Below are positions 1 through 64,000 of a DNA stretch of 64,000 nucleotides, piece after piece. The notes beneath the pieces are model-generated. The model saw only the letters and a program-made list of their open reading frames with translations. It made no database searches and had not been told where the DNA came from. A program made the position numbers and the translations under genes. Source of the stretch: Candidatus Kapaibacterium sp. (GTDB taxonomy: Bacteria > Patescibacteriota > Patescibacteriia > UBA9934); contig JBILHA010000001.1 of NCBI GenBank assembly GCA_044350705.1, forward strand, positions 355,431 through 419,430. The letters are read 5' to 3'. Positions within the stretch are counted from its first letter, which is position 1. Each line of letters starts with the position of its first letter.

Positions 1-1250
1 GCGGCTCATTGATGAGTAGTTTTACCTTTCTATCAAGCAAATCGAGGATCGTTGAATTTTCGTTCAGATTTTCAATCGTATCCCAAAGTAATTTAACTAA
101 AAGGATGTCCTTTGTTTCCGCTAATAATTTTTGATTTTTGGCAGTCAATTTTGTCAGTAATGTCTTTTTGCTCGTCTCATTTTTACCGGAAAAATATTTA
201 TTAATATCATCTTTTGTGAGGTCGTGGATTTTATATTCGGTAATATCCTTGAAATATGTTTTTACTTTTACTTTATTGAGACTCCCAGAGCGGCAAGAAA
301 GTATAATTTTTTTGGTATTATCGTCTTTTTCTAGTTCGTACAAATAGGATAAAACATGGTCGGCTTTTTCGGCACTAAGCTCATCTAATCCGTCCATCAA
401 ATAAATAAACCCCAGTTTTTCATTCCTAACTTTGTAATCATTTTGTCTGTTCCGAATAAGGTTTTCTATAGTATCAAAAGTGCAGTTTTTTAAGTTGATT
501 AACATCGGAACGGCTTTGTTTTTCTGTAAGACTTTTTTAATATCGACCAAACTATTCTTATCTAAACCGGAAAATACTTGAAATAATTTGTGTATGGAAA
601 TGCTTTTACCAGAACCAGGATGGCCTGAAAGTAGAAAGTCTTTTTGTTTTGCCTGCAAAATCTTTTTTGTTATGTCTTCAAGTTTTTCTGTTTTTGAGTT
701 AATAAAAGGAAGGTCAATATATTCAGATGACTGCAAAAAAGTTAAAATTCTTGGATCTGAGCAAGATTTTATAAAGCCAAGTTCATCGCTAAAGTCAAAA
801 TAAAGTTGCGCCAAATCAAGATTTGCGGGTTGGTTCAGCGTCGCTCTGAATTTACTATCAACAAACCATTCAATTTTTATTTTCCCCGCCACTTTTTCAA
901 TATCATCCTTATATTTTGGTTGTTCGCTACCAAAAGATTGATGAGTGAAAATTATAATTCGGTTGAGTTTTTTATAATTTTGCCTCGCTTTTTCTACTGA
1001 TTTCTTAATTTGTTCAATGGAACTAGCTTCTGAAATTTTATTATCAAAAAACTTTGCTTGAAACCCCACATATTCATCTTTTTCATGATCAAAAATCGGA
1101 TATGTCTCAAGTCCAACTTGATTATAATCAACCCGTATCCCTTCTGATTTGGAATATCTGCGACAAAACAAAAAATATGCAAGTTCTTCAAAGCTTTTTC
1201 TATAATCCTCGTTCCTTACCTTGAACTTTTCCCAGCTTATTTTTTGCATA
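1..1250 (-). CDS. STAND NTPase (NACHT-like) with N-terminal Mrr-like PD-(D/E)xK nuclease domain; partial, C-terminus lies outside the window
   Basis: Absent from the ORF track because it has no stop in the window. Manual translation from ATG at 1250 reads MQKISWEKFKVRNEDYRKSFEELAYFLFCRRYSKSEGIRVDYNQVGLETYPIFDHEKDEYVGFQAKFF... with no stop down to position 1. Motifs: Walker A LLSGHPGSGKS, Walker B hhhhDGhDE as IYLMDGLDEL about 68 aa later, and NACHT hhhTSR-type motif IILSCRSGS about 30 aa after that. The N-terminal FEELAYFLF...GLETYPIFD...GFQAKFF resembles the Mrr catalytic core (D...QxK). Confidence 0.6.
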
Positions 1251-1282
1251 ATTACAGCGATTTTCTGGATCTCATTGAGTAC

Positions 1283-1321
1283 CTATACTTTACTATTGTT
1301 TACATGCTTAGTAAAGTATAG
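1283..1321. promoter_or_regulatory. Perfect 13-bp inverted repeat (ctatactttacta-N13-tagtaaagtatag) in the divergent intergenic region, ending 2 nt before the 1324 start codon; putative operator
   Basis: Read directly from the sequence. It lies between the divergent NACHT gene (start 1250) and the 1324 ORF. Confidence 0.4.
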
Positions 1322-1323
1322 CG

Positions 1324-2133
1324 ATGAATATAACTACACAGGCTGAACAAAAACTCATCGTCCAATTTCAAAAATGGTTTGAAACCGAAGAAATCGAGAC
1401 GAAGGTTTTGGAATTAAGGCAACAGATTGGGATACCATCCGAGGGTATTCCCATTACCGACGAAGATTTGAAGCAAATCGGTAGCTTGACCCTAACTCCA
1501 CAAAATCTACCATTCACAGAACGTAGAAAAGTAACCAAGTGTCTTCGTGAATGCTTCGCTGGCACGAGGGAATTTTTAGAAGCACGGCCGCTATTGAATA
1601 ACATGTATTTCAAGCATGTTCTACGGGCATATATCTTGTTTAATAAATTTCTGCTCGATGATGTACGCGCGGCGTTACCAATCGCTCTAAGACTCACGAA
1701 CTTGTGCGACATTAACGATGCGAAGGAAAATATTGAAGAGTATCTTGGTGCTGAAGAAGAGGAATGCAACGATCCAGAGATGCGAGAAATGTATATCGAT
1801 TCGCAAAGATCATTAACCGATCTTTTTCCAATTGCACTTAACATTCATCCAGAGTCAAGTCAACGAGATATTGTTGATTTCATCAAGAAAAACTGGCCAT
1901 ACATTAAAGCTCTACAAGAACGGCGAAAGAACGAAAACTCCAGAGTTCTTCACTCGCGAACCAAAATTAACGAATCAGTTAAAGAACGGAATAAATTGAT
2001 AAACACATGGCACAAAGATGGAATGCGCACTAAGGACATAAGGAAAAAGCTTGCAAGTCAACACCTATTCTTAGATGACGGTCACATTTTGAAGATAATT
2101 TCGATGGCGCGGAAGAAGCGTGAAGGGAAGTGA
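1324..2133 (+). CDS. hypothetical protein (island cargo), predicted mostly helical, no recognisable catalytic motif
   Basis: 269-aa ORF with AT-rich codon usage matching the island. Divergent from the NACHT gene. The antisense ORF 1368-1844 is considered spurious. Confidence 0.5.
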   Translation: MNITTQAEQKLIVQFQKWFETEEIETKVLELRQQIGIPSEGIPITDEDLKQIGSLTLTPQNLPFTERRKVTKCLRECFAGTREFLEARPLLNNMYFKHVLRAYILFNKFLLDDVRAALPIALRLTNLCDINDAKENIEEYLGAEEEECNDPEMREMYIDSQRSLTDLFPIALNIHPESSQRDIVDFIKKNWPYIKALQERRKNENSRVLHSRTKINESVKERNKLINTWHKDGMRTKDIRKKLASQHLFLDDGHILKIISMARKKREGK

Positions 2134-2264
2134 GGTGCAGATAGATTCTGAGCGTCACTTTTTTCTTAGATAAACCATTGTTAACCGGAATAAGCTGAGT
2201 GCAAATGCACTTGGCTTTTATGCTAGAGGATCAAAACTTAAAACCAATCGAAGAGGAGGCGTCA

Positions 2265-2357
2265 ATGCCAGAACTTCCCGAGATAGAAAATCTCGTCGGG
2301 TTTTTTGATCTTCTCATTACAGTCGACAGGCGACTTAACCCTGAACGATATGATTGA
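2265..2357 (+). CDS. 30-aa leader ORF (MPELPEIENLVGFFDLLITVDRRLNPERYD) with strong SD; its stop overlaps the ATG of the downstream gene (ATGATTGA), suggesting translational coupling
   Basis: gaggagg at 2252-2258, five nucleotides, then ATG at 2265. The TGA at 2355-2357 overlaps the candidate ATG at 2350 of the Rep-like gene. Confidence 0.3.
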   Translation: MPELPEIENLVGFFDLLITVDRRLNPERYD

Positions 2358-3468
2358 TACCGTCTGTCTTTCTTTGCCATACAACAGCCTTGTACTTCTT
2401 GATGAAAACAATGAAGCCGTCCCGCAATGGGATCTACAATCTAAGACTGATAATTACTCAAAGTATGTTAGGAATCCTTCCAAGGCTGATAAGCGATCGG
2501 GGCTGTATTTTCCTCGTCTCACGATTTATCGACGTAGATTCGGTCAACAGCCGAGTGTTAAGATTGAGTTTTCTGTTCCAAAGTTAATTTTTAACAACAA
2601 CTTAGAAGAACTATCTGACAAGTACTTTGATCAAGTGATCGATATTTTACAGGAACGACTTCAAAAAATGGGCGTTCGTGTTTTTAAACAGGTTTTAGCC
2701 TCAGCTCCAATTTCAACAATACACTTTTCAAAAAACTTTTCTCTGAGTGATGGTTATACGGCGAGTTACGTTATTTCGGAGTTACAAAAAATCGATTTGA
2801 GAAAGAGTTTCGATTTTGCCAGAGCTAGGTATATCAACAATGGCCAAAGCATCTGTGCCCACACACGGTCACACGAGCTAGTAATCTACGACAAGATCGC
2901 TGATCTTGGCAAAACAAAGAAACGTGCAATAGACAAAGATCAAACAGCGATTCAACTTAGTCTCTTCGACTCCTTGAAATCAAAATATGAATTGGTAGAG
3001 GTTCTCCGTGTTGAAGTGCGTTTATGCAACAAACAGAAAATTAACAGCATCTTCAAGAAGCTGAATATTCCACAAGACCCCACATTTCAAGACGCATTCA
3101 GTAGCAAGGTAAGCAAGGCGGTCATCGATCAGTATTGGGAGTCTGTTGTTAAGGCGGGTCAGATTGCTCTATTCGCAATTGATAAGCCAGCGAAGGAGCT
3201 TTTACGAGAAATGTGCAGAGGGGATCCCAATTTAAAACCCAAGCAAGCGATCTACCAGGTCGGGTTAACGTTACTCGCCAAGGATGGTGACGGATTAACT
3301 GAGCTAAGAAGTATATTTGACGATCGGACAAACGACCGAAGCTGGTACCGAATCAAAAATGATTTCAACCAAATATCCGCCAACATCACTTCGCAACAGA
3401 TCCGCAGCTGGGTAAATCAAATAGAGAAACAGATCAGAACTTATTCACCCATAAAAGTAATAAAATAA
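2305..3468 (+). CDS. hypothetical protein, possibly a Rep_trans-like rolling-circle replication initiator or relaxase (weak, by context); likely true start is ATG 2350
   Basis: 387-aa ORF; the track start is TTG at 2305. It sits immediately upstream of the small ORF, the excisionase and the serine recombinase. No motif could be verified by eye. Confidence 0.45.
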   Translation: MIFSLQSTGDLTLNDMIDTVCLSLPYNSLVLLDENNEAVPQWDLQSKTDNYSKYVRNPSKADKRSGLYFPRLTIYRRRFGQQPSVKIEFSVPKLIFNNNLEELSDKYFDQVIDILQERLQKMGVRVFKQVLASAPISTIHFSKNFSLSDGYTASYVISELQKIDLRKSFDFARARYINNGQSICAHTRSHELVIYDKIADLGKTKKRAIDKDQTAIQLSLFDSLKSKYELVEVLRVEVRLCNKQKINSIFKKLNIPQDPTFQDAFSSKVSKAVIDQYWESVVKAGQIALFAIDKPAKELLREMCRGDPNLKPKQAIYQVGLTLLAKDGDGLTELRSIFDDRTNDRSWYRIKNDFNQISANITSQQIRSWVNQIEKQIRTYSPIKVIK

Positions 3469-3469
3469 T

Positions 3470-3733
3470 ATGGACTGGTTATACATAATTTGGACAGAAA
3501 CATTTCAGCAATTCGCATCGGATAATCTTGGAAGAGAATTGACTGATATTGAGTTAAATCGACTTAGAGTGGCGTTTATTGATAACGACGACGCACAATG
3601 GCAAGTGGCAGATATGATGTATAGCGCTGGAATAGATGCAATGAACAACGCAAGAGGACGATGGAATTTGGTTGATGAAGGTTTCAAGAATGGAAAGTCG
3701 TTGTTTGGTAATTTGATATGTAAAGAAAAGTAA
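3470..3733 (+). CDS. hypothetical small protein (island)
   Basis: 87-aa ORF tightly packed between the Rep-like gene and the excisionase gene. Confidence 0.4.
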   Translation: MDWLYIIWTETFQQFASDNLGRELTDIELNRLRVAFIDNDDAQWQVADMMYSAGIDAMNNARGRWNLVDEGFKNGKSLFGNLICKEK

Positions 3734-3736
3734 AGT

Positions 3737-3931
3737 ATGATGAGTGTAGATATGAGCGATCAACAAGGAAAGTTTTACAAGGCCGAAGAACTTGCAGAGA
3801 TGTTGCAGGTAAATATTATGACGATTTACCGCTACATTAAGTCTGGCAAACTTCAAGCATACAAAATTGGCAAGGAATACAGGATTGATAAAAAGACGTT
3901 TGATCAGTTTTTAAAAAGCGTAAGAACATAG
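3737..3931 (+). CDS. excisionase/Xis-like HTH_17 (MerR-superfamily) DNA-binding protein
   Basis: The sequence EELAEMLQVNIMTIYRYIKSGKLQAYKIGKEYRI matches the HTH_17 excisionase-type motif. It lies immediately upstream of the recombinase. Confidence 0.6.
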   Translation: MMSVDMSDQQGKFYKAEELAEMLQVNIMTIYRYIKSGKLQAYKIGKEYRIDKKTFDQFLKSVRT

Positions 3932-3933
3932 AT

Positions 3934-5502
3934 ATGAAGGCAGTTATTCTTGCACGAGTGTCCACCGAAGAACAAAAGGATGCTGGTAATTCACTTCCAG
4001 CACAGATTCAACGCATTGAATCCTACTGCAGGCGTCAGGGGTTTGAAGTCGTTGAAACGTTCAGCTTCGATGAGAGTGCCTACAAAACTAAGCGTGACGA
4101 ATTCGATAAGATCATTGAATTCCTAAAACAAACGGACGAGAAAATCGTCGTTTGTTTCGATAAGGTCGATCGACTATCACGCAACGTCTTTGACAAGCGA
4201 GTATCCGAACTGTACGAAAAGGCTGTCTCAGATGAGATTGAACTTCACTTCGTGTCCGATGGACAAGTGATCAATAGCCAGATGTCAGCTGTTGAGAAGT
4301 TTCAATTTGGAATGAGCTTGGGATTGGCAAAGTATTACTCAGACGCTATCAGCGACAATGTGCGGCGAGCGTTCGAACAGAAGCGACGTAAAGGCGAAGT
4401 GACTGGTCGATGCGTTCTTGGATATATTAATATTGACGACTTTGAAGGAAACAAATCACTAAAGCCTGATCAGAAGCGTGCGCATCTTATTGTAAAAATC
4501 TTTGAGCTATATTCGACTGGCCTATACTCGATAAAAACCATTCAACAGAAAATCACTCAGCTTGGTTTGTTGAGTCGTGCTGGAAAAGAGTTGACGAAAA
4601 GTACTATAGAACGAATTTTGAATGAGTCGTTTTACTACGGCATGTCTTACTCTCAGAAATATAACGCCTATTATCCGCACAAGTACGAAACGCTGATCAG
4701 TAAGGCTCTCTTCGATAAGTGCCAGCACGTAAAGCTTAAGCGTAAAAAAGCCCCTAGTAAAAACATCGACAAGGATTTTATCCTTGCGGGCTTACTGACT
4801 TGCGAGCATTGCGGATGCACGATCTCGCCCGAGTTCAAACGTAAACCAAGCGGTAAGACCTACAAACTGTATAGCTGCACGAACTCTAAAGGAATCTGTA
4901 AACGTCGTTACGTCAATGAGGATGATCTGCTTAAGCCGATCTATGGCATTTTCGATCTCTTCGAGCAGATTACCGACGAAATTCAGAACCGCCTCATAGA
5001 CGAACTGCGCAAGACCTCTGAAGCTGAGCTTGCATTCCACAAATCTCAGATCGCTCGCATCCAAATGGAGCATGGCAAGCTGACGGATAGGAAGAGCCGA
5101 TTGCTCGACGCCTTCCTCGATCAGAGTATTACTAAGCCAGATTATGACAAAAAGTTGCAAGAGATCATGGACCGCATCCAAACACTTGCCATGGAAATCG
5201 AAGAACATTCTCGAGCAGACCATGATTACAAAACGACGGTAGCCACGGTACTTTCCGTGGCTCGTCGTGCCAATGAAATCTTTGAAGGTGCTGAATTGCA
5301 CGAGAAACGTGAATTCATCAATTTCCTCGTTCAGAACCCGAAATTAAAGGATAGGGAATTGGTCTTCGAGCTGAAACATCCAATGAATACGGTACTAGAA
5401 TTGGCTCACTACTCATCCCAAAAACAAAAAGCGACCAGTATTTCTACTGATCGACCTTCTTGGCTCCGGGGCTGGGGCTCGAACCCAGGACCAATTGGTT
5501 AA
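3934..5502 (+). CDS. large serine recombinase (resolvase catalytic domain, recombinase domain and C-terminal zinc ribbon)
   Basis: The N-terminal MKAVILARVSTEEQ carries the catalytic Ser in the conserved ARVST context. The zinc ribbon reads CEHCGC...YSCTNSKGIC. Total length is 522 aa. The 3' end overlaps tRNA-Asn. Confidence 0.85.
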   Translation: MKAVILARVSTEEQKDAGNSLPAQIQRIESYCRRQGFEVVETFSFDESAYKTKRDEFDKIIEFLKQTDEKIVVCFDKVDRLSRNVFDKRVSELYEKAVSDEIELHFVSDGQVINSQMSAVEKFQFGMSLGLAKYYSDAISDNVRRAFEQKRRKGEVTGRCVLGYINIDDFEGNKSLKPDQKRAHLIVKIFELYSTGLYSIKTIQQKITQLGLLSRAGKELTKSTIERILNESFYYGMSYSQKYNAYYPHKYETLISKALFDKCQHVKLKRKKAPSKNIDKDFILAGLLTCEHCGCTISPEFKRKPSGKTYKLYSCTNSKGICKRRYVNEDDLLKPIYGIFDLFEQITDEIQNRLIDELRKTSEAELAFHKSQIARIQMEHGKLTDRKSRLLDAFLDQSITKPDYDKKLQEIMDRIQTLAMEIEEHSRADHDYKTTVATVLSVARRANEIFEGAELHEKREFINFLVQNPKLKDRELVFELKHPMNTVLELAHYSSQKQKATSISTDRPSWLRGWGSNPGPIG

Positions 5503-5535
5503 CAGCCAACTGCTCTACCACTGAGCTACCCCGGA
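5461..5535 (-). tRNA. tRNA-Asn (anticodon GTT), CCA encoded
   Basis: Reverse complement folds as a canonical cloverleaf: acceptor UCCGGGG/CCCCGGA, D arm GCUC-AGUGGUA-GAGC, anticodon stem GUUGG/CCAAU with loop CUGUUAA, T arm CUGGG-UUCGAGC-CCCAG, discriminator G, then CCA. Confidence 0.9.
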
Positions 5536-5971
5536 ATAGAAAGTTTTGTAACGGGACATAGGATAACAAATGCTCCTTTCTCGTGCAAGGTGAAGATGGG
5601 AAGAAAATATTTCTCTGCGTCGCTTTGCGATGTGATCGCCTATGGTTTGAGGATGTTTGAGGCAGAAACAAAAAAACAAGCCAGTAAAGGTTTGCTTTTT
5701 TGGGGAGCGGTTTGCTTACTTTGCGTTTGCAGTAGCTTCCAATTTGCGCATGCGGATTGCCTTTGCCTTGCGGCGTTTTGCAAATCCGTCTTCACGCTTG
5801 ATGGCAAAAGCGGCATTTTGCGCTTTGCGGGAAAGTTTATGGCGGGATGGCATAAGAGGTAAAAACAATGCAAAGATACTACTTTATTCACCAACTTTGG
5901 TCAAATCTTTCCAAGAGTTTATGGGGAAAAGTGCTTGACGGAATGTCATTTCTTCGCCAAAACAGGGACAT

Positions 5972-7468
5972 ATGCATATTGCCGTTTCAAAAGGCCGTCT
6001 CTCGCAAAGCGGTGCTGAGGTGTTGGTTGTTCCGGTTCTTTCGGGAAAGAGCTTGGCGGGAATTCCGGTATTAGGAAATGATGCGCTGCGACGCGCGGAA
6101 CGTCTGGCAAAGGCGCAGGATTTTACGGGAAAGGCAGGTGAGGTTCTTTCCCTTCCGGCACCTGAAGGGCATGGCGCTGATGTACTGTTGTGTATTGGGG
6201 TGGGAGAGAAGCGTTCCGCATCTTTTTTGGATGCAGTCCGAGATATGGGCGGGAATGCGGTGCAGGTTGCAAAAAAGATGGGCCTTCGTACGATTGCTGC
6301 TGATTTCTCTGCGAAGGAAATGATGCATGCGGATGCGGTGGAAGCTTTTGTGACCGGTATTCTTTTAACGAATTATGCGTTTGATGCGTATAAAAAACAA
6401 AATGGCGCTAAGCGTGTTGCGGAGGTAGATATCCTGCTCCCGGATAGTCGCATGACGCTTGTGCTCCGCAAAACCATCGAGCGTGTCCAGGGGGTGATGG
6501 CGGGCGTGAATATCGCGCGCGATCTCGTTAATATCCCCGCGCATGACATGACACCTGAGCGTTTGGCGGAAGCTGCACAAGAAATTGCAAAAGAATCCGG
6601 AGGAACGATTAAAGTAAAGGTCCTTGAACGTGCGGAGTGTCAGAAGCTGGGTATGGGCGCCTATCTTGCGGTTGCGCAGGGTGCTGATCGTGATCCAAAG
6701 TTCATCACGCTTTCTTATACTTCTCCGCGTCCTGCAAAAAAGAATGTTGCGGTTATTGGAAAGGGAGTGACGTTTGATTCGGGGGGATTATCCATTAAAC
6801 CTGCGGATAGCATGATGACCATGAAGTGTGACATGGCAGGTGCCGCAGCGGTGATCGGATTGTTTGCGGTACTCGGCAAACTCCGTCCTCGGGTAAACAT
6901 TCGTGGGTATATCGCGGCAACGGAAAATATGCCTTCCGGAAACGCGGTTCGCCCAGGGGATGTGGTCCGCTCCATGTCAGGCAAAACGATTGAAGTGCTC
7001 AATACGGATGCAGAAGGTCGTCTCACGCTTGCGGATGCGCTTACCTATGCGTTGCGCGAAAAGCCGGACATGATGGTTGATCTTGCTACTCTTACCGGTG
7101 CTTGTATGGTAGGACTTGGAGAAGAGATCGCAGGTCTCATGTCAAATGATCGCGGTCTTGCGAAGGATGTACTCAAGAGCGCGAAAGATGCGGGAGAGAA
7201 GTTGTGGGAAATGCCGCTTGAACCGCGCTACCAGCAACTGATTCAAAGTGATATTGCTGATTTGCGGAATATTGCAACCAGCAGATATGGAGGATCGCTG
7301 ACCGCTGGACTCTTTTTGCAAGAATTTGTGGAGGAGACGCCATGGGCGCATCTTGATATCGCAGGTCCTGCGTTTGCGGAGCGACCCATGGGCGTATGTC
7401 TTCAGAAGGGCGCTACGGGATATGGAGTACGGACGCTTTGGAAGTGGGTTGAGGGGATGGGGAAGTAG
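5972..7468 (+). CDS. pepA: leucyl aminopeptidase (M17 family)
   Basis: M17 signature NTDAEGRLTLADAL plus the conserved VGKGVTFDSGG region. Confidence 0.85.
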   Translation: MHIAVSKGRLSQSGAEVLVVPVLSGKSLAGIPVLGNDALRRAERLAKAQDFTGKAGEVLSLPAPEGHGADVLLCIGVGEKRSASFLDAVRDMGGNAVQVAKKMGLRTIAADFSAKEMMHADAVEAFVTGILLTNYAFDAYKKQNGAKRVAEVDILLPDSRMTLVLRKTIERVQGVMAGVNIARDLVNIPAHDMTPERLAEAAQEIAKESGGTIKVKVLERAECQKLGMGAYLAVAQGADRDPKFITLSYTSPRPAKKNVAVIGKGVTFDSGGLSIKPADSMMTMKCDMAGAAAVIGLFAVLGKLRPRVNIRGYIAATENMPSGNAVRPGDVVRSMSGKTIEVLNTDAEGRLTLADALTYALREKPDMMVDLATLTGACMVGLGEEIAGLMSNDRGLAKDVLKSAKDAGEKLWEMPLEPRYQQLIQSDIADLRNIATSRYGGSLTAGLFLQEFVEETPWAHLDIAGPAFAERPMGVCLQKGATGYGVRTLWKWVEGMGK

Positions 7469-7529
7469 TTGGGTTGAAGAAAAGAGACTTTCGACGTATG
7501 CTGTCTTTAGTCTTTTTTCTTATCTTGTT

Positions 7530-8765
7530 ATGCATCCTGTCTTCAAAAATACGTACGTTTTTACGGCTATTGGTGCCATTGTCCTTGGCGCACTTCTTTA
7601 TGGAGGGAAGCAGTATCTTGCTGCGCGTGAGCTCGCACGTCTTGAGGAAAATCGTATCGAAGGTGGATGGTATGAGACGCCGGTTTCTTTTGAGGGAGCA
7701 TGGCACCTCGTTCCTCCGGGTGAGATTTATTCTTCTGGTATTGAGGAGGGGGATATTCCTGCGCTCACACAGCCAAATCTCATGAGCGTTGATGAAGCGG
7801 ACGACGTTATTGCTGATGACCTTGGAGGTATCGCGGTAGAAATCCAGGGCAAGCATCGCTTTTATCCGGTGCAGATCATGAATTGGCACGAAGTCGTGCA
7901 CGATACCATTGGTGGGGAATCCGTTTTGGTGTACTACGGACCGCTTACCGGAGCTGCGGCAGTGTATCGGCTTCCAGAAAATATGCGTTTTGTGGTGAGT
8001 GGTCGTGGGTATAACAACGATATCCTTTTGAAACAGGAAGGTACTGAGACCCTTTGGTCCGGCATTTTGGGTATGCCTGTTGTAAGCAGCCGTGAAGCTG
8101 ACCTTGATGCATCTCTTGAGCGCCTTCCATCTTCTTTCATGACTTGGAAGGAATGGCGTGATGCACATCCCGATGGAACGGTTCTTTCTACGGATACCGG
8201 GCATGCGCGCGACTATACACGTCATCCTTACGGAAATTATGAAAATTCCGTTGGCGTATATTTCCCGGTAAATCGTACGACCTATTCCGTTCGTGCAAAA
8301 GAACCTGCATATCTTGTGCAAAGCGAAGGTGCATTTGGTGTTTTTGTTAAAACTGCAACGATACTTGATGAAACTCCGTCGGTTCTTCTTGGAGATGCCT
8401 GTATTGTTGGCTTGCATGAAGCATCTGGCTCGCAAATTTTCTTGTATTCTTGTGAAGTGAATGGCCGTACGCTTACGTTCCGTCGTGTTGAACCGGGTGT
8501 ATTTACCGATGAAGAAACGGGTTCTCGTTGGAATGCATCGGGCCGCGCAGTATCCGGTGAACTTACGGGTGCGCAACTTACCGTTGTTCCTTCAGTACGC
8601 TTGTATAGTTTTATTGCCGATGCATTGTTCCCTCAAGCGGTAATTGCGGGTGAGGAATTTGTACTTCCGCAAACACTTTCTGAAGATGAAATTTCCTCCG
8701 CTGATAATGCTCCGGTTATAGAAGGAGAGAATGTTGATGGTGCAACGGTTGAAGTTGTTCAGTAG
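7530..8765 (+). CDS. DUF3179 domain-containing membrane-anchored protein
   Basis: N-terminal TM helix MHPVFKNTYVFTAIGAIVLGALLY. The core HEVVHDTIGGESVLVYYGPLTGAAAVY...FVVSGRGYNNDILL...TGHARDYTRHPYGNY fits the DUF3179 pattern. The track ORF starts earlier at 7326 and overlaps the pepA end. Confidence 0.6.
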   Translation: MHPVFKNTYVFTAIGAIVLGALLYGGKQYLAARELARLEENRIEGGWYETPVSFEGAWHLVPPGEIYSSGIEEGDIPALTQPNLMSVDEADDVIADDLGGIAVEIQGKHRFYPVQIMNWHEVVHDTIGGESVLVYYGPLTGAAAVYRLPENMRFVVSGRGYNNDILLKQEGTETLWSGILGMPVVSSREADLDASLERLPSSFMTWKEWRDAHPDGTVLSTDTGHARDYTRHPYGNYENSVGVYFPVNRTTYSVRAKEPAYLVQSEGAFGVFVKTATILDETPSVLLGDACIVGLHEASGSQIFLYSCEVNGRTLTFRRVEPGVFTDEETGSRWNASGRAVSGELTGAQLTVVPSVRLYSFIADALFPQAVIAGEEFVLPQTLSEDEISSADNAPVIEGENVDGATVEVVQ

Positions 8766-8779
8766 CGCTTAAGAGCAGA

Positions 8780-9472
8780 ATGTATACCTGTATGCTCTAT
8801 ATCGTTGCTACTCCCATTGGAAATAGAAACGACATCACGGAGCGAGCGAAGCAAACGCTCGCTTCTGTTGATGTTGTGCTTTGTGAAGATACGCGTGTTA
8901 CGGCGAAGTTGTGTAGCATGCTTGAAATTCAGCCTACGCTTCATACCTTTCACGAACATACCGACGATCGCAAGCGTGGAGAGATTGTTGCGCAACTTGT
9001 TGCAGGAAAGAGCATGGCGCTTGTGAGCGATGCGGGTACGCCGGGGATTTCTGATCCGGGAGGCATGCTTGTTGCTGATGCGGTAAAAGCGGGAGTTGAA
9101 GTTGTTCCGATTCCGGGAGTATCGGCGGTTGCTACGGCGCTTTCAGTTTGCGGTTTTCCTACAGCGCGTTTTACGTTTGTAGGATTTCCTCCCCAAAAGA
9201 AAGGACGAGAAACATTTTTTAGAGAGCTTGGAGATATTGCGCATACGATCGTGCTGTATGAGTCTACGCATCGCATTGAGAAAACGATTGAAGCGCTTGG
9301 TGTGCTTGGTCGTCGGTTGTGTGTTTGTCGAGAGCTGACCAAGATGCATGAGACGATTTATCGAGGTACTGCATCTGAAGTTCTTGCCGCGCTTGCAAAA
9401 ACAAGTACGAAGGGGGAGTTTGTGATTGTGGTCGCTCCTCGTGTTCGTGAAAGTATTGAAGTTGTTGAATAA
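8780..9472 (+). CDS. rsmI: 16S rRNA (cytidine1402-2'-O)-methyltransferase
   Basis: LYIVATPIGNRNDITERA...VDVVLCEDTRV matches the tetrapyrrole-methylase fold typical of RsmI. Confidence 0.8.
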   Translation: MYTCMLYIVATPIGNRNDITERAKQTLASVDVVLCEDTRVTAKLCSMLEIQPTLHTFHEHTDDRKRGEIVAQLVAGKSMALVSDAGTPGISDPGGMLVADAVKAGVEVVPIPGVSAVATALSVCGFPTARFTFVGFPPQKKGRETFFRELGDIAHTIVLYESTHRIEKTIEALGVLGRRLCVCRELTKMHETIYRGTASEVLAALAKTSTKGEFVIVVAPRVRESIEVVE

Positions 9473-9480
9473 AAAAAATC

Positions 9481-9519
9481 CCCCACACGACGTCGCCGTT
9501 CGCGAACGTTCGTGTGGGG
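9481..9519. terminator. 10-bp perfect stem hairpin (ccccacacga...tcgtgtgggg) preceded by an A8 tract; rho-independent terminator for the minus-strand gene 9534-9944, possibly bidirectional
   Basis: Read directly from the sequence. Confidence 0.5.
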
Positions 9520-9533
9520 TACGTTGACCTAGA

Positions 9534-9944
9534 TTAGGCCTCGTCGTTTTTTCCCCCACGTCCTGCCGCGGGGGTGAGAGCGTCATCCGGGGGGAGGATG
9601 ACGAATGGGGCCACTGGCAAATTTACCGTCGGCAACATTCTCGACGGAAGTTTCTCGTATACGGCTTTCAGAGCTTTCGTGGCCTCTTCCTTATGTTTCC
9701 CCTCAGCGATCCGCCTTTCGATGAGTCCGAAAAGCGTCTCCATGTTCCCACCTCCCCAGAAGTAAGTGCTGATTGCACCTACAGCCTCAGTGATCTTTCC
9801 CTGTATGATGAGGTGACTGATCTCCTCAACGACCTGATCAATGTCGCTCGCCTCCGCCGCGGTGGGGGTGAGCACCATCATCACCGCGGGGGTGATGGGG
9901 GCGAGGGCGAGGACGATGCGGAGGAGGGCGGGGGCGATCTTCAT
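9534..9944 (-). CDS. small secreted protein (signal peptide MKIAPALLRIVLALAPITPAVMMVLTPTAAEA); function unknown
   Basis: SD GGGAGA lies 6 nt before ATG at 9944. The 5' half is GC-rich. The promoter is supplied by 48-bp repeat copy 1. Confidence 0.5.
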   Translation of the reverse strand: MKIAPALLRIVLALAPITPAVMMVLTPTAAEASDIDQVVEEISHLIIQGKITEAVGAISTYFWGGGNMETLFGLIERRIAEGKHKEEATKALKAVYEKLPSRMLPTVNLPVAPFVILPPDDALTPAAGRGGKNDEA

Positions 9945-9996
9945 GCTGTCTCCCATGTCGGGTTTTCGGCGGAAGTGCCGAAAAATGCGACCGGTA

Positions 9997-10044
9997 TTTA
10001 TACCATATTTTTAGCTTTTTTTTAAGTATTTGAAGAACGAGCTT
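9997..10044. repeat. 48-bp direct repeat copy 1 (tttataccatatttttagcttttttttaagtatttgaagaacgagctt); on the minus strand it forms a sigma70-like promoter (-35, 17-nt spacer, TATAAA)
   Basis: 47 of 48 positions identical with the copy at 10630-10677. It sits about 40 nt upstream of minus gene 9534-9944. Confidence 0.6.
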
Positions 10045-10140
10045 TATTAGATTCGTATATTTTGCTGAGTTCGTCAGTGAGGTCGGGATTGTTCACGTGG
10101 TGATGTGATCACGGTGGAGTTTAAGAAATAAAAACAGAAC

Positions 10141-10166
10141 GCCCTGCACTCGTGAAAGTGCAGGGC
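10141..10166. terminator. hairpin gccctgcac-tcgtgaaa-gtgcagggc flanked by an A-rich tract; terminator for minus gene 10182-10541
   Basis: Read directly from the sequence. Confidence 0.55.
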
Positions 10167-10181
10167 AAGCGGAAGGGGGGG

Positions 10182-10541
10182 TCAGTACGTGTGCGTGCCG
10201 ATGCACACGTACCTCCCATCATCGAACATTTCCGGTGGGTCTACGATCTCCCCGTAGGAAATGTAGACCTCCTCCTCCTTGTTGACGCAGAGCGTGGACG
10301 AGGCCCCCGGCGGGCACGTGGCCCAGAAGCTGGGCGGCTCCTCCTCTCCCCCGATGGGGACCATGAGGAAGTCCCCCTCCTTCCCCGGGAGGATGACCGT
10401 GGCGGTCTCCTCGCCCTCGTCGACCTCGACGCAGGCGAAGCTCCAACCGTCGGAGACCTCCTGCTCGAACGCCTCCACGCAGGAGACGGTGGCCTCGCTG
10501 CAGCCGGTGGTGAGGGAGAGGGCGAGGGTGGCGGTGCGCAT
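10182..10541 (-). CDS. small secreted/lipoprotein-like acidic protein with 6 Cys; function unknown; about 65% GC
   Basis: SD AGGAG lies 6 nt before the ATG. The N-terminus MRTATLALSLTTGCS is signal-peptide or lipobox-like. Codons are strongly GC3-biased, unlike neighbouring genes. Confidence 0.5.
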   Translation of the reverse strand: MRTATLALSLTTGCSEATVSCVEAFEQEVSDGWSFACVEVDEGEETATVILPGKEGDFLMVPIGGEEEPPSFWATCPPGASSTLCVNKEEEVYISYGEIVDPPEMFDDGRYVCIGTHTY

Positions 10542-10629
10542 GGTGAACTCCTGCCTTTGGGTAAGAAACCCGAGGCTTCCAACGAAATGTCACTTCTTTG
10601 ACGAAATTGCCATTGAACGTGACATGTTT

Positions 10630-10677
10630 TTATACCATATTTTTAGCTTTTTTTCAAGTATTTGAAGAACGAGCTTC
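10630..10677. repeat. 48-bp direct repeat copy 2; minus-strand TTGAAA-N17-TATAAA promoter upstream of gene 10182-10541, in the divergent region shared with metG
   Basis: See copy 1. Confidence 0.6.
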
Positions 10678-10735
10678 TTTCCAGTACGATTTCTTGCATC
10701 ATCTTGATTCCCGTTTTTTAGCACTTTTTCTTCCT

Positions 10736-12223
10736 ATGTCTCGTTTTATTACCGCTTCTATTCCTTATGTAAATTCCACACCGCATGTGGGATATGCACT
10801 TGAGCTCATTCAGGTCGATGCGCTTCTTCGGTATTACCGCACACGAGGCGAGGTAGTTCGCGGGCAATTTGGCAGTGATGATAATAGTTTGAAAAATGTG
10901 CGTGCGGCGAAAGAGGCAGGGGAGACGACCGAGGCGTTTGTTGCACGACATGCAGAAGAGTTTCGTAAGCTTTCCGATATTCTTCAGCTTGATGCATCGG
11001 TGCGTCACTTTATTCGAACGCGAGATGACGTGCACATGCGGGGTGCGCAGAAGCTTTGGAGCATGTTTCGACCTGAAGACATCGATAAGCGTTCGTACGA
11101 AGGGTTGTACTGCGTAGGTTGCGAGGCTTTTTATTCGCAAGAAGATCTTCTTGAAGGAAAGAATTGTCCTACGCACAAGAAGCCAGTTGAAGTTATTCAA
11201 GAAGAAAATTATTTCTTCAAACTTTCCAATTATCAATCTTTTTTTGAGGAGTTGCTTACACAGGGTGTTGCAACGTGGCAGGGAAAGGAGCATCGCATGA
11301 CGATTGTTCCTGAAGAGCGACGTAATGAAATGTTGGCGTTTGCCAAGAAGTTGGAAGACTTTAGCATTTCGCGTTCCGTGCAACGTGCAGAAAACTGGGG
11401 AGTTCCTGTTCCGGGCGATGAAAGTCAGGTGATGTATGTATGGGTTGATGCGCTTTCGAACTATATTACCGGCTTAGGTTTTGCTGATGACGCACAAGAA
11501 TTTGCAGAATTTTGGACGAACGCTGATGTACGAACGCATGTTATTGGAAAAGACATTGTGCGCTTCCATGCAATTTATTGGCCAGCCTTTTTGCTTTCTG
11601 CAGGTCTCCCACTTCCTACCGAGATTTTTGTGCATGGCTTTCTTACGGTTGAAGGGGAGAAGATGAGTAAGTCGTTGGGCAATGTGGTGCGCCCGCAGGA
11701 GATGATTGATGTGTACGGTGTTGATGCGACGCGATATTTGCTTCTTCGTGATCTTCCCTTGGTGGGAGATGGTGATATTTCAAAAGATCGACTTGAGGAG
11801 CGCTATAACGAACTTGCAAATGGATTGGGGAATTTGGTTGGACGTGTTGCCGCCATGGCGAATAAGTATTTTGACGGTGTGCTTGATGTGGTTGATGTGC
11901 ATTATGCTGGATTTGATGCCGCATTTGCTGATGTACTGCATGCCGCACTCACGTCTCGTGATTTCAAGCGATATCTTGAGATTGTGCAGGATTTGGTAGG
12001 CGTTGCGAATAAGAAGATTAATGATGAAGAGCCGTTCCGAACCGCAAAGACCGATCTTCTTGCATGTAAGAAAACACTTTCCGAAGTTGCGGCGATGATT
12101 CGTGCGATTGCTGAAGCATATGCGCCCGTCATGCCTTCAATGAGTGCAGAAATCCTTGCGCGGTATAATGGTGAAAAGATTATTCACGGAGAGCCGTTGT
12201 TTCCGAAGCGAGACGAAGCATGA
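10736..12223 (+). CDS. metG: methionyl-tRNA synthetase, compact form (496 aa) lacking the C-terminal tRNA-binding domain
   Basis: N-terminal MSRFITASIPYVNSTPHVGY is HIGH-like and a KMSKS motif is present. The track ORF starts upstream at 10598. Confidence 0.9.
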   Translation: MSRFITASIPYVNSTPHVGYALELIQVDALLRYYRTRGEVVRGQFGSDDNSLKNVRAAKEAGETTEAFVARHAEEFRKLSDILQLDASVRHFIRTRDDVHMRGAQKLWSMFRPEDIDKRSYEGLYCVGCEAFYSQEDLLEGKNCPTHKKPVEVIQEENYFFKLSNYQSFFEELLTQGVATWQGKEHRMTIVPEERRNEMLAFAKKLEDFSISRSVQRAENWGVPVPGDESQVMYVWVDALSNYITGLGFADDAQEFAEFWTNADVRTHVIGKDIVRFHAIYWPAFLLSAGLPLPTEIFVHGFLTVEGEKMSKSLGNVVRPQEMIDVYGVDATRYLLLRDLPLVGDGDISKDRLEERYNELANGLGNLVGRVAAMANKYFDGVLDVVDVHYAGFDAAFADVLHAALTSRDFKRYLEIVQDLVGVANKKINDEEPFRTAKTDLLACKKTLSEVAAMIRAIAEAYAPVMPSMSAEILARYNGEKIIHGEPLFPKRDEA

Positions 12224-12705
12224 TATTTATGCAACCCTACATCATCGACATCATCTTTGGAGTTCTTGCGCTCGTGCTTTTTGTGTATGGGTGGCGAAAA
12301 GGATTTGTGCGAATGGCGGGAGGTATGGTGAGTTTGGTGGTGAGTGTTGTTGCGGGTATTTGGGGAGTGGAGTGGATCGAAGACGTTCTCGGCATTCCGC
12401 TTTCGGCGACGTTTTTTGGATTGATTTTCGCTTTTCTCACAATTGCGGTCATTGTCAGTGCCATGCTGAATCTTGTGGTTACGCTTCTCGATTTACTTCG
12501 TCGATTGCTTACGATGATTCCGGGTGTTGGATTTATCCATCGGCTTGCGGGTGCTTTTGTAGGCGTGCTTGAAGTGGGAGTTCTGATTCTCGGTGTAAGT
12601 TATGCTGCAGTGTATATTCTTGTTGAAAGTGAGCACCGTACGCTTTTGCTTTCCTCGCAAGTTGTCGGATACGGCGTTCGTGTTCTTGAACAGGTGATGT
12701 TTTGA
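12220..12705 (+). CDS. cvpA: CvpA family membrane protein
   Basis: IIDIIFGVLALVLFVYGWRKGF is the typical CvpA N-terminus. Multiple TM helices. The ATGA start overlaps the metG stop. Confidence 0.65.
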   Translation: MIFMQPYIIDIIFGVLALVLFVYGWRKGFVRMAGGMVSLVVSVVAGIWGVEWIEDVLGIPLSATFFGLIFAFLTIAVIVSAMLNLVVTLLDLLRRLLTMIPGVGFIHRLAGAFVGVLEVGVLILGVSYAAVYILVESEHRTLLLSSQVVGYGVRVLEQVMF

Positions 12706-12781
12706 TGATGCGAAAGAGTGTCATCCTGACCGGCAAATAGCCGGTCCTGAGGGATCGTGAAGCGATCTTGCACACCCCACA

Positions 12782-12857
12782 CCCCTCACTCCCCTCACTC
12801 CCCTCACTCCCCTCACTCCCCTCACTCCCCTCACTCCCCTCACTCCCCTCACTCCCC
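12782..12857. repeat. Perfect tandem repeat (CCCCTCACT) x8 plus a partial unit, 15 nt upstream of the tatD start codon
   Basis: Read directly from the sequence. It generates the GSEGSEG... run in the spurious antisense ORF 12533-13963. Confidence 0.9.
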
Positions 12858-12871
12858 ATCCCAACACCACT

Positions 12872-13726
12872 ATGCGCCTTTTTGACTCCCATACCCACGT
12901 TCACTTTCCCGCTTTTACCGATGTTGATCGCATCATGAAGCACGCTCAAGAAACCGATCTTGGCATGCTTACCGTAGGAACGCTGGCACATACGAATGCC
13001 GCCGCGGTTGCATTTGCAGAGCAGTATTCTCAAGTATGGGCTGCGGTAGGCATTCATCCGTCGCACGTACATCCGCTTTCGTATCACGATGAACATGAAC
13101 TTCCTGAAGGTGTGACGCATGAAGGCGTTGTGAGTGAAGATGGCACGATCGATCTTTCCGATGTTGAACAGTATTTGCCACATCCAAAGGTTGTTGCGAT
13201 TGGGGAATTTGGGTTGGATTATTATCGTTTGCCTGAAGATGCTGATACGGCACAAAAAATAAAAGACGAGCAGAAGAAAGCGGCGGCGGCGCATATGAAA
13301 CTTTGCTCTGCGCATCACAAGCCTGCAGTGATTCACTGTCGAGATGCACACGATGATATGCAGCAGCTTATTATGGCGGAGATTGCAAAGGGTGGTTTGG
13401 CCGAGCGCGGAGTTATTCATTGCTTCACGGGAACGAGCGAGGAAGCAATGAAGTATGTTGAACTTGGATTCATGATTTCTTTTTCTGGCATTGTCACTTT
13501 TGCAAAGTCTCTTCAAGAAGTTGCCAAACAAGTGCCGCTGTATTCGATGCTCGTAGAGACTGATGCGCCATACCTTGCGCCCGTGCCGTATCGTGGTAAG
13601 CGGAATGAGCCCGCGTATGTCGAAGAGACGGTCAAGTTTTTGGCGGATCTTCGGGGAATGTCGTTTGATGAGTTTGCGAAGCAGACTGTAGAGAATGCGC
13701 AGAAGATGTTTAAGATTTCTGTATAG
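12872..13726 (+). CDS. tatD: TatD family metal-dependent hydrolase/DNase
   Basis: The N-terminal MRLFDSHTHVHF motif and C-terminal region are typical of the TatD family. Confidence 0.85.
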   Translation: MRLFDSHTHVHFPAFTDVDRIMKHAQETDLGMLTVGTLAHTNAAAVAFAEQYSQVWAAVGIHPSHVHPLSYHDEHELPEGVTHEGVVSEDGTIDLSDVEQYLPHPKVVAIGEFGLDYYRLPEDADTAQKIKDEQKKAAAAHMKLCSAHHKPAVIHCRDAHDDMQQLIMAEIAKGGLAERGVIHCFTGTSEEAMKYVELGFMISFSGIVTFAKSLQEVAKQVPLYSMLVETDAPYLAPVPYRGKRNEPAYVEETVKFLADLRGMSFDEFAKQTVENAQKMFKISV

Positions 13727-13728
13727 GT

Positions 13729-14298
13729 ATGGATACGCTTTCTCTCCATGATCCTCGGCTGATGAATCTTTTGAAACAAGGAGGGGTAGGGGTGTTGCCA
13801 ACCGATACGGTGTATGGCCTTGTGTGCGATGCGTCGAATACGGATGCGGTTGAAAAGTTATATCGTTTAAAGTCGAGAGAAAAGAAACCGGGAGTGCTTG
13901 TTGCGGCTGATGTTGCGCAAGTGAGTAGTTTTGGTTTTCCTCTGCATGCCGTTGAAGAGGCACGCCGTTTTTGGCCGGGGGTCAGTGTTGTGCTTCCACT
14001 TGGGGAGGATATGTCGTATCTCCACCAAGGCGTAGAAGCGCTTGCGGTGCGGGTAGTTGCTGATGAGACGTTGCAGATGTTTTTGCAAAAAACTGGTCCT
14101 CTTCTTACCTCAAGTGCCAATCTTCCCGAAGAGTCGCCGGCGAATACTTTGGAAGAAGCGCGTGCGTATTTTGGGGTTGCAGTGGATTTTTATGTTGATG
14201 GGGGAGATTTGTCGGGGCGGCAGTCGTCGACATTAATTCGGGTAGTGAATGGTAAGGTGGAGGTTTTGCGACAGGGGTCCATTCGAGTTCAAGGATAA
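13729..14298 (+). CDS. tsaC: L-threonylcarbamoyladenylate synthase (YrdC/Sua5 family)
   Basis: Conserved VLPTDTVYGL...KSREKKPGVLVAAD...LLTSSANLPEESPANT motifs. Confidence 0.8.
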   Translation: MDTLSLHDPRLMNLLKQGGVGVLPTDTVYGLVCDASNTDAVEKLYRLKSREKKPGVLVAADVAQVSSFGFPLHAVEEARRFWPGVSVVLPLGEDMSYLHQGVEALAVRVVADETLQMFLQKTGPLLTSSANLPEESPANTLEEARAYFGVAVDFYVDGGDLSGRQSSTLIRVVNGKVEVLRQGSIRVQG

Positions 14299-14431
14299 AT
14301 GCATGAGAAGGGTCCCAGACGTTTATTTCTTTTTGAGAAACAAGAGCGTGGGTAAGGGATTTGAAAGAGAGCTCGATTTTTTGATAGCGTGTTTCTAGGC
14401 TGGCATCTTGCCTGCCTTCAAGGGGGAACCA

Positions 14432-14619
14432 TGCTTCTTGGGCATGAACCGATCCAAGAACCGGACCAGCAGGGGGACAAGAAGCCGCCCCCGCCTCCTC
14501 GTCCGCCGTGGCCGGGTTATCCCGGCCGTCGTCGACCTGAGCAGGATCCTCAGATGCCGCCCATCCGGCGGCCGCCGCTGCCCGGATGGGGGGATGATCG
14601 TCCGCCCATCGAGGCCTAG
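14432..14619 (+). CDS. candidate small Pro-rich ORF in a GC-rich insert (very uncertain; all frames are open here)
   Basis: aaggggga precedes ATG at 14432. The product MLLGHEPIQEPDQQGDKKPPPPPRPPW... is low complexity. Confidence 0.2.
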
Positions 14620-14736
14620 GGGCCTCGCGCGCGACATCCAGGTCGCTGTCGCCCTTCATTGGGTGGCGGCGGCATCTTCGGATGTCGCTTTTCTTTTTGA
14701 CCATCGCTTTTCATTTCGATACACTTTTTCCATTCT

Positions 14737-16536
14737 ATGATGACCGCAAACGAGCTTCGCCAAAAATACGTCGACTTTTTTAAAACAAAAGGTCATGCAG
14801 AAATTCCTTCTGCATCAGTTGTTCCTGAAAATGATCCTACGGTACTTTTTACCACCGCTGGCATGCATCCGCTTGTTCCATACCTCCTTGGACAGCCGCA
14901 TCCCGCCGGAAAGCGTTTGGTTGATTATCAGCGCTGCATTCGTACGGGAGACATTGATGACGTAGGTGATGATACGCACCTCACGTTTTTCACGATGCTC
15001 GGAAACTGGTCGCTCGGTGATTATTTTAAAAAGGAATCCATTGAATGGAGTTTTGAATTTTTGACTTCTCCGCAGTGGCTCAATATTCCTCTTTCTCATT
15101 TGTCGTTTACGGTTTTCGAGGGTGATGAAAACGCGCCGTTTGATGAAGAGGCGTACAGTCATTGGATGCGTCTTCTTACCGATGCTGGACTTTCCGAAGA
15201 GCAGGCGCGTGAAAAGATTGCGAAGCTTCCGAAAGAAGATAACTGGTGGGGTCCTGCAGGAAAGACCGGTCCTTGTGGACCTGACACGGAAATTTTTTAT
15301 TGGGTTGGGGAGGGGGAGCCTGTGGGAAACAAAGGTACGCATTCCAAGCAATGGATGGAAATTTGGAATAACGTGTTCATGCAGTTTAATAAGCAAGAAG
15401 ATGGCACGCTTGTTCCTCTTGCGGCGGGAAGTGTTGATACCGGTATGGGTCTTGAGCGCACGGTCACTGCGCTTCAAAAGCGTGTGAATGTGTACCAGAC
15501 CGAAGTATTTGCCGGCATGCTTGAGGTACTTGAAAAGTTGTCGGGAAAGAAATACGAGGAAGATGCGCAGGTTGTGCAATCTATGCGCATTATTGCTGAT
15601 CATTTGCGTGCGGCAGCAATCATGGCCATGGATGGCGTGATTCCTACGAATAAAGATCAAGGTTACATTCTTCGTCGTCTTATTCGCCGTGCTATTCGTC
15701 ATGCGCGTAAGTTGAATGTAGTGAGTGCAGACCTTATCGATCCTATGATTGATGCGGTTATTGCGTCTCTTGGCGAATCCTATCCAAAGCTTGCAGAGAA
15801 AAAGGCCGAAATCGTTTCTGTACTTTCTCAAGAAGCGGCGAAGTTTGAAAAAACGATCGCGCAAGGATTAAAAGAGTTCCAAAAAATTTGGGAGCGACAG
15901 CAGGCGATTTCTGGTGAAGATGCTTTTAATCTTTATCAGTCATTCGGTTTTCCTCTTGAAGTAACGCAAGAACTTGCGGCAGAACAAGGTCAACAAGTTG
16001 ATCGCGAAGTCTTCCACGAAGAATTTAAAAAGCACCAAGATCTTTCTCGTGCAGGGGCTGAGCAAAAGTTTGCGGGAGGTCTTGCGGATCATTCGGTAGA
16101 AACTACGAAGTTGCATACCGCAACGCACTTGCTGCATCAGGCGCTTCGTACCGTGCTCGGCGATCATGTTGCACAGAAGGGAAGTAACATTACTGCTGAA
16201 CGTTTGCGCTTTGACTTTTCTCATTCAGAGAAAATGACGCCTGAGCAAATAAAACAAGTAGAAGATATCGTGAATGAACAAATCAAACGTGATTTGCCGG
16301 TGCATTTTGAAATGCTTACGGTTGCAGAGGCAAAAGAAAAAGGTGCAATTGGACTCTTTGAAGATAAGTACGCGCTTATTGGCGACAAGATCAAGGTGTA
16401 CTTTATGGGAGATTACAGTAAGGAAATTTGTGGCGGTCCTCACGTTGAGCACACCGGACAGTTGGGAGGCATTAAGATTGCGAAAGAAGAAGCGGTTTCT
16501 GCGGGCGTGCGAAGAATTAAGGCGGTGTTGGGATAG
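14737..16536 (+). CDS. alaS: alanyl-tRNA synthetase, compact form (599 aa; catalytic plus editing-domain motifs, no C-Ala domain)
   Basis: N-terminal FTTAGMHPLVPYLLG and C-terminal HxxxH...CGGPHVEHTG editing/zinc motif. Confidence 0.85.
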   Translation: MMTANELRQKYVDFFKTKGHAEIPSASVVPENDPTVLFTTAGMHPLVPYLLGQPHPAGKRLVDYQRCIRTGDIDDVGDDTHLTFFTMLGNWSLGDYFKKESIEWSFEFLTSPQWLNIPLSHLSFTVFEGDENAPFDEEAYSHWMRLLTDAGLSEEQAREKIAKLPKEDNWWGPAGKTGPCGPDTEIFYWVGEGEPVGNKGTHSKQWMEIWNNVFMQFNKQEDGTLVPLAAGSVDTGMGLERTVTALQKRVNVYQTEVFAGMLEVLEKLSGKKYEEDAQVVQSMRIIADHLRAAAIMAMDGVIPTNKDQGYILRRLIRRAIRHARKLNVVSADLIDPMIDAVIASLGESYPKLAEKKAEIVSVLSQEAAKFEKTIAQGLKEFQKIWERQQAISGEDAFNLYQSFGFPLEVTQELAAEQGQQVDREVFHEEFKKHQDLSRAGAEQKFAGGLADHSVETTKLHTATHLLHQALRTVLGDHVAQKGSNITAERLRFDFSHSEKMTPEQIKQVEDIVNEQIKRDLPVHFEMLTVAEAKEKGAIGLFEDKYALIGDKIKVYFMGDYSKEICGGPHVEHTGQLGGIKIAKEEAVSAGVRRIKAVLG

Positions 16537-16581
16537 GGAGTAGGGGGAGTGAGGGGAGTTGGGGGAGTGAAGGGACGGATC

Positions 16582-16605
16582 AACGTATCCGTCCCTTTGT
16601 GTTTT
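16582..16605. terminator. 9-bp stem hairpin gggacggat-caacgt-atccgtccc followed by a T-rich tract; alaS terminator (bidirectional with the minus small-protein operon)
   Basis: Read directly from the sequence. It is preceded by the degenerate G-rich repeats at 16542-16580. Confidence 0.6.
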
Positions 16606-16691
16606 AAAAGAGAGAAGCCCCGGCCGGCGAGATGCCGGACGGGGCGCGAGCGCGAGGGCCGTGCGAGGCCCGGGCGCTTGGGTGGGGGGGG

Positions 16692-16883
16692 CTAGCCCCC
16701 GACGATGGCCACGAGGGTGGCCAGGAAGAGAACGATTCCCAGGCCCACGAGGACCCAGGCGCCACTTTTCGTGGTGTTTTCGGCCGAGGTCGTTCCGACG
16801 ATCGCGGTCCGCATCTCACGCGTGTTCATGTTCGGGGTGATCCCCGGATAGCGGTTGTCTGCCATTTTCTGTCTACGTGCCAT
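16692..16883 (-). CDS. small tail-anchored membrane protein (63 aa), GC-rich
   Basis: SD AAGGGGA lies 4-5 nt before the ATG. The C-terminal helix is GAWVLVGLGIVLFLATLVAIVGG. Confidence 0.4.
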   Translation of the reverse strand: MARRQKMADNRYPGITPNMNTREMRTAIVGTTSAENTTKSGAWVLVGLGIVLFLATLVAIVGG

Positions 16884-16945
16884 GCAGTCCCCTTGACGTG
16901 TGGCTTGTCCGTCGGCTTGAGACCGACAGACGGGGGGGTGAGAAC

Positions 16946-17110
16946 TCAGAACGTCCGGATGAAGTCCGAGACGTCCGAGAGGAAGGGGCTTAAAAGCCCC
17001 TGGTCATCGGCTTCCCTGAGGGCGAACCAGAGGGGAAGACCGAAGAAGATCGCGATTATGACGAGGCATCCGCCTCGTCCCCCCGGTGGTGGGGCGTTTT
17101 GTTCCTCCAT
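16946..17110 (-). CDS. small single-TM protein (54 aa; MEEQNAPPPGGRGGCLVIIAIFFGLPLWFALREADDQGLLSPFLSDVSDFIRTF); below the ORF-track length cutoff
   Basis: Manual translation. SD AGGAGA lies 4 nt before the ATG. It is immediately upstream of the 63-aa gene on the same strand. Confidence 0.35.
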   Translation of the reverse strand: MEEQNAPPPGGRGGCLVIIAIFFGLPLWFALREADDQGLLSPFLSDVSDFIRTF

Positions 17111-17318
17111 CGTTTCTCCTGAATTGGCTGAAAAAGCGTAGCAAAAAATGCTGCTTTTTACAACTCTGTGAGGGTCTTTTTTCTCCTTTTTGATGACTCT
17201 TGTGGAAATGATTAGGTTTTCTTGACGTTATCCTGTATAGTTTCCTTGACCAAATACTTATTCTTTTCTATACTTATTGCGCTTTCAATTTAATGCTGAG
17301 AGCGCCACAAGCCCGCTT

Positions 17319-17534
17319 ATGGCGGAAAAACAATTCCTCGAAATTCGTGGGACGGTCCAAGAGGCCTTGCCCGCAGGCGCTTTCCGCGTCAAGTTAGAAA
17401 ACGACATGGAAGTTATCGCGCATCTTGCCGGTAAACTCCGTCAGTTCCGCATCCGGGTCATGCCGGGTGACGATGTCAAGTGTGAGATCAGTCCGTACGA
17501 TCTCACCAAGGCACGAATCACGTTCCGCTTCTAG
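17319..17534 (+). CDS. infA: translation initiation factor IF-1
   Basis: [71 protein letters not shown] (72 aa). The track ORF starts earlier at 17277. Confidence 0.85.
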
Positions 17535-17557
17535 CGGACGGCATCTCCTGCCTCTTC

Positions 17558-17724
17558 ACAAAATCATCTTAGGTTTCCCAGGATGATTTTGTGTTATGGA
17601 GAACGCATTTATTTTGTCTATTTTCGTCCAGCTCCTTGCTTGTGTCGACGGCGTACTAAGAAGTACGCCTTGACGACCCAAGCGGCGTCGCAAGCCGAAA
17701 CTAGCCTAAAATAAATGCGTTCTC
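17558..17724. other. Highly structured non-coding element between infA and rpmJ. It comprises a 12-bp stem hairpin at 17558-17594 and a 17-bp perfect inverted repeat (gagaacgcatttatttt / aaaataaatgcgttctc) flanking a 91-nt core that contains an inner 8-bp hairpin. It is a candidate r-protein leader/attenuator RNA or a MITE-like insertion.
   Basis: Read directly from the sequence. Confidence 0.4.
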
Positions 17725-17767
17725 TCGCAGACGTATTTTTGTTCAGTTTAATTCATAAGCTTCGCGT

Positions 17768-17881
17768 ATGAAGGTTCGATCCTCAGTGAAGAAAATCTGC
17801 CGCGACTGCCAAGTTATCCGCCGTTTTGGTCGGGTGATGGTCGTGTGCAAGGCCCCGAAGCATAAACAGCGACAGGGTTAA
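17768..17881 (+). CDS. rpmJ: 50S ribosomal protein L36
   Basis: [37 protein letters not shown]; below the ORF-track cutoff, found by manual translation. Confidence 0.85.
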
Positions 17882-17889
17882 TAAAAGCT

Positions 17890-18276
17890 ATGGCACGTAT
17901 TGCTGGAGTTGCACTCCCCTCACAAAAGCGCATCGTGATCGCGCTCCAATACATCTTTGGAGTTGGCGAGACACGTGCAAAGCAGGTACTTGCAAAGGCT
18001 CAGGTTGACGAGAATATTCGTGTAAAAGATCTCTCCGCAGATCAGGAAAACACGATCCGAACGATCGTGGAAAAAGAATATCGCGTTGAAGGTGACTTGC
18101 GCCGTGACGTTCTTTCGAACGTTAAGCGCTTGAAAGATATCGGTTCTTTCCGCGGAACGCGCCACGCAAAGGGTCTCCCTGCTCGTGGTCAGCGTACGAA
18201 GACGAATTCCCGCACGGTGCGTGGAAACGTTCGTAAGACTGCAGGAAGCGGTCGCCGCATGCTTACCAAGACCTAA
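17890..18276 (+). CDS. rpsM: 30S ribosomal protein S13
   Basis: MARIAGV...GLRH-like motif [22 protein letters not shown]. Confidence 0.9.
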
Positions 18277-18288
18277 TGCATTGATGCT

Positions 18289-18762
18289 ATGACTGAAGAA
18301 GTAAAAGACATCACCACTGCAGAAGGTGCTGAAGCAACCACTGCAGCTTCTGCGAAAGCAGGAAAGAAGTCTGATCGCGTACTTACCGCAAAGGGTAAAA
18401 AGCGCACGTTGAAACAGATTCCACAAGGCTGTGCGTACATTCACGCCAGCTACAACAACACCATTGTGTCCCTCACTGATCCTCATGGAAATCTTATTGC
18501 ATGGGCATCGGCTGGTAACTGTGGTTTTAAGGGTCCTAAAAAGGCTACTCCTTACGCTGCAAGCGTCGTAGTCAAGAAAGCTGCAGAAAAAGCAGCGGTA
18601 TACGGACTTAAAGATATTCAGGTGTTCGTAACGGGTATTGGTAACGGTCGTGATGGTGCTATGCGCGCGTTAAACGCAAATGGCTTCAACGTCCTCTCTC
18701 TCACCGACACCACGCCAGTTGCACACAACGGCTGCCGCCCACGTCGTGCACGCCGCGTGTAA
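18289..18762 (+). CDS. rpsK: 30S ribosomal protein S11 (with N-terminal extension)
   Basis: IHASYNNTIVSLTDPHGN...GFNVLSLTDTTPVAHNGCRPRRARRV. Confidence 0.9.
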   Translation: MTEEVKDITTAEGAEATTAASAKAGKKSDRVLTAKGKKRTLKQIPQGCAYIHASYNNTIVSLTDPHGNLIAWASAGNCGFKGPKKATPYAASVVVKKAAEKAAVYGLKDIQVFVTGIGNGRDGAMRALNANGFNVLSLTDTTPVAHNGCRPRRARRV

Positions 18763-18777
18763 TGCAGACATTATTCT

Positions 18778-19398
18778 ATGGGAAAAAATTTACGCCCACT
18801 TGGAAAGCTGAGCCGTCGCGAAGGCGTGCCCCTTTCCACTTCTACGAGCGTTCTCAAAGTCATGCAACGTCGTCCCTACGCTCCTGGCGTACACGGCAGT
18901 CCTTCCGCACGACCTGCAAAGGTTTCTGTGTACGGACAGCAGCTGCGTGAAAAGCAGAAGGCAAAGCGTTTGTACGGCATTTTGGAAAAGCAGTTCCGCA
19001 ACTACTTCACCAAGGCTGCTGCAATGGAAGGAAATACCGGTGAACACCTCTCTCGTTTGCTTGAAACTCGTCTTGATAACGTCGTGTATCGTCTCGGCTT
19101 TGCAAAGACCCGTCCTCAGGCACGTCAGATGGTTAGCCACTGCATGTTCATGGTCAATGGCAAGATGGTGAATATTCCGTCGTATCATGTACGGGTGAGC
19201 GACGTGGTAGAGATTCGTCCTGGGAAGCAAGCAAAGAAGGTTTTCTCCGATCTTGCTGAGCGCCTCAAGACGCATAAGGTTCCTGGGTGGCTTCATCTGG
19301 AGGAGATGAAGGGGAAGATAGTAAGTGCTCCAGCTGGTGAAGATCTCAAGGAAGCGTTCGATCCTACGTTAATCGTCGAATTCTATTCCATGCGCTAA
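18778..19398 (+). CDS. rpsD: 30S ribosomal protein S4
   Basis: LSRREGV...YGILEKQFRNYF...LDNVVYRLGFAKTRPQARQMVSH (S4 domain). Confidence 0.9.
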   Translation: MGKNLRPLGKLSRREGVPLSTSTSVLKVMQRRPYAPGVHGSPSARPAKVSVYGQQLREKQKAKRLYGILEKQFRNYFTKAAAMEGNTGEHLSRLLETRLDNVVYRLGFAKTRPQARQMVSHCMFMVNGKMVNIPSYHVRVSDVVEIRPGKQAKKVFSDLAERLKTHKVPGWLHLEEMKGKIVSAPAGEDLKEAFDPTLIVEFYSMR

Positions 19399-19401
19399 GC
19401 G

Positions 19402-20178
19402 GTGCTTAGCCTAATCTTTATCCGTATGGAGACCATTTTTCTTCCCTCAAAGATGCACATCGCCGCTGGCGACGCGCCAAATATGGCTACCCTTACCATT
19501 GAACCGCTCCACCATGGATACGGGACAACGGTAGGAAACGCTCTTCGTCGCGTGCTCTTGTCTTCTTTGCCTGGAGCTGCAGTCACTGCAGTGAAGATCA
19601 AGGGAGTGCAGCATGAATTTCAGGCGGTTACGGGTGTAAAGGAAGATGTCCTTGATATCATCCTTGCACTTAAACAACTCCGCATGAAGGTGCATGCCGA
19701 TGAAGCGGTGACGCTTAAGTTGACGAAGAAAGGCGAGGGTCCGGTAACCGCAGCAGACATTGAAAAGAATGCTGATGTGGAAATCGCGAATCCAGACTTG
19801 GTTCTCGCAACGATCACGACGGCATCTACGACGCTTGATATGGAAATTACCGTCTCTCGTGGACGTGGATTCCTTCCTACCGAGGAACGCGAAGATACTT
19901 CTTCCGATATCGGCGTGATGGCAATCGACGCGCTCTTTAGCCCGGTACGCCAGGTGAGCTTGAAGGTAGAAAATACGCGTGTTGGAGACATCACGAACTA
20001 CGATAAGCTCATCATGAACATTGAAACTGACGGTACGCTTGCTCCCTCCGATGCTCTTGAGCAAGCAACAAAGATTCTCATCAATCATTTTACGTGGATG
20101 CAGGGACAATTGAGCCATGCTTCACTGACTGAACAAATTGTTCGCGCAAAGGAGGAAGCGCCGAAGAATGACGAATAA
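19402..20178 (+). CDS. rpoA: DNA-directed RNA polymerase alpha subunit, N-terminal domain only (no alpha-CTD encoded)
   Basis: TIEPLHHGYGTTVGNALRRVLLSSLPGAAV aligns to the E. coli alpha-NTD. The protein ends about 25 aa after the NTD, and rplQ starts 6 nt later. The start codon is uncertain (candidates 19426, 19453 and 19483). Confidence 0.85.
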   Translation: MLSLIFIRMETIFLPSKMHIAAGDAPNMATLTIEPLHHGYGTTVGNALRRVLLSSLPGAAVTAVKIKGVQHEFQAVTGVKEDVLDIILALKQLRMKVHADEAVTLKLTKKGEGPVTAADIEKNADVEIANPDLVLATITTASTTLDMEITVSRGRGFLPTEEREDTSSDIGVMAIDALFSPVRQVSLKVENTRVGDITNYDKLIMNIETDGTLAPSDALEQATKILINHFTWMQGQLSHASLTEQIVRAKEEAPKNDE

Positions 20179-20183
20179 CCCCT

Positions 20184-20534
20184 ATGCGTCATAATAATAA
20201 AAATAAGATCTTGAGCCGCAAAGCTCCGCTTCGCAAGGCGCTCATCCGCGATCTCGTTACCGCCATGGTAACGCATGAACGTATTGAGACTCCTCTCGTA
20301 CGCGCAAAAGTTGCACGTCAGCAGCTCGAAAAGCTGGTGACGGTAGCAAAGACACCTTCGCTCCAGGCACGTCGTCGCCTTCTTGCATTCTTCACCACGG
20401 AACAGCCCGTGAATAAGATGTTGGAAGTGATCGGACCACGCTACAAGGATCGCAAGGGTGGATACACGCGTGTCATCAAGATGGGTACCCGTCTTGGAGA
20501 TGCTGCAGAAACCGCTATCATTGAATTCGTGTAG
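20184..20534 (+). CDS. rplQ: 50S ribosomal protein L17
   Basis: MRHNNKNKILSRKAPLRKALIRDLV...GGYTRVIKMGTRLGD. Confidence 0.9.
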   Translation: MRHNNKNKILSRKAPLRKALIRDLVTAMVTHERIETPLVRAKVARQQLEKLVTVAKTPSLQARRRLLAFFTTEQPVNKMLEVIGPRYKDRKGGYTRVIKMGTRLGDAAETAIIEFV

Positions 20535-20535
20535 T

Positions 20536-20895
20536 ATGACGAAGCAAATTGAACGCAAGACCTACACGGTAGATGCTACCGATAAAGTTCTCGGTCGCTT
20601 GGCAACGGACATTGCTCGTCACCTTATGGGAAAGACGAGTACTTCCTTCCAGCCGCACCTTGATGTAGGCGATCACGTTACCGTTACCAACGTGGCAAAC
20701 ATGAAGGTAACTGGTAAGAAGTACGAACAGAAAGTTTATCATCATCACTCTGGTCATCCAGGTGGTATCAAGGCTAAGACGATGCGTCAGTTGTGGGAGC
20801 AAGATCCTGCACTTGTTCTTCGCGCAGCGGTTTCCCGTATGCTTCCTAAGAACAAGCACCGTGACACTCGTTTGCAGCGCCTCACTATTTCCTAA
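20536..20895 (+). CDS. rplM: 50S ribosomal protein L13
   Basis: MTKQIERKTYTVDATDKVLGRLATDIARHLMGK... The track ORF starts earlier at 20458. Confidence 0.85.
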   Translation: MTKQIERKTYTVDATDKVLGRLATDIARHLMGKTSTSFQPHLDVGDHVTVTNVANMKVTGKKYEQKVYHHHSGHPGGIKAKTMRQLWEQDPALVLRAAVSRMLPKNKHRDTRLQRLTIS

Positions 20896-20900
20896 GGCAT

Positions 20901-21296
20901 ATGGCAGAACAGTATTTTCACTCCGTAGGTCGCCGTAAGACCGCAGTTGCCCAGGCACGTCTTTCCCCCGGTGGAAGCGGCAAGGTAACGGTCAATGACC
21001 GCCCCATGGAAGAGGTGTTTACCACCCAAACGCTCCAGCTTACCGTTGTTCGCCCTCTTGCTGAGTGTGGAAAGCGTGAAGCCTTTGATGTAGAAATCAA
21101 AACGGCAGGTGGAGGAATCGTTGGACAAGCAGAAGCTGCTCGTTTGGCGGTTGCTCGTGCGCTTGTCAAAATGGACGAGGCGCTCAAGCCAGCTCTCAAG
21201 GCTCCCGGTCTTCTTACCCGCGACCCTCGCAAGAAGGAGCGCAAGAAGCCAGGTAAACGCGGTGCACGTCGTTCACCACAGTGGCGCAAGCGTTAA
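20901..21296 (+). CDS. rpsI: 30S ribosomal protein S9
   Basis: C-terminal GKRGARRSPQWRKR. Confidence 0.9.
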   Translation: MAEQYFHSVGRRKTAVAQARLSPGGSGKVTVNDRPMEEVFTTQTLQLTVVRPLAECGKREAFDVEIKTAGGGIVGQAEAARLAVARALVKMDEALKPALKAPGLLTRDPRKKERKKPGKRGARRSPQWRKR

Positions 21297-21345
21297 TTGT
21301 AAAGGTTCTTTTTACAAACACCATCTCTTTTTTGGGATGGTGTTT
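21297..21345. terminator. tandem hairpins after rpsI (ttgtaaa...tttacaa and aaacaccatc...gatggtgttt); likely operon terminator
   Basis: Read directly from the sequence. The T tract lies mainly inside the second loop. Confidence 0.4.
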
Positions 21346-21409
21346 GTATATAGGCAAGCGATCATGTCGCTTCCCGTGATGCGCTTGATGGCGCATGACG
21401 GGAGGTGAC

Positions 21410-21928
21410 ATGGCACGACGCCGAGTATTGCACGGCGGCTACGAGCCGTCGCCGGCATTTTTACAAAACAATCCTGCCTGGCGGCGGCAGGGTGGAGGTG
21501 GTAAACCTCAGAGCGAGGCGACTTCGCTCCATCATCTTCTGCCCCGTTCGCGGGGCGGATCAAATGGCGGTACCAACCTGGTCCGCCTGCCTCATGCTTG
21601 GCATGAGGCGTGGCATTGGGCCTTCGGACTTGCCACGCCCGATGAGGCGGTGACGTGGCTTGCAGGTGGTGAGGAGTGTCCCCTGGAGGCGTGGGGGACG
21701 TGCGAGCCTTCAGAGATGAGGCTTCGCGCGCTGTTCCCCCTCTCGTCAGGGGGCTTCTCCCGTGCCCGCCTGGTTGCCCTGCTCACCGCGGTGCTGCAGG
21801 GGAATCTCGTGTGGAGTACTCGGGCCCTTCTCCGCTTTGCCGAGATGACCGAAAAGAAGAGCAGTCGCTTGGAATTGGCGGAGCGGGCCGTTCATGAGCG
21901 GCAAAGTCGTCGGCCGCTTCGCTACTAA
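21410..21928 (+). CDS. small HNH-motif protein (cysteine-less HNH: LHHLLPRSRGGSNGGTNLVRLPHAWHEAWH), about 65% GC
   Basis: Strong SD GGGAGGTG before ATG at 21410. His-Asn-His spacing is typical of the HNH bba-Me motif. The track ORF starts at 21395. Confidence 0.45.
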   Translation: MARRRVLHGGYEPSPAFLQNNPAWRRQGGGGKPQSEATSLHHLLPRSRGGSNGGTNLVRLPHAWHEAWHWAFGLATPDEAVTWLAGGEECPLEAWGTCEPSEMRLRALFPLSSGGFSRARLVALLTAVLQGNLVWSTRALLRFAEMTEKKSSRLELAERAVHERQSRRPLRY

Positions 21929-21965
21929 ACCGCCACTTCCTCGCAAGGAAGTGGCGGTTCATCGT

Positions 21966-23423
21966 TTATCGTTCGCTGTATTTTTTGTAGACGTCTTCTA
22001 CTCCGTATTTTTTTGCTACTCTGGCGGGACTCATGCCGCGTTGGAGATCTTCTGCGGCTTGTTTTGCCCGTTCGAAGTGAAGGCGATGCTTTTCTGGGTC
22101 GAAATTTTTGCTTCCTTCGGCTTTGATGCGCATGGCTTGCGTTTCGTTCATGCTGGAATCTTTGAGAATAATAGCTCCGAGCACGCCGCGTTTTGCCATG
22201 TTTGGCTTCATGCCGAGGGTAAGGAGCATGTCGTGCGTGCGGGACCAGATGGTTTCTCCGCGTTGAAGATAAGGATGCGTGAGAGTATTTTGGGAATTTT
22301 CTTGCATTTTTTCTGGGGCATTTCGCGCATCTTGCTCTTGTTCGTATGTATTTTGTGTAAGTGAGCTCTCATCTTTTTCTTGTGATACGGTTTCGTGCAT
22401 TTGTGGCTGTTCCTCTGCTTCGGGAGATTGCGTAAGGAGGGCGTATGCTGTTCCGAGATCGAGAGTGTTTCCTACGCGCATTTTAGGTGATCGTGCTGCG
22501 TCTCCGGTAATGTTGTTCGCCTCGCGTAGCTCTTTGACGAGGGTGAGCGTAAGGGTTCCATCGACATCTTCAGTGCCCACGGTTTCAATGAGCTCGTCCG
22601 CGATTTTCCAAAGACTATCCCCCTTTTTTAAGGTATACGTTATGGTCAGTGGCTCGGGGGGAGCAAGGGTTTCTTCTTTTGCGGTAGTTTCTTGGGGTGC
22701 TAGGGTGTGTGGTGAAACTTCCGATTCACGCTCATGCGTTTCTTCTTTTTGCGGATCTTGTTTGTCTGCTTCTTGGTTGATCATGTGTGTCAATCCTAAA
22801 AATCCTGCCACTGTGGCTACAAACTTTGCGATCCTTTTTTTCCAGTTGTTTGGTGCTGCTTTTTTTGGTGCAGATGGGACGAAATGGTGCGGTCTCTCGG
22901 TCCATGCCTCTGGACCGTCGGGAATTGGTATTTCTTTTGTGATAAGCGAGGGCTTGGGCATGGTGATCGCCGTAGGGGCTTTTTGCGGGGCGCTCGTATG
23001 TTCTTTGCTTGGTTCATCGTCTCTATTTTCTTTTTGTTCGTGTAGCGCTGCTCGTTCCTTGCTTTTACTCCCTGCATCGCCAGGGATGATGATAGCTTTT
23101 TTGTTATTTTCTTTACCTTCTTCTTCAGGGCCTTTCTCTTCTGGCGTATCCATGCTTTTTGCTAAAAGGGAGCCGCGAACCATTTCATGATATTCACTCT
23201 CAAGCATGATTCCAGAAGATCCGCGTTGTTCCGTGATAGGAGTTGCTGATGCGGTGTTTGCGGTGTTTTCTTGCGTATCGTTTTCGGTTTCTTCTGAAAG
23301 AGGGAAGAGTTCTTCTTTATCAAATTCTGGGTTGGATTCTCTTCTTCTTGCTATTTCTGCTTTTTGTTTTTCAGATAGCGGTATTCCATGTAAAAAAGGA
23401 TTTTTTGAGCTTCTTTCATTCAT
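21966..23423 (-). CDS. LysM domain-containing acidic low-complexity protein with one TM segment
   Basis: LysM-like YTLKKGDSLWKIADEL. Hydrophobic IAKFVATVAGFLGL. Glu/Lys/Pro-rich throughout. Confidence 0.6.
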   Translation of the reverse strand: MNERSSKNPFLHGIPLSEKQKAEIARRRESNPEFDKEELFPLSEETENDTQENTANTASATPITEQRGSSGIMLESEYHEMVRGSLLAKSMDTPEEKGPEEEGKENNKKAIIIPGDAGSKSKERAALHEQKENRDDEPSKEHTSAPQKAPTAITMPKPSLITKEIPIPDGPEAWTERPHHFVPSAPKKAAPNNWKKRIAKFVATVAGFLGLTHMINQEADKQDPQKEETHERESEVSPHTLAPQETTAKEETLAPPEPLTITYTLKKGDSLWKIADELIETVGTEDVDGTLTLTLVKELREANNITGDAARSPKMRVGNTLDLGTAYALLTQSPEAEEQPQMHETVSQEKDESSLTQNTYEQEQDARNAPEKMQENSQNTLTHPYLQRGETIWSRTHDMLLTLGMKPNMAKRGVLGAIILKDSSMNETQAMRIKAEGSKNFDPEKHRLHFERAKQAAEDLQRGMSPARVAKKYGVEDVYKKYSER

Positions 23424-23477
23424 ATCGCATGTAGTATATCAATTCTCTTTCACTTTCTGATAGGATATGCGCACGGT

Positions 23478-24926
23478 ATGTCCACACTTACAAAAAATAC
23501 ATTATTTCTTACGGTTGCTTCGGTAGGGCAGAAAGCGATTGCGTTCCTCTATTTTGCGCTTATTGCGAATCGTTTGGGCGATGAGTCTTTGCTTGGTGCG
23601 TATTTTCTCGCGCTTGCGCTTACAACTACCATTGGCGTTTTGGATGATTTGGGCATGACGTCGGTGGTTATTCGCGAAACGGCAAAAGCGCCACAAGAGG
23701 TAAAGCGATTATTGAAGAATGTTTTGGGATGGAAAGTATGCGCAATGCCTTTCACGGCGCTTCTTGGAGTATTTCTTCCTTCGGTTCTTGGTTTTTCTCC
23801 CGAGGCAACGCTTCTCGTGTGGTATGCCATTGGCGTCATGCTTGCCGATACACTCTCGGTTACTTTTTATGGCGCTTTGCGTGGTTTGCAGGTGGTGAAG
23901 TATGAGGCGTTGGGTATTTTTGTTGGACAATCGCTCACGACCGTGTTTGGTGCGAGTGCATTATTTTTTGCACCTTTTGATTTGCGCCTTTTGATTGTCG
24001 CTCTTCTTGTGGGGAGTGTATGGAATGCGCTGTTTAGCGCGGTACACGTTGCGCGACGCTTGGGAGCCTCTTCGCTTGTTCCTTCGTGGACCATGGGATT
24101 GGCGCCGCTTAAAATGGGATCGATGTTTTTTCTTGCGGCGCTTTTCGTGAAAATTTATTCGTACATTGATTCGTTTACGATCAAGATGGTGTTAGGGCAG
24201 GGGGCGGTTGGTGTATATAGCGTTGCGTATAAACTTGCGTATGCGTTTCAGTTTTTGCCGTTGGCGTTTGTTGGTGCGCTTTATCCAACCATGAGTGCGC
24301 AATTACATGATCGGGTGAAGTTGAAGGAAACGTTTTTGCAGTCGGAATGGTATTTGGCGCTTTTGGCCGCACCGGTTGTTTTTGGCTTGGCGGCGCTTGC
24401 TCCTGAGGTTATTGGGCTTGTGTATGGCGATCGGTACCTTGAGGCCGCTCCTGCGCTTCAAGCACTTCTTGTGGGGCTTTGGTTTATTTTTATGGATTTC
24501 CCCGTGGGTTCGCTCTTGAACGCTTCGGGTATGCAACATAAAAAGACTGCGGTGATGGGCGTTGCGATGGTGATTAATTTTATTGCGAATATTCTTTTGG
24601 TTCGTGCATTTGGCATTGTGGGAGCGGGATATTCGGCGATTCTTACGTTTGTTGCGTTGTTTGGTGCAGGATTTTACTTTGTTCGTTCGGTGGTGTCGGT
24701 CTCATTTCGAGAATGGTGGGGGAGTGTGCAGGGTGTTACTTTTGCAGGATTAGGCATGTTTGCAAGCGTACTCGTGCTGAAAGAAGTGTTTGGTATGGTG
24801 CATCCACTTGGATGGTTGTTAGCGATTCCTTGTGGAGCGGCGATCTTTTTTGCGCTTGGGTGGTGGTTTGGCGGAATTCGAAAAGATCATGTACAGTCGG
24901 TGAAACATCTTTTACGACGCAAGTAG
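23478..24926 (+). CDS. oligosaccharide flippase family protein (Wzx/MOP superfamily)
   Basis: 482 aa with many TM helices. N-terminal LFLTVASVGQKAIAFLYFALIANRLGDESLLGAYFLALAL is typical of Polysacc_synt. Confidence 0.7.
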   Translation: MSTLTKNTLFLTVASVGQKAIAFLYFALIANRLGDESLLGAYFLALALTTTIGVLDDLGMTSVVIRETAKAPQEVKRLLKNVLGWKVCAMPFTALLGVFLPSVLGFSPEATLLVWYAIGVMLADTLSVTFYGALRGLQVVKYEALGIFVGQSLTTVFGASALFFAPFDLRLLIVALLVGSVWNALFSAVHVARRLGASSLVPSWTMGLAPLKMGSMFFLAALFVKIYSYIDSFTIKMVLGQGAVGVYSVAYKLAYAFQFLPLAFVGALYPTMSAQLHDRVKLKETFLQSEWYLALLAAPVVFGLAALAPEVIGLVYGDRYLEAAPALQALLVGLWFIFMDFPVGSLLNASGMQHKKTAVMGVAMVINFIANILLVRAFGIVGAGYSAILTFVALFGAGFYFVRSVVSVSFREWWGSVQGVTFAGLGMFASVLVLKEVFGMVHPLGWLLAIPCGAAIFFALGWWFGGIRKDHVQSVKHLLRRK

Positions 24927-24927
24927 T

Positions 24928-26055
24928 ATGTCGCGCATTCTTCTTCCCACTCCTGATGCGCCTCCAAAACGCGGTGGTGTTGCGCGGTATATTGGCGCCA
25001 TTCTCCGTGCACGACGTGATGTCGATGTACATGTTCTTTCAGATCGTGAGGGAACATTGGGAACGCTCCTTTTTCTCATGCAGTATTTGCGAGCGCATGA
25101 TGACGTGAGGGAGATTTGGACGCATCATGTTCTTCCCGTGGGAACGGCTTGTTTTTTTCTTTCGTTTTTTCTGGGTTGTTTTCGTAGATCGGTTCCTTCG
25201 TATACGGTGTTTTTGCATGGACTCGATTTTGATATGGCACGGAGGAATGCGTGGAAGCGATGGCTTACGCGATGTATTTTGCGTCGAGCTCGTGCCATTG
25301 TTGTAAATTCGGAAGGCCTTCGTGCTGAAGTGGAAGCGTTTTCTGGTCGGAATGACGTAGGCGTTCTTTATCCTTGCGTCGCGCAAGAACTTGTTGACGC
25401 TTCTGAGCATACGCGCAAAGGCCTTGTACACCGTACGCCTGAAGAGTTGGCGAAGCTTCTTGCTTCGGCGCTTGCGACAACAGCCGGTGTAGGTATTTCT
25501 TCATCAACAACGCATGCGAATGGCCCTGTTCGTTTGCTTACGGTTGCTCGCTTGGTTGCGCGCAAGGGGCATGAGAAGGTTTTGCGAGCTCTGTCACGCG
25601 TTCCGCGCGTTGCTTATACCATTGTGGGTGATGGCCCTGAGCTGGATCATCTTCGAAATATTGCGGAAGATGAGGGAGTAATTGATCGAGTGCAATTCCT
25701 CACGGAAATTTCTGATGAAGAGCTTCCTGCGCTTTACGTTGCGCATGACATTTTTGTTATGCCGACAACAAAGCATGCGTATGATCGCGAAGGTTTTGGT
25801 ATTGCCTATGCTGAAGCTGGACTCTTTGGTTTGCCATGTATCGCCACAGATATTTCCGGTGTGAATGAGGTCATTGAAGATGGAATTACCGGAATGCTTA
25901 TTTCTGATACGCCTGATGCCCTTGTTTCTGCGCTCACTCGTTTGGTTGAGTCACCCGGGCTCCGTTCTCGCATGGGTACCGCCGCCCGTGTGCGTGTTTT
26001 GGCGCATTTTACCGAAGCATGTTTTCGTGAGCGTCTCGCTCGTCTGCTTGCCTGA
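24928..26055 (+). CDS. glycosyltransferase family 4
   Basis: C-terminal EGFGIAYAEAGLFGLPCIATDISGVNEVIEDGITGMLI (E-X7-E GT4 motif). Confidence 0.8.
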   Translation: MSRILLPTPDAPPKRGGVARYIGAILRARRDVDVHVLSDREGTLGTLLFLMQYLRAHDDVREIWTHHVLPVGTACFFLSFFLGCFRRSVPSYTVFLHGLDFDMARRNAWKRWLTRCILRRARAIVVNSEGLRAEVEAFSGRNDVGVLYPCVAQELVDASEHTRKGLVHRTPEELAKLLASALATTAGVGISSSTTHANGPVRLLTVARLVARKGHEKVLRALSRVPRVAYTIVGDGPELDHLRNIAEDEGVIDRVQFLTEISDEELPALYVAHDIFVMPTTKHAYDREGFGIAYAEAGLFGLPCIATDISGVNEVIEDGITGMLISDTPDALVSALTRLVESPGLRSRMGTAARVRVLAHFTEACFRERLARLLA

Positions 26056-26100
26056 TGTTCATTTTTTTGATACGCTTTTGTCCCCTTTTGGAGGTGTGGA

Positions 26101-26361
26101 TTGTGGATCTCGCGTGTATGCTTCGCTCTGGCCGCTGTTTACTTTCTCTTCTTCTTGCTTTGTTCTTTTTGGGGTGATGCGTTCGCTGCGCTTATTCTCC
26201 GGGGAGGTGCGCATCGGACTCACTTTCTTGTGCTTTGGGAAGTGAGTGAGAGGATGGTGACTGTATTTGCGGTTCTCTCGCTCATCTTCGGCTCGTTCGC
26301 GGGCCTGTTCGCCATCATTGAGGCTGTCGTTCGGCCTCGTCGGACCGGATATTTGGGCTAA
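26101..26361 (+). CDS. candidate small 3-TM membrane protein in the glycan cluster (TTG start)
   Basis: SD ggaggtg lies 5 nt before TTG. The ORF is hydrophobic and 86 aa long. Confidence 0.3.
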   Translation: MWISRVCFALAAVYFLFFLLCSFWGDAFAALILRGGAHRTHFLVLWEVSERMVTVFAVLSLIFGSFAGLFAIIEAVVRPRRTGYLG

Positions 26362-26372
26362 GGGCTCAATTC

Positions 26373-27191
26373 TTGGTCGTTTTCTCGCGACGTTGGTTGA
26401 GTGCATTCGTGCGCTCCCAGCGTCGCTGTTCTTTTTTTTATGCTTTGCTACACTTTAAGAAATATTCTGTGATTCCTCATCTTGTTTCAGTCATTATTCC
26501 TGCATATAACCATGCGTCAGCGCTTCCTAAGTGTTTGATGCATGTTTTTGCGCAGACATATCAGCCTTTTGAGGTGATTGTCATTGATGATGGATCGACC
26601 GATGAAACTGCTGCAGCAGTGAAGCCTTTTTTAGAGAAGATTACGTATATCCGGCAGGAGAATGCAGGAGCAAATCCTGCGCGTAATCGAGGGTGGAAAG
26701 AAGCAAGGGGAGAATTTCTTCTTTTTTGCGATGCAGATGTGGTTATGCGTCCGGAGATGATTGAAAAGATGGTGCATACGCTCCGAGCGCATCCTGAAGC
26801 GGGATACGCGTACTCTTCTTTTAAATTCGGATGGAAGCGTTTTCCTGGTGCGGCATGGAATCCGGAGCTTCTGCGTCGGGTCAATATTGCGCACACGACG
26901 TCGCTTATTCGTGCATCCGATTTTCCTGGGTTTGATGAAAAAATTAAGCGTTTTCAAGATTGGGATGTGTGGCTCACGATGCTTGGAGCAGGGAAGAGGG
27001 GGGTTATGATTCCTGAAGAATTGTTTGTTGCAGAAATTCACGGGGTATCACGTCTGGGGTCGTCATGGCTTCCTAAGGTCGCGTATAGCATTCCCTGGGA
27101 GAAGATTGGATGGATGCCAAAGCGTATTGCAAAGTATCGTGCGGCGCGAGAGGTCATCGCGCAAAAGCATGGACTTATTTCCCGTTTTTAA
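26373..27191 (+). CDS. glycosyltransferase family 2
   Basis: VSVIIPAYNHASALPKCLMHVFAQTYQPFEVIVIDDGSTDET. The true start is possibly GTG near 26469. Confidence 0.75.
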   Translation: MVVFSRRWLSAFVRSQRRCSFFYALLHFKKYSVIPHLVSVIIPAYNHASALPKCLMHVFAQTYQPFEVIVIDDGSTDETAAAVKPFLEKITYIRQENAGANPARNRGWKEARGEFLLFCDADVVMRPEMIEKMVHTLRAHPEAGYAYSSFKFGWKRFPGAAWNPELLRRVNIAHTTSLIRASDFPGFDEKIKRFQDWDVWLTMLGAGKRGVMIPEELFVAEIHGVSRLGSSWLPKVAYSIPWEKIGWMPKRIAKYRAAREVIAQKHGLISRF

Positions 27192-27192
27192 T

Positions 27193-28062
27193 ATGGACGT
27201 CTCCATCATTACCATTACCTATAAAAATACCCCCGAAGTTCTTCGGGCGTGTTTTGAAAGTATTGCGAAGAGTCGAGGAGTATCGTGGGAATTCATTGTG
27301 ATTGATAACGCGGGGGACGCGCAGACCATCACCAAAGTTTCTGAGCTCATTCCTAAAGCTACCTGCATTATCAACCAGGAGAATAAAGGGTTTGCAGCAG
27401 CCGTGAATCAGGGGTTGCGTGCTGCGCAAGGGAAATACATCCTTCTTCTTAATCCTGATACCTCTTTTGCTCCAGAAGTGCTTGAACGCATGTTTGCGCA
27501 TATGGAGGCGTCTCCTGAGGTTGCTATTGGAAGCTCAATTATTCGTTATCCCGACGGAACACTGCAAGAAAGTATCCGGAGATTTCCGACGCTTAGCGAC
27601 CAACTTGCGATCTTATTGAAATTGCCACATATTTTGCGACGCAATGGTTTGTTGGATACCTACATGATGCGTGATAAGGATCCCCTTGCTACGCAGGATG
27701 TCGATTCCATTATGGGTGCATTCATGTGGATTCGACGAGAAGCTCTTGAGCAAGTAGGGCCATTTGATGAGCGATACTTTATTTGGTTTGAAGAGGTGGA
27801 TTACTGCAGGATGGCGGTAGACAAGGGGTGGAAGGTCCGTCACTTTGCTGATGTTGAGATTTTTCACCACAAGGGGGTAAGTTTCTCTACAGTCGGCTTC
27901 CTGAGAAAGCAAAAATGGATTCGGCAAAGTATGCGTAAATACTTTTGGAAGCATGAAGGATTTTTTGCATGGCTTCTTCTTTTTCTTCTTGCGCCTTTTT
28001 TCATTCTTTTGTCGTATATCGGTGTTCTTGCTCTCGTGCTGAAGAAGCGTTTTACTCTATGA
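27193..28062 (+). CDS. glycosyltransferase family 2
   Basis: MDVSIITITYKNTPEVL...EFIVIDNAGDAQT...DEVDYCRMAV. The ATG overlaps the upstream stop (TAATATG). Confidence 0.75.
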   Translation: MDVSIITITYKNTPEVLRACFESIAKSRGVSWEFIVIDNAGDAQTITKVSELIPKATCIINQENKGFAAAVNQGLRAAQGKYILLLNPDTSFAPEVLERMFAHMEASPEVAIGSSIIRYPDGTLQESIRRFPTLSDQLAILLKLPHILRRNGLLDTYMMRDKDPLATQDVDSIMGAFMWIRREALEQVGPFDERYFIWFEEVDYCRMAVDKGWKVRHFADVEIFHHKGVSFSTVGFLRKQKWIRQSMRKYFWKHEGFFAWLLLFLLAPFFILLSYIGVLALVLKKRFTL

Positions 28063-28763
28063 TTTTTCCTGAAGAGGTGGGAAACGTGGTGAAGAAATAT
28101 GATGCTTCGTTTCGAGATGTAGGAACGGTTTTTTTGCAGTATGTTGATCGTGCCCTTACTCCTTCATCGGTTTTAGTTGATGTAGGGTGTGGACGTACGA
28201 GTTATGGTGCTCACGTTTATCAAAAAGCCGCGAGAAGAATCGGCCTTGATGTGGATGTGTATGCAAAAGAAAATCCGCTCATGGATGAAGTGGTGATCAT
28301 GCAAGATGATTACTTTCCTCTTCCTGATGCAAGTGTTGATGTGGTGACGGCGCAGTGGGTTGTAGAGCATGTAAAGCATCCTGATATTTTTCTTTCTGAA
28401 ATTCACCGCGTGCTTCGCAAAGACGGAGTATTCATTTTTATGACCACAAATATCCGATCGCCGATTATGTGGCTGACTTCTTTTTTTTCTACGCATATGA
28501 AGTCCCGTTTTCGTTCGCGGATTCTTGGATATGCGCCAGATGAAACGTTTGAGACGGCGTATGCTATGAATACTCCCGAAGATTTGCATCGTCTTGCTGT
28601 AGAACATGGTTTTACCATTGAGGCTTTGGATCGTATTGAGTCGTACGGATATTTCCGCTTCTCTTTTATTGTGCTTTGGTTATATATTCAGTGGGCAAAG
28701 CTTCTTCGCTCCATCGTCCATGATCGAGAAATGCATCTCGTGGGGGTATTAAAGAAAATGTGA
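28059..28763 (+). CDS. class I SAM-dependent methyltransferase
   Basis: VLVDVGCGRTSYG (motif I) ...VDVVTAQWVVEHVKHPDIFLSEIHRVLRKDGVFIF. The ATGA overlaps the upstream stop. Confidence 0.7.
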   Translation: MIFPEEVGNVVKKYDASFRDVGTVFLQYVDRALTPSSVLVDVGCGRTSYGAHVYQKAARRIGLDVDVYAKENPLMDEVVIMQDDYFPLPDASVDVVTAQWVVEHVKHPDIFLSEIHRVLRKDGVFIFMTTNIRSPIMWLTSFFSTHMKSRFRSRILGYAPDETFETAYAMNTPEDLHRLAVEHGFTIEALDRIESYGYFRFSFIVLWLYIQWAKLLRSIVHDREMHLVGVLKKM

Positions 28764-30412
28764 GTATGTCTTCTGCGTCTTCATCTCTTGTCCCACAATT
28801 TCTCTCTAAAAATGCTTGGTCTATTTTAGGAATAACCGCGTTGTTTCATTTTCTTGCGGCAGTGGTTCTTCACCATGTGGCAAGTTTTGCGGTGCTTGGC
28901 ATTGTGGGGGTGGTGGTATTTTTGTTGACCATGCGGCGTCTTGAAGTGGGGCTGTGTATTGCGCTTTTTGAAATTGTCGTTGGAGCGCACGGTCACCTCG
29001 TGACACTGGCCTATCATGGCATTCCGCTTTCTTTGCGCATGGTCATTTTTCTTGCGGTTATGGGTGGGTGGTTGGTGGGAGTTCTTCAGAGAAAATGGCA
29101 TATCCGTTTTGTTGCCATGCGCGATGTTCCGTTTCTGGCGCTTGTGATTGCTGTTTTTTACGGCGTACTTCGGGGAGTAACTTTAGGAAATGATTACGTA
29201 AGCCTTCTTGATGATGCGAATTCATTCGTCGTTTTGGCATATCTTTTGCCTCTCGCTTCCGTCGTGTGGAATCAGGAGCATAAGCGATTATTTTTGACGA
29301 CGTTTTTTACCGGTGTTTTGTGGATTTCTCTTTTTACTTTTGCGCTTACGTACGTATTTACGCACATTTCTCCTGAGCGCATTTGGGACATGTATGTTTT
29401 AGTGAGGGATACTCGTATGTTTGAGGTGACGCTTCTTTCCGGTCCCGTGTGGATGACGGATACCTTTTATGGTGGCGATTGGTTCTTTCGGGTGTTTTCT
29501 CAGGCGCATATTTTTGCTCCGATTTATCTTTTGCTCCTTACTTCTTGCTTACTGTTCTTACGTCATGGAAAAGAAGAGCGTGTACCCATTTGGATGTGGG
29601 TATGGTACGCCTGTTTCTTTGGAGCGTTTCTTCAAAGTCTTTCCCGAAGTTTCTTGGTAGGTTTTGCTGCGGGTGGTGTGACGCTGTTTGGGTTTTGGCT
29701 CCTTGGGGGGAAGACGTCGTGGCAAAGATGGGGAGCGGTCGCTCGGAAAAAGCTGGCAATTGTTGGATCGTTTCTTCTTGCGGCGGGAATGCTGTGGGTG
29801 CTTATTTCCTTTCCTTTCCCTCAGCGTCCCGATCTTACGACGTCACCCTTTTATCGAGGTGATCATGACAACACTCGTGCTCTTGCGGTGAGCAGCCGTT
29901 GGAATATGCTCGATCCTCTTATGGAGGCTATTGCGACTTCTCCTACTTTTGGGCTTGGATTTGGAAAAGAGCTCGCGTATATCTCTGATGACCCTCGTAT
30001 CCGTGAGATGACGGGAGGAACGGGAGCACTCACGACGTATCGTTTTGAATGGGGATTTTTGGATGTTTGGTTGAAGATGGGTGTCCTTGGTATTGTTGCG
30101 TATGCGTGGATCTTCACTGCGCTCGTTGGTCAGGTGCTTAAAAATATTCGTACTCAAGGGTTTTGGTCTTTTACTACGCTGCGTGAGCATTGGCTGGAGA
30201 TCGGTCTTGCAAGTGGCGTGGTCTTCCTGTTTGTCACTCATGTGTTTACGCCGTACCTGAATCATCCGATTGGATTGTTTTTCCTCCTGCTCGTCGCGTT
30301 CTTTCTTCAGTGGCGAAGCGAGCGTGTTGTCCCTGAACAAGTTCAGACAAACAAAAAACAACTTCTTTCATTTAAGAAGTTGTCTGTTGGTGCGGTTACC
30401 CGCGAAAGATAG
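28760..30412 (+). CDS. O-antigen ligase/polymerase-like (Wzy_C) polytopic membrane protein
   Basis: About 12 TM helices. FGAFLQSLSRSFLVGFAAGGV resembles the Wzy_C core. Confidence 0.6.
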   Translation: MSMSSASSSLVPQFLSKNAWSILGITALFHFLAAVVLHHVASFAVLGIVGVVVFLLTMRRLEVGLCIALFEIVVGAHGHLVTLAYHGIPLSLRMVIFLAVMGGWLVGVLQRKWHIRFVAMRDVPFLALVIAVFYGVLRGVTLGNDYVSLLDDANSFVVLAYLLPLASVVWNQEHKRLFLTTFFTGVLWISLFTFALTYVFTHISPERIWDMYVLVRDTRMFEVTLLSGPVWMTDTFYGGDWFFRVFSQAHIFAPIYLLLLTSCLLFLRHGKEERVPIWMWVWYACFFGAFLQSLSRSFLVGFAAGGVTLFGFWLLGGKTSWQRWGAVARKKLAIVGSFLLAAGMLWVLISFPFPQRPDLTTSPFYRGDHDNTRALAVSSRWNMLDPLMEAIATSPTFGLGFGKELAYISDDPRIREMTGGTGALTTYRFEWGFLDVWLKMGVLGIVAYAWIFTALVGQVLKNIRTQGFWSFTTLREHWLEIGLASGVVFLFVTHVFTPYLNHPIGLFFLLLVAFFLQWRSERVVPEQVQTNKKQLLSFKKLSVGAVTRER

Positions 30413-30413
30413 T

Positions 30414-30794
30414 TTATTTCTCGCACGCTATTTCCGATGCGGTGATGCCGGTAATCACTGACGGCTTATTTGGCATGAGCGGATCGGGGTATCCGGTGAT
30501 TTTGTCTTCTTCAATGAGGAAGTATGCACCATCCGCATATGTTGCTCGCGTAAAGTTTTCTCGCATCCATACGATTGTTTTTTCGGGATTCGCATTTTCT
30601 TTATCGGTGATGGTAATCGTTCCCTGTACGCCGAAATATTCTTCTTCTGGGCTGGCGGTATCGTATGCGATGATCATGCGGGTGTTTTCTGGATCGTTGT
30701 CAATTTCGTAGCAACGATGTACTTGTGTCGTTGATGAGGAGCATCCTGCGCCGGCGAGGAGCAGGATGCTGAAGATACTCATGACGTTGCGCAT
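30414..30794 (-). CDS. lipoprotein, function unknown
   Basis: Lipobox LLAGAGC. Confidence 0.5.
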   Translation of the reverse strand: MRNVMSIFSILLLAGAGCSSSTTQVHRCYEIDNDPENTRMIIAYDTASPEEEYFGVQGTITITDKENANPEKTIVWMRENFTRATYADGAYFLIEEDKITGYPDPLMPNKPSVITGITASEIACEK

Positions 30795-31723
30795 ATTTTT
30801 TTTGGATTATTTCCCTGGAGATATTCTTTTGCACTCATTTCTTTTTTTGTTGCTGGTTGGAGTCGATGGATCGCGAGCGTTTTTTTCGGTGTTCCTATGA
30901 GTAGTGTTTCCTCTTTTTTCTTGCATACACCGGCTGGAATACTCTCCTCTTCACTTGTCGCCGCAAGAATTTTGATTTCTTGTTTGCTCCCATCTTCCAT
31001 TTCGAGACTTATGCGTACTCCGGGCCACGGCATGTATGCGCGTACTTTTCGTTCTATTTCGTCTGCAGTGTGTAGTTCGTTGATGATGCCGTCGGTTTTG
31101 TTGAGCAGCTTGCAGTAGGTTGCGTGCTCGTGGCGCTGTTCCTGAGGCTGTGAAGTGCCTTCAGCGAGTTTTTTGAGCTCCTGGGTGAGTAAGGGAGCTC
31201 CTTCTTTCACAACGCGCTCTGTGAGCGTTTGCAGCGTTTCCTTTTCTGCGAGTGTAAAGCGCGTTTGCGCCAGAAGAGGGCCGTGATCCATTTCGGCATC
31301 AATGAGCATGATGCTTATGCCTGTTTCTTTGTCGCCATTTGCAAGAGCTGCTTGCATCGGGCTTGGTCCACGCCAGAGGGGGAGGAGCGAAGGGTGGACG
31401 TTCACATTCCCTAATTTTGCGAGTTCAAGAAGAGGCTGGGGAATAATACGGCCATACGCAACAATGACAAACGCATCTGCTCCAAGATTTTTGAGCGATT
31501 CTGCAAAGGCGGGGTCTTTGAGTTTTGTCGGTTGAAAAACGGGGCGTTCAGGATGTTTTTCTTGAAAGAGGAGTTTTGTAGGAGGTGCGGTGATGATTTT
31601 TTTTCTTCCTACGGGCTCGTCGGGTTGGCAGACGAGCGCTACGACGTCAAAGTATGCATCCTCAAGAAGTGCTTGGAGAAAAGAGGCGGAAAACTGAGGG
31701 GTGCCAAAGTAGACGATGCGCAT
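30779..31723 (-). CDS. fmt: methionyl-tRNA formyltransferase
   Basis: MRIVYFGTPQFSA...HPSLLPLWRGPSPMQAAL. Confidence 0.85.
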   Translation of the reverse strand: MRIVYFGTPQFSASFLQALLEDAYFDVVALVCQPDEPVGRKKIITAPPTKLLFQEKHPERPVFQPTKLKDPAFAESLKNLGADAFVIVAYGRIIPQPLLELAKLGNVNVHPSLLPLWRGPSPMQAALANGDKETGISIMLIDAEMDHGPLLAQTRFTLAEKETLQTLTERVVKEGAPLLTQELKKLAEGTSQPQEQRHEHATYCKLLNKTDGIINELHTADEIERKVRAYMPWPGVRISLEMEDGSKQEIKILAATSEEESIPAGVCKKKEETLLIGTPKKTLAIHRLQPATKKEMSAKEYLQGNNPKKICATS

Positions 31724-31728
31724 ACAGC

Positions 31729-32208
31729 TTATCGGTATTTTTTGATTTTTTCTGCGCGATCAATAAATAAGATACCGTCTAAGTGGTCGATTTCATGTTG
31801 GAAGATAATGGCGGAAAGGTCGGTTACTTTGAGCGTTTCTTTTGCTCCTTCCTCGTTCCATACCTCTACGGTTACTCCTCGATGGCGTTTTACGATTCCT
31901 GAACATTCAGGAACGGATAAGCATCCTTCGGTGCTGTCTACCATTTTGAATGAGCGTTCCGTAATGACCGGATTAAAGAATCCTGATGGTCCACGGTCGG
32001 GAAGATCGACGATAATGACGCGTTTGTGTACGCCTACTTGAGGTGCGGCAATACCTACGCCATCTTCGAGTTTCATGGTTTCTTTGAGGTCGACAATGAG
32101 CTTCCGCATTTCTGGGGAAGTGATCGTGGAGGGATCGATGTCGTGCGAAACGGTACGCAAGCGATCATCTGGTTCGTGAAGAACGACTAAGTGAGACATA
32201 GGAGGCAT
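31729..32208 (-). CDS. def: peptide deformylase
   Basis: GIAAPQVG, EGCLSVPE and QHEIDHLDG motifs. Confidence 0.85.
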   Translation of the reverse strand: MPPMSHLVVLHEPDDRLRTVSHDIDPSTITSPEMRKLIVDLKETMKLEDGVGIAAPQVGVHKRVIIVDLPDRGPSGFFNPVITERSFKMVDSTEGCLSVPECSGIVKRHRGVTVEVWNEEGAKETLKVTDLSAIIFQHEIDHLDGILFIDRAEKIKKYR

Positions 32209-33865
32209 CGAGAATGAAAGAGGTTGAGGGGGGAGTCAGCGGGTTGCGGAGTGTTTGTTCTGAGGTTTTATAGATCGTTCCGAAGGGTGGGAGCAGATAC
32301 GCTCTTCGAACGCGAAGCTCTTCTTCGGTGACATATTTGGGGGCGACCAGTTCAGGAAGGCGTTCGGGGATCCATGTTTGGATGATGCACTCCGCTTTTT
32401 CTCGTTTTGCGAGATAAGCGAGACGGAGGAGTTGTCGCGAGGTATGTTCTGTTGCGCGAAAGTCTACGCTGCCTACGGGAAGATCGGCCATGAGATCTGC
32501 AACCAGTCCAAACGTATATCTGGTAAAAGGGACAAGGAGGTTTGCAAAGATATGTTCAGTAGCCACGATGATATTTGCAGTTTTCCAGCTCGTATCATTT
32601 TTCTTTTCTACAAATCCTACCGAAAGATGCGGGAAGAGTTTTTGCAGATCAGCAACGACTTTTTCTCCCCCTACCCCTACAAATTTCAGTTTAGGCTTTC
32701 CGCACAGGGGGCAGTTTTCTGGAATCCACATTTCTGTACCACAGCGGTCACAGATGAGATCTTCTGTGCGTACGGTGGGAAGATTCCCGCAGGTTCCACA
32801 AAGGGGTACCTGATCGCATGCCATGCACTGGAGGCGCTTGGCGGCTCCTTTCCTGTTTAAGAAGAGTAGCACCTTTTTTTGGCTTTGTGAAGCGGTTTTT
32901 ATTGATTCTACAAGCGTATTGGTGAGGAGGGGGTAGGGCGTTTTTTCTGTGCGGTTGGAAAGGGAGACGAACGTAGGCGCGAAGGGGATGGAAGGTGCGG
33001 TAAACCAAGATCCTTCCCCCGTATCTTCTATGCGGGGGAGGGCATCGATACTGATGTATTTTGCGCCTTGCTCGACTGCTAAGAGCTTTGCGGCTTCCCG
33101 GGGATCGAATTTTGGGTTTCTTCGAAGGTTCGCGTACTCATCATTTCCTGCTTGGAGCACGAGAATATGGGTGAGCGAGGGGGCGCTCCAGAGGGCGACT
33201 TGCTTTGTACCGATAAGAATCTCTATCCGGTTTTCCTTCCAGGCAAGAAAAGCTGCCGAACGGTCTTTTTCCTTTGTGCTTCCGGTAATGGCCTGAGTAT
33301 TTTTTGCCGTCAATGTTTTTTCGAGGATTTCCGCATCACGATCGCGGGGGACGAGAATAAGGAGTTGTTCGCCTTTCTTTAAGCGCTTTGCGATTGCCTG
33401 GGCTAAGAGGATCCCCGTTTCACTATCGCCCTGGAGGGCGCAGATCCCCTTCGTTGCTTCAACTACGGCCAGGTACTCTTTTGCGGTAGCGATTTCTTCC
33501 TGGGAAATAGAGGCCGAGGATGGAGATATTTTTTTGAGGGAGAGAGGGGGAGATTCGGAGAGATATTTGGGAATTGCTGCACAAAAAAGTGAGGAAGGTG
33601 ATTGTCCAATAAGGTGGGCAATCGTTTCTAGGCGGAGAATGTCCTGCGAGGTAAGAATGCCTTTCTTTTTTACTTTGGAGAGCGCGGCAAGTTTTTTTTG
33701 TGTACTCTCTTTTGCTATTCCTCGTACTACACCTTGGAGAGAGACCCCTCGAAAGGTGATATTTACCAGATCACCAATTTCAACCTCCATCCCCTGGGGA
33801 ATGTGGTAATCAAAAAAGGTAAAGCGTGCCGGAAGGCGAGTGAGCGGAATGACGTGTGCAATCAT
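32165..33865 (-). CDS. priA: primosomal protein N' (PriA)-like protein with degenerate helicase motifs
   Basis: Conserved def-fmt-priA neighbourhood. Cys-rich region CMACDQVPLCGTCG...CDRCG...CPLCG. By-eye alignment puts GDSETGIL where Walker A GxxGSGKT should be, QAGNDEY where DEEHD should be, and YLAKRE where GRAGR should be. Confidence 0.6.
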   Translation of the reverse strand: MIAHVIPLTRLPARFTFFDYHIPQGMEVEIGDLVNITFRGVSLQGVVRGIAKESTQKKLAALSKVKKKGILTSQDILRLETIAHLIGQSPSSLFCAAIPKYLSESPPLSLKKISPSSASISQEEIATAKEYLAVVEATKGICALQGDSETGILLAQAIAKRLKKGEQLLILVPRDRDAEILEKTLTAKNTQAITGSTKEKDRSAAFLAWKENRIEILIGTKQVALWSAPSLTHILVLQAGNDEYANLRRNPKFDPREAAKLLAVEQGAKYISIDALPRIEDTGEGSWFTAPSIPFAPTFVSLSNRTEKTPYPLLTNTLVESIKTASQSQKKVLLFLNRKGAAKRLQCMACDQVPLCGTCGNLPTVRTEDLICDRCGTEMWIPENCPLCGKPKLKFVGVGGEKVVADLQKLFPHLSVGFVEKKNDTSWKTANIIVATEHIFANLLVPFTRYTFGLVADLMADLPVGSVDFRATEHTSRQLLRLAYLAKREKAECIIQTWIPERLPELVAPKYVTEEELRVRRAYLLPPFGTIYKTSEQTLRNPLTPPSTSFILDASYVSLSRSSRTR

Positions 33866-34851
33866 GTGAATGTTGCCACAACATACCCTACGTTAAAGGG
33901 GGATTCAATGCTCAGGATTTCTGCACGCGAAGGGATGTTATCGAGGACGCCAAAGAGTGTCGCCAAGGGACGGTATGCGGCATCGTTTTGATGAGATTCA
34001 AGCTCCGGTTCAAGCTTGAGGAGCGAGGCAGTGCTTTTTTCTTCGAGAATAAGGCGAATATCCGCGAGGTGGGCGAGGGATACATCACCTGCCGCAATGA
34101 TTCCAATACGCTTTGGAGAGGAGATGATGCTTTGCTTGAGGATCATTCCTAGCTGATAGTGTTCTTTTGCATCGCAGGCTCCTGCGGTTGCAACCGGCAT
34201 GATGCGTATATGGGGTATGCGACGTGCAAGCGCCTCTAACGGGGCTGCACAGCCGTAGGGAAGCGAAGGTTCTGTGGTGAGGGTTATGGGAGCGTCATGA
34301 GAACGGGCTAATCGTTGGATGTTATCAATGAGAGAAAAATCCGGATGATAGGTTGCCTTTGGACTCAGGTCACCGAGTGCTTCCAGGTCCATGATGTAGG
34401 GATCTGCAACATCGAGACTTATTGCGTCATCGTATCCAAAACGTGATTGTGTAATGATGACGACAGTTTCTATTTTTCGCGCATACCATTCATCACTCAG
34501 GTGTTCGAGGGCTTCCTCGGTAGATTCAATTTCCGTACGGTGATTTTTGTTCACGGTGCGGAGAAGAAGTGGTGATGAGGGGACAAGCGCGGCTGCAGAA
34601 AGCATAGCGTGAGGAGTTTCCACGAAGACGTGGGGAGTGAGAGAAGGGGCGTGCGTTTCTTTAGTTTCCCGCGCTCTGGACGCCGTCAGCAATTGCCGCC
34701 TCAAGAGGCTCTCCCAGTGGATGGAGATTGAGGACGCTTTGAGGAACATCAATAATATTTGTCCACTGATATCCGAAAGAAGTGAATACGCTTTCGGAAG
34801 GAATTTCTCGTCGTTTTCCTTCGGAAACGACATATACCACGGGACTATCAA
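33862..34851 (-). CDS. MEMO1/AmmeMemoRadiSam-B-like protein (weak); start uncertain
   Basis: ETPHAM near the N-terminus and C-terminal FNVGYVVATF resemble Memo-family hallmarks. The ORF overlaps the upstream gene by 190 nt unless it starts at a later Met. Confidence 0.4.
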   Translation of the reverse strand: MIVPWYMSFPKENDEKFLPKAYSLLSDISGQILLMFLKASSISIHWESLLRRQLLTASRARETKETHAPSLTPHVFVETPHAMLSAAALVPSSPLLLRTVNKNHRTEIESTEEALEHLSDEWYARKIETVVIITQSRFGYDDAISLDVADPYIMDLEALGDLSPKATYHPDFSLIDNIQRLARSHDAPITLTTEPSLPYGCAAPLEALARRIPHIRIMPVATAGACDAKEHYQLGMILKQSIISSPKRIGIIAAGDVSLAHLADIRLILEEKSTASLLKLEPELESHQNDAAYRPLATLFGVLDNIPSRAEILSIESPFNVGYVVATFT

Positions 34852-36079
34852 TGGTTTTTATGAGCACACCGTCGGGAAGTTTTACGGGAGCACCTTCGGC
34901 AAACTGCTCCATTTCTACCGGCGTGATAGGACGAATGCTTTTTCCTTTGAAGCGAGCGTTGAGGACGCTTGCGTCAAAAATAGGGTGACGCTTTCCGTCT
35001 TGGATATAGAATACGGCACCATTGGTGGTGAGCTGATAGAGTTGTCCTTGGGGTGCAATAGTTGTGCGCGTGATCGCTGTTCCCATTTCATAGCTCTTTC
35101 GTTCAGCGTTTGAAATAGAGACGAGTTCATCTTCTGAGAATCCGATGGATCGGAACGTTTCCATGGAATCGATAGGTCGAAGGAGATCGTCTACGAGAAG
35201 GAAGATGGTTCCCTCTTCATCCTGAACCAGCGAGTAGTTGGGAAGAGAGATGGCCGATCCTTCCGGATAGCTTTCCAGCGTCGATTTGGAAATCTGTACG
35301 ATAAGATCAGCGTTAAAGCGGGACCTTAATGCGCTTTCTGAAGTAATTGCACGTCGGTAGCCTCCTTGTAAGAGCCAAACACCGTTTTCTCCGGGTACCT
35401 GCGCCAACGTTCCCGAGGGATATTCACGTCCAAACCATTCTTGCCACAGAATGGCAAAATTTTTGTTGCCGTGGAGGTGAGGGGTATAGGCGTAGAGTGC
35501 TGCAGTTGCGGCATTTTCCGGGACCACCGTTTCTCCACTGATGGTTATTGGTACTCCTGGACCATATTTTCCAGCGATGACGCCTTGTTCTTCGATGTCC
35601 ACTAAATAGCCGTCAATGAATTGCATGGCTGCGGAATTCACTTGTTTGCCGAATCCTTGCCAGCGTTGCACCGCAGGATCGTTCATGCTGCAATCATCAC
35701 ATACGCCGTATCCCATTGCCCAGTCTAGCTGCTTTTGTGTGGGATCCTCATCTTCCACCAAGCTTTGTTCTTTTTGCAGCATGACTAAAAGTACTTTTGG
35801 GCTGATGCCGTGATTTTGCGCGGCATACCAAATGATATCCGCGGCCCAGCGCATGCGACCGGTGTGATCGGCGAGACGCATGTCGCCGAGTGCGCCGCGC
35901 GCAGAGAGAAAAGCACGGATCTGATCAAGATCCATGGCAAAGGCATCGGTAAGTTCCGCATCTGAGAGAATATAGTTTGGGTCAAATGCACGCACAGGCT
36001 GCGCAATACCGAAAACTGTTGCAAGTGCGGCGCAGAGTGCGAGAATGCGGGGTCGAGACATATGGCTAAAGTATAGCAA
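34661..36079 (-). CDS. secreted hypothetical protein (signal peptide)
   Basis: MSRPRILALCAALATVFGIAQPVRA; 472 aa. Confidence 0.5.
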   Translation of the reverse strand: MLYFSHMSRPRILALCAALATVFGIAQPVRAFDPNYILSDAELTDAFAMDLDQIRAFLSARGALGDMRLADHTGRMRWAADIIWYAAQNHGISPKVLLVMLQKEQSLVEDEDPTQKQLDWAMGYGVCDDCSMNDPAVQRWQGFGKQVNSAAMQFIDGYLVDIEEQGVIAGKYGPGVPITISGETVVPENAATAALYAYTPHLHGNKNFAILWQEWFGREYPSGTLAQVPGENGVWLLQGGYRRAITSESALRSRFNADLIVQISKSTLESYPEGSAISLPNYSLVQDEEGTIFLLVDDLLRPIDSMETFRSIGFSEDELVSISNAERKSYEMGTAITRTTIAPQGQLYQLTTNGAVFYIQDGKRHPIFDASVLNARFKGKSIRPITPVEMEQFAEGAPVKLPDGVLIKTIDSPVVYVVSEGKRREIPSESVFTSFGYQWTNIIDVPQSVLNLHPLGEPLEAAIADGVQSAGN

Positions 36080-36144
36080 AAGAGAGACTTGCTGAGTACG
36101 CGACTTATCCCGTATGCTAGTGCCGTAGAATATAATTTCTTTTT

Positions 36145-36732
36145 ATGGCAAATCTCGATATTCCATCGCAAAAGTACATGCCTAACTTGCTCCACCTTCT
36201 TTCCCCTTGGGCAAATGAAGAAAAGCGTATTTTGAACGGACTTGTGGAAATTAATGCACGGAGCATTAACAAGTACGAATTTATTACCGAAACAGGTCAT
36301 TTGAAACTTGATCGCGTAGGATACTCTTCGTTGGCATACCCTGTTGCATACGGACTCATTCCGCAAACGTGGGATCAAGATAACGACATGCTCGACTTCG
36401 TGATTGCAGGTGTTACTGAGCCGCTTGTTCCTGGATCACTCGCTGAACTTCGTGTGATTGGTATTATCAAGTTTGAAGATGGGGGAGAGATTGATGATAA
36501 GGTTATCTGTGTGCTTGCGGATGATAAGCGCGTTGATCACATTACTTCGTACAAAGATCTTGGTCCGCACTGGGAGAAGGAAGTTGGTCACTACTTCGAG
36601 TTCTACAAGCATGTGAAGAAGCCAGGAACATGTAAGGTGCTTGGTTTCTTCGAAGCTGACGAAGCGGTGAAGACTATTCATGAGTGCATGGAACGATACC
36701 AGGCGGAAATTTTGCCACGCCTACAAGCGTAA
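36145..36732 (+). CDS. ppa: inorganic pyrophosphatase (family I)
   Basis: INKYEFITETG...DNDMLDFVI...DDKVICVLADD. Confidence 0.85.
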   Translation: MANLDIPSQKYMPNLLHLLSPWANEEKRILNGLVEINARSINKYEFITETGHLKLDRVGYSSLAYPVAYGLIPQTWDQDNDMLDFVIAGVTEPLVPGSLAELRVIGIIKFEDGGEIDDKVICVLADDKRVDHITSYKDLGPHWEKEVGHYFEFYKHVKKPGTCKVLGFFEADEAVKTIHECMERYQAEILPRLQA

Positions 36733-36740
36733 GAAAAAAA

Positions 36741-36770
36741 CCGAGCCACGGAGGGCTCGGTTTTAGTTTT
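36741..36770. terminator. bidirectional rho-independent terminator (ccgagcc-acggag-ggctcgg flanked by A7 and T4AGT4)
   Basis: Read directly from the sequence. Confidence 0.7.
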
Positions 36771-37077
36771 GTATCTCTGAAGATGGGGGAGAAGGGTATT
36801 TTTCGAGAAGCATTTTGATTTCCTCGAAAGCGGTTTTTAATTCTGACATTTGCATTTCGTTTACTCTTTTCAGGAGCTCCAGACTATATGCCTGCGGCGT
36901 ATTTTCGGTTACGTTTTTAAAGATCCTAATATTTTTAAGAGCTTCTCTGAGTTGAGGATTTGATGATTGCAAGAGACGCTGTTGCAGTTCTAGGCCAACT
37001 CTTCTCAGGAGTTGTTTTTCGCTTTCATTTCCTGTTTGTGGTACGGGTACTCGTTCTCTGCTTCCAAAGGTATTCAT
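36763..37077 (-). CDS. hypothetical protein
   Basis: 104-aa ORF. The real start may be an internal Met. Confidence 0.3.
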   Translation of the reverse strand: MNTFGSRERVPVPQTGNESEKQLLRRVGLELQQRLLQSSNPQLREALKNIRIFKNVTENTPQAYSLELLKRVNEMQMSELKTAFEEIKMLLEKYPSPPSSEIQN

Positions 37078-37129
37078 ATCCCGTATCTTACCTTGCTTCT
37101 TTTCGTTTTTTCCATCCTGGTGTGCATAT

Positions 37130-39769
37130 CTATCCCTTGCTTTGTTTTACTTTGATAACAATTTCTTGTTCTTTTGCATCGAGGGTTACGGTTGCGTGTT
37201 CGGTGATATCACCCTTGATGATGCGCAGTGCAAGAGGGTCAAGGATCAGGTGTTGGATTACGCGTTTGAGCGGGCGTGCGCCGTAGTGCGGATCAAAGCC
37301 TTTTTCTGCAAGCAGTTTTTTTGCTTTCTCGGTAGTTTTTATGGTTATGCCACGGTTTTCTTTCAGGCGTTTACTGACCAGTTCAAGTTGTAGATCTACA
37401 ATGTGCGTAATTTGCTCTGCGCTCAGTGGATGGAAGACGATCATGTCGTCTACGCGATTGAGGAACTCGGGCCTGAAGTGTTCTTTGAGGAGGCTGAGGA
37501 CTCGTTCTCGCGTTGCATCTTCTTGGGCAGTGTCGTCGGTAAATCCGATACTTAGTGATTTTCCTCCTGCAAGAATGGTGTCGCTTCCGATGTTTGAGGT
37601 CATGATAATGATTGTATTCTTGAAGTTGACGGTGCGACCCTTTGCATCAGTAAGGCGCCCATCGTCGAGGATTTGCAGGAGGGTATTGAACACGTCGGGA
37701 TGCGCTTTTTCGATCTCATCAAAGAGGAGTACGGCATACGGGCGTCGACGGACGATTTCGGTGAGTTGTCCGCCCTCGTCATAGCCGATGTAGCCTGGGG
37801 GAGATCCAACCATGCGTGAGACGCTGTGTTTCTCCATGTACTCACTCATGTCCAGACGAATGAGGGCTTTCTCGTCGTTGAACATGAATGTTGCCAGTGC
37901 TTTTGCGAGTTCGGTTTTCCCTACGCCTGTAGGGCCCAGGAAGATGAACGAACCAATAGGGCGATTCTCCTCGGAAATTCCCGCACGAGATCGGCGAAGC
38001 GCATTCGAAACTGCGGTAATCGCTTCGTCTTGTCCAACAACGCGTTTCTTTAGTTCATCTTCCATGCGTGCAAGTTTCGTCATTTCGCTTTCAAGCATTT
38101 TTGAGACGGGAATGTGTGTCCATCGGGCAACGACCATGGCGATATCTTCCTCAGTGATTACTTCTTTGAGTAGGCCGCGTTCTGCCTGAAATTTTCGGAG
38201 ATCATCTTCGAGCGCGATCAGATGGCGGCGCTTTTCGGGGATCTGTGCGTAGCGGATTTCCGCAACGCGCTCAAGGTTTCCTCTCCGCTCCTCGTATTCT
38301 GCTTCATTGGTCAGTTTTTCGACATCACCTTTTGTTTTTCTAATGTCTCCAATAATGCTTTTCTCGCTTTGCCAACGAGCTTCGAGATCGCGGGTTTTTT
38401 CGGAAAGATCGGCAAGATTTTTTTCGATGTCTTTTAAGCGTGTTTGCGATTCGTTGTCTTCTTCTTTGATGAGCGCACGCTTTTCGATTTGGAGACGTGT
38501 TTCTTCGCGCTTGAGGCGATCAAGTTCTTCTGGCATGGAGTCGATCTGTAGACGGAGTGCTGATGCGGCTTCGTCAATAAGGTCTACGGCTTTGTCAGGG
38601 AGCTGACGATCGGAGATGTAGCGAGAGGAGAGTTCAACTGCAGCAACAATGGCGCTGTCGGAAATGCGAACGCCGTGATGAATTTCGTAGCGCTCTTTCG
38701 TGCCACGGAGCATTGCAATAGCGTCGGCTTGATCCGGTTCTGCGACGAAGATCGGTTGGAAACGACGTTCAAGCGCTTGGTCTTTCTCAATATGCTTTTG
38801 ATACTCCTTCGTGGTTGTTGCACCAATAACGCGGAGTTCCCCGCGGGCAAGCGCAGGCTTCAGGAGGTTGCTGGCGTCCATGGGAGAGTCATCACCCTTT
38901 CCTGCACCCACGAGCATGTGGAGCTCGTCAATGAAAAGAATATATTTTCCTTCCGCTTCACGTACTTCTTTCATGAGTGCTTTGAGGCGTTCTTCAAATT
39001 CGCCGCGGAATTTTGTCCCTGCAATAAGAGATCCTAAATCCAGCGCAACAAGTTCGCGGTTTTGGAGGGTCTCGGGGACATCTGCGGCAATAATGCGTTG
39101 CGCAAGGCCTTCCACGATGGAGGTCTTTCCTACGCCGGCTTCTCCGATCAGGACAGGATTATTTTTTGTGCGGCGAGAAAGAACCTGCATGACGCGGCGA
39201 ATTTCTTCATCTCGACCAATGGTAGGATCTAATTTTCCATGTCGGGCGCGTTCGGTAAGGTTGGTGCAATATTTTTCTATTGCTTGATATTTTGCTTCTG
39301 GCTCGGGGGAGTCTACTTTTTGGGCGCCTCGGAGATTTTTGAGAGCTCCTAAAATAGTTTCGTCTTCAATGTCGTATTGCTTGAGGAGCTCTCCGGTGAG
39401 TTTATCTTGGAGCAAACCCAGAAAGAGGTGTTCTGTACTAATGTATTCGTCTCCGAACTGTTTTGCGCGTTCTGAGGCGTTTTGGAGTACGCTCGCCATG
39501 GAAGGCGCGAGCATAATTTGACCCACGGTCCCTCGTTCGACGTGGGCATGGCGGGGGAGCGTCTCGATAATGCGTTCAACGTCACTTCTGAGTGCACTGA
39601 GGGGTACCTCAATTTTTTTAAGGACGGTGACTACGAAGCCTTCCTCTTGAGAGAGGAGCGAGGAGAGGAGATGGATCGGTTCAACGCCATGTTGGCCATT
39701 GTCATTTGCAATGTACTGGGCGCGCTGGATTGCCTCTTGGGATTTGGAAGTGAAGTTATTGGGAATCAT
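37130..39769 (-). CDS. clpB: ATP-dependent chaperone ClpB (two AAA+ modules plus middle coiled-coil)
   Basis: 879 aa. Two GEAGVGKT / GPTGVGKT Walker A motifs and a long M domain. Confidence 0.9.
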   Translation of the reverse strand: MIPNNFTSKSQEAIQRAQYIANDNGQHGVEPIHLLSSLLSQEEGFVVTVLKKIEVPLSALRSDVERIIETLPRHAHVERGTVGQIMLAPSMASVLQNASERAKQFGDEYISTEHLFLGLLQDKLTGELLKQYDIEDETILGALKNLRGAQKVDSPEPEAKYQAIEKYCTNLTERARHGKLDPTIGRDEEIRRVMQVLSRRTKNNPVLIGEAGVGKTSIVEGLAQRIIAADVPETLQNRELVALDLGSLIAGTKFRGEFEERLKALMKEVREAEGKYILFIDELHMLVGAGKGDDSPMDASNLLKPALARGELRVIGATTTKEYQKHIEKDQALERRFQPIFVAEPDQADAIAMLRGTKERYEIHHGVRISDSAIVAAVELSSRYISDRQLPDKAVDLIDEAASALRLQIDSMPEELDRLKREETRLQIEKRALIKEEDNESQTRLKDIEKNLADLSEKTRDLEARWQSEKSIIGDIRKTKGDVEKLTNEAEYEERRGNLERVAEIRYAQIPEKRRHLIALEDDLRKFQAERGLLKEVITEEDIAMVVARWTHIPVSKMLESEMTKLARMEDELKKRVVGQDEAITAVSNALRRSRAGISEENRPIGSFIFLGPTGVGKTELAKALATFMFNDEKALIRLDMSEYMEKHSVSRMVGSPPGYIGYDEGGQLTEIVRRRPYAVLLFDEIEKAHPDVFNTLLQILDDGRLTDAKGRTVNFKNTIIIMTSNIGSDTILAGGKSLSIGFTDDTAQEDATRERVLSLLKEHFRPEFLNRVDDMIVFHPLSAEQITHIVDLQLELVSKRLKENRGITIKTTEKAKKLLAEKGFDPHYGARPLKRVIQHLILDPLALRIIKGDITEHATVTLDAKEQEIVIKVKQSKG

Positions 39770-39832
39770 AGAGAGAAAGGGATATGCGTGGGAACGTAGG
39801 GAGTAAGGGGAATGAGGTGCAGCATCGGCTGA

Positions 39833-39859
39833 TTAGCACTCTTTATTATAGAGTGCTAA
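39833..39859. promoter_or_regulatory. CIRCE element (HrcA operator) TTAGCACTC-N9-GAGTGCTAA, perfect match, 64 nt upstream of the clpB start
   Basis: Read directly from the sequence. Confidence 0.8.
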
Positions 39860-39928
39860 TTTAGCTTGTCAAAGGGCTTCTTTTCCTCGCTTGTGAACAA
39901 AGTTATTTTACGCTAATATTCGCTCTGT

Positions 39929-40357
39929 ATGTTTCGGTATCTCCTTGCAGTGGGGACAATTCTCTTGGTTGCTATGTTGCATATCCCCGCAACGGTCTTT
40001 GATTGGTATTTTTATTTCTGGTGGTACGACGTCATGATGCACTTTTTAGGAGGTGTCGCTGCAGGATTTGGGGGAGTGGCACTTTGGTTTACGCTTTTCC
40101 CCGATCTCTCTGTGCGTACGCGAGAAATTCTCGGCCAAGCGCTCTTTGTTTTGGGATTTGTCGCGATCGTCGGCATTGGATGGGAATGGTCTGAAGCAAT
40201 TATTGGTTCTTTAGAGGTTTCTTCTCTTGGCATGATGCAGCCAGGTTTGACGGACACCATGCTTGATTTTTATTTCGATCTGCTTGGAGGCGCAGTCGCT
40301 TGGCTTCTTGCGCAGCTCCTCCTTCTTGAAAGCAAGATGCGTTCTCGCTCAATGTAA
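39929..40357 (+). CDS. small polytopic membrane protein (VanZ-like?)
   Basis: Four predicted TM helices; DVMMHFLGGVAAGF motif. Confidence 0.4.
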   Translation: MFRYLLAVGTILLVAMLHIPATVFDWYFYFWWYDVMMHFLGGVAAGFGGVALWFTLFPDLSVRTREILGQALFVLGFVAIVGIGWEWSEAIIGSLEVSSLGMMQPGLTDTMLDFYFDLLGGAVAWLLAQLLLLESKMRSRSM

Positions 40358-40362
40358 AATGT

Positions 40363-41184
40363 ATGCAGGTTTCGTATCCACTGTTTACCGTTCCGCTGCA
40401 TTCCTTTTCCGCTGAGGAGTACCGGGCATTTCTTTATAAGGCTGTAGATCAATCTTCGGTAACTACTATTCATACAGTAAATCCCGAGATGCTGGTTGAC
40501 GCGCGTTTACATTCGGCCTTTGCCAAGATTCTTGCACAGGCGACGGCGTGTGTTCCTGATGGGGTAGGTATTCGCTATGCGTGCCTTGCACTTTATGGAG
40601 AAGTGATCGGCGTGCATCCAGGGGTTGATACGGTTTTTGATCTTGTAGACATCGCCCATGAAAAGCGATTGCGCATTGCGGTTTGTGGCGCTCGTGCTCA
40701 GGAGCATGAAGCATTTCGCACGTTGTTCGTCAGACGTGCTCCTGCGGCTGATTTGCTTTGCGTTGATCCGGGTATTATCGATGAGCGTGATCCCCACGTT
40801 CCTTTACCTGTTGTAGAGAAGCTTGTTTCTTTTGAGCCGCATATTGTGCTGGTTGCGCTTGGGCAGGGAAAGGGCATACGACAGGGAAAGCAAGAGCGCG
40901 TGGTGCAGGACCTTGCACCAAAAATTCCTTCCGCAAAAATCGTTATCGGCGTAGGGGGAGCGCTCGACATGTTGGGAGGTACGGTAGAGCGTGCTCCTTC
41001 CTGGATGCGATCGCGCAATCTGGAATGGTTGTATCGTTTTGTTATGCAGCCATGGAGGTTTAAGAGAATCGCAAAAGCGTTTCCCGTTTTCCCTGCGTTT
41101 ATCGTTTGGGAGACTTTTAAGAAACGGGTATTTTGGAAGGCGACTCTCCGTGTTCTGTCCCAGGTGTACAAAGATCTTCGTTAA
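40363..41184 (+). CDS. WecB/TagA/CpsF family glycosyltransferase (GT26)
   Basis: C-terminal GVGGALDMLGGTVERAPSWMRSRNLEWLYRFVMQPWRFKR. Confidence 0.75.
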   Translation: MQVSYPLFTVPLHSFSAEEYRAFLYKAVDQSSVTTIHTVNPEMLVDARLHSAFAKILAQATACVPDGVGIRYACLALYGEVIGVHPGVDTVFDLVDIAHEKRLRIAVCGARAQEHEAFRTLFVRRAPAADLLCVDPGIIDERDPHVPLPVVEKLVSFEPHIVLVALGQGKGIRQGKQERVVQDLAPKIPSAKIVIGVGGALDMLGGTVERAPSWMRSRNLEWLYRFVMQPWRFKRIAKAFPVFPAFIVWETFKKRVFWKATLRVLSQVYKDLR

Positions 41185-41206
41185 ATGGTATTTTACAGAA
41201 AATTTT

Positions 41207-42670
41207 ATGGATATTCGCACACGAATTGCCCCTTCTCCAACGGGATTTATGCATATTGGTACGCTTCGTACCATTTTGTGGGACTATTTTATGGCCCGTC
41301 AGGCAGGCGGCTCATTTATCATCCGCATTGAGGACACCGATCAAGAGCGGTATGTACCGGGGTCTGTTGAAGGATTGCTCCAGGCTCTTACGCGCGTTGG
41401 AATTGACTGGGACGAGGGGCCGGTGCTTCTTCCTGATGGAAGTTTGGGAGAGAGGGGGGCTCTCGGTCCTTACACCCAGACCAAGCGTCTCGATATTTAC
41501 GCAAAGTACGCCCAAGACCTTTTGTCTGCTGGGCATGCATACCACTGTTTTTGCTCTCCTGAACGTCTTGAAGAAATGCGCGCGGAACAAATGGCGCTCA
41601 AGCAGACGCCCAAGTATGACCGTAAATGCCTTTCGCTGAACATTGATGAAGTTGTCGCTCGACAAGCCGGGGGAGAGAAGTCAGTTATCCGCATGAAAAT
41701 GCCCGAGGGAGAAGTAACATTTGACGACGCAATACGTGGACGCATTTCTTTTGATCTGAAAGACGTTGATGACCAAGTTATCGTAAAGAGCAATGGTATT
41801 CCTACCTACCACCTTGCGGTGGTCGTTGATGATTACCTCATGAAGATTTCACATGTGCTTCGTGGGGAGGAATGGCTTTCTTCTACGCCTAAGCAAATTG
41901 TGCTGCATCACATGCTCGGTATTCCGATGCCGGTGTATGCGCACGTACCTCTTATCCTTAATCCAGATAAGACCAAGCTTTCAAAACGCAAGGGCGATGT
42001 TTCTGTAACGAGCTATTTGGAAAAGGGATATCTTCCTTCGGCTCTTCTTAACTTCCTTGCTACGCTTGGTTTTAATCCTTCCGCCTCTCAGGAGATCTTT
42101 ACTCTTGACGAGCTTATCAAGGCATTTGATATCTCGCGCGTCAATAAAAGCGGCGCGGTCATGAATATTGAGAAGCTCGACTGGATGAATAAGCAGTATC
42201 TCGTAGCCATGGGGGAGGGGGAGTATCTCGCGTATGCTCAGCAGTTTACCTCTGCTGATTTATCAGATCCTTTCATGCGCCGTGCAGCCTTGGTCGATAA
42301 GATGCGTGTCAGTCGGTTGACTGAATTAGCAAACATCCAGGAACAGTATTTTACGACGCAACAAATTAACCAAGAAGACCTTTTGGGAAAGAAGGGAAGC
42401 GCTAATACTGTAAAGGATGCACTCGAACGCATGGAAAAGCTTGTCACGTCTTTGCGTGATGAAACATTATCCGCACCTCAGCTTATCGAGGGTGAAATAA
42501 AGACGTATATTACCAATGAGGGTCTGCAGACGGGGTTGGTGCTTTGGCCGCTTCGTGTAGCACTATCCACACGTCTTCAATCTGCAAGTCCATTTGAGTA
42601 TCTGTATATTCTCCAGAAGGATGAATCACTCAAGCGTATCCGTGCCGCGCTCACTCTTTTTGGAGCTTAA
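41207..42670 (+). CDS. gltX: glutamyl-tRNA synthetase
   Basis: RIAPSPTGFMHIGTLRT (HIGH) and KLSKRKGDVSV (KMSKS-type). The track ORF starts upstream at 40991. Confidence 0.9.
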   Translation: MDIRTRIAPSPTGFMHIGTLRTILWDYFMARQAGGSFIIRIEDTDQERYVPGSVEGLLQALTRVGIDWDEGPVLLPDGSLGERGALGPYTQTKRLDIYAKYAQDLLSAGHAYHCFCSPERLEEMRAEQMALKQTPKYDRKCLSLNIDEVVARQAGGEKSVIRMKMPEGEVTFDDAIRGRISFDLKDVDDQVIVKSNGIPTYHLAVVVDDYLMKISHVLRGEEWLSSTPKQIVLHHMLGIPMPVYAHVPLILNPDKTKLSKRKGDVSVTSYLEKGYLPSALLNFLATLGFNPSASQEIFTLDELIKAFDISRVNKSGAVMNIEKLDWMNKQYLVAMGEGEYLAYAQQFTSADLSDPFMRRAALVDKMRVSRLTELANIQEQYFTTQQINQEDLLGKKGSANTVKDALERMEKLVTSLRDETLSAPQLIEGEIKTYITNEGLQTGLVLWPLRVALSTRLQSASPFEYLYILQKDESLKRIRAALTLFGA

Positions 42671-42673
42671 ACT

Positions 42674-43873
42674 ATGAAACTTTGGAGGAAAGTAAGTTTA
42701 TTGGCGCTCATGCCACTTTTGGTACTCAGTATCCCTCAGGTGCTTGTTGCTGCCACGGAAGAGGTAAAAGAACTCCAGGCTGAGATCCAAAACAAAAAAG
42801 CACAGGTAGAGAGCATGAGTAAGCAGCTTGACGAGTACCGTTCACGTATCGCGGAATATCAGAAGAAGGCCGTTTCCCTTGCTGGAGACGTTGCCCTTCT
42901 TGAGAATGAGCAAGCGCTTGCGGAGCTTGATATTGCGGCAACACAAACCGAGCTTGAAGCCGAAGAACTAGAGATTCGTCTTCTCCAAGAGCAAATGATG
43001 AACACTGATGCTGAACTCGCAACCCAGCAAGCCCTTTTAGAAGATGTGCTCTTTGCGCTGCACAAACAGGATATGCGCGGAGGTCCTCTTGAGGTAGTTA
43101 TCGGTGCGAATGATTTTGGGGATGTATTTCGTGCCGCTTCTCAGCTTGCAGACATGAATACTGATCTGCAAAAGGCGCTTGCGGCCACTCAAGAAACTCG
43201 CAATACCCTTGATGAGCAAGAGGCTAAGCGTGAGGCGAAAATGGCCATGCTTGTTGAATTAGCACAACAACTCCGGAAGAAGTCAGAAGCTCTTGAGGCT
43301 ACAAAGAATGCGAAGGTTGTGCTCATGAGCCAGACACAAGAGTCAGAGAATGAGTACCGCGCCCTCATAGGGAAGTTAAGGCAAGAGCAGCAGGCAGTTT
43401 CTTCACGTATTGATGAGTTGCAAAGTGAAGTAGAGCAAAGGCTTGCAGCGGAGACTGGAGAAGTTTCTGCGGTGACTGCCATTACTTGGCCTTTATCCGG
43501 TCGCATCACCGCAACATTTCACGACCCTACATATCCCTTCCGCAATCTTTTTGAACACTCCGGTCTCGATATCGCAGTAGCCCAGGGGACTGCTGTTGAA
43601 GCCGCGGCACCGGGAATTGTAGCTTGGGCGCGTACAGGTGTGCAGTATGGTAATTATGTGATGATCATCCACGCTAATGGTTTGGCAACATTATACGCTC
43701 ACATGTCACGACTGGACGTTGTGCAGGATCAGTATGTTTCCCAAGGAGAAGTTATTGGTCTTTCTGGAGGGCGTGCAGGATCGCCAGGTGCGGGGTTTTC
43801 TACGGGGCCCCATTTGCACTTTGAAGTACGCGAGGATGGTATTCCTGTAGATCCATATCGTTACCTCCCATAA
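42674..43873 (+). CDS. M23 family peptidoglycan metalloendopeptidase with N-terminal signal/anchor and long coiled coil (EnvC-like)
   Basis: C-terminal HxGLDIA...YGNYVMIIHANGLATLYAHM...GPHLHFEV. Confidence 0.8.
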   Translation: MKLWRKVSLLALMPLLVLSIPQVLVAATEEVKELQAEIQNKKAQVESMSKQLDEYRSRIAEYQKKAVSLAGDVALLENEQALAELDIAATQTELEAEELEIRLLQEQMMNTDAELATQQALLEDVLFALHKQDMRGGPLEVVIGANDFGDVFRAASQLADMNTDLQKALAATQETRNTLDEQEAKREAKMAMLVELAQQLRKKSEALEATKNAKVVLMSQTQESENEYRALIGKLRQEQQAVSSRIDELQSEVEQRLAAETGEVSAVTAITWPLSGRITATFHDPTYPFRNLFEHSGLDIAVAQGTAVEAAAPGIVAWARTGVQYGNYVMIIHANGLATLYAHMSRLDVVQDQYVSQGEVIGLSGGRAGSPGAGFSTGPHLHFEVREDGIPVDPYRYLP

Positions 43874-43910
43874 AATGTGAGGCCCCGTAGTGAGGCCTCA
43901 CATTTTATTT
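43872..43910. terminator. 13-bp stem hairpin aaaatgtgaggcc...ggcctcacatttt followed by ATTTT
   Basis: Read directly from the sequence. Confidence 0.75.
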
Positions 43911-44247
43911 TGTAAATAGAGCTAATCCCTATAGGACCCCTAAATCAACCCAGGCCATTTAAATGCGTTGTCCAAATGGAGCCTTCTGAAGCCTCACGAT
44001 GAACATCTTGGAATTGATGTTGCGCCAAGTATCTTGTAACGGCTTGGCATGTCTTGGTGACAAACCCCATTTGCTAGGTGAGAGTACCCGTTGATCCTGC
44101 TAACTATCTTAGGTAGAAAACTGGCTATGGTTCGTAAATGATATATTGTACGACTCAACCGAATACACAACATCATAAACAGAAAACACCCAAAGGATGC
44201 CCCTCAGGTGTTTCCCTACTCTACCCGTGGAGATTACCATCTGGGCA

Positions 44248-44757
44248 TTATTTTTGAGCGGTACCTTGATAAGTGCCCGTGCAGTATTCTTCCTCTTGCA
44301 CATCAAGCACGCACGTAAATGGCACCGTATTCTCACCAAGCTTGGGAAGCGCAGTGCAGGTCACCTTCCCTTCTGGAGTTTCGATTCCAGAAACGCGTGA
44401 CTCACTGGTGAAGAACATTCCGAGTGAAAGGTCACGCTGTTCGTCCGCTGATGCGACGTAATAACCTTTCACATCATCAAAGTAAAACGTGAAGGTTTCT
44501 AGACCCTTCTCGACGCACGTTCCTTCGCCATTTGAAAAGGTATAGAGCGTATATCCATTTTCTTGCCCTGGAACGCTTGGTGTTTTCTTGGTGTACCAAA
44601 TGGTATTTTCGAGCTCCGCAAGAGGAACCGGTTTGCTTTGCGCTTTTTGGCCCACTGAGGCACTTTCTTCTGGTTCATTTTCTTGTGACGTACAACCTGC
44701 ACCAACAAGACTGAAGGTGCTTACTGCAAGAAGTGCAGCGAAGATTTTTTTATACAT
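44248..44757 (-). CDS. lipoprotein, function unknown
   Basis: Lipobox LVGAGC. Confidence 0.55.
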   Translation of the reverse strand: MYKKIFAALLAVSTFSLVGAGCTSQENEPEESASVGQKAQSKPVPLAELENTIWYTKKTPSVPGQENGYTLYTFSNGEGTCVEKGLETFTFYFDDVKGYYVASADEQRDLSLGMFFTSESRVSGIETPEGKVTCTALPKLGENTVPFTCVLDVQEEEYCTGTYQGTAQK

Positions 44758-44769
44758 AAGGCCCTTGCA

Positions 44770-45249
44770 TTATAGTGCGAGCGCTTCAAGATCTCGAATG
44801 ATTTCATCCACATGCCCTGCGGGCTTTACGTTCTCATATACCTTCACAACATATCCTTTTGGATCAATGAGATACGTATTTCGGAGGATGCCTACATATT
44901 CACGTCCCATGAATTTCTTTTTTCCTAGAGCGCCGTATGCCTCACAGATCTTTTTCTCTTCATCAGCAAGAAGTGGAAAAGTAAGGCTTTCATTTTCAGC
45001 GAATTTTGCATGACGCTTTACTGAATCTGCGGATACCCCTAAGACCACCGCTCCCTTCGCGGTTATGCGATGGAGATTGTCTCGGAAGCTACATGCTTCA
45101 ATGGTGCAACCGGGGGTCATATCTTTAGGATAGAAATAGAGCACCACCCATTTACCAAGATAGTCGGTTAGGTTATGTGTTTTGTTATTTTGATCTTGCG
45201 TCGTAAAATGTGGTGCTGGTTTCTGTACTAAATCCTGTGCTGTAGACAT
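44770..45249 (-). CDS. bcp: thiol peroxidase / peroxiredoxin (Bcp-type)
   Basis: YFYPKDMTPGCTIEACSFRD. Confidence 0.8.
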   Translation of the reverse strand: MSTAQDLVQKPAPHFTTQDQNNKTHNLTDYLGKWVVLYFYPKDMTPGCTIEACSFRDNLHRITAKGAVVLGVSADSVKRHAKFAENESLTFPLLADEEKKICEAYGALGKKKFMGREYVGILRNTYLIDPKGYVVKVYENVKPAGHVDEIIRDLEALAL

Positions 45250-45257
45250 AGAAAAGG

Positions 45258-46115
45258 TTATTTCAGATAAATACGCTCGCCGAACCTGATATCAACATAC
45301 GACTGTGGGGTTGCCTCTGCAAGTACTTTTACCAATCTCCGTATTTGCACCCCAGGGTCTTCCCAGGGTGTGAAGAAAACGTCATACCCCCCCAGTGTCC
45401 TCGCCTCGATGCGTCCCCGGTCCTTCGTTACCGTAAACCGTTCAATACCAATGCCATTCATACTCAATGCCTTCCTGTACGCGGCGATATTTTCAAAAAG
45501 ATCCTTACTTTCTACCTGCATCCCTACCTCACCTGCAGCATGCAGTTGGCTCACGTCAATTTCACTATAGGACTCCGGAGGAATGATAATTCCCGCCTGA
45601 ATCTCTTCTGACGTTGCCACTGCCTGCAAAACACCGGTCTGCGTTGCAAACCATATGTCATGGCCAATGCGCACCGGAATCATGGTTACCGCCTCGCGCA
45701 CTTGTACATGCAGTTTTTTTCCCTCAAGGGTAAGGGAAACTTCTTCCAGCGGATATTTTTCTTGCAATACGGATACAATCTCCGCATGACCCATATTCCA
45801 AGTATAGAGACAGTCCACGGTAAATGCAGAGCACTCTTTGAGGCTATGCAGAATATCCCGCTCAAGATAGGCATTCGCAAGTGATCGCATGCCACTGACC
45901 TCAACTTCATGAATAGCAAAACGCTCCTGAGTGCCAAACCAGAACAGTGTTGAAAAGAATGTCACCCCTGAAACCACCGCGAGCGCAGTATAAAGTGCAT
46001 ATTTTGAACGCTCGAAGGCGCGCTCCTTAACTTTTGGATCAGCAAAGAGCGGGTTCGTCCATGAACCTGCGTACATTTTTGCATGAAGGCGTTGGAGAAA
46101 CGATTTGCTCGCCAT
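45258..46115 (-). CDS. ftsQ: cell division protein FtsQ/DivIB-like
   Basis: N-terminal TM helix, then POTRA-like IHEVEVSG...; C-terminal YVDIRFGERIYL. Confidence 0.55.
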   Translation of the reverse strand: MASKSFLQRLHAKMYAGSWTNPLFADPKVKERAFERSKYALYTALAVVSGVTFFSTLFWFGTQERFAIHEVEVSGMRSLANAYLERDILHSLKECSAFTVDCLYTWNMGHAEIVSVLQEKYPLEEVSLTLEGKKLHVQVREAVTMIPVRIGHDIWFATQTGVLQAVATSEEIQAGIIIPPESYSEIDVSQLHAAGEVGMQVESKDLFENIAAYRKALSMNGIGIERFTVTKDRGRIEARTLGGYDVFFTPWEDPGVQIRRLVKVLAEATPQSYVDIRFGERIYLK

Positions 46116-46139
46116 GTGCGTAGTATACCGTGAAGAGGC

Positions 46140-47279
46140 TTAGACCACGATACGAGGTAGGTGTTGTGAGATACGCGTTACTACTTCATAGTGGACCGTA
46201 CCCCATGCTTGTGCCCATTCATCCGCGGTTACTGTACCTAGACCCTCACGTCCAATCAGGGTTACCTCATCACCTGCCTTTGTGCCAGCAGGCGCGCCTC
46301 CAATATCGATCATGCACATATTCATGCATATTCGTCCCACGATGGGACAGCGCGTCCCTCGAACGACCACAAAGCCCTTATTGCCCGCTCGCCGATCAAG
46401 GCCGTCATAATAGCCTACGGGAATAACACCGATACGCATGGGCCTATTTGCCTTGAAGCTTCCGCCATATCCAATCGCTGCACCAGGAGGGATGTCTTGC
46501 ACATGTACAAGGTGTGTTTTCCAACTGAGTACCGGGGAAAGCTGGACATGTCGCTTTCCGAGCGTCCCCTGTCTCCGAACGTCCGGAGAAGGCCACAGGC
46601 CGTACAACATGATACCCAAGCGCACCATGCTGTGTTGCATATGCGGATCAAGGAGTGTTGCCGCTGAGCAGGAGATATGGTGGTAGGGGGCATATATCCC
46701 TTGCGCTTTAAGCCAAACTATTGCGTCGCAAAATATTGTATTTTGTCGTTTTGTTTCCCATTCCGCTGAGGCATCTTCACTACTTGCAAAGTGCGAGGCA
46801 ACAGACTGCACAAACACCCAGCCTTTCCACTCAGCCAATGCTCGCATCATGGCGTGCACCACACGCTCTTGTGCGCCCAGACGATACAAGCCCGTTTCTA
46901 TTTCAAGAGTCACCTGAACGGGCATTCCCAAACGCTTTGCAACATTTCCCAAGGCAACAATTTCTTCTGGAGAAGATACCGTTTGTATAGCCCTCGCCCG
47001 TACCACGCGCTCATATTCTTCTGCCATTTGCATTCCTAAAAGAAAGATAGAGGCCTGTTCCCCCGCTACCCGTCTTACCTCTTCTGCCTCGTGTATTGCA
47101 TCGACCGCAAAATGCGCTATCCCCTCTTCCAGACAGATGCGTACGACGGGAGCAATTCCATGCCCATATGCAAATGCTTTTACCACCGCGCAGAATACAA
47201 CACCGGGCTCAAGAATACTCTTGAGCCCTGCAATATTGTTCCGAAGCGCATCTTGCGATATTTCAACCCACGTGCGCAT
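46140..47279 (-). CDS. alr: alanine racemase
   Basis: AVVKAFAYGHG PLP-lysine motif. Start taken as M50 of the track ORF, 14 nt after the serS stop. Confidence 0.8.
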   Translation of the reverse strand: MRTWVEISQDALRNNIAGLKSILEPGVVFCAVVKAFAYGHGIAPVVRICLEEGIAHFAVDAIHEAEEVRRVAGEQASIFLLGMQMAEEYERVVRARAIQTVSSPEEIVALGNVAKRLGMPVQVTLEIETGLYRLGAQERVVHAMMRALAEWKGWVFVQSVASHFASSEDASAEWETKRQNTIFCDAIVWLKAQGIYAPYHHISCSAATLLDPHMQHSMVRLGIMLYGLWPSPDVRRQGTLGKRHVQLSPVLSWKTHLVHVQDIPPGAAIGYGGSFKANRPMRIGVIPVGYYDGLDRRAGNKGFVVVRGTRCPIVGRICMNMCMIDIGGAPAGTKAGDEVTLIGREGLGTVTADEWAQAWGTVHYEVVTRISQHLPRIVV

Positions 47280-47292
47280 AGGTAAAGAAATG

Positions 47293-48561
47293 TTACTTCT
47301 TCGTGATAACCTCTTTATTCCCCATCCAAGGACGAAGTACTTCAGGAATACGAATGCTTCCATCAGCTTGTTGATACTGCTCAAGCAATGCAACCATAAT
47401 GCGTCCAATCGCAAATGCGGTTCCATTCAGGGTATGCAGGAATTCAACGCCCCCTTCCGTGCGCTTTACCCGCGTATTGAGACGACGTGCCTGGTAGTCC
47501 GTACACGTGCTTGTTGAGTGCGTTTCACGATACGTATTTTGTGAAGGGATCCAGGTTTCAATGTCGTACTTGCGTGCAGCAGGCATTCCTAAGTCTCCCG
47601 TACACTGCTTGATCACTCGGTACGCCAAGCCCAACCCTTGTACCAGCTCTTCTTCAATCGCAAGCAATTTTTCATGCTCGGCATCTGAGGTTTCCGGTGT
47701 GGTATAGGAGAACATCTCGATCTTATCGAATTGGTGCATGCGGATAATGCCCTTCGTATCTTTTCCGTAGCTTCCCGCCTCACGACGATAGCAAGGGGAA
47801 ATTCCCACGTATCTTAAAGGAAGCTCTTCCTCCTTCAGGGTTTCATCCATGTGCAACGCACCAAGAGGCTGCTCCGCAGTCCCGATAAGATAGAGATTAT
47901 CCTTTTGCAGGTAGTAAATCTCATCCTGTCCGCCGTGTTCGAGGTAGCCCATTGCACGCATAACGCGGGGGGAGACCATGTGAGGAACCGTTGCAGGAAT
48001 GAATCCATGGCGCGTAATGAGGGAAAGTGCGTATTGGAAGAGTGCGAACTGCATGAGCGCAGCATCTCCCTTCAGATAGGCAAATCTTGCTCCTGCAGTA
48101 CGCGCACCACGTTCGGTGTCGATAATATCGAGCGCAGTTCCTAGCTCTAAGTGGTCCTTCACGGGAAAATCAAAAACAGGTACTTCACCTACCGTTTTTA
48201 CTACTTCATTTTCCGCATCACTCTCTCCGCGCTTCACGTCGGAAAGTGCAGGGTTAGGAATGAGGAAGAGCAGCTGCTCCAATTCTTCTTGGAGCGGTCG
48301 CTGCTTTGCTACGAGATCTTCGTATGCTTTATCTTCGGCACGCATCTCCTCGATGAGACGTGCTCGCTCATCTGCGCTCGCCTTGGGAATTTGCGCGGAA
48401 ACCGCATTCTTTTTTGCACGCATCGCCTCGATGTCCGCGGTGAGGGCGCGAACCTGAGAGTCCAGAACAAGAATACGATCAGTATCAATGTCTACGCCTT
48501 TTTCTCGTGCTGCGGTGCGGAAGTATCCAGGATTATCACGGAACTTTTTTAGGTCGATCAT
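47293..48561 (-). CDS. serS: seryl-tRNA synthetase
   Basis: N-terminal coiled coil followed by class II motifs; 422 aa. Confidence 0.9.
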   Translation of the reverse strand: MIDLKKFRDNPGYFRTAAREKGVDIDTDRILVLDSQVRALTADIEAMRAKKNAVSAQIPKASADERARLIEEMRAEDKAYEDLVAKQRPLQEELEQLLFLIPNPALSDVKRGESDAENEVVKTVGEVPVFDFPVKDHLELGTALDIIDTERGARTAGARFAYLKGDAALMQFALFQYALSLITRHGFIPATVPHMVSPRVMRAMGYLEHGGQDEIYYLQKDNLYLIGTAEQPLGALHMDETLKEEELPLRYVGISPCYRREAGSYGKDTKGIIRMHQFDKIEMFSYTTPETSDAEHEKLLAIEEELVQGLGLAYRVIKQCTGDLGMPAARKYDIETWIPSQNTYRETHSTSTCTDYQARRLNTRVKRTEGGVEFLHTLNGTAFAIGRIMVALLEQYQQADGSIRIPEVLRPWMGNKEVITKK

Positions 48562-48573
48562 ACGGACATGCTC

Positions 48574-48975
48574 CTAGGGATGCAATAAGGATGTTTTGTA
48601 TTTTTCAGGATGAAAAGGGTTGAACGTGGCAATAGTCCCATGGTACCCGGTTTTCTCTTTCCATGCCAAGAAATGTGCTCTGAGTGCGTCTTGGTCATAG
48701 CCAAACCCAATAATCTCCGGCCGTTCTTCAAGGATGCACAAGTATTCTCCCTCCCTTGCATCGCTCGGACGTACTCGAGACACCGCAGGATGCTTTTTTA
48801 ACACGTGATAACGCTCTGCAAAGGGGTAATGAGGCTCTCGATGCTTCAACCTTCGTATTACCTCATCTTGGGCCAAGATGACGAGCACCTCCCCGTATGT
48901 CTTTGCTTCGCTCAAGAGGTGGTCATGGCCTGGATGCAAACCATCAAACGATCCGAACACGGCGATCACGGGCAT
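48574..48975 (-). CDS. RibL-like FAD synthase / cytidylyltransferase-fold nucleotidyltransferase (archaeal-type FMN adenylyltransferase)
   Basis: GSFDGLHPGH, LAQDEVIRR, GFGYDQD and KYKTSLL match archaeal RibL (GTFDxxHPGH...VARDxTV...GYDQ...KSSxI). Confidence 0.5.
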   Translation of the reverse strand: MPVIAVFGSFDGLHPGHDHLLSEAKTYGEVLVILAQDEVIRRLKHREPHYPFAERYHVLKKHPAVSRVRPSDAREGEYLCILEERPEIIGFGYDQDALRAHFLAWKEKTGYHGTIATFNPFHPEKYKTSLLHP

Positions 48976-48976
48976 A

Positions 48977-50446
48977 CTATTGCTTTGGCCGAAGTGTTGG
49001 GAAGAGGATGACTTCTTTGAGATTCGGTGATTCAGTGATCATCGCCGCCAAGCGGTCGATTCCTACCCCCATTCCTGCCGCAGGAGGCATACCAAGCTCA
49101 AGGGCAGCGATAAAATCTTCATCCATCCACTGCGCCTCCTCGCTTCCCTTCTCTCGAAGTTCCTGCTGAGCCAAGAAACGATTCTTTTGATCTTCAGGAT
49201 CATTCAATTCATGGTAATACGCATTGATAATCTCAGCACCGCATACCACCAGCTGCACCGAAGCACTCAACTGCTTTTCTTGCGTATGTTGGCGTGCAAG
49301 CGGCTTGAGGTCGAGAGGATAGTCATACACCCACGTCGGCTCCGTCATTTGTGGACGAGCCGTGGCTTTATAGAGTGCATCGAGGTACTCGCCCATGCCA
49401 TGACATCCGGAAAAGTCTGCTTTTATCTTTTTTGCCTTTACTTCTTTGATGAGCTCTTGCGGGGTGCTGAGAGATTTCACATCAATCCCGCTTGCCTCAC
49501 TAATTGCGTCGTAAAACGTTGTCCTTTTCCACGGCGCAGCGAAGTCTACTTCCCTCCCTTCAATTACCACGCGAAGATTTTCTCCACGCGCCGCATGAAG
49601 CGCGTAGCGTAACATTTCTTCAAGGAATGCGATGTACTTCTCCCCCGAGACATACGCCCAGTACATTTCCATCATGGTGAACTCGGGATTGTGCGCGTAA
49701 TCGATGCCTTCATTACGGAAACAACGGCCGATTTCGTAGATCTTTTCAAATCCTCCTACCAGCAGACGCTTGAGATACAGCTCAGGAGCAATGCGAAGGT
49801 ACAAATCAATATCGAGCGCATTGTGGTGGGTGATAAACGGGCGCGCATTTGCTCCCCCGGGAATACTTTGCAACATGGGCGTCTCTACTTCCAAAAAGCC
49901 CCGGTCATCCAAGAAACGGCGAAAAGCTGACGTGAGCTTTGAACGCATAACAAAGCGCTCCCGTACGGCAGGATTTGCGAGCAAATCTAATTCGCGCTGC
50001 CGGTATCGCACCTCAATATCCTGAAGTCCGTGCCACTTTTCCGGCAAAGGACGAATCGCCTTCGCAAGCGTACGTACTCGCGACGCCAAAAGTGATCGCT
50101 CGCCGGTTTTTGTAACGTACGCAGTCCCCGCGACTTCAAGGATGTCTCCCGTATCAAACAGCGATGACCAGGTTTCGTACTCCTCTCCCAGATCTTCTTT
50201 ACGCATGACCATTTGCATCTCTCCTGATTCGTCACGGAGTCGTACAAACGTAAGCGCTCCAATGCGACGTGCGGTCATTGCGCGGCCCGCAATAGTAAAC
50301 CGCTCTTGACTCTCGAATGCCGCATCAAATTTCTCGGCGATCTCCCCCACCAATGCCGTGCGCTCGGTATCCACGGGATACGCCTCTCCCTGCTCACGGA
50401 GTTTCGCCAAACGCTCTTTTCGTACTTCGTATTCGCTTTTTTCCAT
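48977..50446 (-). CDS. lysS: lysyl-tRNA synthetase (class II)
   Basis: 489 aa with an anticodon-binding N-domain and class II core. Confidence 0.9.
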   Translation of the reverse strand: MEKSEYEVRKERLAKLREQGEAYPVDTERTALVGEIAEKFDAAFESQERFTIAGRAMTARRIGALTFVRLRDESGEMQMVMRKEDLGEEYETWSSLFDTGDILEVAGTAYVTKTGERSLLASRVRTLAKAIRPLPEKWHGLQDIEVRYRQRELDLLANPAVRERFVMRSKLTSAFRRFLDDRGFLEVETPMLQSIPGGANARPFITHHNALDIDLYLRIAPELYLKRLLVGGFEKIYEIGRCFRNEGIDYAHNPEFTMMEMYWAYVSGEKYIAFLEEMLRYALHAARGENLRVVIEGREVDFAAPWKRTTFYDAISEASGIDVKSLSTPQELIKEVKAKKIKADFSGCHGMGEYLDALYKATARPQMTEPTWVYDYPLDLKPLARQHTQEKQLSASVQLVVCGAEIINAYYHELNDPEDQKNRFLAQQELREKGSEEAQWMDEDFIAALELGMPPAAGMGVGIDRLAAMITESPNLKEVILFPTLRPKQ

Positions 50447-50502
50447 ATTGGTTCCCAGTGTATAGGAGAAACTATAGCATTGTGAAGTGCGTACTTTTCC
50501 CC

Positions 50503-51762
50503 TTATACCAGCCTATCCGTATGAGCTAGCGCATCAAACTTCGCGGTCATTGTGGGATTTCCCCGTGTGAGTTTCTTGATGGTTAAATCCTCCGCTTTGT
50601 TATTTGCAATACGAAGATTGTTTTCAGACGAAAGAAGGGCTTCTTTGGTTTTTTGCAGATGATCAATCGTTTTCTCTATTTCTTCAATCGCGGTTTTGAA
50701 TTTACGACTCGCAAGCTCGTAATTTCTTGCAAATCCTTCTTTGAAGTTTTGGATGTTTTCTTCAAAGTGCGTAATGTCGATATCTTGATTTCTCACCAGT
50801 GCGAGTTCTGCTTTGTACTTCAGACAATTCAAAGATGCATTCCGAAGAAGCGTGATGATCTGAATAAAAAACTGCGGTCGAATCACGTACATCTTTTCGT
50901 ACTTATACGACATATCCACGATGCCCGTGTTGTACAGTTCACTATCCGCCTCAAGGAGCGAGACGAGAACCGCATATTCGCACTTCTTCTCACTACGATC
51001 TTTATCAAGCTCGCGAAGAAAGTCTTCATTCTTTTTCTTTGTCGCCGTTTCATCACCTTCGTTTTTCATTTCAAACATGATGGAAATAATTTCATTCCCT
51101 AACTCATCAGTTTCTCGATAGATGTAGTCGCCCTTGCTGCCGGTCCGCGCGTCATTGTCCTTTTCAAAATAGGCCTTTTGAAATGCGGTCGCTCTCAATT
51201 TATTAAACTCAGTCTCACAGTGCTGTTCGAGCGTCTCGCCAATCATTTTTGTTGAGAGCTTTACTTTCATATCTTTCCGCAGTGCAATTTCTTCGTCTTT
51301 CATCCTGATGATGTCGTCTTTTGTTTTGAGCTCAGCAATAAATTTTTCCTTGAGTGCAGTTTCGAGCAGCTGTTTTTCAACATTTTTATTCTGCAGCTCA
51401 TGCACAAGGCTGTCACGTTCTTTCTGCAGGTGCTGTATCGCCTCGGTAACTGCGAGTTTCTTCTCGATCTCTATAGATTCAATCTTTGCCTGAAGCTTGC
51501 TCATCTCAGCAGCTTTCTCGACTTTCATCCTGGCCATCTCTGCATCTTTCTGAAACAGGTCCTGCTGCAACGCACTTTTTACCTGCACCTCGACGAGCTT
51601 TACTGCGCTCTCTTTCTCTTTTTCAAGGAGCGCAAGCCGCTCATGCAATTCTCGATCGAATTCCTGGTTACGCACCTGCTTCAGAATATCCGCGAATCCG
51701 GTTTCATCAATGGTGAACGCTTTTTCACAGTGGGGGCATTTAATCTCATGCATACTTTTCAC
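50503..51762 (-). CDS. DUF2130 family protein (N-terminal CPHC zinc ribbon, long coiled coil, C-terminal conserved domain)
   Basis: [35 protein letters not shown] is the characteristic DUF2130 start. GC is lower (about 43%) than the neighbours. Confidence 0.5.
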
Positions 51763-51831
51763 CTATGCTAGCACTCTTCGGTGATTCAAAAAACCCCAGC
51801 AAATTCGTACTTTCTCCACCGGTGAGCAAAA

Positions 51832-51866
51832 ACAAAAACAGACGACGCACGGCCGTCTGTTTTTGT
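51832..51866. terminator. 13-bp stem hairpin acaaaaacagacg...cgtctgtttttgt directly after the greA stop
   Basis: Read directly from the sequence. Confidence 0.75.
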
Positions 51867-52328
51867 TTATTTTACCTGCACAATCGTGTACTCCATGGTC
51901 CCCGAGGGAACCTCTACTTTTACCGCTTCTCCCTCTTTACGACCAATGAATGCCTGACCCAAAGGAGAGGCGTTACTTATCCGTCCTTCCATGGGATTTG
52001 CTTCACTCTCTCCTACGAGCGAGAATGTTTTTTCCAATCCTTTTATAGAGACCACAAAAGTAGACCCAAGCGCGATCGCTCCTCCGTGCTGAGCGTCTAC
52101 GACCACCGCGCTTAACAGCATCTGCTGCAGTTCAGTGATGCGCATTTCGTTTTGTCCCTGCTGTTCACGCGCTTCATGATAAGCAAAGTTTTCGGAGAGA
52201 TCTCCCATTTCTCGGGCATCCGCAATCTTCGCCGCAATTTCTGGGCGAAGCACTTTGATACGCATTTCTAATTCCTGTTTCAGCTCAGCAAGTGCTTGCG
52301 CGGAAACGTAGGTTACATTATTTTCCAT
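51867..52328 (-). CDS. greA: transcription elongation factor GreA
   Basis: Coiled-coil N-domain plus FKBP-like C-domain; 153 aa. Confidence 0.85.
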   Translation of the reverse strand: MENNVTYVSAQALAELKQELEMRIKVLRPEIAAKIADAREMGDLSENFAYHEAREQQGQNEMRITELQQMLLSAVVVDAQHGGAIALGSTFVVSIKGLEKTFSLVGESEANPMEGRISNASPLGQAFIGRKEGEAVKVEVPSGTMEYTIVQVK

Positions 52329-52447
52329 ATATTTTCATTTACTCAAAGATCCTCCAGTTTCTGGGATCTGTCCCAAGATGACACGGCGAGAAAGAAAACG
52401 GCGCGAGCCACAGGCTCAGCGACGTTTTTCGTGATTGAGTGAGTATA

Positions 52448-54340
52448 TCACTCCGCCGCTTCATCGTCAACCTGAGAAAAGTACCACGCGAGCACGTCAC
52501 GGGCGATTGGAGAAGCAAGCGAAAACTCACCCCCCTGCTCCACGATCACCGTAATCACCACCTCCGGATTTTCATAGGGCGCAAAGCCGGTAAACCATGA
52601 GTGAGGCTGCAAGGTGGACGACCACTGAGCGGTTCCTGTTTTGCCTGCAGAGGTCACTGGGAGCGATTGGAATGCCTGCGCTGTCCCGCGAAGAACGGTA
52701 TCGCGCATCCCTTTTTGTACTATCCCCACCACCTCAGGAGAAAGGATGCGCTCTTTTTCTCCTTGAGCATCTTTGAGGAGGACTGGAGTTACGAGCTCTC
52801 CCCCATTTGCAACCGCCGCAGTCATCCGCGCAATCTGCAGAGGACTGACAAGTACATCTCCCTGACCAATGGATACATTGTACGTATCACCAATATACCA
52901 AGGCTCTCCCTTTACCTCTTCCTTCCATGCCTTTGACGGCAGAAATCCCCGAGACTCCCCCGATAGTCCGATCCCCGTGTATTCGCCAAGCCCGAACGTA
53001 CGCGCCCACTCCATCAACCGCTCAATCCCCATTCCCGTGAAATCTCCCGTTCCTCCGCCGATGGCATAAAAAAAGGTATTCACCGAGTCGGCAATGGCGA
53101 AAGAGACATCCGTGAGTCCATGCCCCCCTCCGCGCCAATCCGGGAAAAAGCGATTCCCGAGCCAAAGCCCCCCCGTTGAAAGAAAGGTCGTCTGAGGAGA
53201 AATAATCCCATCAGTGAGCGCGCCTGCAGCATAGAGCACTTTGATCGTTGAACCGGCAGGATAAGACCCGGCAATGCTTCGATTAAATAACGGAGCATTT
53301 GGATCATCGACGAGCGCGCTGTAGGTTTCTTGGCTCACTCCTTCTGTAAAAAGATTCGCGTCAAAGGAGGGATATGACACCATGGCTAATACCTCTCCGG
53401 TGTTTGGCTGCATCACCATGACCGAGGCACGTGCCACAGGAGCGTTCTCGAGCCTGCTTGCGATCACTTGTTCTATATACGCATGTAAGCTTGCATCCAG
53501 CGAAAGCGTGAGATCTTCACCTTGGAGCGGATCTTCTTGCAAGAGCGTGCGAAGCACTCCCCCCTGGGCATCTACTTCTACAAGCGTTTCCCCATTTTCA
53601 CCACGGAGCCTCTCTTCAAACAGGCGTTCAACACCCTGCTTTCCGATGCGATCAAACGGGCGGTATCCCGCTTCCTTTTTCGTGGAATATTCTTCCGAAG
53701 AAAGCCCGGCCGTATATCCCAATACATGAGAGAGACTTGGAATGCGGTCAGTGATGTATGAGCGCTCTTCATTTACCTCTATCCGAATAGCTTGCGGCAA
53801 TCCCCCCTCTGCAAGATAGCGCAGCGCGCATTCAGCAGTGAGATGGTCTGCGAGCACAAACTCCACCTCTTTTTTTCTTCTCGCTTCATGTACCGCTTCG
53901 AGCAACTCCTCACGAGATAGTCCGCACGAGACCATGAGCGGCGCAAATACATCTTGCAAGGCCTCATCTTCTTCGGGAAGCAGGGTGGTATATGACAGTA
54001 GACGATAATCAGGGTCGTTCTTTGCCAGCACCGTTCCATGACGATCATAGAGCCTCCCCCGATGAGCGACGTTCACCACTCGCTGCAAGCGATTTTGTTC
54101 GGCAACCAATCGCAATTCATCCCCTTCGATGACCTGCAATTCCGCGAGACGGACGCCCATGAAAAAAAAGATTGTTGCACAGATTGCCACTCCCACTTTT
54201 CTTCTGATTTTCTCTCGTTTTCTCGGCGCCTCTGCAGGAAGGAGCTGGTCTTCCTCTTCCGCATTCACAAACGAACGCTCAGCTTGTGGGAGCGCTTCTT
54301 CTTGCCATTCTGGACCAAAGAGTGATCGTTTCTCACGCAT
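52448..54340 (-). CDS. mrdA: penicillin-binding protein 2 (peptidoglycan D,D-transpeptidase)
   Basis: SxxK motif GSTIK, SxN and KTG motifs. It lies downstream of mreBCD. Confidence 0.8.
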   Translation of the reverse strand: MREKRSLFGPEWQEEALPQAERSFVNAEEEDQLLPAEAPRKREKIRRKVGVAICATIFFFMGVRLAELQVIEGDELRLVAEQNRLQRVVNVAHRGRLYDRHGTVLAKNDPDYRLLSYTTLLPEEDEALQDVFAPLMVSCGLSREELLEAVHEARRKKEVEFVLADHLTAECALRYLAEGGLPQAIRIEVNEERSYITDRIPSLSHVLGYTAGLSSEEYSTKKEAGYRPFDRIGKQGVERLFEERLRGENGETLVEVDAQGGVLRTLLQEDPLQGEDLTLSLDASLHAYIEQVIASRLENAPVARASVMVMQPNTGEVLAMVSYPSFDANLFTEGVSQETYSALVDDPNAPLFNRSIAGSYPAGSTIKVLYAAGALTDGIISPQTTFLSTGGLWLGNRFFPDWRGGGHGLTDVSFAIADSVNTFFYAIGGGTGDFTGMGIERLMEWARTFGLGEYTGIGLSGESRGFLPSKAWKEEVKGEPWYIGDTYNVSIGQGDVLVSPLQIARMTAAVANGGELVTPVLLKDAQGEKERILSPEVVGIVQKGMRDTVLRGTAQAFQSLPVTSAGKTGTAQWSSTLQPHSWFTGFAPYENPEVVITVIVEQGGEFSLASPIARDVLAWYFSQVDDEAAE

Positions 54341-54800
54341 ACGGCGAAAACCATCTTCCTTTTAACACGTTTCCCGCAAGATACATTCCTGACACTTCTA
54401 CGATGACGCAGGCTATGAAGATCACCCACTCCCGCCATGAGAACAGCGGCATGCGCTCGAGCATGAGTCCCGCAAAAAGGACTCCTGCCGCAATACCCAT
54501 GAGCACCCGCGATCCATGCGCTGCGAGTACGGTCACTGCTCCATACCACAGCACTGCCACGACGCTCATGATCGCTGCTGATACAACCGCATCTCGTATC
54601 CACCATGCCACAAGCGCATGCAGGAGCAAACAGATCAGTCCCCATTCAAATCCGCCCATCGCGCTAATCATTACGAGGAGCGATGAAAGAAATATGGCTT
54701 CGGCAAAGGTATGCGGAGGATGACCTGCGGCTCCCTGTACGAGTGCGAACAGGAGCATCCCTATTCCTACCCCTACCGCAGGAAGGGAAAATTTTCTCAT
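54333..54800 (-). CDS. mreD: rod shape-determining protein MreD
   Basis: Small polytopic membrane protein following mreC. Confidence 0.55.
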   Translation of the reverse strand: MRKFSLPAVGVGIGMLLFALVQGAAGHPPHTFAEAIFLSSLLVMISAMGGFEWGLICLLLHALVAWWIRDAVVSAAIMSVVAVLWYGAVTVLAAHGSRVLMGIAAGVLFAGLMLERMPLFSWREWVIFIACVIVEVSGMYLAGNVLKGRWFSPYA

Positions 54801-55567
54801 AGCGAAGGGATATGAAAGACTTCTCCTTCCCACCATGCGTCGCTATAGATAAGCGGCTCGACCTTGATGCGATAAAACGGCGAAGGATCGGCGTCTATCA
54901 CTTCTTTTACCGTACCCAGCGCAAGCCCGCGGGTTATCCCTCCTCCCAAACCGCTCGTCACCACCGTATCTCCCACCTCTACTGCACTGCCTTTTGGAAC
55001 ATAGAGTAACTCTAACCATGCACCTCCGGTTCCTTTTGCTATTCCTACCGTCTCTTCTTTTCCCGAGACCATAGCAGGAATGGCACTTTGTGCGTGGGTA
55101 ATCGTTTGCACGACCGCGAGATCATTTTTTGCTTCAACCACCATTCCTAACAAGATCCTTCCCACTCCTACTCCTTCGCCTACGACAAACGGATCCCCCT
55201 TTTGCTTCCATACCAGGACATCCTCTTCATCTCCCTGGTATGCACGCGCAACCACCTGCACAGGAAGTGCCCGCACCGGACCCACATCGGTATATCGGAG
55301 TGTGCTCATCTCCTGCACGAGCTTTTCCTTCTCTTCCGTACAGGTCATGAGCGCATGCTCCTCCCAGCTCTCTTCAAGAAAGACATAGCGCACGGCCTGT
55401 CCTATTCGGGTAGCTCCGCGTACAAAACGAGCCTCCCCGTGCAGGATCGTCGGACGGGTAACTGAAAAAGACCGCAATCCCACGTAGAGTACAAAGGGAA
55501 TGAGGATACCAAGGGTCAAGAGAAAGCGCCGCAGGACACCTTCTGGAAGTCGAAATCTGCGGGGCAT
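54797..55567 (-). CDS. mreC: rod shape-determining protein MreC
   Basis: N-terminal TM helix and C-terminal GDTVVTSGLGG. Confidence 0.7.
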   Translation of the reverse strand: MPRRFRLPEGVLRRFLLTLGILIPFVLYVGLRSFSVTRPTILHGEARFVRGATRIGQAVRYVFLEESWEEHALMTCTEEKEKLVQEMSTLRYTDVGPVRALPVQVVARAYQGDEEDVLVWKQKGDPFVVGEGVGVGRILLGMVVEAKNDLAVVQTITHAQSAIPAMVSGKEETVGIAKGTGGAWLELLYVPKGSAVEVGDTVVTSGLGGGITRGLALGTVKEVIDADPSPFYRIKVEPLIYSDAWWEGEVFHIPSL

Positions 55568-55573
55568 AGTTTC

Positions 55574-56626
55574 TTACGCAAAAGAGGCGTCTTGCGTTGA
55601 AGGAAGGGCTATTCCTTTTAAGAGCTCTTCATTTGCTAATAGCGCTGCCGCACCTCGCACGTTCGCGGTCATCGGATCTTCAATGACGCGCACGGGAATG
55701 GCCGTTTCGCGTGCAATGGTTTTTTCGATACCGCGTAAAAGCGCTGATCCTCCCACGAGAACCACGCCTCGTTCATAGATATCTGCAACAAGTTCTGCAG
55801 GCGTTGCCTCGAGTGTTGCCTTGATACTACTGAGAATCACCGCAATGTTGCGCTGGAGCGCATCGCGCACCTCTGATTCCTTGAGGATGATTTGCTTTGG
55901 CAGTCCCGTTACTAAATGACGGCCGCGCACTTCCATTTCGTACGGGGTGCCGGTATCAAGCGTGCTTCCGAGCCTCCACTTCACCTCTTCAGCAACTTTC
56001 TCTCCAATGAGCAGACTGTAGGCATCGCGCACATACTGCGTGATATTTCTCGTCATTTCTTCACCGGCCACGGAAAGCGTACGAGATGTCACCACTCCCC
56101 CCAGCGAAACCACCGCAATCTGCGTCATTCCTCCCCCAATATCTACGATCATGGATCCCACGCTCTCCATCACCGGAAGTCCCGCGCCTACTGCCGCAGC
56201 AATAGGACTTTCTACGAGGGTGACCACGCGGGCTCCTGCAGAAAGCGCTGCGTCTTCTACGGCTTTTCGCTCCACCTCAGTGGTTTCAAGGGGAACGGTC
56301 ATGACCATACGCGGTCGCGGCAAAGGCGTAGGTACATCCGCATGCACACGGTCAATGAAATACCTGAGCATTTTTTCGGTAATTTCAAAATCTGAAATGA
56401 CCCCTTTGAGCAACGGGCGCGTGACCGAAAGGTGCGCAGGCGTTTTTCCGAGCATGTCGCGCGCCGAAGTTCCTACGGCCACAATAGCTTGGGTACGAGT
56501 GTTTACCGTCACGAGCGAAGGCTCGTGAATCACTAAACCTCGATCTTTTACGGCAACACGGGTATGGGAAGTTCCCAAATCAACCGCAATATCCTGTGAA
56601 AATTTCGCCATCCATCGTTCAAACAT
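55574..56626 (-). CDS. mreB: rod shape-determining protein MreB (actin-like ATPase)
   Basis: AVDLGTSHTRVAV phosphate-1 motif; 350 aa. Confidence 0.9.
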   Translation of the reverse strand: MFERWMAKFSQDIAVDLGTSHTRVAVKDRGLVIHEPSLVTVNTRTQAIVAVGTSARDMLGKTPAHLSVTRPLLKGVISDFEITEKMLRYFIDRVHADVPTPLPRPRMVMTVPLETTEVERKAVEDAALSAGARVVTLVESPIAAAVGAGLPVMESVGSMIVDIGGGMTQIAVVSLGGVVTSRTLSVAGEEMTRNITQYVRDAYSLLIGEKVAEEVKWRLGSTLDTGTPYEMEVRGRHLVTGLPKQIILKESEVRDALQRNIAVILSSIKATLEATPAELVADIYERGVVLVGGSALLRGIEKTIARETAIPVRVIEDPMTANVRGAAALLANEELLKGIALPSTQDASFA

Positions 56627-56691
56627 ACAAAAAAGGGGTTGAGGAATCCCAACAAGATACTAAAGAAGTCTCTCCACTCCCACAATCCCAG

Positions 56692-57105
56692 TTATCCCCG
56701 GCGTAACACTCGCTCTACATGACGCTCCTCCCACATGAGGAGTGCGAACTCCACAATACCGATCACAAAGAATGCGAGCAGGAACCATGCAGGGGAAAAG
56801 AGCCGACTCGCAAGCGCAAGACACCCTCCTACCACAATGAGTCCGAGCAGTCCCCCTTGGCGGAGTGATCGCACGAGTACCCGGAGGATTCCTGCTTCGT
56901 CGTGACTCTCTACTTTTCTTGAGCGGATGAGGGTTCCGAGCGTTGCCATGAGACCCATGACGGTAAAAAAGAGGGTGATGTAAAACGCGAAGAATCCAAA
57001 CATTCCCGCCGTGAAGGGGTTCATACTTACCAGCACTACAAACCAGCCAATACTCGCCGCACAGGTGCCGGTGAGAAGAATGAGGAGGTATTCGCGGAGG
57101 GACAT
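56692..57105 (-). CDS. hypothetical polytopic membrane protein
   Basis: Four predicted TM helices. Confidence 0.4.
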   Translation of the reverse strand: MSLREYLLILLTGTCAASIGWFVVLVSMNPFTAGMFGFFAFYITLFFTVMGLMATLGTLIRSRKVESHDEAGILRVLVRSLRQGGLLGLIVVGGCLALASRLFSPAWFLLAFFVIGIVEFALLMWEERHVERVLRRG

Positions 57106-57108
57106 AGC

Positions 57109-57450
57109 TTAATGCATTATACGCTTCCAGGCCTCCGGACGCAGAACACACTGTGCACGAAGAGTAAGCGCGGGAAACTTTGAGGCGAGCGCCCTGCACA
57201 CTTCGTCCGCGACGCCCTGCGCATCAAACCGTGCCGCAGCATTTTTACATGCAAACGTCACCACACTATCCGCATACGATAATACGATCAGATCGTTCTC
57301 CAGCGGTGTTCCGGCAACCGTGCGCATAAGCTCTTCCTGCGCGCTCTCGACAACCCCATGCGCCGTCAGTTGCTCCTTAATGCCATGCCGCTTTGCAAAC
57401 GACGCGAGCAAGCGATTAATTTGACGAGGATTTTTCATATTGCTAACCAA
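57109..57450 (-). CDS. DUF721/DciA-like small protein (weak)
   Basis: Size and pattern LIVLSYADSVVTFACKNAAARFDAQ. Confidence 0.3.
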   Translation of the reverse strand: MVSNMKNPRQINRLLASFAKRHGIKEQLTAHGVVESAQEELMRTVAGTPLENDLIVLSYADSVVTFACKNAAARFDAQGVADEVCRALASKFPALTLRAQCVLRPEAWKRIMH

Positions 57451-60415
57451 GCTGTGCCGCAGGGCAAATATCTTTAAAGTCGCAGTACTTACACGTCCGC
57501 TCCGAAGGCGTTGGAGTAAAGTCAGAAACCCTTAACTCGTTGACGGTTTCTATCACCAGCTTTCGGAGTTTTTCCTTTTCTTTTTCCGTTGGAACAAAAG
57601 ATACCGTAGAACCGTCTTCCAAATAGTAGTAGGTGAGCTTTACGACGTTCAGCGGTGGATTAAAGCACTGCTCTGCAGCCAAAGCATAGATGACCAGCTG
57701 CCGCTTATCGTCCCACGAGAGCTCTTCTTTTGGCGTTCCTGTTTTATAATCAATAATTTCCACTCCCCCCTCGACGGTATCAATGCGGTCGATACGCCCT
57801 TTGAGCACCACGTCTTCAATGCGGAGATGAAAACCGCATTCGAGCTTCCAGGGTTTTGGCGTTTCCATTTTTACTTGCTCGTAAAACGTCTTCAAGGCCT
57901 CTTTTCCTTTCTCTTTATATTCTTCCTTCACTTCAGGTGAGGGATACCACTCATCAATAAAACACTCGTGATACAAATCAAGGAGCAGCTCGAAGGAAGG
58001 AATGCGTTCTTGGGCTTGTTTTTCCTCTGACCCAAAGAGAGAGACCTGTTGGCTGTTTTGAAGATCTTGCAAACGCTCAAGATATTTTTGCAGCGTTGCG
58101 TGCATGGTTTGCCCGAAAGAAAACTGATGGCGCCCGAAGGTAGGGATCTTTAACAAATGCGCGTACTTATACTGCATCGGGCACGTGGTAAATGCGGCAA
58201 TTTGCGAGAAACTAAACTCCTCAGGAAGGGCGAGCTTGATCTCATCTGCGCGCACCACTTCTTCGCGCTGTTCAAAACGCTCTCCACCCCGTAATGCCTG
58301 GTCACCGCGAACCTGAGGGCGTTTCTTTTCAAGGTCTAATTCAAGGAGAAAACGGGAAGGCTTCCGGGCACGCGATCCTCCGTAATCATCCGCGGAGAGC
58401 AAGAACAATCCCTCTTTTGCACGGGTCATTGCGACGTAAAATAGTCGTCGTTCTTCGGAGATGTGATCATCGAGTTCTGGGATGGCCGGAACAAGCCCAG
58501 GAGGCAACGGAAGTGATTCTGATCGAGAAACGGAGGGGAATCTTTGTTCTACCAGGTTCACGACAAATACATAACGAAATTCAAGACCCTTTGCGCTATG
58601 TACGGTCATCATTTGTACCACATCCGGCCCTGTTTCCGTATCTTTCGGGAGCGCCCCCTCTTCCCCTGCCTCACGTTCTGCATCAAATTCTTCAAGGAAG
58701 TTCGTAAGCGTCGATTCTCCTGGATGAGATTCTCCGAAACGTTTCAGGCGCGTCAGAAACTGTTCGAGGTACTGAAATTGTTCTTTTTGCACCACCTCAG
58801 GAAGTCCCTTGATATCTCCGAGCATTCCCGCTTTCTTCACTACCTCGATGAACATTTCAGCCGCGCTGCATCGTTGCGCATCTTTTGCGAGCTTTTCCTG
58901 CAGCGTGAGGAGATCGCGCATCTTTTCCCGACCTTCTTCAGAGATCGTAGAAGCCTCTGCCGCATGCCGCATGGCGTCTGCGATCACATATCCCTTGCGT
59001 CGTACAAGCGCAAGAAGATCATGCGTATCCTGCGTAGGAACTCCGAGACGTGGATGCGTCAGGATACGATACCACGCAGGGCTATTGAGGGGATCAACGG
59101 CAACGCGTAAATATGCAAGCACATCCAAGATGAGCGGCTTCGTGTACAGCCCTGAGGATGACGCATGTACAAAGGGAATCCCATACCGCTCAAAGGTCTC
59201 CAGGAAGGGCGTCAGGGGATCGTGCGCGCGTGAGAGGATGCAAAAATCTCCCCAAGATGCCTTTCCGGTCGTTACGCGTTCTACAATTTCATGCGCCACC
59301 GCCTGCACTTCGTCTTCCAGGGTATCGGCATGAATATGCGTTACAAATCCTTCGTCCTCGTGATGAGCCTGGAGTTCTTTTGAGATATTCTCCGTTATTT
59401 CCAATCGGTGAGGATCATTCTTGCGAATGAGGCGATATGCCGCATCGAGGACCTGTTTTCCGCTTCGGTAGTTCGTCGTGAGGACGAATCGCTGGCACTC
59501 TGGAAAATCATTTCTGAACTGCAAAATGTTCGCGAGCGCGGCGCCGCGAAACTTGTAAATTGCTTGGTCATCATCTCCCACGACCGTGACATTTCTCCGA
59601 TTCCCCGCGAGCTGTTTGACGATCGCGTATTGGATGGAGTTCGTGTCTTGGAATTCGTCTACAATGATGTACTTATATTGCTCCCGATAGAGCGCCAAGA
59701 TGTTCGGACGCTCGACAAAGAGCTGATGCACCTGCAAGAGCAGTCCTCCGAAATCAATTACCCCTTCTTCGGCAAGAATTTTTTCGTAAAGCGTGTACGC
59801 TCCTGCAAGCTCTTTCCATTTCGTCAGCTCTAATCGCTCTTCAGGCGGAAGGGTGGCATATGCTTCCGGACCCCCTCCTGCTCTTTCCTGCCAGAGGTCT
59901 TCAACATGCGCCGCGTAGCGATCCGGGGTAATCCCCTCATCTTTACACCGTGAAAAGTGCTTGAGCATTTCCCGTAAAAACTTTGTAGGGTTTCCTCGAG
60001 GCCGGAAATAATCAAGCGAAAAACGAGCAAGGTGTTTTCTCAGGAGAAGCCATGCATCAATTTCCGTCAGAATACGCATGTCACCTGGAAGACCCATTTC
60101 AAGACCATATCGCGCAAGAATACGCTCACAAAAGGCGTGGAAGGTTGCGATGCTCGTATCTACATAGCCAATCGGGAGCAGACGATCCACACGTTCTTCC
60201 ATTTCGCGCGCCGCCTTTTCCGTAAACGTAAGCGCGAGAATTTCTTCCGGCTTTGCTCGTTCGCTTGCGATCAACCAAGCAATCTTACGCGTGATCACGG
60301 TTGTTTTTCCGGTTCCTGCGCCTGCAATAATCATCTGCGGCCCATCCGGCGCAGTGATTGCTGCTTTTTGCACCTCATGAACATCCTGTAAGAGTGTTTC
60401 TCCCCACGCCTGCAT
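57443..60415 (-). CDS. UvrD/PcrA-family helicase fused to a C-terminal RecB/Cas4-like PD-(D/E)xK nuclease domain with Cys cluster
   Basis: Walker A IIAGAGTGKTT. C-terminal CPMQYKY...IDRIDTVEGGVEIIDYKTG...CKYCDFKDICP. Start taken at Met41 of the track ORF, 2 nt after the upstream stop. Confidence 0.8.
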   Translation of the reverse strand: MQAWGETLLQDVHEVQKAAITAPDGPQMIIAGAGTGKTTVITRKIAWLIASERAKPEEILALTFTEKAAREMEERVDRLLPIGYVDTSIATFHAFCERILARYGLEMGLPGDMRILTEIDAWLLLRKHLARFSLDYFRPRGNPTKFLREMLKHFSRCKDEGITPDRYAAHVEDLWQERAGGGPEAYATLPPEERLELTKWKELAGAYTLYEKILAEEGVIDFGGLLLQVHQLFVERPNILALYREQYKYIIVDEFQDTNSIQYAIVKQLAGNRRNVTVVGDDDQAIYKFRGAALANILQFRNDFPECQRFVLTTNYRSGKQVLDAAYRLIRKNDPHRLEITENISKELQAHHEDEGFVTHIHADTLEDEVQAVAHEIVERVTTGKASWGDFCILSRAHDPLTPFLETFERYGIPFVHASSSGLYTKPLILDVLAYLRVAVDPLNSPAWYRILTHPRLGVPTQDTHDLLALVRRKGYVIADAMRHAAEASTISEEGREKMRDLLTLQEKLAKDAQRCSAAEMFIEVVKKAGMLGDIKGLPEVVQKEQFQYLEQFLTRLKRFGESHPGESTLTNFLEEFDAEREAGEEGALPKDTETGPDVVQMMTVHSAKGLEFRYVFVVNLVEQRFPSVSRSESLPLPPGLVPAIPELDDHISEERRLFYVAMTRAKEGLFLLSADDYGGSRARKPSRFLLELDLEKKRPQVRGDQALRGGERFEQREEVVRADEIKLALPEEFSFSQIAAFTTCPMQYKYAHLLKIPTFGRHQFSFGQTMHATLQKYLERLQDLQNSQQVSLFGSEEKQAQERIPSFELLLDLYHECFIDEWYPSPEVKEEYKEKGKEALKTFYEQVKMETPKPWKLECGFHLRIEDVVLKGRIDRIDTVEGGVEIIDYKTGTPKEELSWDDKRQLVIYALAAEQCFNPPLNVVKLTYYYLEDGSTVSFVPTEKEKEKLRKLVIETVNELRVSDFTPTPSERTCKYCDFKDICPAAQLG

Positions 60416-60417
60416 AT

Positions 60418-61791
60418 TTAGGTCTGAATACCTTCTACTGCTTTGACCATGAGCGCCAGGGCATCTGCGTACAGAAACCACGCTCCATATGCGGTCATGA
60501 TAATGAGGAGAAGCGCACTGAGCTTCACCATCCATTTTTCCGAATACTGCACATCAGCTTCTGTCCAGGCACGCATCATTCGCACGCTGAGCGTAAAGAG
60601 AGTGTACGCAAGCATCAGCGTTGCAACGGTCGCCACCATTGGCATCATCTGCATGCCGTACCCCGTGCTTAACACAAACGGCACGAAGAATGGGCTTACC
60701 ATCGGCATTCCTGCGAGCACTAAAATCGCATATTTTTTCATCCGCACACTCCACCACGCTCCTCCCTGGACAAGGATGCAGATCGTTCCTACAAGAACGT
60801 ATCCCATGAAGATCATGAGCGCAGGAATAAAACCCGCTGCTCCATATCCGCCCGATACTAACGCCATCCCGAGGAGCAAAATTGCGAATATTTCCCCCGT
60901 ACTTTCCTTCGCGCGCAGATATTCAACCAATGTTACGGCTGAAAATATACTAAATACGATGAGCATCTTTTGTACAAAAGGCTCTCCTTGATTTCCTCCC
61001 CATGCAGGAAGCGTGAGGAGATGAGGGAAGAGTGCAACGGGAAGGAAGATGCGCATGAGCAACCGCTGCGCCTTTGGCAACTCTGCAACTCCTTTCCTGA
61101 ACCAAACCATGCCAGGAACTAATCCCAAAAACCATAATGCCGAGAACCCAATTACCGTCATGCCCAGAAACGCCAAGACAGGCACTGATCCCGTCATCCC
61201 TGCACGAACTTCACTGCTCGTGAGCATGAGCTCTCCGGTGTGCTGATATCCGCCCACAAGGAGTAGTGTGATGCCAAGCGCAAAGACCGCAAACGCTCCA
61301 CCGATACCGATGGTATATTTTCTCAGTCGTTGCAACATGTGGTCTGGCGCTTCGTACAGCGAGCCAATGCAGGTCATCATAAACGTGATGAATACCCCAA
61401 AGAGCACCAGAGGCAGCGCTTCAGCAAGCAGGGTCAGAAGTACTCCTCCAAATCCTCCCACGAGCGTTACACTACGTAGTGTAAACAATTGTCGAGATCC
61501 TATTCCCCTTTCAAAACATGCTCCCCACCAAAGTGCAAACGCGAATACAATTGCCCCCCAGCTGATCGCGAGCGGGATGAGCAGAAGGCCTCTCAGCGTA
61601 TCTACAACGAGAAAACCTTGTAACGCACTGACAGGCGCCCCTCCTAACACCGGCACTGCCAGTGCCCCCAATGCAAGCGAGGTGAGCACAGCATTCACGA
61701 CAAACCACGTACGCAACATTTTTTCTTTTAACGGAAGAAAACACGCTGCGACTGATCCGAGAAGCAATACCGCTACAAGAAGAAATTCCAT
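60418..61791 (-). CDS. polytopic membrane protein, function unknown
   Basis: 457 aa, about 12-14 TM helices, no recognised motif. Confidence 0.45.
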   Translation of the reverse strand: MEFLLVAVLLLGSVAACFLPLKEKMLRTWFVVNAVLTSLALGALAVPVLGGAPVSALQGFLVVDTLRGLLLIPLAISWGAIVFAFALWWGACFERGIGSRQLFTLRSVTLVGGFGGVLLTLLAEALPLVLFGVFITFMMTCIGSLYEAPDHMLQRLRKYTIGIGGAFAVFALGITLLLVGGYQHTGELMLTSSEVRAGMTGSVPVLAFLGMTVIGFSALWFLGLVPGMVWFRKGVAELPKAQRLLMRIFLPVALFPHLLTLPAWGGNQGEPFVQKMLIVFSIFSAVTLVEYLRAKESTGEIFAILLLGMALVSGGYGAAGFIPALMIFMGYVLVGTICILVQGGAWWSVRMKKYAILVLAGMPMVSPFFVPFVLSTGYGMQMMPMVATVATLMLAYTLFTLSVRMMRAWTEADVQYSEKWMVKLSALLLIIMTAYGAWFLYADALALMVKAVEGIQT

Positions 61792-61794
61792 AGG

Positions 61795-63417
61795 TTAGAA
61801 AAGGATGATGAGCGTTACCAGGAAAAAGGCGAGGAGCACCACACTCGCTTCTTTCATAGTCATTTGCGTAAGACGATGTTCCCCTTCGGTCAGCGCAGCG
61901 TTGAGCGTTTGTTTCATTGAAGTTCCATACACCCCTCCCTGCGTTGCAACTTTTGGAAGCGCCAAATATCCCTCAATGCGCTCCACAAAAGCACGTGCAG
62001 AGCCAGCAATTTTTGCCCATGCATCTGGCTTCTTTTTTTTCATGATCATTGCGCCTCCCACGAAAAGCGCGCTCGCCCCGAGCAGCATCCATGGAATGAG
62101 CGTGAGCACGGTTTCAGCGAAAGCTATTTCTATACGAGCATCTGGCGCTTCTCCCCCTATCGTTGTTCCGAGATAGGAGAGGATGTGCGCGTACGCAATC
62201 GCACCTATCAACAATATGAACGACTGCACTCCGCCGACGAACGCGCGCTGCGTTCCCCCATTTCCCTGCTGCACAAAGAATCGCGCAAGGAACAACGTGG
62301 TTCCTAGCGTTATCACGATGAGCAGTGCAGTAAATCCTTTCTCTCCCACGGTTTCTGCTGCTTGCCATAAGACACCCAATCCCGCAAACAGAAGGAGCAG
62401 GCCCATTCCTGGAAGCGTACCTGGCAGTGGCGAGAGCAGGAATTGTTGTATGCTCATTTCCTTTTCTTGCCCCTGTACACCGCCTCGTCGATAATCACCC
62501 AATATTCCTGCAGCCGCTAAGGTAATTCCTCCAAAGAGAAAACATTGTACTGCGGTTACTATCTGCATGTTCACCGCGATCATCGTGAGTGGAACAGCAA
62601 AGAACAGCAAATACATGTAACTTTGCATGATCGCATGCTGATTACGCTTTCTTGCAAAATACAACGCCATCAGCGCTGAAAGAAGCGCCACGAGTGTGAT
62701 GAGGAGCGTAGGCGCAGTCCCCAAAAAGAACAGGCAAAGCCGAAGCGTGATGTACATCGGTATGAGTAAATAGGCCCCTGCAAACCAGCGTACACTTGCC
62801 AATGCACCCGCAAAAAGAAAGACCAGTGCAAGCAATACCGTCTTTTCCGGTAACTGTGAAGAAATAGATGCCACGATGGTCATGTCTGCCAGAAACGCTC
62901 CCCCTGAGAGGAGCAATATACTGAGCATCATCGCCCCCATCGCAAAAACAAACCCCATGCGCTCTTTTTGTGCGACTGCGCGAACACCTCCCAACGTAAC
63001 GACGAGAAGCCACGCAATCAGCGTCATGGGCGTTGCGGCTGAAATTACCCCGAGGACAAGAAACATTGCTCCAAACGCACTTTTGAAAACACCCGGTGAT
63101 CTTTCACACAGATGCACAAGGGTCGCCGCTGCAAGAATCACTCCGAATACCGCCGCAAAGCGATCGATATACCAGACGCCCGACACCAAAAGCGGCAGCG
63201 TCTGCGGAAGCAGATGAGGAGCAATCCCCTCTCGCATTCCTCCTGCAATAAGCGCCATCGCCCATCCGGCTCCCACCACGCCGATTGCTGCAATTATTCT
63301 CCCGAGCGTTTGGAGTACGTTTTTCGTTTTTTGCGCACGAAAAAAGGCTTTCGCCTTCTTCATTCCCTCACTTCCTTTCTGATGTATATTCTTCGCAAGT
63401 GCTCGCATATGATCCAT
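61795..63417 (-). CDS. polytopic membrane protein, function unknown
   Basis: 540 aa, at least 12 TM helices. Confidence 0.45.
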   Translation of the reverse strand: MDHMRALAKNIHQKGSEGMKKAKAFFRAQKTKNVLQTLGRIIAAIGVVGAGWAMALIAGGMREGIAPHLLPQTLPLLVSGVWYIDRFAAVFGVILAAATLVHLCERSPGVFKSAFGAMFLVLGVISAATPMTLIAWLLVVTLGGVRAVAQKERMGFVFAMGAMMLSILLLSGGAFLADMTIVASISSQLPEKTVLLALVFLFAGALASVRWFAGAYLLIPMYITLRLCLFFLGTAPTLLITLVALLSALMALYFARKRNQHAIMQSYMYLLFFAVPLTMIAVNMQIVTAVQCFLFGGITLAAAGILGDYRRGGVQGQEKEMSIQQFLLSPLPGTLPGMGLLLLFAGLGVLWQAAETVGEKGFTALLIVITLGTTLFLARFFVQQGNGGTQRAFVGGVQSFILLIGAIAYAHILSYLGTTIGGEAPDARIEIAFAETVLTLIPWMLLGASALFVGGAMIMKKKKPDAWAKIAGSARAFVERIEGYLALPKVATQGGVYGTSMKQTLNAALTEGEHRLTQMTMKEASVVLLAFFLVTLIILF

Positions 63418-63467
63418 AGTCTTTCAAATTTAGCCGGGTTTTTCCATCTCACGGGTGGATAAACAAA

Positions 63468-63496
63468 CCCCCTACCACTTTTTTACAGATAGGGGG
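63468..63496. terminator. hairpin ccccctA...Taggggg followed (on the minus strand) by a T-rich tract; likely atpC terminator
   Basis: Read directly from the sequence. Confidence 0.4.
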
Positions 63497-63501
63497 CTTA
63501 T

Positions 63502-63927
63502 TTACCGCTTTCTCCTTCCCTTAAGCGCTACACGGTAGCGCGCTACTTCCCGCTCTAGGAGCGCAGCTGCGGCAGCATAGGCAACCTCGTCTCCTGCACG
63601 TACGTTTTTCAGCGCTTGATCAGCTTCTTGCCTTGCTCTTTCAATAGCCTCCAGCGTCAACTCCTCAGAACGTTCTGCCGTATCTGCAAGAATGGTGAGC
63701 GCGTTCTTTGCGATACGTAAAATTCCCGTTGATACTGCGAGAAGCATTTCTTCTCCAGAAGGCGTGATCACACGCATCTCACCCGGAGTAAGAAGCGTTG
63801 TGAGTTCCGCATGCCCTGGGCGAATAGTAATTTCCCCCTTCTGGGTTGAAACCGAAATCTGCCGGGCCTCCCCTTCTGCAACCGTCCGTTCTGGAGTGAT
63901 GATGGAATACTGCACCATAGATAGCAT
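63502..63927 (-). CDS. atpC: F0F1 ATP synthase subunit epsilon
   Basis: N-terminal beta-sandwich pattern IITPERTVAEGEARQISVSTQKGEITIRPGHAEL and C-terminal helical hairpin. SD AGAGGTG lies upstream. Confidence 0.8.
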   Translation of the reverse strand: MLSMVQYSIITPERTVAEGEARQISVSTQKGEITIRPGHAELTTLLTPGEMRVITPSGEEMLLAVSTGILRIAKNALTILADTAERSEELTLEAIERARQEADQALKNVRAGDEVAYAAAAALLEREVARYRVALKGRRKR

Positions 63928-63961
63928 ATCAACCGCACCTCTTTACATGACCTAGGCTCCA

Positions 63962-64000
63962 ACCTCATCAATCCCCCCCTTCATGTAGAACGCCTGTTCA
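63962..64000 (-). CDS. atpD: F0F1 ATP synthase subunit beta, C-terminal end only (partial at window edge)
   Basis: The reverse-complement frame reads ...EQAFYMKGGIDEVGA*, matching the conserved beta-subunit C-terminus EQAFYMVG. Confidence 0.5.

Follow-up and report, generated by a model that had tools for sequence, protein, structure and literature searches.

The first 5468 nucleotides of the stretch of DNA under study (64,000 nucleotides, hereafter the window) represent, with a probability of roughly 0.85, the right part of a 12,700-bp integrative plasmid-like element lodged in a Candidatus Uhrbacteria-like (Patescibacteria) chromosome. The order of its parts is attL, cargo (p1088, p167, and an Avs4-like STAND gene), p269, a leader ORF, Rep372, p87, an HTH_17 gene, a large serine recombinase (LSR), and attR/tRNA. 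Together with its many relatives in Patescibacteria, it makes up a large family of small plasmid-like elements carrying anti-phage genes.

Boundaries of the element and the empty site

A public contig, L001, is identical to window positions 1-12,000 over the 12,000 nt compared and adds 8.7 kb leftward. A previous analysis of the window, referred to as the sequence-only reading, had proposed an integrative element at tRNA-Asn that continues past position 1. Indeed, the element extends another 7239 nt to the left. It is bounded by two copies of an 8-bp core, TGGCTCCG, one at L001 1438-1445 (attL), where a peptide beginning WLRLLDGFRTVNW is encoded, and the other at window positions 5461-5468 (attR). 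The right copy, the complement of tRNA nt 69-76 (CGGAGCCA), constitutes the final 8 nt of the host tRNA-Asn(GTT), and thus the tRNA is intact. This gene, located at 5461-5535 on the minus strand (ARAGORN; Rfam 71.2 bits), is the integration target and supplies the right arm of attB. A direct repeat of the 26-nt tRNA 3' segment had been anticipated, but none was found, the repeated part being the 8-bp core only. A short core is the normal footprint of a serine integrase, and therefore the search for a long tRNA repeat yields a false negative here.

In the related genome L007, the left flank directly abuts tRNA-Asn, with L007 9428-9570 and L001 1302-1445 being 89.6% identical over 144 nt up to the tRNA. 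An empty site, albeit a less clean one, is also observed in the relative L005. The arrangement tRNA-Asn, pepA, DUF3179, and TP_methylase is syntenic in L005-L007, and the element genes are absent from them. Neither an excised circle nor an empty site was seen for this particular element, which is integrated in every assembly carrying it.

The composition of the element is strongly foreign to the host. The GC content is 0.392 for positions 1-5460 versus 0.496 for positions 5536-64,000, in keeping with the AT-richness previously remarked upon. In 500-bp windows, the mean is 0.386 for the element (n = 10) versus 0.495 for the host (SD 0.036, n = 116; Mann-Whitney p = 1.5e-7). By tetranucleotide distance, a comparison that the sequence-only reading had suggested, the element lies 0.422 from the host, versus 0.152 ± 0.024 for equally sized host chunks. 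The GC minimum (0.31-0.36) is restricted to the STAND gene, and the backbone ranges from 0.38 to 0.47.

Cargo and backbone genes

The Avs4-like STAND gene is cut by the left edge of the window, such that positions 2-1249 (minus strand) encode the N-terminal 416 codons of a 1412-residue protein; the full gene corresponds to L001 5688-9926. Residues 1-225 match the Avs4 N-terminal domain (PADLOC, 5e-34), and the match to the NCBIfam Avs4 family (3.9e-33) is far below the family cut-off. The protein, initially called NACHT/Mrr-like, has an Mrr-like nuclease domain at the N-terminus and a weak Pfam NACHT match (2.7e-4). A perfect 13-bp inverted repeat, CTATACTTTACTA/TAGTAAAGTATAG, at 1283-1321 occupies the divergent intergenic region between this gene and p269, and is possibly an operator or origin.

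The first backbone gene, p269 (1324-2133, plus strand), showed no Pfam, PHROG, or PADLOC match. Homologues (26-52% identity) precede Rep at the equivalent position in L094, L107 (the circular member), L115, L129, L132, and L146, and none of its nine close homologues is annotated. It is followed by the leader ORF (2205-2357, plus strand; 50 residues), which overlaps the Rep start codon by 8 nt (ATGATTGA). Translational coupling of the two genes, as put forward earlier, is plausible from this arrangement. The leader is kept in L003 (55% identity) and L167, and a 55-residue ORF occupies the same position in L107.

Rep372 (2350-3468, plus strand) is a rolling-circle initiator-like protein of the Rep_trans/G2P-type fold. 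Its earlier designation as Rep-like is thus backed by the fold, but the start given in the ORF list, TTG 2305, is corrected to ATG 2350; every homologue begins with MIDTVCL. The candidate active site motif is H171..H175-E-L-V-I-Y180-D-K. The window protein itself gave no Pfam match, and its family shows weak matches to Phage_CRI (G2P). On the basis of fold similarity and these weak profile matches, Rep372 is a candidate replication initiator or relaxase. Its sequence identity to the Rep_trans proteins (pT181 RepC/RepD, Geobacillus RepSTK1), filamentous-phage G2P, and MobT relaxases is 8-10%. It differs from them by an additional helical domain (about 140 residues) at its C-terminus, and no origin or nick site was found for it.

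Following Rep372 are p87 (3470-3733, plus strand), a small backbone protein whose counterparts in relatives are ORFs of 84-110 residues after Rep, and an HTH_17/excisionase-family DNA-binding protein (3737-3931, plus strand). The latter, recognized previously as excisionase-like, matches Pfam HTH_17 (3.5e-14), TIGR01764 "excise" (4.2e-13), and PHROG excisionase families, and its gene is kept beside Rep and LSR in relatives. To judge from the family names, it is a candidate recombination directionality factor or regulator. The last gene, at 3934-5502 on the plus strand, encodes the 522-residue LSR. The profile searches advocated for it returned Resolvase (6.5e-23), Recombinase (1e-13), Zn_ribbon_recom (1.6e-6), and, as the best PHROG match, the phrog_95 integrase (9e-75). 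As had been noted, the LSR gene shares its last 42 nt (5461-5502) with the 3' end of the minus-strand tRNA-Asn. The att core encodes residues 510-512 (WLR), and residues 513-522 (GWGSNPGPIG) are read from the acceptor and T arm of tRNA-Asn in antisense.

Proposed mechanism of integration and exchange of the LSR tail

In the proposed mechanism, the LSR would recombine attP with the tRNA 3' end, attP being composed of the stop-proximal LSR codons as the P arm, the core, and the P' arm. By comparing three relatives, the crossover was placed inside GCTCC, which equals tRNA nt 70-74. Within the P' arm, a T-loop-like motif, TTCAGAAC, lies at +22 from the core, its counterpart in the tRNA being (T/C/A)TCGAAC at +18. 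An outward shift of 4-5 nt between attP and attB half-sites is expected in the serine-integrase model. The LSR reading frame crosses attP, and therefore integration would exchange the C-terminal tail of the protein. A conserved tail (26 residues here, ∼36 in most relatives) would be replaced by ∼10 tRNA-antisense codons, the tail-coding segment would stay behind at attL, and excision would restore the full tail. The stranded frame at attL is open for 29 codons and then meets a stop. The "classic genomic-island signature" named by the sequence-only reading undersells an element whose tRNA-targeting enzyme is a serine integrase with a frame laid across its own attachment site. Following excision, the Rep_trans-fold protein would probably replicate the circle by a rolling-circle route, or nick it for transfer, with the HTH_17 protein as the likely excision or regulatory factor. 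The apparent role of the element would be the carriage of anti-phage defence genes.

The insertion could be real and the LSR/tRNA overlap and tail swap nevertheless without function, the frame simply running to the first stop and the tail being conserved only as the integrase-bound P' arm. In tail codons 6-10 (GAC RAG TTC AGA ACT), even the third positions are conserved, and thus part of the tail is under DNA-level att constraint. In addition, the tRNA-derived tails vary from 1 to about 30 residues, so that no specific tRNA-coded peptide is needed, and the AF2 confidence for the tail is modest (pLDDT about 63-71). A typical serine-integrase half-site, however, spans ∼25 bp, and conservation here reaches ∼75-100 nt past the core (FRT.NW..IK.EL.FSGIL.LFP..SLQN*), well beyond that length. 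Over codons 13-30, the entropy is highest at codon position 3 (1.47 versus 1.12 and 0.97 at positions 1 and 2), which suggests constraint at the protein level, and in attP and stranded attL copies alike the frame continues uninterrupted to a conserved stop. A functionless swap is considered rather unlikely.

Embedded in the 3' coding region of the LSR is a terminator-like hairpin with a T-run on the tRNA strand (5420-5461, minus strand; terminator scan), which starts directly after the tRNA 3' end and has a minimum free energy of -21.2 kcal/mol. In nine relatives, it comprises 16 pairs, 11 of which show compensatory changes. Pairing amounts to 92.4% as compared to 73.3% in shuffles (0/500) and 30-59% in slid controls. 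The hairpin and T-run probably terminate transcription of the tRNA, replacing the displaced host sequence.

The wider family and alternative interpretations

At a threshold of E <= 1e-20, 1,666 LSR homologues were obtained. Among the tails of the top 120, 65 are T-loop-antisense, 36 stop within four residues of WL, and 14-16 are of the attP type. The LSR frame ends inside a minus-strand tRNA at 47 of 80 metagenome loci, the targets being Asn (40, plus one more in L086), Gln (3), His (2), and Trp (1). Eleven further attL/attR pairs delineate elements of 5.1-11.2 kb. L107 is a circular contig of 8.86 kb (123-nt terminal overlap) with an attP-form LSR, the same backbone, and an HpaII restriction-modification pair as cargo. 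Tails of the attP type also occur within long contigs (L146, L159) and a tandem array (L117), and therefore such a tail alone is no proof of an episome. The family cargo consists mostly of restriction-modification, Shedu, Abi, and toxin-antitoxin genes; the defence genes of relatives include type III and type II restriction-modification, Shedu SduA_C, AbiTii, AbiU2, and SocA_Panacea. No description of this family was found in the literature searched, and annotated phages and plasmids gave no match to the element.

The element could instead be an integrative mobilizable element (IME), with Rep372 a MobT-type relaxase serving transfer rather than a plasmid replication protein. Among streptococcal IMEs, no relaxase superfamily is more common than Rep_trans (PF02486/MobT; PMC5357655), and next to a distant relative of Rep lies one gene with a match to T4SS coupling-protein families. 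However, neither the element nor any of the 12 relatives examined has a coupling protein, an oriT, or a T4SS gene, there is no sign of a conjugative helper, and the separately assembled circular contig fits a persisting episome. Such a role for Rep372 is viewed as unlikely. It is improbable that the block is chromosomal DNA, ancestral or decayed, that has lost its mobility. Its being seen only in the integrated state would fit, as would the fact that L006 and L152 have decayed remnants of this family at the same tRNA, but none of the backbone ORFs is disrupted, the two cores are perfect, the tail frame left at attL stays open up to its stop, the composition is strongly foreign, and relatives display empty sites.

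A prophage or phage satellite with a serine integrase, for example of the inovirus-like type, is very improbable. Its appeal lies in the Ralstonia filamentous phage phiRSM, which combines a resolvase-like serine recombinase, a gene-II-type Rep, and a tRNA-Ser 3'-end target, and so shares all three features in kind with the element. The Phage_CRI matches of the Rep372 family and the phrog_95 "integrase" assignment point the same way, as do IMG/VR contigs L167 and L168, which contain distant relatives of Rep and the LSR and one adjacent ORF with a match to a tape-measure protein. Yet phiRSM is a virion-forming inovirus with a small resolvase-type enzyme, whereas a 522-residue LSR and no virion genes are seen here. 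No capsid, terminase, portal, tail, Zot/pI, or lysis family is present in the element or in 12 delineated relatives; every non-backbone ORF with a match in these is a defence or toxin-antitoxin gene, and backbone and cargo fill the entire 5-13 kb elements. A tblastn search against 50,697 phage records gave no match, and IMG/VR was blank for the LSR alone and for the P'-arm pattern, with profile scans returning only distant or fragmentary relatives. Work on phiRSM is cited in PMC7192596 (ref. 22).

Comparison with known systems

The integrative plasmid-like element shares with the known serine-integrase elements (phage A118/TP901-1/Bxb1-type, SCCmec CcrAB/CcrC, and Anabaena XisF) the domain order of its recombinase, namely resolvase catalytic domain, recombinase domain, zinc ribbon, and long coiled coil, with Ser 10 and the DRLSR motif kept. 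Short att identity and an attP/attB arm motif at shifted spacing are likewise common to them. SCC elements insert at the 3' end of rlmH and spare the gene, and the insertion here is also at a gene 3' end. The best NCBIfam matches of the LSR are XisF (4e-26) and CcrB (1e-25), and its sole match among PDB sequences is the TP901-1 integrase catalytic domain (1.4e-6). The LSR is far under every named-family cut-off (92 versus 375 bits; 90 versus 900 bits), and it therefore forms a separate clade. It differs from the named systems in targeting the last nucleotides of a tRNA gene and in having a frame that crosses attP. Of the serine integrases found in streptococcal IMEs, almost all disrupt the genes into which they insert (PMC5357655).

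Islands with tyrosine integrases (Islander-type; P4-like, AICE/pSAM2-like) share with the element the tRNA 3'-end target, the regenerated tRNA, an outward-facing integrase gene at the tRNA-proximal end, and accessory cargo. Targeting of tRNA genes is typical of tyrosine integrases, and their islands leave repeats of tens of bp. The element, in contrast, employs another recombinase superfamily, has an 8-bp repeat, and lacks both a displaced tRNA fragment and the arm-type architecture. The pSAM2-type AICEs are likewise described as integrative plasmids of small size (10-17 kb) that reside in tRNA genes (PMC2440964).

An attP within coding sequence, such that integration alters the protein made, has counterparts in Sulfolobus SSV1 and in the integration-dependent immunity of mycobacteriophages. 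In the former, attP lies inside int, and in the latter, inside the repressor gene. Those systems use tyrosine integrases, whereas here it is the C-terminus of the serine integrase itself that is exchanged for tRNA-antisense codons.

Boundaries of the element and the empty site

The right end of the element occupies positions 1-5468 of the window. The GC content is 0.392 over positions 1-5460 and 0.496 over the remainder of the window. When calculated in 500-bp windows, the mean is 0.386 for the element (n = 10) and 0.495 for the host (SD 0.036, n = 116; Mann-Whitney p = 1.5e-7), and the tetranucleotide distance between element and host is 0.422 as compared to 0.152 ± 0.024 for equal-sized host chunks. 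The AT-richness that the sequence-only reading ascribed to the first 5.5 kb is thus significant, and the tetranucleotide usage is foreign as well. Six more 500-bp windows have GC below 0.44 (23036, 28036, 36536, 44536, and 50536-51535) in surroundings of ∼0.50.

The genes named in that reading are all at the places noted. Both ARAGORN and Rfam identify a tRNA-Asn(GTT) on the minus strand at 5461-5535. The large serine recombinase (LSR), a protein of 522 aa encoded at 3934-5502 (+), has the expected domain matches, and its last 42 nt lie antisense over the tRNA 3' end. It is preceded by the HTH_17 gene, the Rep-like gene, and the leader ORF. The element was said to continue beyond position 1, and its left end was indeed located in L001, a public contig that extends 8,677 nt farther to the left and, across the 12,000 nt compared (window 1-12,000), does not differ from the window. 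The same DNA is present in three assemblies as judged by exact-protein match.

The clue to the left end was provided by LSR homologues with an alternative C-terminal peptide. Such a peptide, WLRLLDGFRTVNWQIITQQLSQIELNVYH*, is encoded in L001 by codons at 1438-1524 (+), followed by a stop at 1525-1527, and no integrase body precedes this stranded tail. The attL junction reads ...cacgccttctca TGGCTCCG attgctggacgggttcagaacgg... and the attR junction reads ...gatcgaccttct TGGCTCCG gggctggggctcgaaccc..., where the central 8-bp core corresponds to the last 8 nt of tRNA-Asn. With two core-bearing junctions located, the core-to-core length of the element is therefore 12,700 bp (L001 1438 to 14138), of which the window contains only the right 5,468 nt. 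The reconstructed free-circle site, attP, is ...GATCGACCTTCT TGGCTCCG ATTGCTGGACGGGTTCAGAACGG..., and the reconstructed empty-host site, attB, is ...CACACGCCTTCTCA TGGCTCCG GGGCTGGGGCTCGAACCC....

A direct repeat of the tRNA 3' segment had been predicted at the left end, and this prediction failed: the 26-nt segment is unrepeated in L001 by a pattern search allowing up to 3 mismatches, by a repeat search, and by blastn at word size 7. The direct repeat at the element ends is TGGCTCCG only. The missing long repeat does not count against insertion because that criterion is unsuited to a serine integrase. A weak 23-nt match (78%) at L001 1108-1130 was dropped once position 1438 had proved to be the real attL.

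Relatives of the host, which is Candidatus Uhrbacteria-like, were found by a pepA scan of species-representative genomes. The three loci, L005, L006, and L007, show pepA identities to the host of 85%, 72%, and 65%, respectively, and keep the order tRNA-Asn - pepA - DUF3179 - TP_methylase. None contains the element genes, and the gene block is accordingly not a feature of this locus in all relatives. In L007, the 144 nt directly 3' of the tRNA share 89.6% identity with L001 1302-1445, a stretch that in L001 lies on the attL side, 12.7 kb away. L005 provides a weaker counterpart (82% over 51 nt). By this comparison, the tRNA-Asn locus of L007 is an empty site, as the sequence-only reading had proposed to look for in relatives. 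A search by exact-sequence pepA match for conspecific strains lacking the element gave occupied copies only. We place the probability that the boundaries and the insertion are real at about 0.9.

The integrase and its att-site geometry

The LSR matches Resolvase (PF00239, 6.5e-23), Recombinase (PF07508, 1e-13), and Zn_ribbon_recom (PF13408, 1.6e-6) as well as the PHROG integrase family phrog_95 (9e-75). Across 37 homologues, Arg 8, Val 9, Ser 10, and the D79-R80-L-S82-R83 stretch of the catalytic domain are invariant, as are Cys 290, Cys 293, Cys 295, Cys 315, and Cys 322. In an AF2 model of the homologue P0109, the coiled coil consists of two long antiparallel helices delineated by residues 352-399 and 405-448.

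At E ≤ 1e-20 there are 1,666 homologues, and those with named sources are all from Patescibacteria. Their usual C-terminal end is ...WLRG(W/R/Q)(D/G)SNPRP, with a T-loop-antisense tail in 65 of the best 120 of the 1,666. This ending is the antisense translation of the tRNA acceptor and T arm, with TGG opposite CCA and GAT TCG AAC opposite the T-loop. A minority of the homologues run on instead as WL(R/P)x(L/V)(D/N)xFRTxNW....

The att cores are exact and 6-10 bp long in eight of 12 attL/attR pairs. In three of the remaining pairs one mismatch leaves 1 nt of exact identity, and the last, at locus L117, is a tandem duplication. In the metagenome loci L129, L150, and L152, attL is TTGCTCCC and attR is TGGCTCCG. 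Dinucleotides common to both junctions occur within GCTCC only, and the crossover therefore lies at tRNA nucleotides 70-74. The P' arm motif TTCAGAAC begins at +22 from the core (22/22), and the tRNA arm motif, (T/C/A)TCGAAC, is at +18 (37/37). In a model that Rutherford, Van Duyne and colleagues are said to have put forward in 2013, attP has its zinc-ribbon-domain motif ∼5 bp farther outward than attB does. The outward shift of 4-5 nt observed here fits that model. On its domains, short core, and shifted arm motif, the protein passes as a serine integrase, with recombination of attP and attB as its predicted activity.

Proposed exchange of the integrase C-terminus

The integrated gene encodes 509 residues followed by WLR and GWGSNPGPIG. 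In the reconstructed attP, the same 509 residues and WLR would be followed by LLDGFRTVNWQIITQQLSQIELNVYH, for a total of 538 aa. The two forms encode different C-termini because the LSR frame crosses attP. In the mechanism proposed, integration at the last nucleotides of the tRNA would swap a conserved tail of 26-36 residues for tRNA-antisense codons, and excision would restore it. The free circle would thereby produce one integrase isoform and the integrated copy another, and this change might serve as a built-in switch for directionality or stability.

The consensus of the tail from 24 attP and stranded attL copies is WLP(L/I)VD(K/E)FRT.NW..IK.EL.FSGIL.LFP..SLQN*. At codons 6-10 the third positions are conserved too, which points to a constraint on att at the DNA level. 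At codons 13-30 the entropy is highest at the third position (1.47 versus 1.12 and 0.97), pointing to selection on the protein. The frame is still open in the stranded copies. Taken with the conservation of the tail, these open frames suggest that the tail is functional and that the elements excise frequently enough to maintain selection upon it. That the exchange itself plays a functional role is offered tentatively. Docking of the tail on the integrase was considered and receives no support from the AF2 model of an attP-form homologue, in which the tail is predicted to form three short helices with pLDDT values of ∼63-71 and an overall pTM of 0.39.

A long tail of another type, ..DFR.(F/I)D(Y/W)..EY..P...L..K.LL, occurs on the LSRs of two metagenome loci inside long contigs (L146, 11495, in 31.7 kb, and L159, 11489, in 58 kb), neither of which has a tRNA close by. 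The Rep and HTH_17 components of the backbone are also missing from L159.

A hairpin downstream of the tRNA

Directly after the CCA end of tRNA-Asn lies a hairpin (window 5420-5461, minus strand) with a GAAA loop followed by CTTTTTGTTTTT, which includes a T-run. The same nucleotides, read from the opposite strand, encode part of the C-terminal end of the integrase. Among nine relatives that share the long linker ahead of WLR, 16 pairs are predicted, 11 of which display compensatory changes. Indeed, 92.4% of the cells pair as compared to 73.3% in shuffles, none of 500 of which reach the observed value, and slid controls give 30-59%. The sequence of the peptide linker (...QKQKATSISTDRPS) thus seems to follow from an RNA structure on the antisense strand. 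Once the downstream sequence of the host is displaced, the hairpin would end transcription of the tRNA and is probably its element-borne terminator. The short-linker subclade has a conserved GAAGCTAT...ATAGCTTTTTT at ∼40 nt from CCA. Since covariation for this conserved hairpin is not significant, the claim applies to the long-linker subclade only, the window included.

Backbone and cargo

The backbone genes are tightly packed on one strand, the same as that of the LSR. They encode p269 (269 aa, 1324-2133, +), a leader of 50 aa (2205-2357, +) whose end and the start of the following gene share 8 nt, Rep372 (372 aa, 2350-3468, +), p87 (87 aa, 3470-3733, +), and, immediately upstream of the LSR, the HTH_17 protein (3737-3931, +). 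The latter matches excisionase-family models and is a putative directionality factor. Rep372 itself has no Pfam match at the gathering threshold. The Rep_trans fold is present, and among 35 homologues two match Phage_CRI and one matches Rep_trans. His 171, His 175, Tyr 180, Asp 181, and Lys 182 are invariant and are candidates for the catalytic tyrosine and the metal-binding residues. The matches of Rep372 to Dermatopontin and Ski7, and that of p269 to poxvirus A20, were taken as noise. A homologue search with p269 returned nine proteins, none of them annotated. Neither p269 and p87 nor the cargo proteins p167 and p1088 have a credible match in Pfam, PHROGs, PADLOC, NCBIfam, or PDB sequence searches. 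A rolling-circle, plasmid-like lifestyle is somewhat favored.

The cargo lies between attL and p269 and consists, in order, of p1088 (L001 1554-4820, left of the window), p167 (L001 5051-5554, also left of the window), and an Avs4-like gene. The N-terminus of the 1412-aa Avs4-like protein is encoded at window 2-1249 on the minus strand. In the sequence-only reading the cargo was a NACHT/Mrr-like STAND NTPase. Of the full Avs4 architecture (Mrr-like nuclease N-domain, STAND NTPase, and C-terminal sensor), the match is confined to the N-terminal ∼225-230 residues (5e-34; 113.9 bits versus an NCBIfam cut-off of 1500), and the NACHT match is weak. By eye, the N-terminus of p1088, GGGDGKVD...AFAFSTQK, contains a PD-(D/E)xK or Mrr-type nuclease-like motif, and p1088 may be an uncharacterized defense protein. 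A perfect 13-bp inverted repeat, CTATACTTTACTA / TAGTAAAGTATAG (window 1283-1295 and 1309-1321), occupies part of the 75 nt that separate the divergently oriented Avs4-like gene and p269, and is a possible operator or origin of replication.

The cargo of relatives was surveyed through 47 non-backbone ORFs of eleven other members, to which the cargo genes of the circular L107 were added. It includes type III restriction-modification genes (4-5 methylases and four Res subunits), type II systems (C5 methylases, CfrBI, HpaII, and Eco57I/TaqI-type), and Shedu SduA_C, AbiTii, AbiU2, SocA_Panacea, DUF4325, and HNH proteins.

The element family in Patescibacteria

A metagenome scan with the LSR profile gave 80 loci. 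The LSR frame ends within a minus-strand tRNA in 47 of these (41 tRNA-Asn, three tRNA-Gln, two tRNA-His, and one tRNA-Trp), and 15 of the 80 have the attP-type tail. In seven others, L094, L098, L106, L119, L126, L143, and L162, the tail is tRNA-like (e.g. ...DSNLRPIDYTY...), although ARAGORN detects no tRNA there. Genes with introns, as reported for tRNA-Asn of Patescibacteria (PMC13011429), could account for this. Besides the element of the window, eleven integrated loci have a stranded tail 5.1-11.2 kb upstream of the LSR end and share the core T(G/T)GCTCC(G/C), with an exact 6-10-bp repeat in seven. Four stranded tails are present in L152, a picture similar to that of the apparently decayed copies in L006 described below.

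The two ends of contig L107 (8,981 nt) overlap by 123 nt, the sole such case among the 80, and the contig is therefore a circular molecule of 8,858 bp. It encodes a p269 homologue, the leader ORF, Rep372, HTH_17, and a C5-methylase paired with an HpaII endonuclease. Its LSR has the attP configuration, with the att site internal to the contig. L117 contains two tandem copies with an attP-like junction between them and LSR genes identical over at least 1,350 nt. The attP-type tail can therefore arise in arrays too.

In IMG/VR, a single-protein scan with the LSR and the P'-arm DNA pattern gave no match, and scans with the LSR and Rep profiles gave fragmentary or distant relatives only. Two such contigs, L167 and L168, encode a distant Rep at 33-40% identity, followed directly in L168 by an LSR at 28%. 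The ORFs near the backbone of these two contigs, taken together, include tape-measure, T4SS coupling-protein-like, tyrosine-integrase, and MT-A70 families. Neither PLSDB plasmids nor INPHARED phages match the backbone by blastn or Rep372 by tblastn.

Relationship to known systems

The sequence-only reading is correct in outline, and a genomic island at a tRNA is in itself of an ordinary kind. Its description as a classic tRNA island holds for the intact tRNA after insertion and the empty site in relatives, which the element shares with tyrosine-integrase tRNA islands. Its sole recombinase, in contrast, is of the serine type. Because there is no tyrosine recombinase and no displaced tRNA fragment, the element is not a classic island of the tyrosine-integrase kind. 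A prophage or inovirus was rejected in that no structural PHROG or Pfam family occurs in the element or its relatives, and the phage collections contain no close relative. Like an integrative and mobilizable element (IME), it has its own integration and excision module, LSR plus HTH_17, and Rep372, with its Rep_trans fold, could serve as a MobT-type relaxase. There are no coupling protein or T4SS genes, nor any virion or conjugation genes, in the element or the members examined. In its mode of action, the element resembles a small integrative plasmid, or an IME, that uses a serine integrase.

To our knowledge, the nearest precedent for serine-type targeting of tRNA 3' ends is the small-resolvase phage phiRSM. 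The serine integrases of streptococcal IMEs almost all insert inside genes and disrupt their targets, and Rep_trans/MobT is the commonest relaxase type in those elements (PMC5357655). A non-disruptive LSR at tRNA 3' ends is therefore unusual there.

Mobile elements are poorly characterized in the Patescibacteria (Candidate Phyla Radiation), whose genomes are tiny. A paper on genomic islands in Patescibacteria (PMC12455944) mentions no integrases, recombinases, or tRNA targets. In the literature searched, where coverage was incomplete and a prior description is possible, there was no account of the element family or of an LSR frame spanning attP. What is new is a widespread family not found described, with a tRNA-end serine integrase, a frame rewritten upon integration, and a probable built-in terminator. 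A broader proposal, that these are small integrative rolling-circle episomes found throughout the Patescibacteria, dedicated to carrying defense genes and equipped with a self-remodeling serine integrase whose gene end gives the tRNA a replacement terminator, is speculative, and we do not hold it to be the likelier case.

The locus represents a precisely bounded element for which attL, attR, and an empty site are in hand and both attB and attP were reconstructed. It is also the way into a family of over 1,600 related integrases with predictable targets (the 3' ends of tRNA-Asn, -Gln, -His, and -Trp), one circular member, and mostly anti-phage cargo, and it suggests a possible route for the movement of defense genes in Patescibacteria. 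Natural serine integrases with known att sites may serve as tools where genetic systems are missing. The element also provides a testable case of a serine integrase whose C-terminus would depend on the integration state.

Other remnants at the tRNA-Asn locus

The host flank to the left of attL retains, as a remnant of another serine recombinase gene, 80 nt from its 3' end (L001 1177-1256; 76% identity). This recombinase (440 aa) is intact in L007 at 7606-8928, beside a type I restriction R subunit at 3526-6480. Defense islands seem to have landed repeatedly in the region downstream of tRNA-Asn. In L006, two stranded tail or attL-like segments and an LSR 3'-end remnant lie by tRNA-Asn (2862-2900, 7536-7576, and 8288-8331) with the integrase absent, which suggests tandem copies from this element family that have since decayed.

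Follow-up and report, generated by a model that had tools for sequence, protein, structure and literature searches.

A nuclease-headed NACHT protein on a serine-integrase island of a Patescibacteria chromosome: a candidate antiphage STAND receptor

At its left edge the window, by which we mean the whole 64,000-nucleotide stretch of DNA that was analysed, holds the beginning of a gene for a 1,412-aa protein that probably acts as a single-gene antiviral receptor of the STAND/NLR-like type: a ligand bound on its helical solenoid would release the NACHT module, ATP-dependent oligomerisation would pair the nuclease heads, and degradation of DNA would abort the infection. This reading draws on an intact open reading frame, domain homologies, conserved residues, a single-gene organisation and a context of defence genes and mobile elements.

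The open reading frame and recovery of the complete gene

On the minus strand the frame that starts with the ATG at 1249 (cat at 1247-1249) continues for 416 codons without a stop to base 2 of the window, in a segment (1-1249) of 32% GC whose other five frames contain 14-54 stops each. When the segment was shuffled 1,000 times, the longest open run was 74 codons on average and 161 at most. The uninterrupted frame to the window edge that an earlier note on this DNA had described thus lies far beyond the shuffled controls; its start codon had been placed one base off, at 1250, from where a frame full of stops is read. The motifs quoted in that note were all found in the translated frame at the spacings given, with FEELAYFLF at aa 20-28, GLETYPIFD at aa 46-54 and GFQAKFF at aa 62-68, and the gene was indeed missing from the ORF track, as ORFs that run off the window are left out of that listing.

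Neither a scan of genome, viral and metagenome collections with exact 50-mers from the window edge nor a near-identity search that compared DNA from the end of the window with E. coli genomes, phages and plasmids gave a match. The whole gene was recovered by exact look-up of the neighbouring 269-aa protein, which led to three public contigs, L050, L051 and a 187-kb JGI/NCBI contig; the window is 100% identical to L050 over 12,133 bp and to L051 over 5,411 bp. On both contigs the complete gene is a single uninterrupted ORF of 1,412 aa, the first 416 aa of which are the window fragment, so that the window holds about the first 30% (the 5' third) of the gene. A stop or frameshift, which the earlier note had wanted looked for in the extended contig, is not present in this ORF. 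In L050 the entire gene occupies 5688-9926. In NCBI, JGI and Logan the full protein (P0040) bears no annotation beyond 'hypothetical protein'. The two parts of the gene are:

2..1249, minus strand: N-terminal 416 codons of the single-chain STAND protein (open frame, identity to the N-terminus of the L050 ORF)
L050 5688-8678: remaining 996 codons, beyond the left edge of the window, continuing the same ORF

An Avs4-type nuclease head

The N-terminal part of the protein comprises:

770..1249, minus strand: Avs4-type PD-(D/E)xK (Mrr-like) nuclease effector domain, aa 1-160 (PADLOC, NCBIfam, profile, Foldseek, conservation, model)
1187-1189, 1106-1108 and 1052-1060, minus strand: candidate catalytic residues E21, E48 and Q64-x-K66, respectively
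653..769, minus strand: helical linker between nuclease and NTPase, aa 161-199 (still aligns with EcAvs4; secondary structure from the AF2 model)

The Avs4 models of both PADLOC (4e-35, aa 1-225 only) and NCBIfam (5e-34, 116.8 bits on NF041815, the match spanning aa 6-350) recognise the fragment. A search of the PDB with the single sequence missed Avs4, and a family profile was needed to find it: the profile of 19 family members matches EcAvs4 (PDB 8DGF) with E=5.9e-35, profile positions 1-220 aligning with residues 1-248 of 8DGF up to a point just past the Walker A motif, and 8DGF is also the best Foldseek match of the AF2 model. On these alignments aa 1-225 are clearly homologous to the Mrr-type nuclease head and linker of EcAvs4. 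The literature labels that head as Mrr ('EcAvs4-Mrr-portal, PDB 8DGF') and describes how the heads pair into active sites on tetramerisation.

E22, E49 and Q63-x-K65 of EcAvs4 align with E21, E48 and Q64-x-K66 of the window protein, which bears out the 'QxK variant' that had been proposed from the fragment. Conservation among 50 full-length relatives is at least 96% for F20, E21, C29, R30, E48, P51, G62, F63, Q64, K66 and F68, and the AF2 model (pLDDT 89.4) shows the α-β-β-β-α-β core of PD-(D/E)xK enzymes, with helices at 16-31 and 75-91 and strands at 52-54, 59-66 and 95-102. The earlier assignment of an Mrr/PD-(D/E)xK core therefore stands with respect to homology with the EcAvs4 Mrr nuclease, but not with respect to Pfam Mrr_cat (PF04471), which gives no match to the fragment at E<=10. 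A glutamine in the (D/E)xK position is atypical, and the predicted activity leans on the precedent of EcAvs4, in which Q63 and K65 are reportedly the catalytic residues that were mutated.

The NACHT NTPase module

The nuclease head and linker are followed by:

2..652, minus strand: NACHT NTPase module (NBD and start of the helical domain), aa 200-416, cut by the window edge
602..625, minus strand: Walker A / P-loop GHPGSGKS, aa 209-216, with K215, read from the sequence (G209, P211, G212, G214 and K215 at least 96% conserved)
377..406, minus strand: Walker B and NACHT signature IYLMDGLDEL, aa 282-291, with D286-G-L-D-E290
281..307, minus strand: Sensor-1-type motif IILSCRSGS, aa 315-323, with C319 and R320

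The D286-G-L-D-E290 stretch is invariant in the family, in the set of 19 as well as in that of 50 relatives, and C319, R320, G322 and N325 are at least 96% conserved among the 50 full-length relatives. A D[GAS]hDE pattern in Walker B is the signature that parts NACHT proteins from other STANDs (Kibby et al.). Pfam NACHT (PF05729) is the best match of the fragment, at 21.3 bits below the gathering threshold of 26.7; it matches 14 of the 19 family members at E<=0.001, and among full-length relatives the score passes 26.7 in Lacibacter (28.8 bits) and stays below it in Neobacillus (22.8) and Magasanikbacteria (21.9). In the high-confidence AF2 model the module adopts an NBD-HD-WHD fold, the nearest structures to which are the NACHT modules of animal NLRs. 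The winged-helix region, which lies beyond the window, carries a near-invariant YQHRRYQ motif with a conserved H507, which seems reminiscent of the conserved WHD histidine of NLRs.

Judged from its motifs and modelled fold, the protein belongs to the NACHT clade of STAND NTPases. The STAND/NACHT identity given in the earlier note is accordingly retained on account of the Walker A motif, the invariant DGLDE and the NLR-like fold, with the Pfam NACHT match sub-threshold on the fragment and above threshold in one full-length relative. None of the curated defence models (PADLOC 2023, NCBIfam 2026) covers the NTPase or the sensor; matches to NCBIfam EruA and to PADLOC mad3 and mad8, at 14-26 bits, were put down to generic P-loop/NACHT similarity.

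A conserved C-terminal solenoid

The remaining ~850 aa form an all-α solenoid that has no close solved relative. In the AF2 model of P0058, a relative 82% identical to the window protein (pLDDT 87.5, pTM 0.80), a winged-helix element is followed by about 55 helices. The C-terminal TPR repeats that the earlier note had suggested looking for were not found by Pfam, and the region is better described as a non-canonical alpha-solenoid.

When residues 417-1412 were used as query, 120 proteins were returned. The C-terminal region is confined to one architecture, because the full-coverage matches are nearly all 1,330-1,445 aa long, the rest being fragments. With a mean identity of 49% the sensor equals the nuclease head in conservation; that it is conserved rather than diversifying, and shows no recognisable ligand, counts against the reading as an immune receptor.

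Two near-invariant polar loops, RHGWxKD at aa 1054-1060 and TDxxxTxxG at aa 1103-1111 (L050 ~6594-6767), stand out from the otherwise moderately conserved solenoid. They may form a putative ligand-binding site.

A family of uniform size across many phyla

A genome scan gave 32 relatives among species representatives, hosted by CPR lineages, Bacteroidota, Bacillota, Acidobacteriota, Gammaproteobacteria, Brocadiaceae, Ignavibacteriae and one Methanomassiliicoccales archaeon. Among 1.84 billion representatives at 50% identity, 96 proteins were found at E≤1e-30 and 259 at E≤1e-10, the full-coverage matches being 1,320-1,440 aa long; a separate second tier consists of proteins of 1,500-1,600 aa, the size of Avs4, which match aa 1-225 only. 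By sequence comparison these full-coverage proteins form a family of their own, which comprises about 100 clusters at 50% identity, keeps to a uniform length of ~1,400 aa and is spread over many phyla. RefSeq names its members, among them WP_144884962 of Lacibacter and WP_066083879 of Neobacillus, both cultured organisms, 'NACHT domain-containing protein', and the literature searched yielded no experimental report on any of them.

Several relatives in metagenome-assembled genomes are split by changes of frame (L001-L004, L010, L011, L029, L037), and at one locus (L005) all that is left is a remnant of 237 aa, which covers a third of the query with 91% identity. These cases raise the question of whether the gene has lost its activity or is in decay, on the way to becoming a pseudogene. 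That the window gene is intact over 1,412 codons with all motif residues kept, and that at least 22 of the 32 relatives from the genome scan have it as one intact ORF of 1,327-1,419 aa, makes such decay hardly credible.

The homologues of ~550 aa are frame-split copies. In one subclade (L001 9640-9660; L002-L004; P0006, P0007, P0008) the split falls at the same position and separates a 552-aa from an 862-aa ORF, which overlap as ATGGACAATAA; this is how the junction in L001 reads. The stop falls at one residue in three diverged homologues, and so this may be a two-gene form that is inherited and tolerated, not a fault of assembly. For the family as a whole, a two-gene system of a ~550-aa protein and a second ORF was considered and set aside: in L001 the downstream ORF of 862 aa lines up collinearly with the unsplit proteins (47% identity, E 5e-120), and those at least 22 of 32 copies, like the window gene, are single ORFs.

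The integrative island and its host chromosome

To the right of the STAND gene the window shows the remainder of an island and the beginning of the host chromosome, and L050 supplies the genes on the other side:

1250..1323: divergent intergenic region of 74 bp, with the presumed promoters of the STAND gene and the 269-aa gene
1324-2133, plus strand: 269-aa ORFan
2305-3468, plus strand: 372/387-aa ORFan
3470-3733, plus strand: 87-aa ORF
3737-3931, plus strand: 64-aa HTH_17 excisionase-like gene (Pfam, PHROGs)
3934-5502, plus strand: 522-aa large serine recombinase (integrase; Pfam, PHROGs)
5461-5535, minus strand: tRNA-Asn (GTT), the probable integration target, overlapping the last 42 nt of the serine recombinase gene
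from 5972: pepA, the first host gene (host side ~50% GC)
L050 1554-4820: 1,088-aa ORFan, convergent to the STAND gene
L050 5051-5554: 167-aa protein with a weak N-terminal match to a superinfection-exclusion PHROG

The STAND gene, at 33% GC against ~50% for the host, is low-GC cargo of a ~13-kb serine-integrase island located at tRNA-Asn in a Patescibacteria (CPR) chromosome. That the host belongs there is indicated by MetG (metG 10598-12223), whose named relatives, at 56-80% identity, are all Patescibacteria, Parcubacteria or Uhrbacteria; the host contig extends to 509 kb. The extent of ~13 kb is tentative, as is the left end at L050 1108-1141, about 7.5 kb left of the window start, where the best, though degenerate, match to the 3' part of the tRNA-Asn on the other side is found; 9 of 200 shuffles gave an equal match. 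A serine integrase at least 90% identical is annotated in another Patescibacteria MAG, which suggests that the element circulates within the CPR.

The island proteins of 1,088, 269, 372 and 87 aa have no credible match in Pfam, PADLOC, PHROGs or the PDB. The 1,088-aa protein could be a further defence gene; compared with the R-M enzymes that adjoin relatives of the STAND gene, it showed no homology.

A scan of 1250..1323 for sigma-70 promoters and terminators gave no match. In the same intergenic region two 12-bp arms, TATACTTTACTA / TAGTAAAGTATA, at 1284-1295 / 1309-1320, form a perfect inverted repeat around a 13-nt spacer, and a related 21-nt copy lies at 3718-3738, just upstream of the 64-aa HTH_17 gene. 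The inverted repeat may be the operator for a regulator encoded on the island.

Further into the host chromosome the cumulative GC skew changes sign near 43 kb (~42000-44000), where the orientation of long ORFs turns from mostly plus to mostly minus; this could be the replication origin or terminus.

Genomic context of relatives and proposed function

The flanks of 31 family loci were searched for a conserved partner gene and none was found; the commonest neighbour is a large serine recombinase, at 6 of the 31. The 'divergent uncharacterised gene' that had been pointed out beside the STAND gene is present as the 269-aa ORFan, but in view of these loci it is not a conserved partner. One relative (L052) lies directly downstream of a Type III Mod/Res pair (973-5317), those in L055/56 directly downstream of a Type ISP/IIG fusion enzyme with GmrSD nearby (L055 2897-6055, 15150-16229), and a degraded copy (L005 3002-3926) sits amid methylase and GmrSD fragments. 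The loci of the closest relatives are typical defence islands. Effector, STAND NTPase and helical-repeat sensor in one polypeptide, together with R-M, GmrSD and mobile-element neighbours, place the protein, by architecture and context, among Avs in the broad sense. The proposal of an antiphage candidate on a mobile island gains from this context, namely the serine recombinase and HTH_17 genes of the island and the R-M and GmrSD genes beside relatives. Since 50,697 phage genomes yielded no member of the family, and 72,556 plasmids none at full length, the support for the antiphage reading is of the 'guilt by association' kind. The real avs4 genes borne by plasmids match aa 1-225 only, with 28% identity.

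The island setting can also be read in another way, in which the gene serves a selfish or other function of the element, be it as an addiction or exclusion module against competing elements or as a NACHT-type regulator. The gene is carried by an integrative element that encodes a serine recombinase and an HTH protein resembling excisionases and that has a foreign GC content, the adjoining 167-aa protein has its weak superinfection-exclusion match, and some bacterial NLR-like proteins are regulators. The effector here is a nuclease, however, and not a DNA-binding HTH domain; most loci are chromosomal, without a recombinase and beside R-M systems; and antiphage genes normally travel as cargo of mobile islands, so that this alternative, which largely overlaps the main reading, is in itself unlikely.

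As an antiviral receptor the protein would combine three modules: an endonuclease of the PD-(D/E)xK 'Mrr-type' with predicted E-E-QxK residues, a NACHT switch with K215, D286GLDE, R320 and H507 as candidate key residues, and a putative sensor in the ~850-aa solenoid. It would rest as an autoinhibited, nucleotide-bound monomer until a phage-derived protein, or a host protein perturbed by the phage, binds the helical sensor. The NACHT module would then open and permit ATP-dependent oligomerisation, the nuclease heads would pair to form active sites, and indiscriminate degradation of DNA would end in abortive infection. Nuclease activity, oligomeric state, abortive outcome and trigger are here modelled on Avs3/4/7/8 and bNACHT25.

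With respect to significance, a coherent family of ~1,400-aa proteins is defined for which annotators give a partial 'Avs4' match or 'NACHT domain-containing protein', and the partial match could mislead annotation to Avs4. Modular exchange is plainly seen in the family, where an effector head of the Avs4 type sits on a NACHT chassis. A serine-integrase island has brought a 4.2-kb gene for a putative immune receptor into a streamlined Patescibacteria genome, which bears on the way in which CPR bacteria, whose known defences are few, deal with phages. Phage-gene library screens of the kind used on Avs families could be aimed at the trigger and the conserved sensor loops, which make a testable target.

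Comparison with known systems

EcAvs4 (AVAST type 4; 8DGF, an Mrr nuclease followed by a STAND module and a TPR-like portal sensor) shares with the window protein the homologous head and linker (aa 1-225), the aligned E/E/QxK residues and the organisation as a stand-alone gene for a single chain of effector, NTPase and helical sensor, at ~1,570 versus 1,412 aa. Beyond the linker the two differ. The NTPase and the whole sensor of the family match no Avs4 model; the NTPase has the NACHT D-G-h-D-E and is structurally nearest to animal NLRs, and the sensor is unlike that of 8DGF. The full-length window protein scores 114.9 bits on the PADLOC Avs4 model over aa 1-225, full-length relatives score 117.5-151.1 bits on NF041815 over aa ~1-225 only, and the full-length protein together with four full-length relatives covers a range of 106-151 bits on Avs4 models, always over aa ~1-225, which is one tenth of the 1,500-bit equivalog cut-off of NF041815. 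The protein was consequently not classed as Avs4, as neither a full-length score at the cut-off nor a sensor of the portal-binding Avs4 type was found. Avs4 is the sole match in the defence libraries, 8DGF is the top PDB match by sequence profile as well as by Foldseek, and the overall sizes are similar; set against the differences in NTPase and sensor, these likenesses leave it highly unlikely that the protein is a bona fide, divergent Avs4 orthologue with a sensor for the portal protein.

The NACHT proteins bNACHT25 and bNACHT32 are validated as antiphage, with a required PD-(D/E)xK DNase effector and dependence on DnaJ (Kibby et al.). The window protein might belong to this group (clade 6, PD-(D/E)xK, NACHT and NCH1) and be activated via host DnaJ instead of by direct binding of a phage protein: nuclease, NACHT and helical C-terminus follow in the same order, and weak profile similarity extends over the NTPase core (hhalign 76%, E 2e-5; 148 columns). 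The sequence similarity is confined, however, to generic P-loop and Walker B segments; the nuclease domains are of different subfamilies and do not align; and bNACHT25, at 752 aa with a short NCH1 tail, is half as long as the 1,412-aa window protein with its ~850-aa solenoid. Without a homologous REase head, and with 1,412 versus ~750 aa, the protein was not assigned to this group, and a place within it is quite improbable.

Nuclease and NACHT follow in this order also in the clade-2 'REase+NACHT' or 'Mrr_cat+NACHT' proteins, a recurrent architecture with 14 entries in Table S1 (Kibby et al.); the family accessions and species checked against the part of that table covered here were not present there. 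A 2026 preprint of the Gao lab counts at least 90 Avs families, including Avs8A (PD-lambda-4) and others with Mrr heads, and has Avs8A and its kin activated by a conserved phage protein fold, with degradation of DNA as the outcome. An Mrr-type nuclease joined to a P-loop/STAND NTPase is common to these and to the window protein. Avs8 is a two-gene operon, whereas the window family has no conserved partner gene, and the PADLOC PD-Lambda-4 model gave no match to either the fragment or the full protein. The NACHT modules of the animal NLRs NLRP3, NOD2 and NLRC4, although nearest in fold, are only 12-17% identical in sequence, and the animal proteins carry a PYD or CARD effector in place of the nuclease and an LRR sensor in place of the alpha-solenoid.

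One may go further, to a doubtful though not far-fetched extension, and see in the family an unnamed Avs/bNACHT lineage that would join an Avs4 nuclease head and an animal-NLR-like NACHT switch to a new, unusually conserved solenoid, the polar loops RHGWxKD and TDxxxTxxG of which would bind a trigger new to STAND receptors, such as a host factor, a small molecule or a protein of a non-tailed phage; the family would then count as one of the few large receptors of innate immunity to move between ultra-small CPR bacteria, other bacteria and archaea. The class itself, the nuclease-armed STAND/NLR-like receptor, is already established, and the window gene is an uncharacterised and architecturally ordinary member of it, not a new kind of system.

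Follow-up and report, generated by a model that had tools for sequence, protein, structure and literature searches.

The erp, or "upstream homology box" (UHB), lipoprotein loci of Borrelia burgdorferi, carried on cp32 prophages, join a conserved promoter, operator, and leader to diverse and partly unrelated exported bodies, and in the vlp, vsp, and vpma loci of Mycoplasma tandem genes for small surface proteins pair highly conserved 5′ sequences with mature portions that diverge. In the vlp genes of M. hyorhinis, the promoter spacer reportedly contains a poly(A) tract, a feature said to have been described by Citti and Wise in 1995. In genomic islets of naturally transformable bacteria, which are filled by recombination, one pair of core genes encloses varied cargo, and close relatives have the site empty; integron cassette arrays line up short single-gene units head to tail at one site. 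Integron cassettes are promoterless, carry attC at their 3′ ends, and lie adjacent to an IntI tyrosine recombinase with attI and Pc. In a class II bacteriocin or microcin locus the leader is of the double-glycine or a similar type, and both an immunity gene and an ABC transporter or peptidase of its own lie nearby. Bacteria of the CPR (Patescibacteria) are thought to be attached to other microbes, and the function of nearly all of their surface and secreted proteins is unknown.

The locus described here lies on the chromosome of an ultra-small, uncultured member of the Patescibacteria, in a 64-kb window (the whole stretch of DNA that was analyzed). It shares with the Borrelia and Mycoplasma loci the union of a conserved 5′ region with dissimilar, probably exported proteins, with integron arrays the head-to-tail order of short single-gene units, and with genomic islets the core pair (rsmI–metG) that holds varied cargo or none.

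An insertion between rsmI and metG

Positions 9488–10714 of the window are one recently gained, foreign-looking insertion of 1.2 kb (Table 1). The segment is absent from four very close relatives, in which blastn reveals flanks ~96% identical to those of the window and an rsmI–metG spacer of 41 nt; positions 147–3964 of the relative L087 align with window positions 5670–9487 at 95.9% identity, and the match resumes with L087 positions 3970–5965, which correspond to window positions 10715–12703. Since only 41 nt separate the two genes in close relatives, the segment represents a single recent insertion, whose age is estimated to be less than the ~4% divergence between the window and the empty-site relatives. 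The locus is 100% identical across five independent assemblies and is thus not an assembly chimera. Two assemblies break at position 10704, next to the right-hand junction.

The insert comprises two monocistronic units, arranged head to tail and antiparallel to the neighboring genes. The genes adjoining it are those for DUF3179, rsmI, and metG, and cvpA (12220–12705) is syntenic in relatives without the cassettes. The insert comes with no integrase, and its borders show neither a long target duplication nor terminal repeats. Divergence is only slightly raised near the junctions, where an imported recombination tract might reach into rsmI or metG. In more distant relatives the rsmI–metG slot holds HicAB, ORF6N, NUDIX, GIY-YIG, or membrane-protein genes. 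All told, the locus appears to be a tidy and fairly ordinary gene gain, some features of its composition being odd. The sole recombinase, a large serine recombinase (3934–5502), is part of a separate low-GC element.

Stacked slot "alleles" were also considered, with the spacer at 10067–10134 as what is left of the 3′ end of an rsmI gene. The similarity is marginal against the rsmI of the window itself (5 of 500 shuffles) and was not reproduced with the nearly identical rsmI end of L087 or with those of other relatives; this notion was dropped.

Table 1. Features of the rsmI–metG slot and its insert, in window coordinates
Feature	Position	Strand	Remarks
rsmI	8780..9472	+	16S rRNA 2′-O-methyltransferase; left flank of slot
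orfA intrinsic terminator	9473..9519	-	stem 9481-9490/9510-9519, then U8 tract; fold z-score -4.4
Insertion with both cassettes	9488..10714	.	blastn versus L087 and junction sequences
orfA	9534..9944	-	136 aa; Sec-like N-terminus; predicted four-helix core at residues 34-98; Pro-rich tail
Shine-Dalgarno GGGAG	9950..9954	-	5 nt before orfA ATG
orfA 5′-proximal leader hairpin	9957..9991	-	folding; same pairing register as orfB hairpin
Promoter core, copy A	9997..10044	-	-35 TTAAAA 10020-10025; -10 TATAAA 9997-10002
orfB intrinsic terminator	10125..10167	-	stem 10141-10150/10157-10166, then U-rich tail; fold z-score -5.7
orfB	10182..10541	-	119 aa; pI 4.05; 6 Cys; GC3 0.93; lipobox-like LTTGC
Shine-Dalgarno AGGAG	10548..10552	-	6 nt before orfB ATG
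orfB 5′-proximal leader hairpin	10588..10624	-	three compensatory double changes versus orfA hairpin
Promoter core, copy B	10629..10676	-	-35 TTGAAA 10652-10657; -10 TATAAA 10629-10634
Outward promoter	10662..10690	+	TTGAAG, 17 nt, TACGAT; right end of insert, facing metG
metG	10736..12223	+	methionyl-tRNA synthetase; right flank of slot

The shared 5′ module

The two units share a 48-nt direct repeat, identical at 47 of 48 positions, whose copies lie 632 nt apart and are the only two in the window, where none is expected by chance. The original prediction had identified this repeat correctly, with its second copy displaced by one base. The full repeat extends over ~111 nt (9955–10065 and 10587–10697) and is graded: outside the core, 25 of 42 positions agree in the leader-side flank and 11 of 21 in the other flank (~57% for the flanks together), and beyond these the sequences are random with respect to each other. 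The near identity of the core could stem from local gene conversion instead of selection.

Sigma-70-type promoters have a −35 element TTGACA and a −10 element TATAAT separated by 16–18 nt, and the −10 hexamer has A as its second base and T as its sixth. The minus strand of each core reads TT(A/G)AAA, 17 nt, TATAAA, with an extended −10 motif (TATGg) in front. The sigma-70 promoters proposed originally are present as hexamers and spacer; a consensus promoter scanner calls neither of them, since the −10 hexamer ends in A and lacks the final T. The promoter spacer begins with an A7 or A8 tract of a length that is invariant in the five assemblies. Sigma-70-like promoters (TTGACC, 17 nt, TA.ACT) also occur upstream of infA and alaS in the window.

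The core also appears to be read in the other direction. The outward promoter has its −35 hexamer within core B, at a distance of 4 nt from that of the minus strand, and copy A has a decayed plus-strand counterpart (TTGAAG, 10030–10035; 17 nt; TCGTAT, 10053–10058), so that the 48-nt core is predicted to be a back-to-back, bidirectional promoter region. The outward promoter resembles the metG promoters of the relatives L014 and L005 (18 of 29 positions identical). This promoter is part of the inserted DNA and is missing in the closest relatives, which rules out an ancestral promoter of the site and indicates that the insert brought it.

Homology between the units continues into the leaders, each of which is predicted to fold into a 5′-proximal hairpin. 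Relative to the orfA hairpin, that of orfB differs by compensatory changes at pairs 5–33 (G-C to A-U), 10–29 (U-A to C-G), and 13–26 (C-G to U-A). A leader hairpin, a Shine-Dalgarno (SD) site, and a terminator for each gene had been read from the sequence before, and all of them were recovered here with strong terminator folds (Table 1). Part of the orfA terminator, namely its U-tract and 7 nt of its stem, is host sequence that the empty site also contains. Inverted-repeat scans of the locus returned nothing beyond both terminators and both leader hairpins. An RNA explanation of the locus was rejected, as Rfam gave no match in the locus (in E-value mode, nothing relevant in 9400–10800) and the strong three-base periodicity also excludes it.

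We further searched for additional copies of the module (AAAGCTAAAAATATGGTATAAA). The window together with 18 kb of flanking genome (82 kb in all) contains no third copy with 12 or fewer mismatches in 48, and fuzzy searches found none in the four close relatives or in ~1 Mb of loci from relatives. Searches with exact 41-, 22-, and 21-mers of the module gave no match in GTDB representative genomes, JGI metagenome contigs, or IMG/VR; this absence is weak evidence because the source genome is itself missing from these collections. Any cassette "family" thus far rests on two copies.

The encoded proteins and their composition

The open reading frames are those of the original prediction, which also described orfB correctly as acidic, with six cysteines. 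It had assigned a signal peptide to both proteins. Sec signals combine positive charge near the N-terminus with a hydrophobic core and an AXA cleavage site. For OrfA a signal peptide is plausible: the N-terminus (MK..R) continues into a hydrophobic core that reaches a Kyte-Doolittle value of 2.4 (11-residue window, hand calculation) and a predicted AEA|S cleavage site, and there is no lipobox. The N-terminus of OrfB (MRTATLALSLTTGC) is short and weakly hydrophobic, with a Kyte-Doolittle maximum of 1.3 by hand calculation; LTTG-C14 fits a loose PROSITE-style lipobox, with a cysteine before residue 15 and a weak hydrophobic region, and either assignment, signal peptide or lipobox, is weak and uncertain. 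Structure prediction, which had been proposed for both proteins, succeeded for one of them. The alignment-free model of OrfA has a confident four-helix core (pLDDT about 90), and that of OrfB is poor and unusable (pLDDT 40).

The mature proteins share no similarity at the nucleotide or protein level, which upholds the earlier view that they are unrelated. The codons of the signal-peptide region are weakly similar, with 19 of 22 nt identical (LALAPIT versus LALSLTT), a score reached by 22 of 500 codon shuffles. No tandem repeats are found in the coding sequences other than a weak GGGCGA run in the signal region of orfA. Both proteins are ORFans; for OrfB this was established by running HMMER exhaustively against 1.84 billion representatives. 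Two word-index searches (5.8 billion proteins), searches of Pfam, NCBIfam, PHROGs, and PADLOC, and blastn against phage and plasmid sequences returned only self-matches or noise. One match, P0003, was rejected as a homologue because it is repetitive and spurious.

In terms of composition, the insert stands apart from its surroundings, as had been noted: GC3 is 0.93 in orfB and 0.71 in orfA, compared with 0.4–0.5 in host genes and about 0.5 in ribosomal protein genes, and in orfA it climbs to 0.9–1.0 over the first 45 codons. The overall GC content of orfB is 66%, and its GC by codon position (0.58/0.48/0.93) is that of a coding frame. Some gene callers annotate, in place of orfB, an antisense plus-strand ORF of 147 aa (10158–10601), whose values (0.86/0.46/0.57) mirror those of the minus-strand gene. 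Expression-linked codon bias was rejected as the source of the GC3 excess, given the GC3 of ribosomal protein genes, as was a lagging-strand effect; third codon positions in the host are T-rich, and the complement of that profile would be A-rich.

Both genes have canonical SD sites. Among host-like ORFs, an SD-like motif precedes only 5 of 60, versus 11% of random 14-mers; should SD sequences indeed go unrecognized by the host ribosome, the SD sites of the insert may be relics of the donor and not working signals.

Other SD-led small genes with high GC3 occur nearby and elsewhere. Two small ORFan genes for membrane proteins in the window (16692–16883 and 16946–17110) are of this kind, as are small ORFan genes in other Patescibacteria loci. 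In the relatives L007, L009, and L012 a fast-evolving ORFan has a conserved promoter, leader, and terminator, and its high GC3 has persisted through speciation. Beyond recent transfer, this persistence hints at a gene-specific process, or at selection, that maintains mRNAs which are rich in GC and SD-led. These other GC-rich small genes lack the 48-nt module.

Origin of the insert and comparison with known systems

We favor, with a probability of roughly 0.6, the acquisition of an insert of two self-contained units in the rsmI–metG slot, with 5′ modules that had already diverged and that stand in front of unrelated coding bodies. Each unit consists, in order, of a predicted sigma-70-type extended −10 promoter within the core, a 5′ stem-loop, an SD site, a small ORFan, and an intrinsic terminator. 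The flanks of the core are only ~57% identical, the hairpin has been kept by compensatory changes, and the insertion is younger than ~4% divergence; the cassettes thus diverged before arrival. They are probably old relatives in their 5′ parts, which comprise the promoter, the hairpin, and perhaps the first codons of the signal peptide, with unrelated coding bodies attached, an arrangement familiar from the erp (UHB) loci of Borrelia. The plus-strand half of core B would read outward and probably restore transcription of metG, which the insert cut off from the rsmI operon. The shared promoter may lead to coexpression of orfA and orfB, and the hairpin may stabilize their mRNAs or act as an operator. 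Export to the surface would apply to OrfA and, with less certainty, to OrfB as a possible lipoprotein; such proteins may act there on a host or on neighbors.

The repeat might instead be a local accident of promoter capture: after the arrival of two foreign genes unrelated to each other, duplication or gene conversion would have placed a copy of one promoter region, resident or incoming, in front of the second gene. The existence of just two nearby copies would fit such an event, as would the sharp core boundaries at 98% identity, expected of a short conversion tract, and the outward promoter of copy A, decayed and useless where it lies. A recent local copy would not, however, show flanks as dissimilar as these, and the homology extends into the leader, with the same hairpin register and its three compensatory changes, and weakly into the signal-peptide codons; we regard promoter capture as unlikely. 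An inert origin, in which GC-rich fragments were imported from a high-GC organism or in which the real gene is the plus-strand 147-aa ORF upstream of metG, could draw on the ORFan status of both proteins, on the disagreement of gene callers over the strand, on the openness of high-GC DNA in many frames, and on SD sites that the host does not use. It is very improbable in view of the canonical order of codon-position GC in orfB (GC3 far above GC1, and GC1 above GC2), which the plus-strand ORF only mirrors, and of the intact ORFs, well-spaced SD sites, terminators, and selectively maintained hairpin of the minus strand; the confident fold modeled for OrfA and the invariance of the insert across the five assemblies point the same way.

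The original prediction went further and saw in the locus a modular array of exported effectors, bacteriocins, or adhesins. Two independent transcription units that diverged before arrival agree with the modular part of this proposal, and units that differed before insertion imply members elsewhere, a notion to which the other SD-led, high-GC3 small ORFans of the window and of other Patescibacteria loci lend some weight. The array or genome-wide system has not been borne out: no third copy of the module appeared in 82 kb of the genome, the relatives, or the public collections searched, and the other GC-rich small genes are without it. That the module marks a multicopy genome-wide or mobile family, of which this locus is a small array, is unlikely. 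The functional identities fare no better, as there is no family match, no transporter or immunity gene, and a weak export signal in OrfB. Within ±5 kb none of the genes of a class II bacteriocin or microcin locus is found, the N-termini look Sec-like instead of carrying a double-glycine leader, and the nearby cvpA is syntenic in relatives that have no cassettes.

A bolder reading, which we consider a long shot, is that orfA and orfB belong to an unrecognized class of minimal "plug-in" cassettes circulating among Patescibacteria. Each would have a promoter core, a hairpin, an SD site, an ORFan whose product is exported or lies in a membrane, and a terminator; it would be foreign to its host in both composition and translation and would supply an outward promoter to rescue expression of the gene downstream. 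Such cassettes would land between core genes and would be SD-led, with GC3 of 0.8–0.95, in genomes whose genes are SD-less and have GC3 near 0.45.

The locus is a single well-characterized example and not a new system. It is a dated gain of two probably exported ORFans with their own regulatory kit, with the empty site preserved in sister genomes. Within one genome there is a clear split between SD-less host genes with T-rich third positions and a handful of small SD-led genes with 90% G/C at third positions. If general, this split would provide a simple signature for recently imported or specially expressed CPR genes and would prompt one to ask by what means a lineage that otherwise lacks SD sites translates SD-led mRNAs.

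With the erp loci the insert shares a highly conserved upstream segment, here the core and the homologous leader hairpin. The erp genes also conserve the leader peptide and the first residues of the mature lipoprotein, whereas here the leader peptide is barely conserved and OrfA has no lipobox. OrfA and OrfB have no sequence homology to Erp, OspE, or OspF proteins (Pfam, NCBIfam, PHROGs, PADLOC), there are two tandem chromosomal copies instead of many allelic copies on prophage plasmids, and, unlike in erp, the core is predicted to be bidirectional and to serve a housekeeping gene as well. Phase-variable mycoplasma lipoprotein genes combine a homopolymer of variable length in the promoter spacer with tandem coding repeats and encode a lipobox cysteine. 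The insert has no tandem coding repeats, its A7/A8 tract is invariant in the five assemblies, and no site-specific invertase is adjacent; a lipobox-like motif occurs in OrfB only. An integron was rejected because the unit borders have no attC-like imperfect palindromes, neither IntI nor attI is present, and the units carry promoters of their own. The insert resembles the genomic islets in its setting, with a cargo that is, in comparison with them, unusually small, self-sufficient gene by gene, compositionally extreme, and furnished with an outward promoter.

A two-gene insert between rsmI and metG

The relatives of the MetRS encoded in the window are Patescibacteria MAGs, across which the synteny of DUF3179, rsmI, and metG is kept. 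In close relatives retrieved via the RsmI 90% cluster (L087 to L090), the flanks match the window at about 96% identity, and the rsmI-metG spacer is just 41 nt long; by blastn, positions 9488-10714 of the window stand opposite 5 nt of L087. The region that holds orfA and orfB is therefore one lineage-specific insertion, containing both terminators, both copies of a 48-nt repeat, and a plus-strand promoter directed toward metG. Homology at the junctions is short (CCCACA at the left and CATCAT at the right of the original CCCACATCAT), and inspection of the insertion ends revealed neither a long target duplication nor terminal inverted repeats. The orfA terminator takes its U-tract and part of its stem from host sequence. 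Five assemblies made from different samples carry the locus in identical form, and the single SNP seen falls in rsmI.

Two independent short assemblies (L002 and L003, window 9021/9392-10704) both stop at 10704, in the right-hand junction zone (10702-10714), which hints at strain heterogeneity at this boundary in those samples. The metG genes of L087 and L088 are more diverged from the window (87%) than their upstream flank (96%).

The rsmI-metG gap measures about 60 nt in several lineages and carries accessory genes in more distant relatives (see table); in this family, the slot repeatedly takes up mobile or accessory genes. The best-supported reading is that orfA and orfB were gained together, as one unit, in the accessory-gene slot. 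In the empty-site relatives, metG transcription would have to come by read-through from rsmI. The insert present in the window would break this read-through and provide an outward promoter toward metG.

Coordinates of the inserted genes, of similar small genes, and of the contents of the rsmI-metG slot (L entries in locus coordinates, others in window coordinates)
Feature	Position	Strand	Remarks
orfA	9534-9944	-	SD GGGAG upstream
orfB	10182-10541	-	SD AGGAG upstream
Putative promoter, core B (48-nt repeat copy upstream of orfB), right end of insert	TTGAAG 10662-10667, TACGAT 10685-10690	+	17-nt spacer; faces metG
Small membrane-protein ORF	16946-17110	-	54 aa; transmembrane; AGGAG SD
Small membrane-protein ORF	16692-16883	-	63 aa; GC3 0.80; transmembrane; partial AAGGGGA motif only
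Syntenic ORFan, L007	4644-5177	-	convergent to tatD
Syntenic ORFan, L009	~9000-9700	-	convergent to tatD
Syntenic ORFan, L012	9179-9655	-	convergent to tatD
L004 slot	4620-5963	+	1.4 kb; ORF6N, membrane protein, HicB/HicA
L006 slot	4898-5945	+	1.1 kb; NUDIX hydrolase, ORF6N
L005, L020, L021, L022 slots			about 0.5 kb; membrane protein or GIY-YIG nuclease
L020 slot	5509-5928	+	accessory gene of the gap
L022 slot	3514-3810	+	accessory gene of the gap

Genes, promoters, and leaders of the insert

The original prediction of two unrelated genes, each with an SD site and its own terminator, is borne out by the sequence, by strong intrinsic terminators (folding z-scores of -4.4 for orfA and -5.7 for orfB), and by a comparison in which the mature proteins proved unrelated. 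As predicted, orfB encodes an acidic protein with 6 Cys (pI 4.05) in GC-rich DNA (66% GC, GC3 0.93); the GC3 of orfA is 0.71 over the whole gene and 0.9-1.0 across codons 1-45. The GC-rich DNA of the locus is open in many frames, and in two other copies of the contig (Logan SRR27428177 and JGI/NCBI 3300059473) an antisense ORF of 147 aa, 10158-10601 (+), is called instead of orfB; public annotations of the locus are therefore inconsistent. The GC content by codon position of this plus-strand ORF (0.86/0.46/0.57) is the mirror image of that of orfB (0.58/0.48/0.93), and the promoter, SD, and terminator of orfB all lie on the minus strand.

A structure model of the orfA protein made without an alignment has a confident four-helix core (residues 34-98, pLDDT about 90), the sole structural matches of which are generic helical bundles; the model of the orfB protein fails (pLDDT 40). 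Searches for homologues returned only self-matches among 5.8 billion clusters, and orfB remained an ORFan when 1.84 billion representatives were scanned exhaustively with HMMER. Family libraries, phages, and plasmids gave no match for either protein or the locus, and no RNA family matches the locus. One protein is probably Sec-exported and one possibly lipid-anchored; we infer an export and host-interaction role for the proteins.

Upstream of each gene lies the predicted 48-nt repeat, with 47/48 identity and promoter-like hexamers on the minus strand in both copies; the first stands where predicted (9997-10044), and the second starts one base further left, at 10629 rather than 10630 (10629-10676). 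These are the only two copies in the 64-kb window, where none is expected by chance. A repeat finder extends the match to 111 nt (9955-10065 and 10587-10697, 75% identity), with direct counts of 25/42 on the leader side and 11/21 on the other; beyond it, identity is random (17-27%). The minus-strand core promoter comprises TT(A/G)AAA, a 17-nt spacer, and TATAAA, just preceded by an extended -10 element (TATGg); a simple promoter scanner did not call it because the last base of its -10 hexamer is A. In core B, the plus- and minus-strand -35 hexamers sit back to back, 4 nt apart, and the metG ATG (10736) lies 45 nt beyond the plus-strand TACGAT. Copy A carries a decayed version of this plus-strand promoter (TTGAAG, 17 nt, TCGTAT) aimed at the orfB 3′ end. 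Read from these motifs, the 48-nt core would best be interpreted as a bidirectional promoter common to both genes and also feeding metG, and the locus as a whole as a pair of co-regulated, monocistronic small-protein genes.

The leader hairpins of orfA and orfB share their offset from the -10 hexamer, their pairing register, and 6-nt loops. Three pairs are altered on both sides (G-C to A-U, U-A to C-G, and C-G to U-A), indicating that the hairpin has therefore been maintained, and one further pair is altered to G-U. The insert is younger than the ~4% divergence that separates the genome flanks from those of relatives, yet the repeat flanks of the two units are together only ~57% identical, which implies that the units had diverged before arrival. 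The near-identity of the 48-nt core could reflect either selection or conversion at a later time. A 22-nt stretch of signal-peptide codons is identical at 19/22 positions between the genes, which is weak evidence.

Composition and the search for further cassettes

Third-position base usage sets the insert apart from its host: host genes favor T (T 0.40, G 0.28, A 0.19, C 0.12; GC3 about 0.5 in ribosomal protein genes), and orfB (C 0.55, G 0.38) and codons 1-45 of orfA (C 0.60, G 0.31) favor C. The host is essentially without SD motifs (5/60 genes versus 11% of random 14-mers) and has T at position -1 (TATG) in 35/60 genes; canonical SD sites, by contrast, stand before orfA, orfB, and the few inserted genes that are small and GC-rich.

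A modular cassette array had been proposed. Searches of the window, a further 18 kb of flanking genome (L084 and L085), L087-L090, and about 1 Mb of related loci turned up no third copy of the 48-nt module, nor did those of public collections, a weak negative as these lack the source genome. The alien signature of high GC3 and SD does recur without the module: in two small ORFs in a GC-rich island (16540-17150) downstream of alaS, which has no 48-nt module, and, as high-GC3 ORFs, in L050 and in the tatD-sua5 interval of L004. The syntenic ORFan of L007, L009, and L012, which form part of a related clade, has a strong, conserved promoter (TTGACT, 17 nt, TGgTATtAT), with structured leader, AAGGAG, and terminator also conserved and proteins only about 20% identical; no homologues or families were found for it. 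Its GC3 lies at 0.77-0.94, the genomes themselves at about 50% GC. This high GC3 has outlasted speciation and is not obviously explained by a simple recent transfer.

Other features of the window were recorded alongside. Downstream of rpsI, a GC-rich element (21300-21965, +; about 660 nt, 60-69% GC) forms a chain of long near-perfect hairpins with a terminator-like stem at its end (21928-21959), and its fold (MFE -368 kcal/mol) is far more stable than those of shuffled sequences (z-score -14). Codon periodicity is absent from the element, and Rfam gives no match to it even with E values up to 1; an internal ORF (21395-21928) shows an HNH-like motif by eye (HHLLPRSRGG..N..H) and no Pfam match. 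The element may be a novel large structured RNA or a palindrome array. Between sua5 and alaS, a GC-rich (68-71%) island (14395-14700; plus-strand folding z-score -4.8) has no coding periodicity or Rfam match and holds a terminator-like hairpin (14668-14689) directly ahead of the alaS promoter; it is also present in L087 and L088, and the L004 gap is only 55 nt. The low-GC (33-45%) segment at 1-5535, which continues left in L085, adjoins tRNA-Asn (5461-5535) and contains genes for a large serine recombinase (3934-5502) and an excisionase-like HTH_17 protein; it probably represents a mobile element integrated here, or a prophage remnant. Cumulative GC skew peaks at ~43000-44500, where gene orientation flips convergently from plus to minus, as would be consistent with a replication terminus. 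Few genes run against replication, among them orfA, orfB, and the small ORFs at 16.7-17.1 kb.

Comparison with known systems

The observation behind the original prediction is confirmed, and its interpretation is supported in part only. Nothing at the locus points to a bacteriocin. An integron was rejected, as attC and IntI are both lacking and the units have promoters of their own. The main value of the locus lies in its clean pair of gain and empty site and in its departure from the host in SD use and GC3. In Borrelia erp/UHB loci, a shared promoter and leader are joined to unrelated bodies (PMC10016077), as in orfA and orfB, and the design loosely resembles the mycoplasma vlp families. Membership in either group fails on homology, copy number, and phase-variation features; the locus follows a known design and is not a new kind of system.
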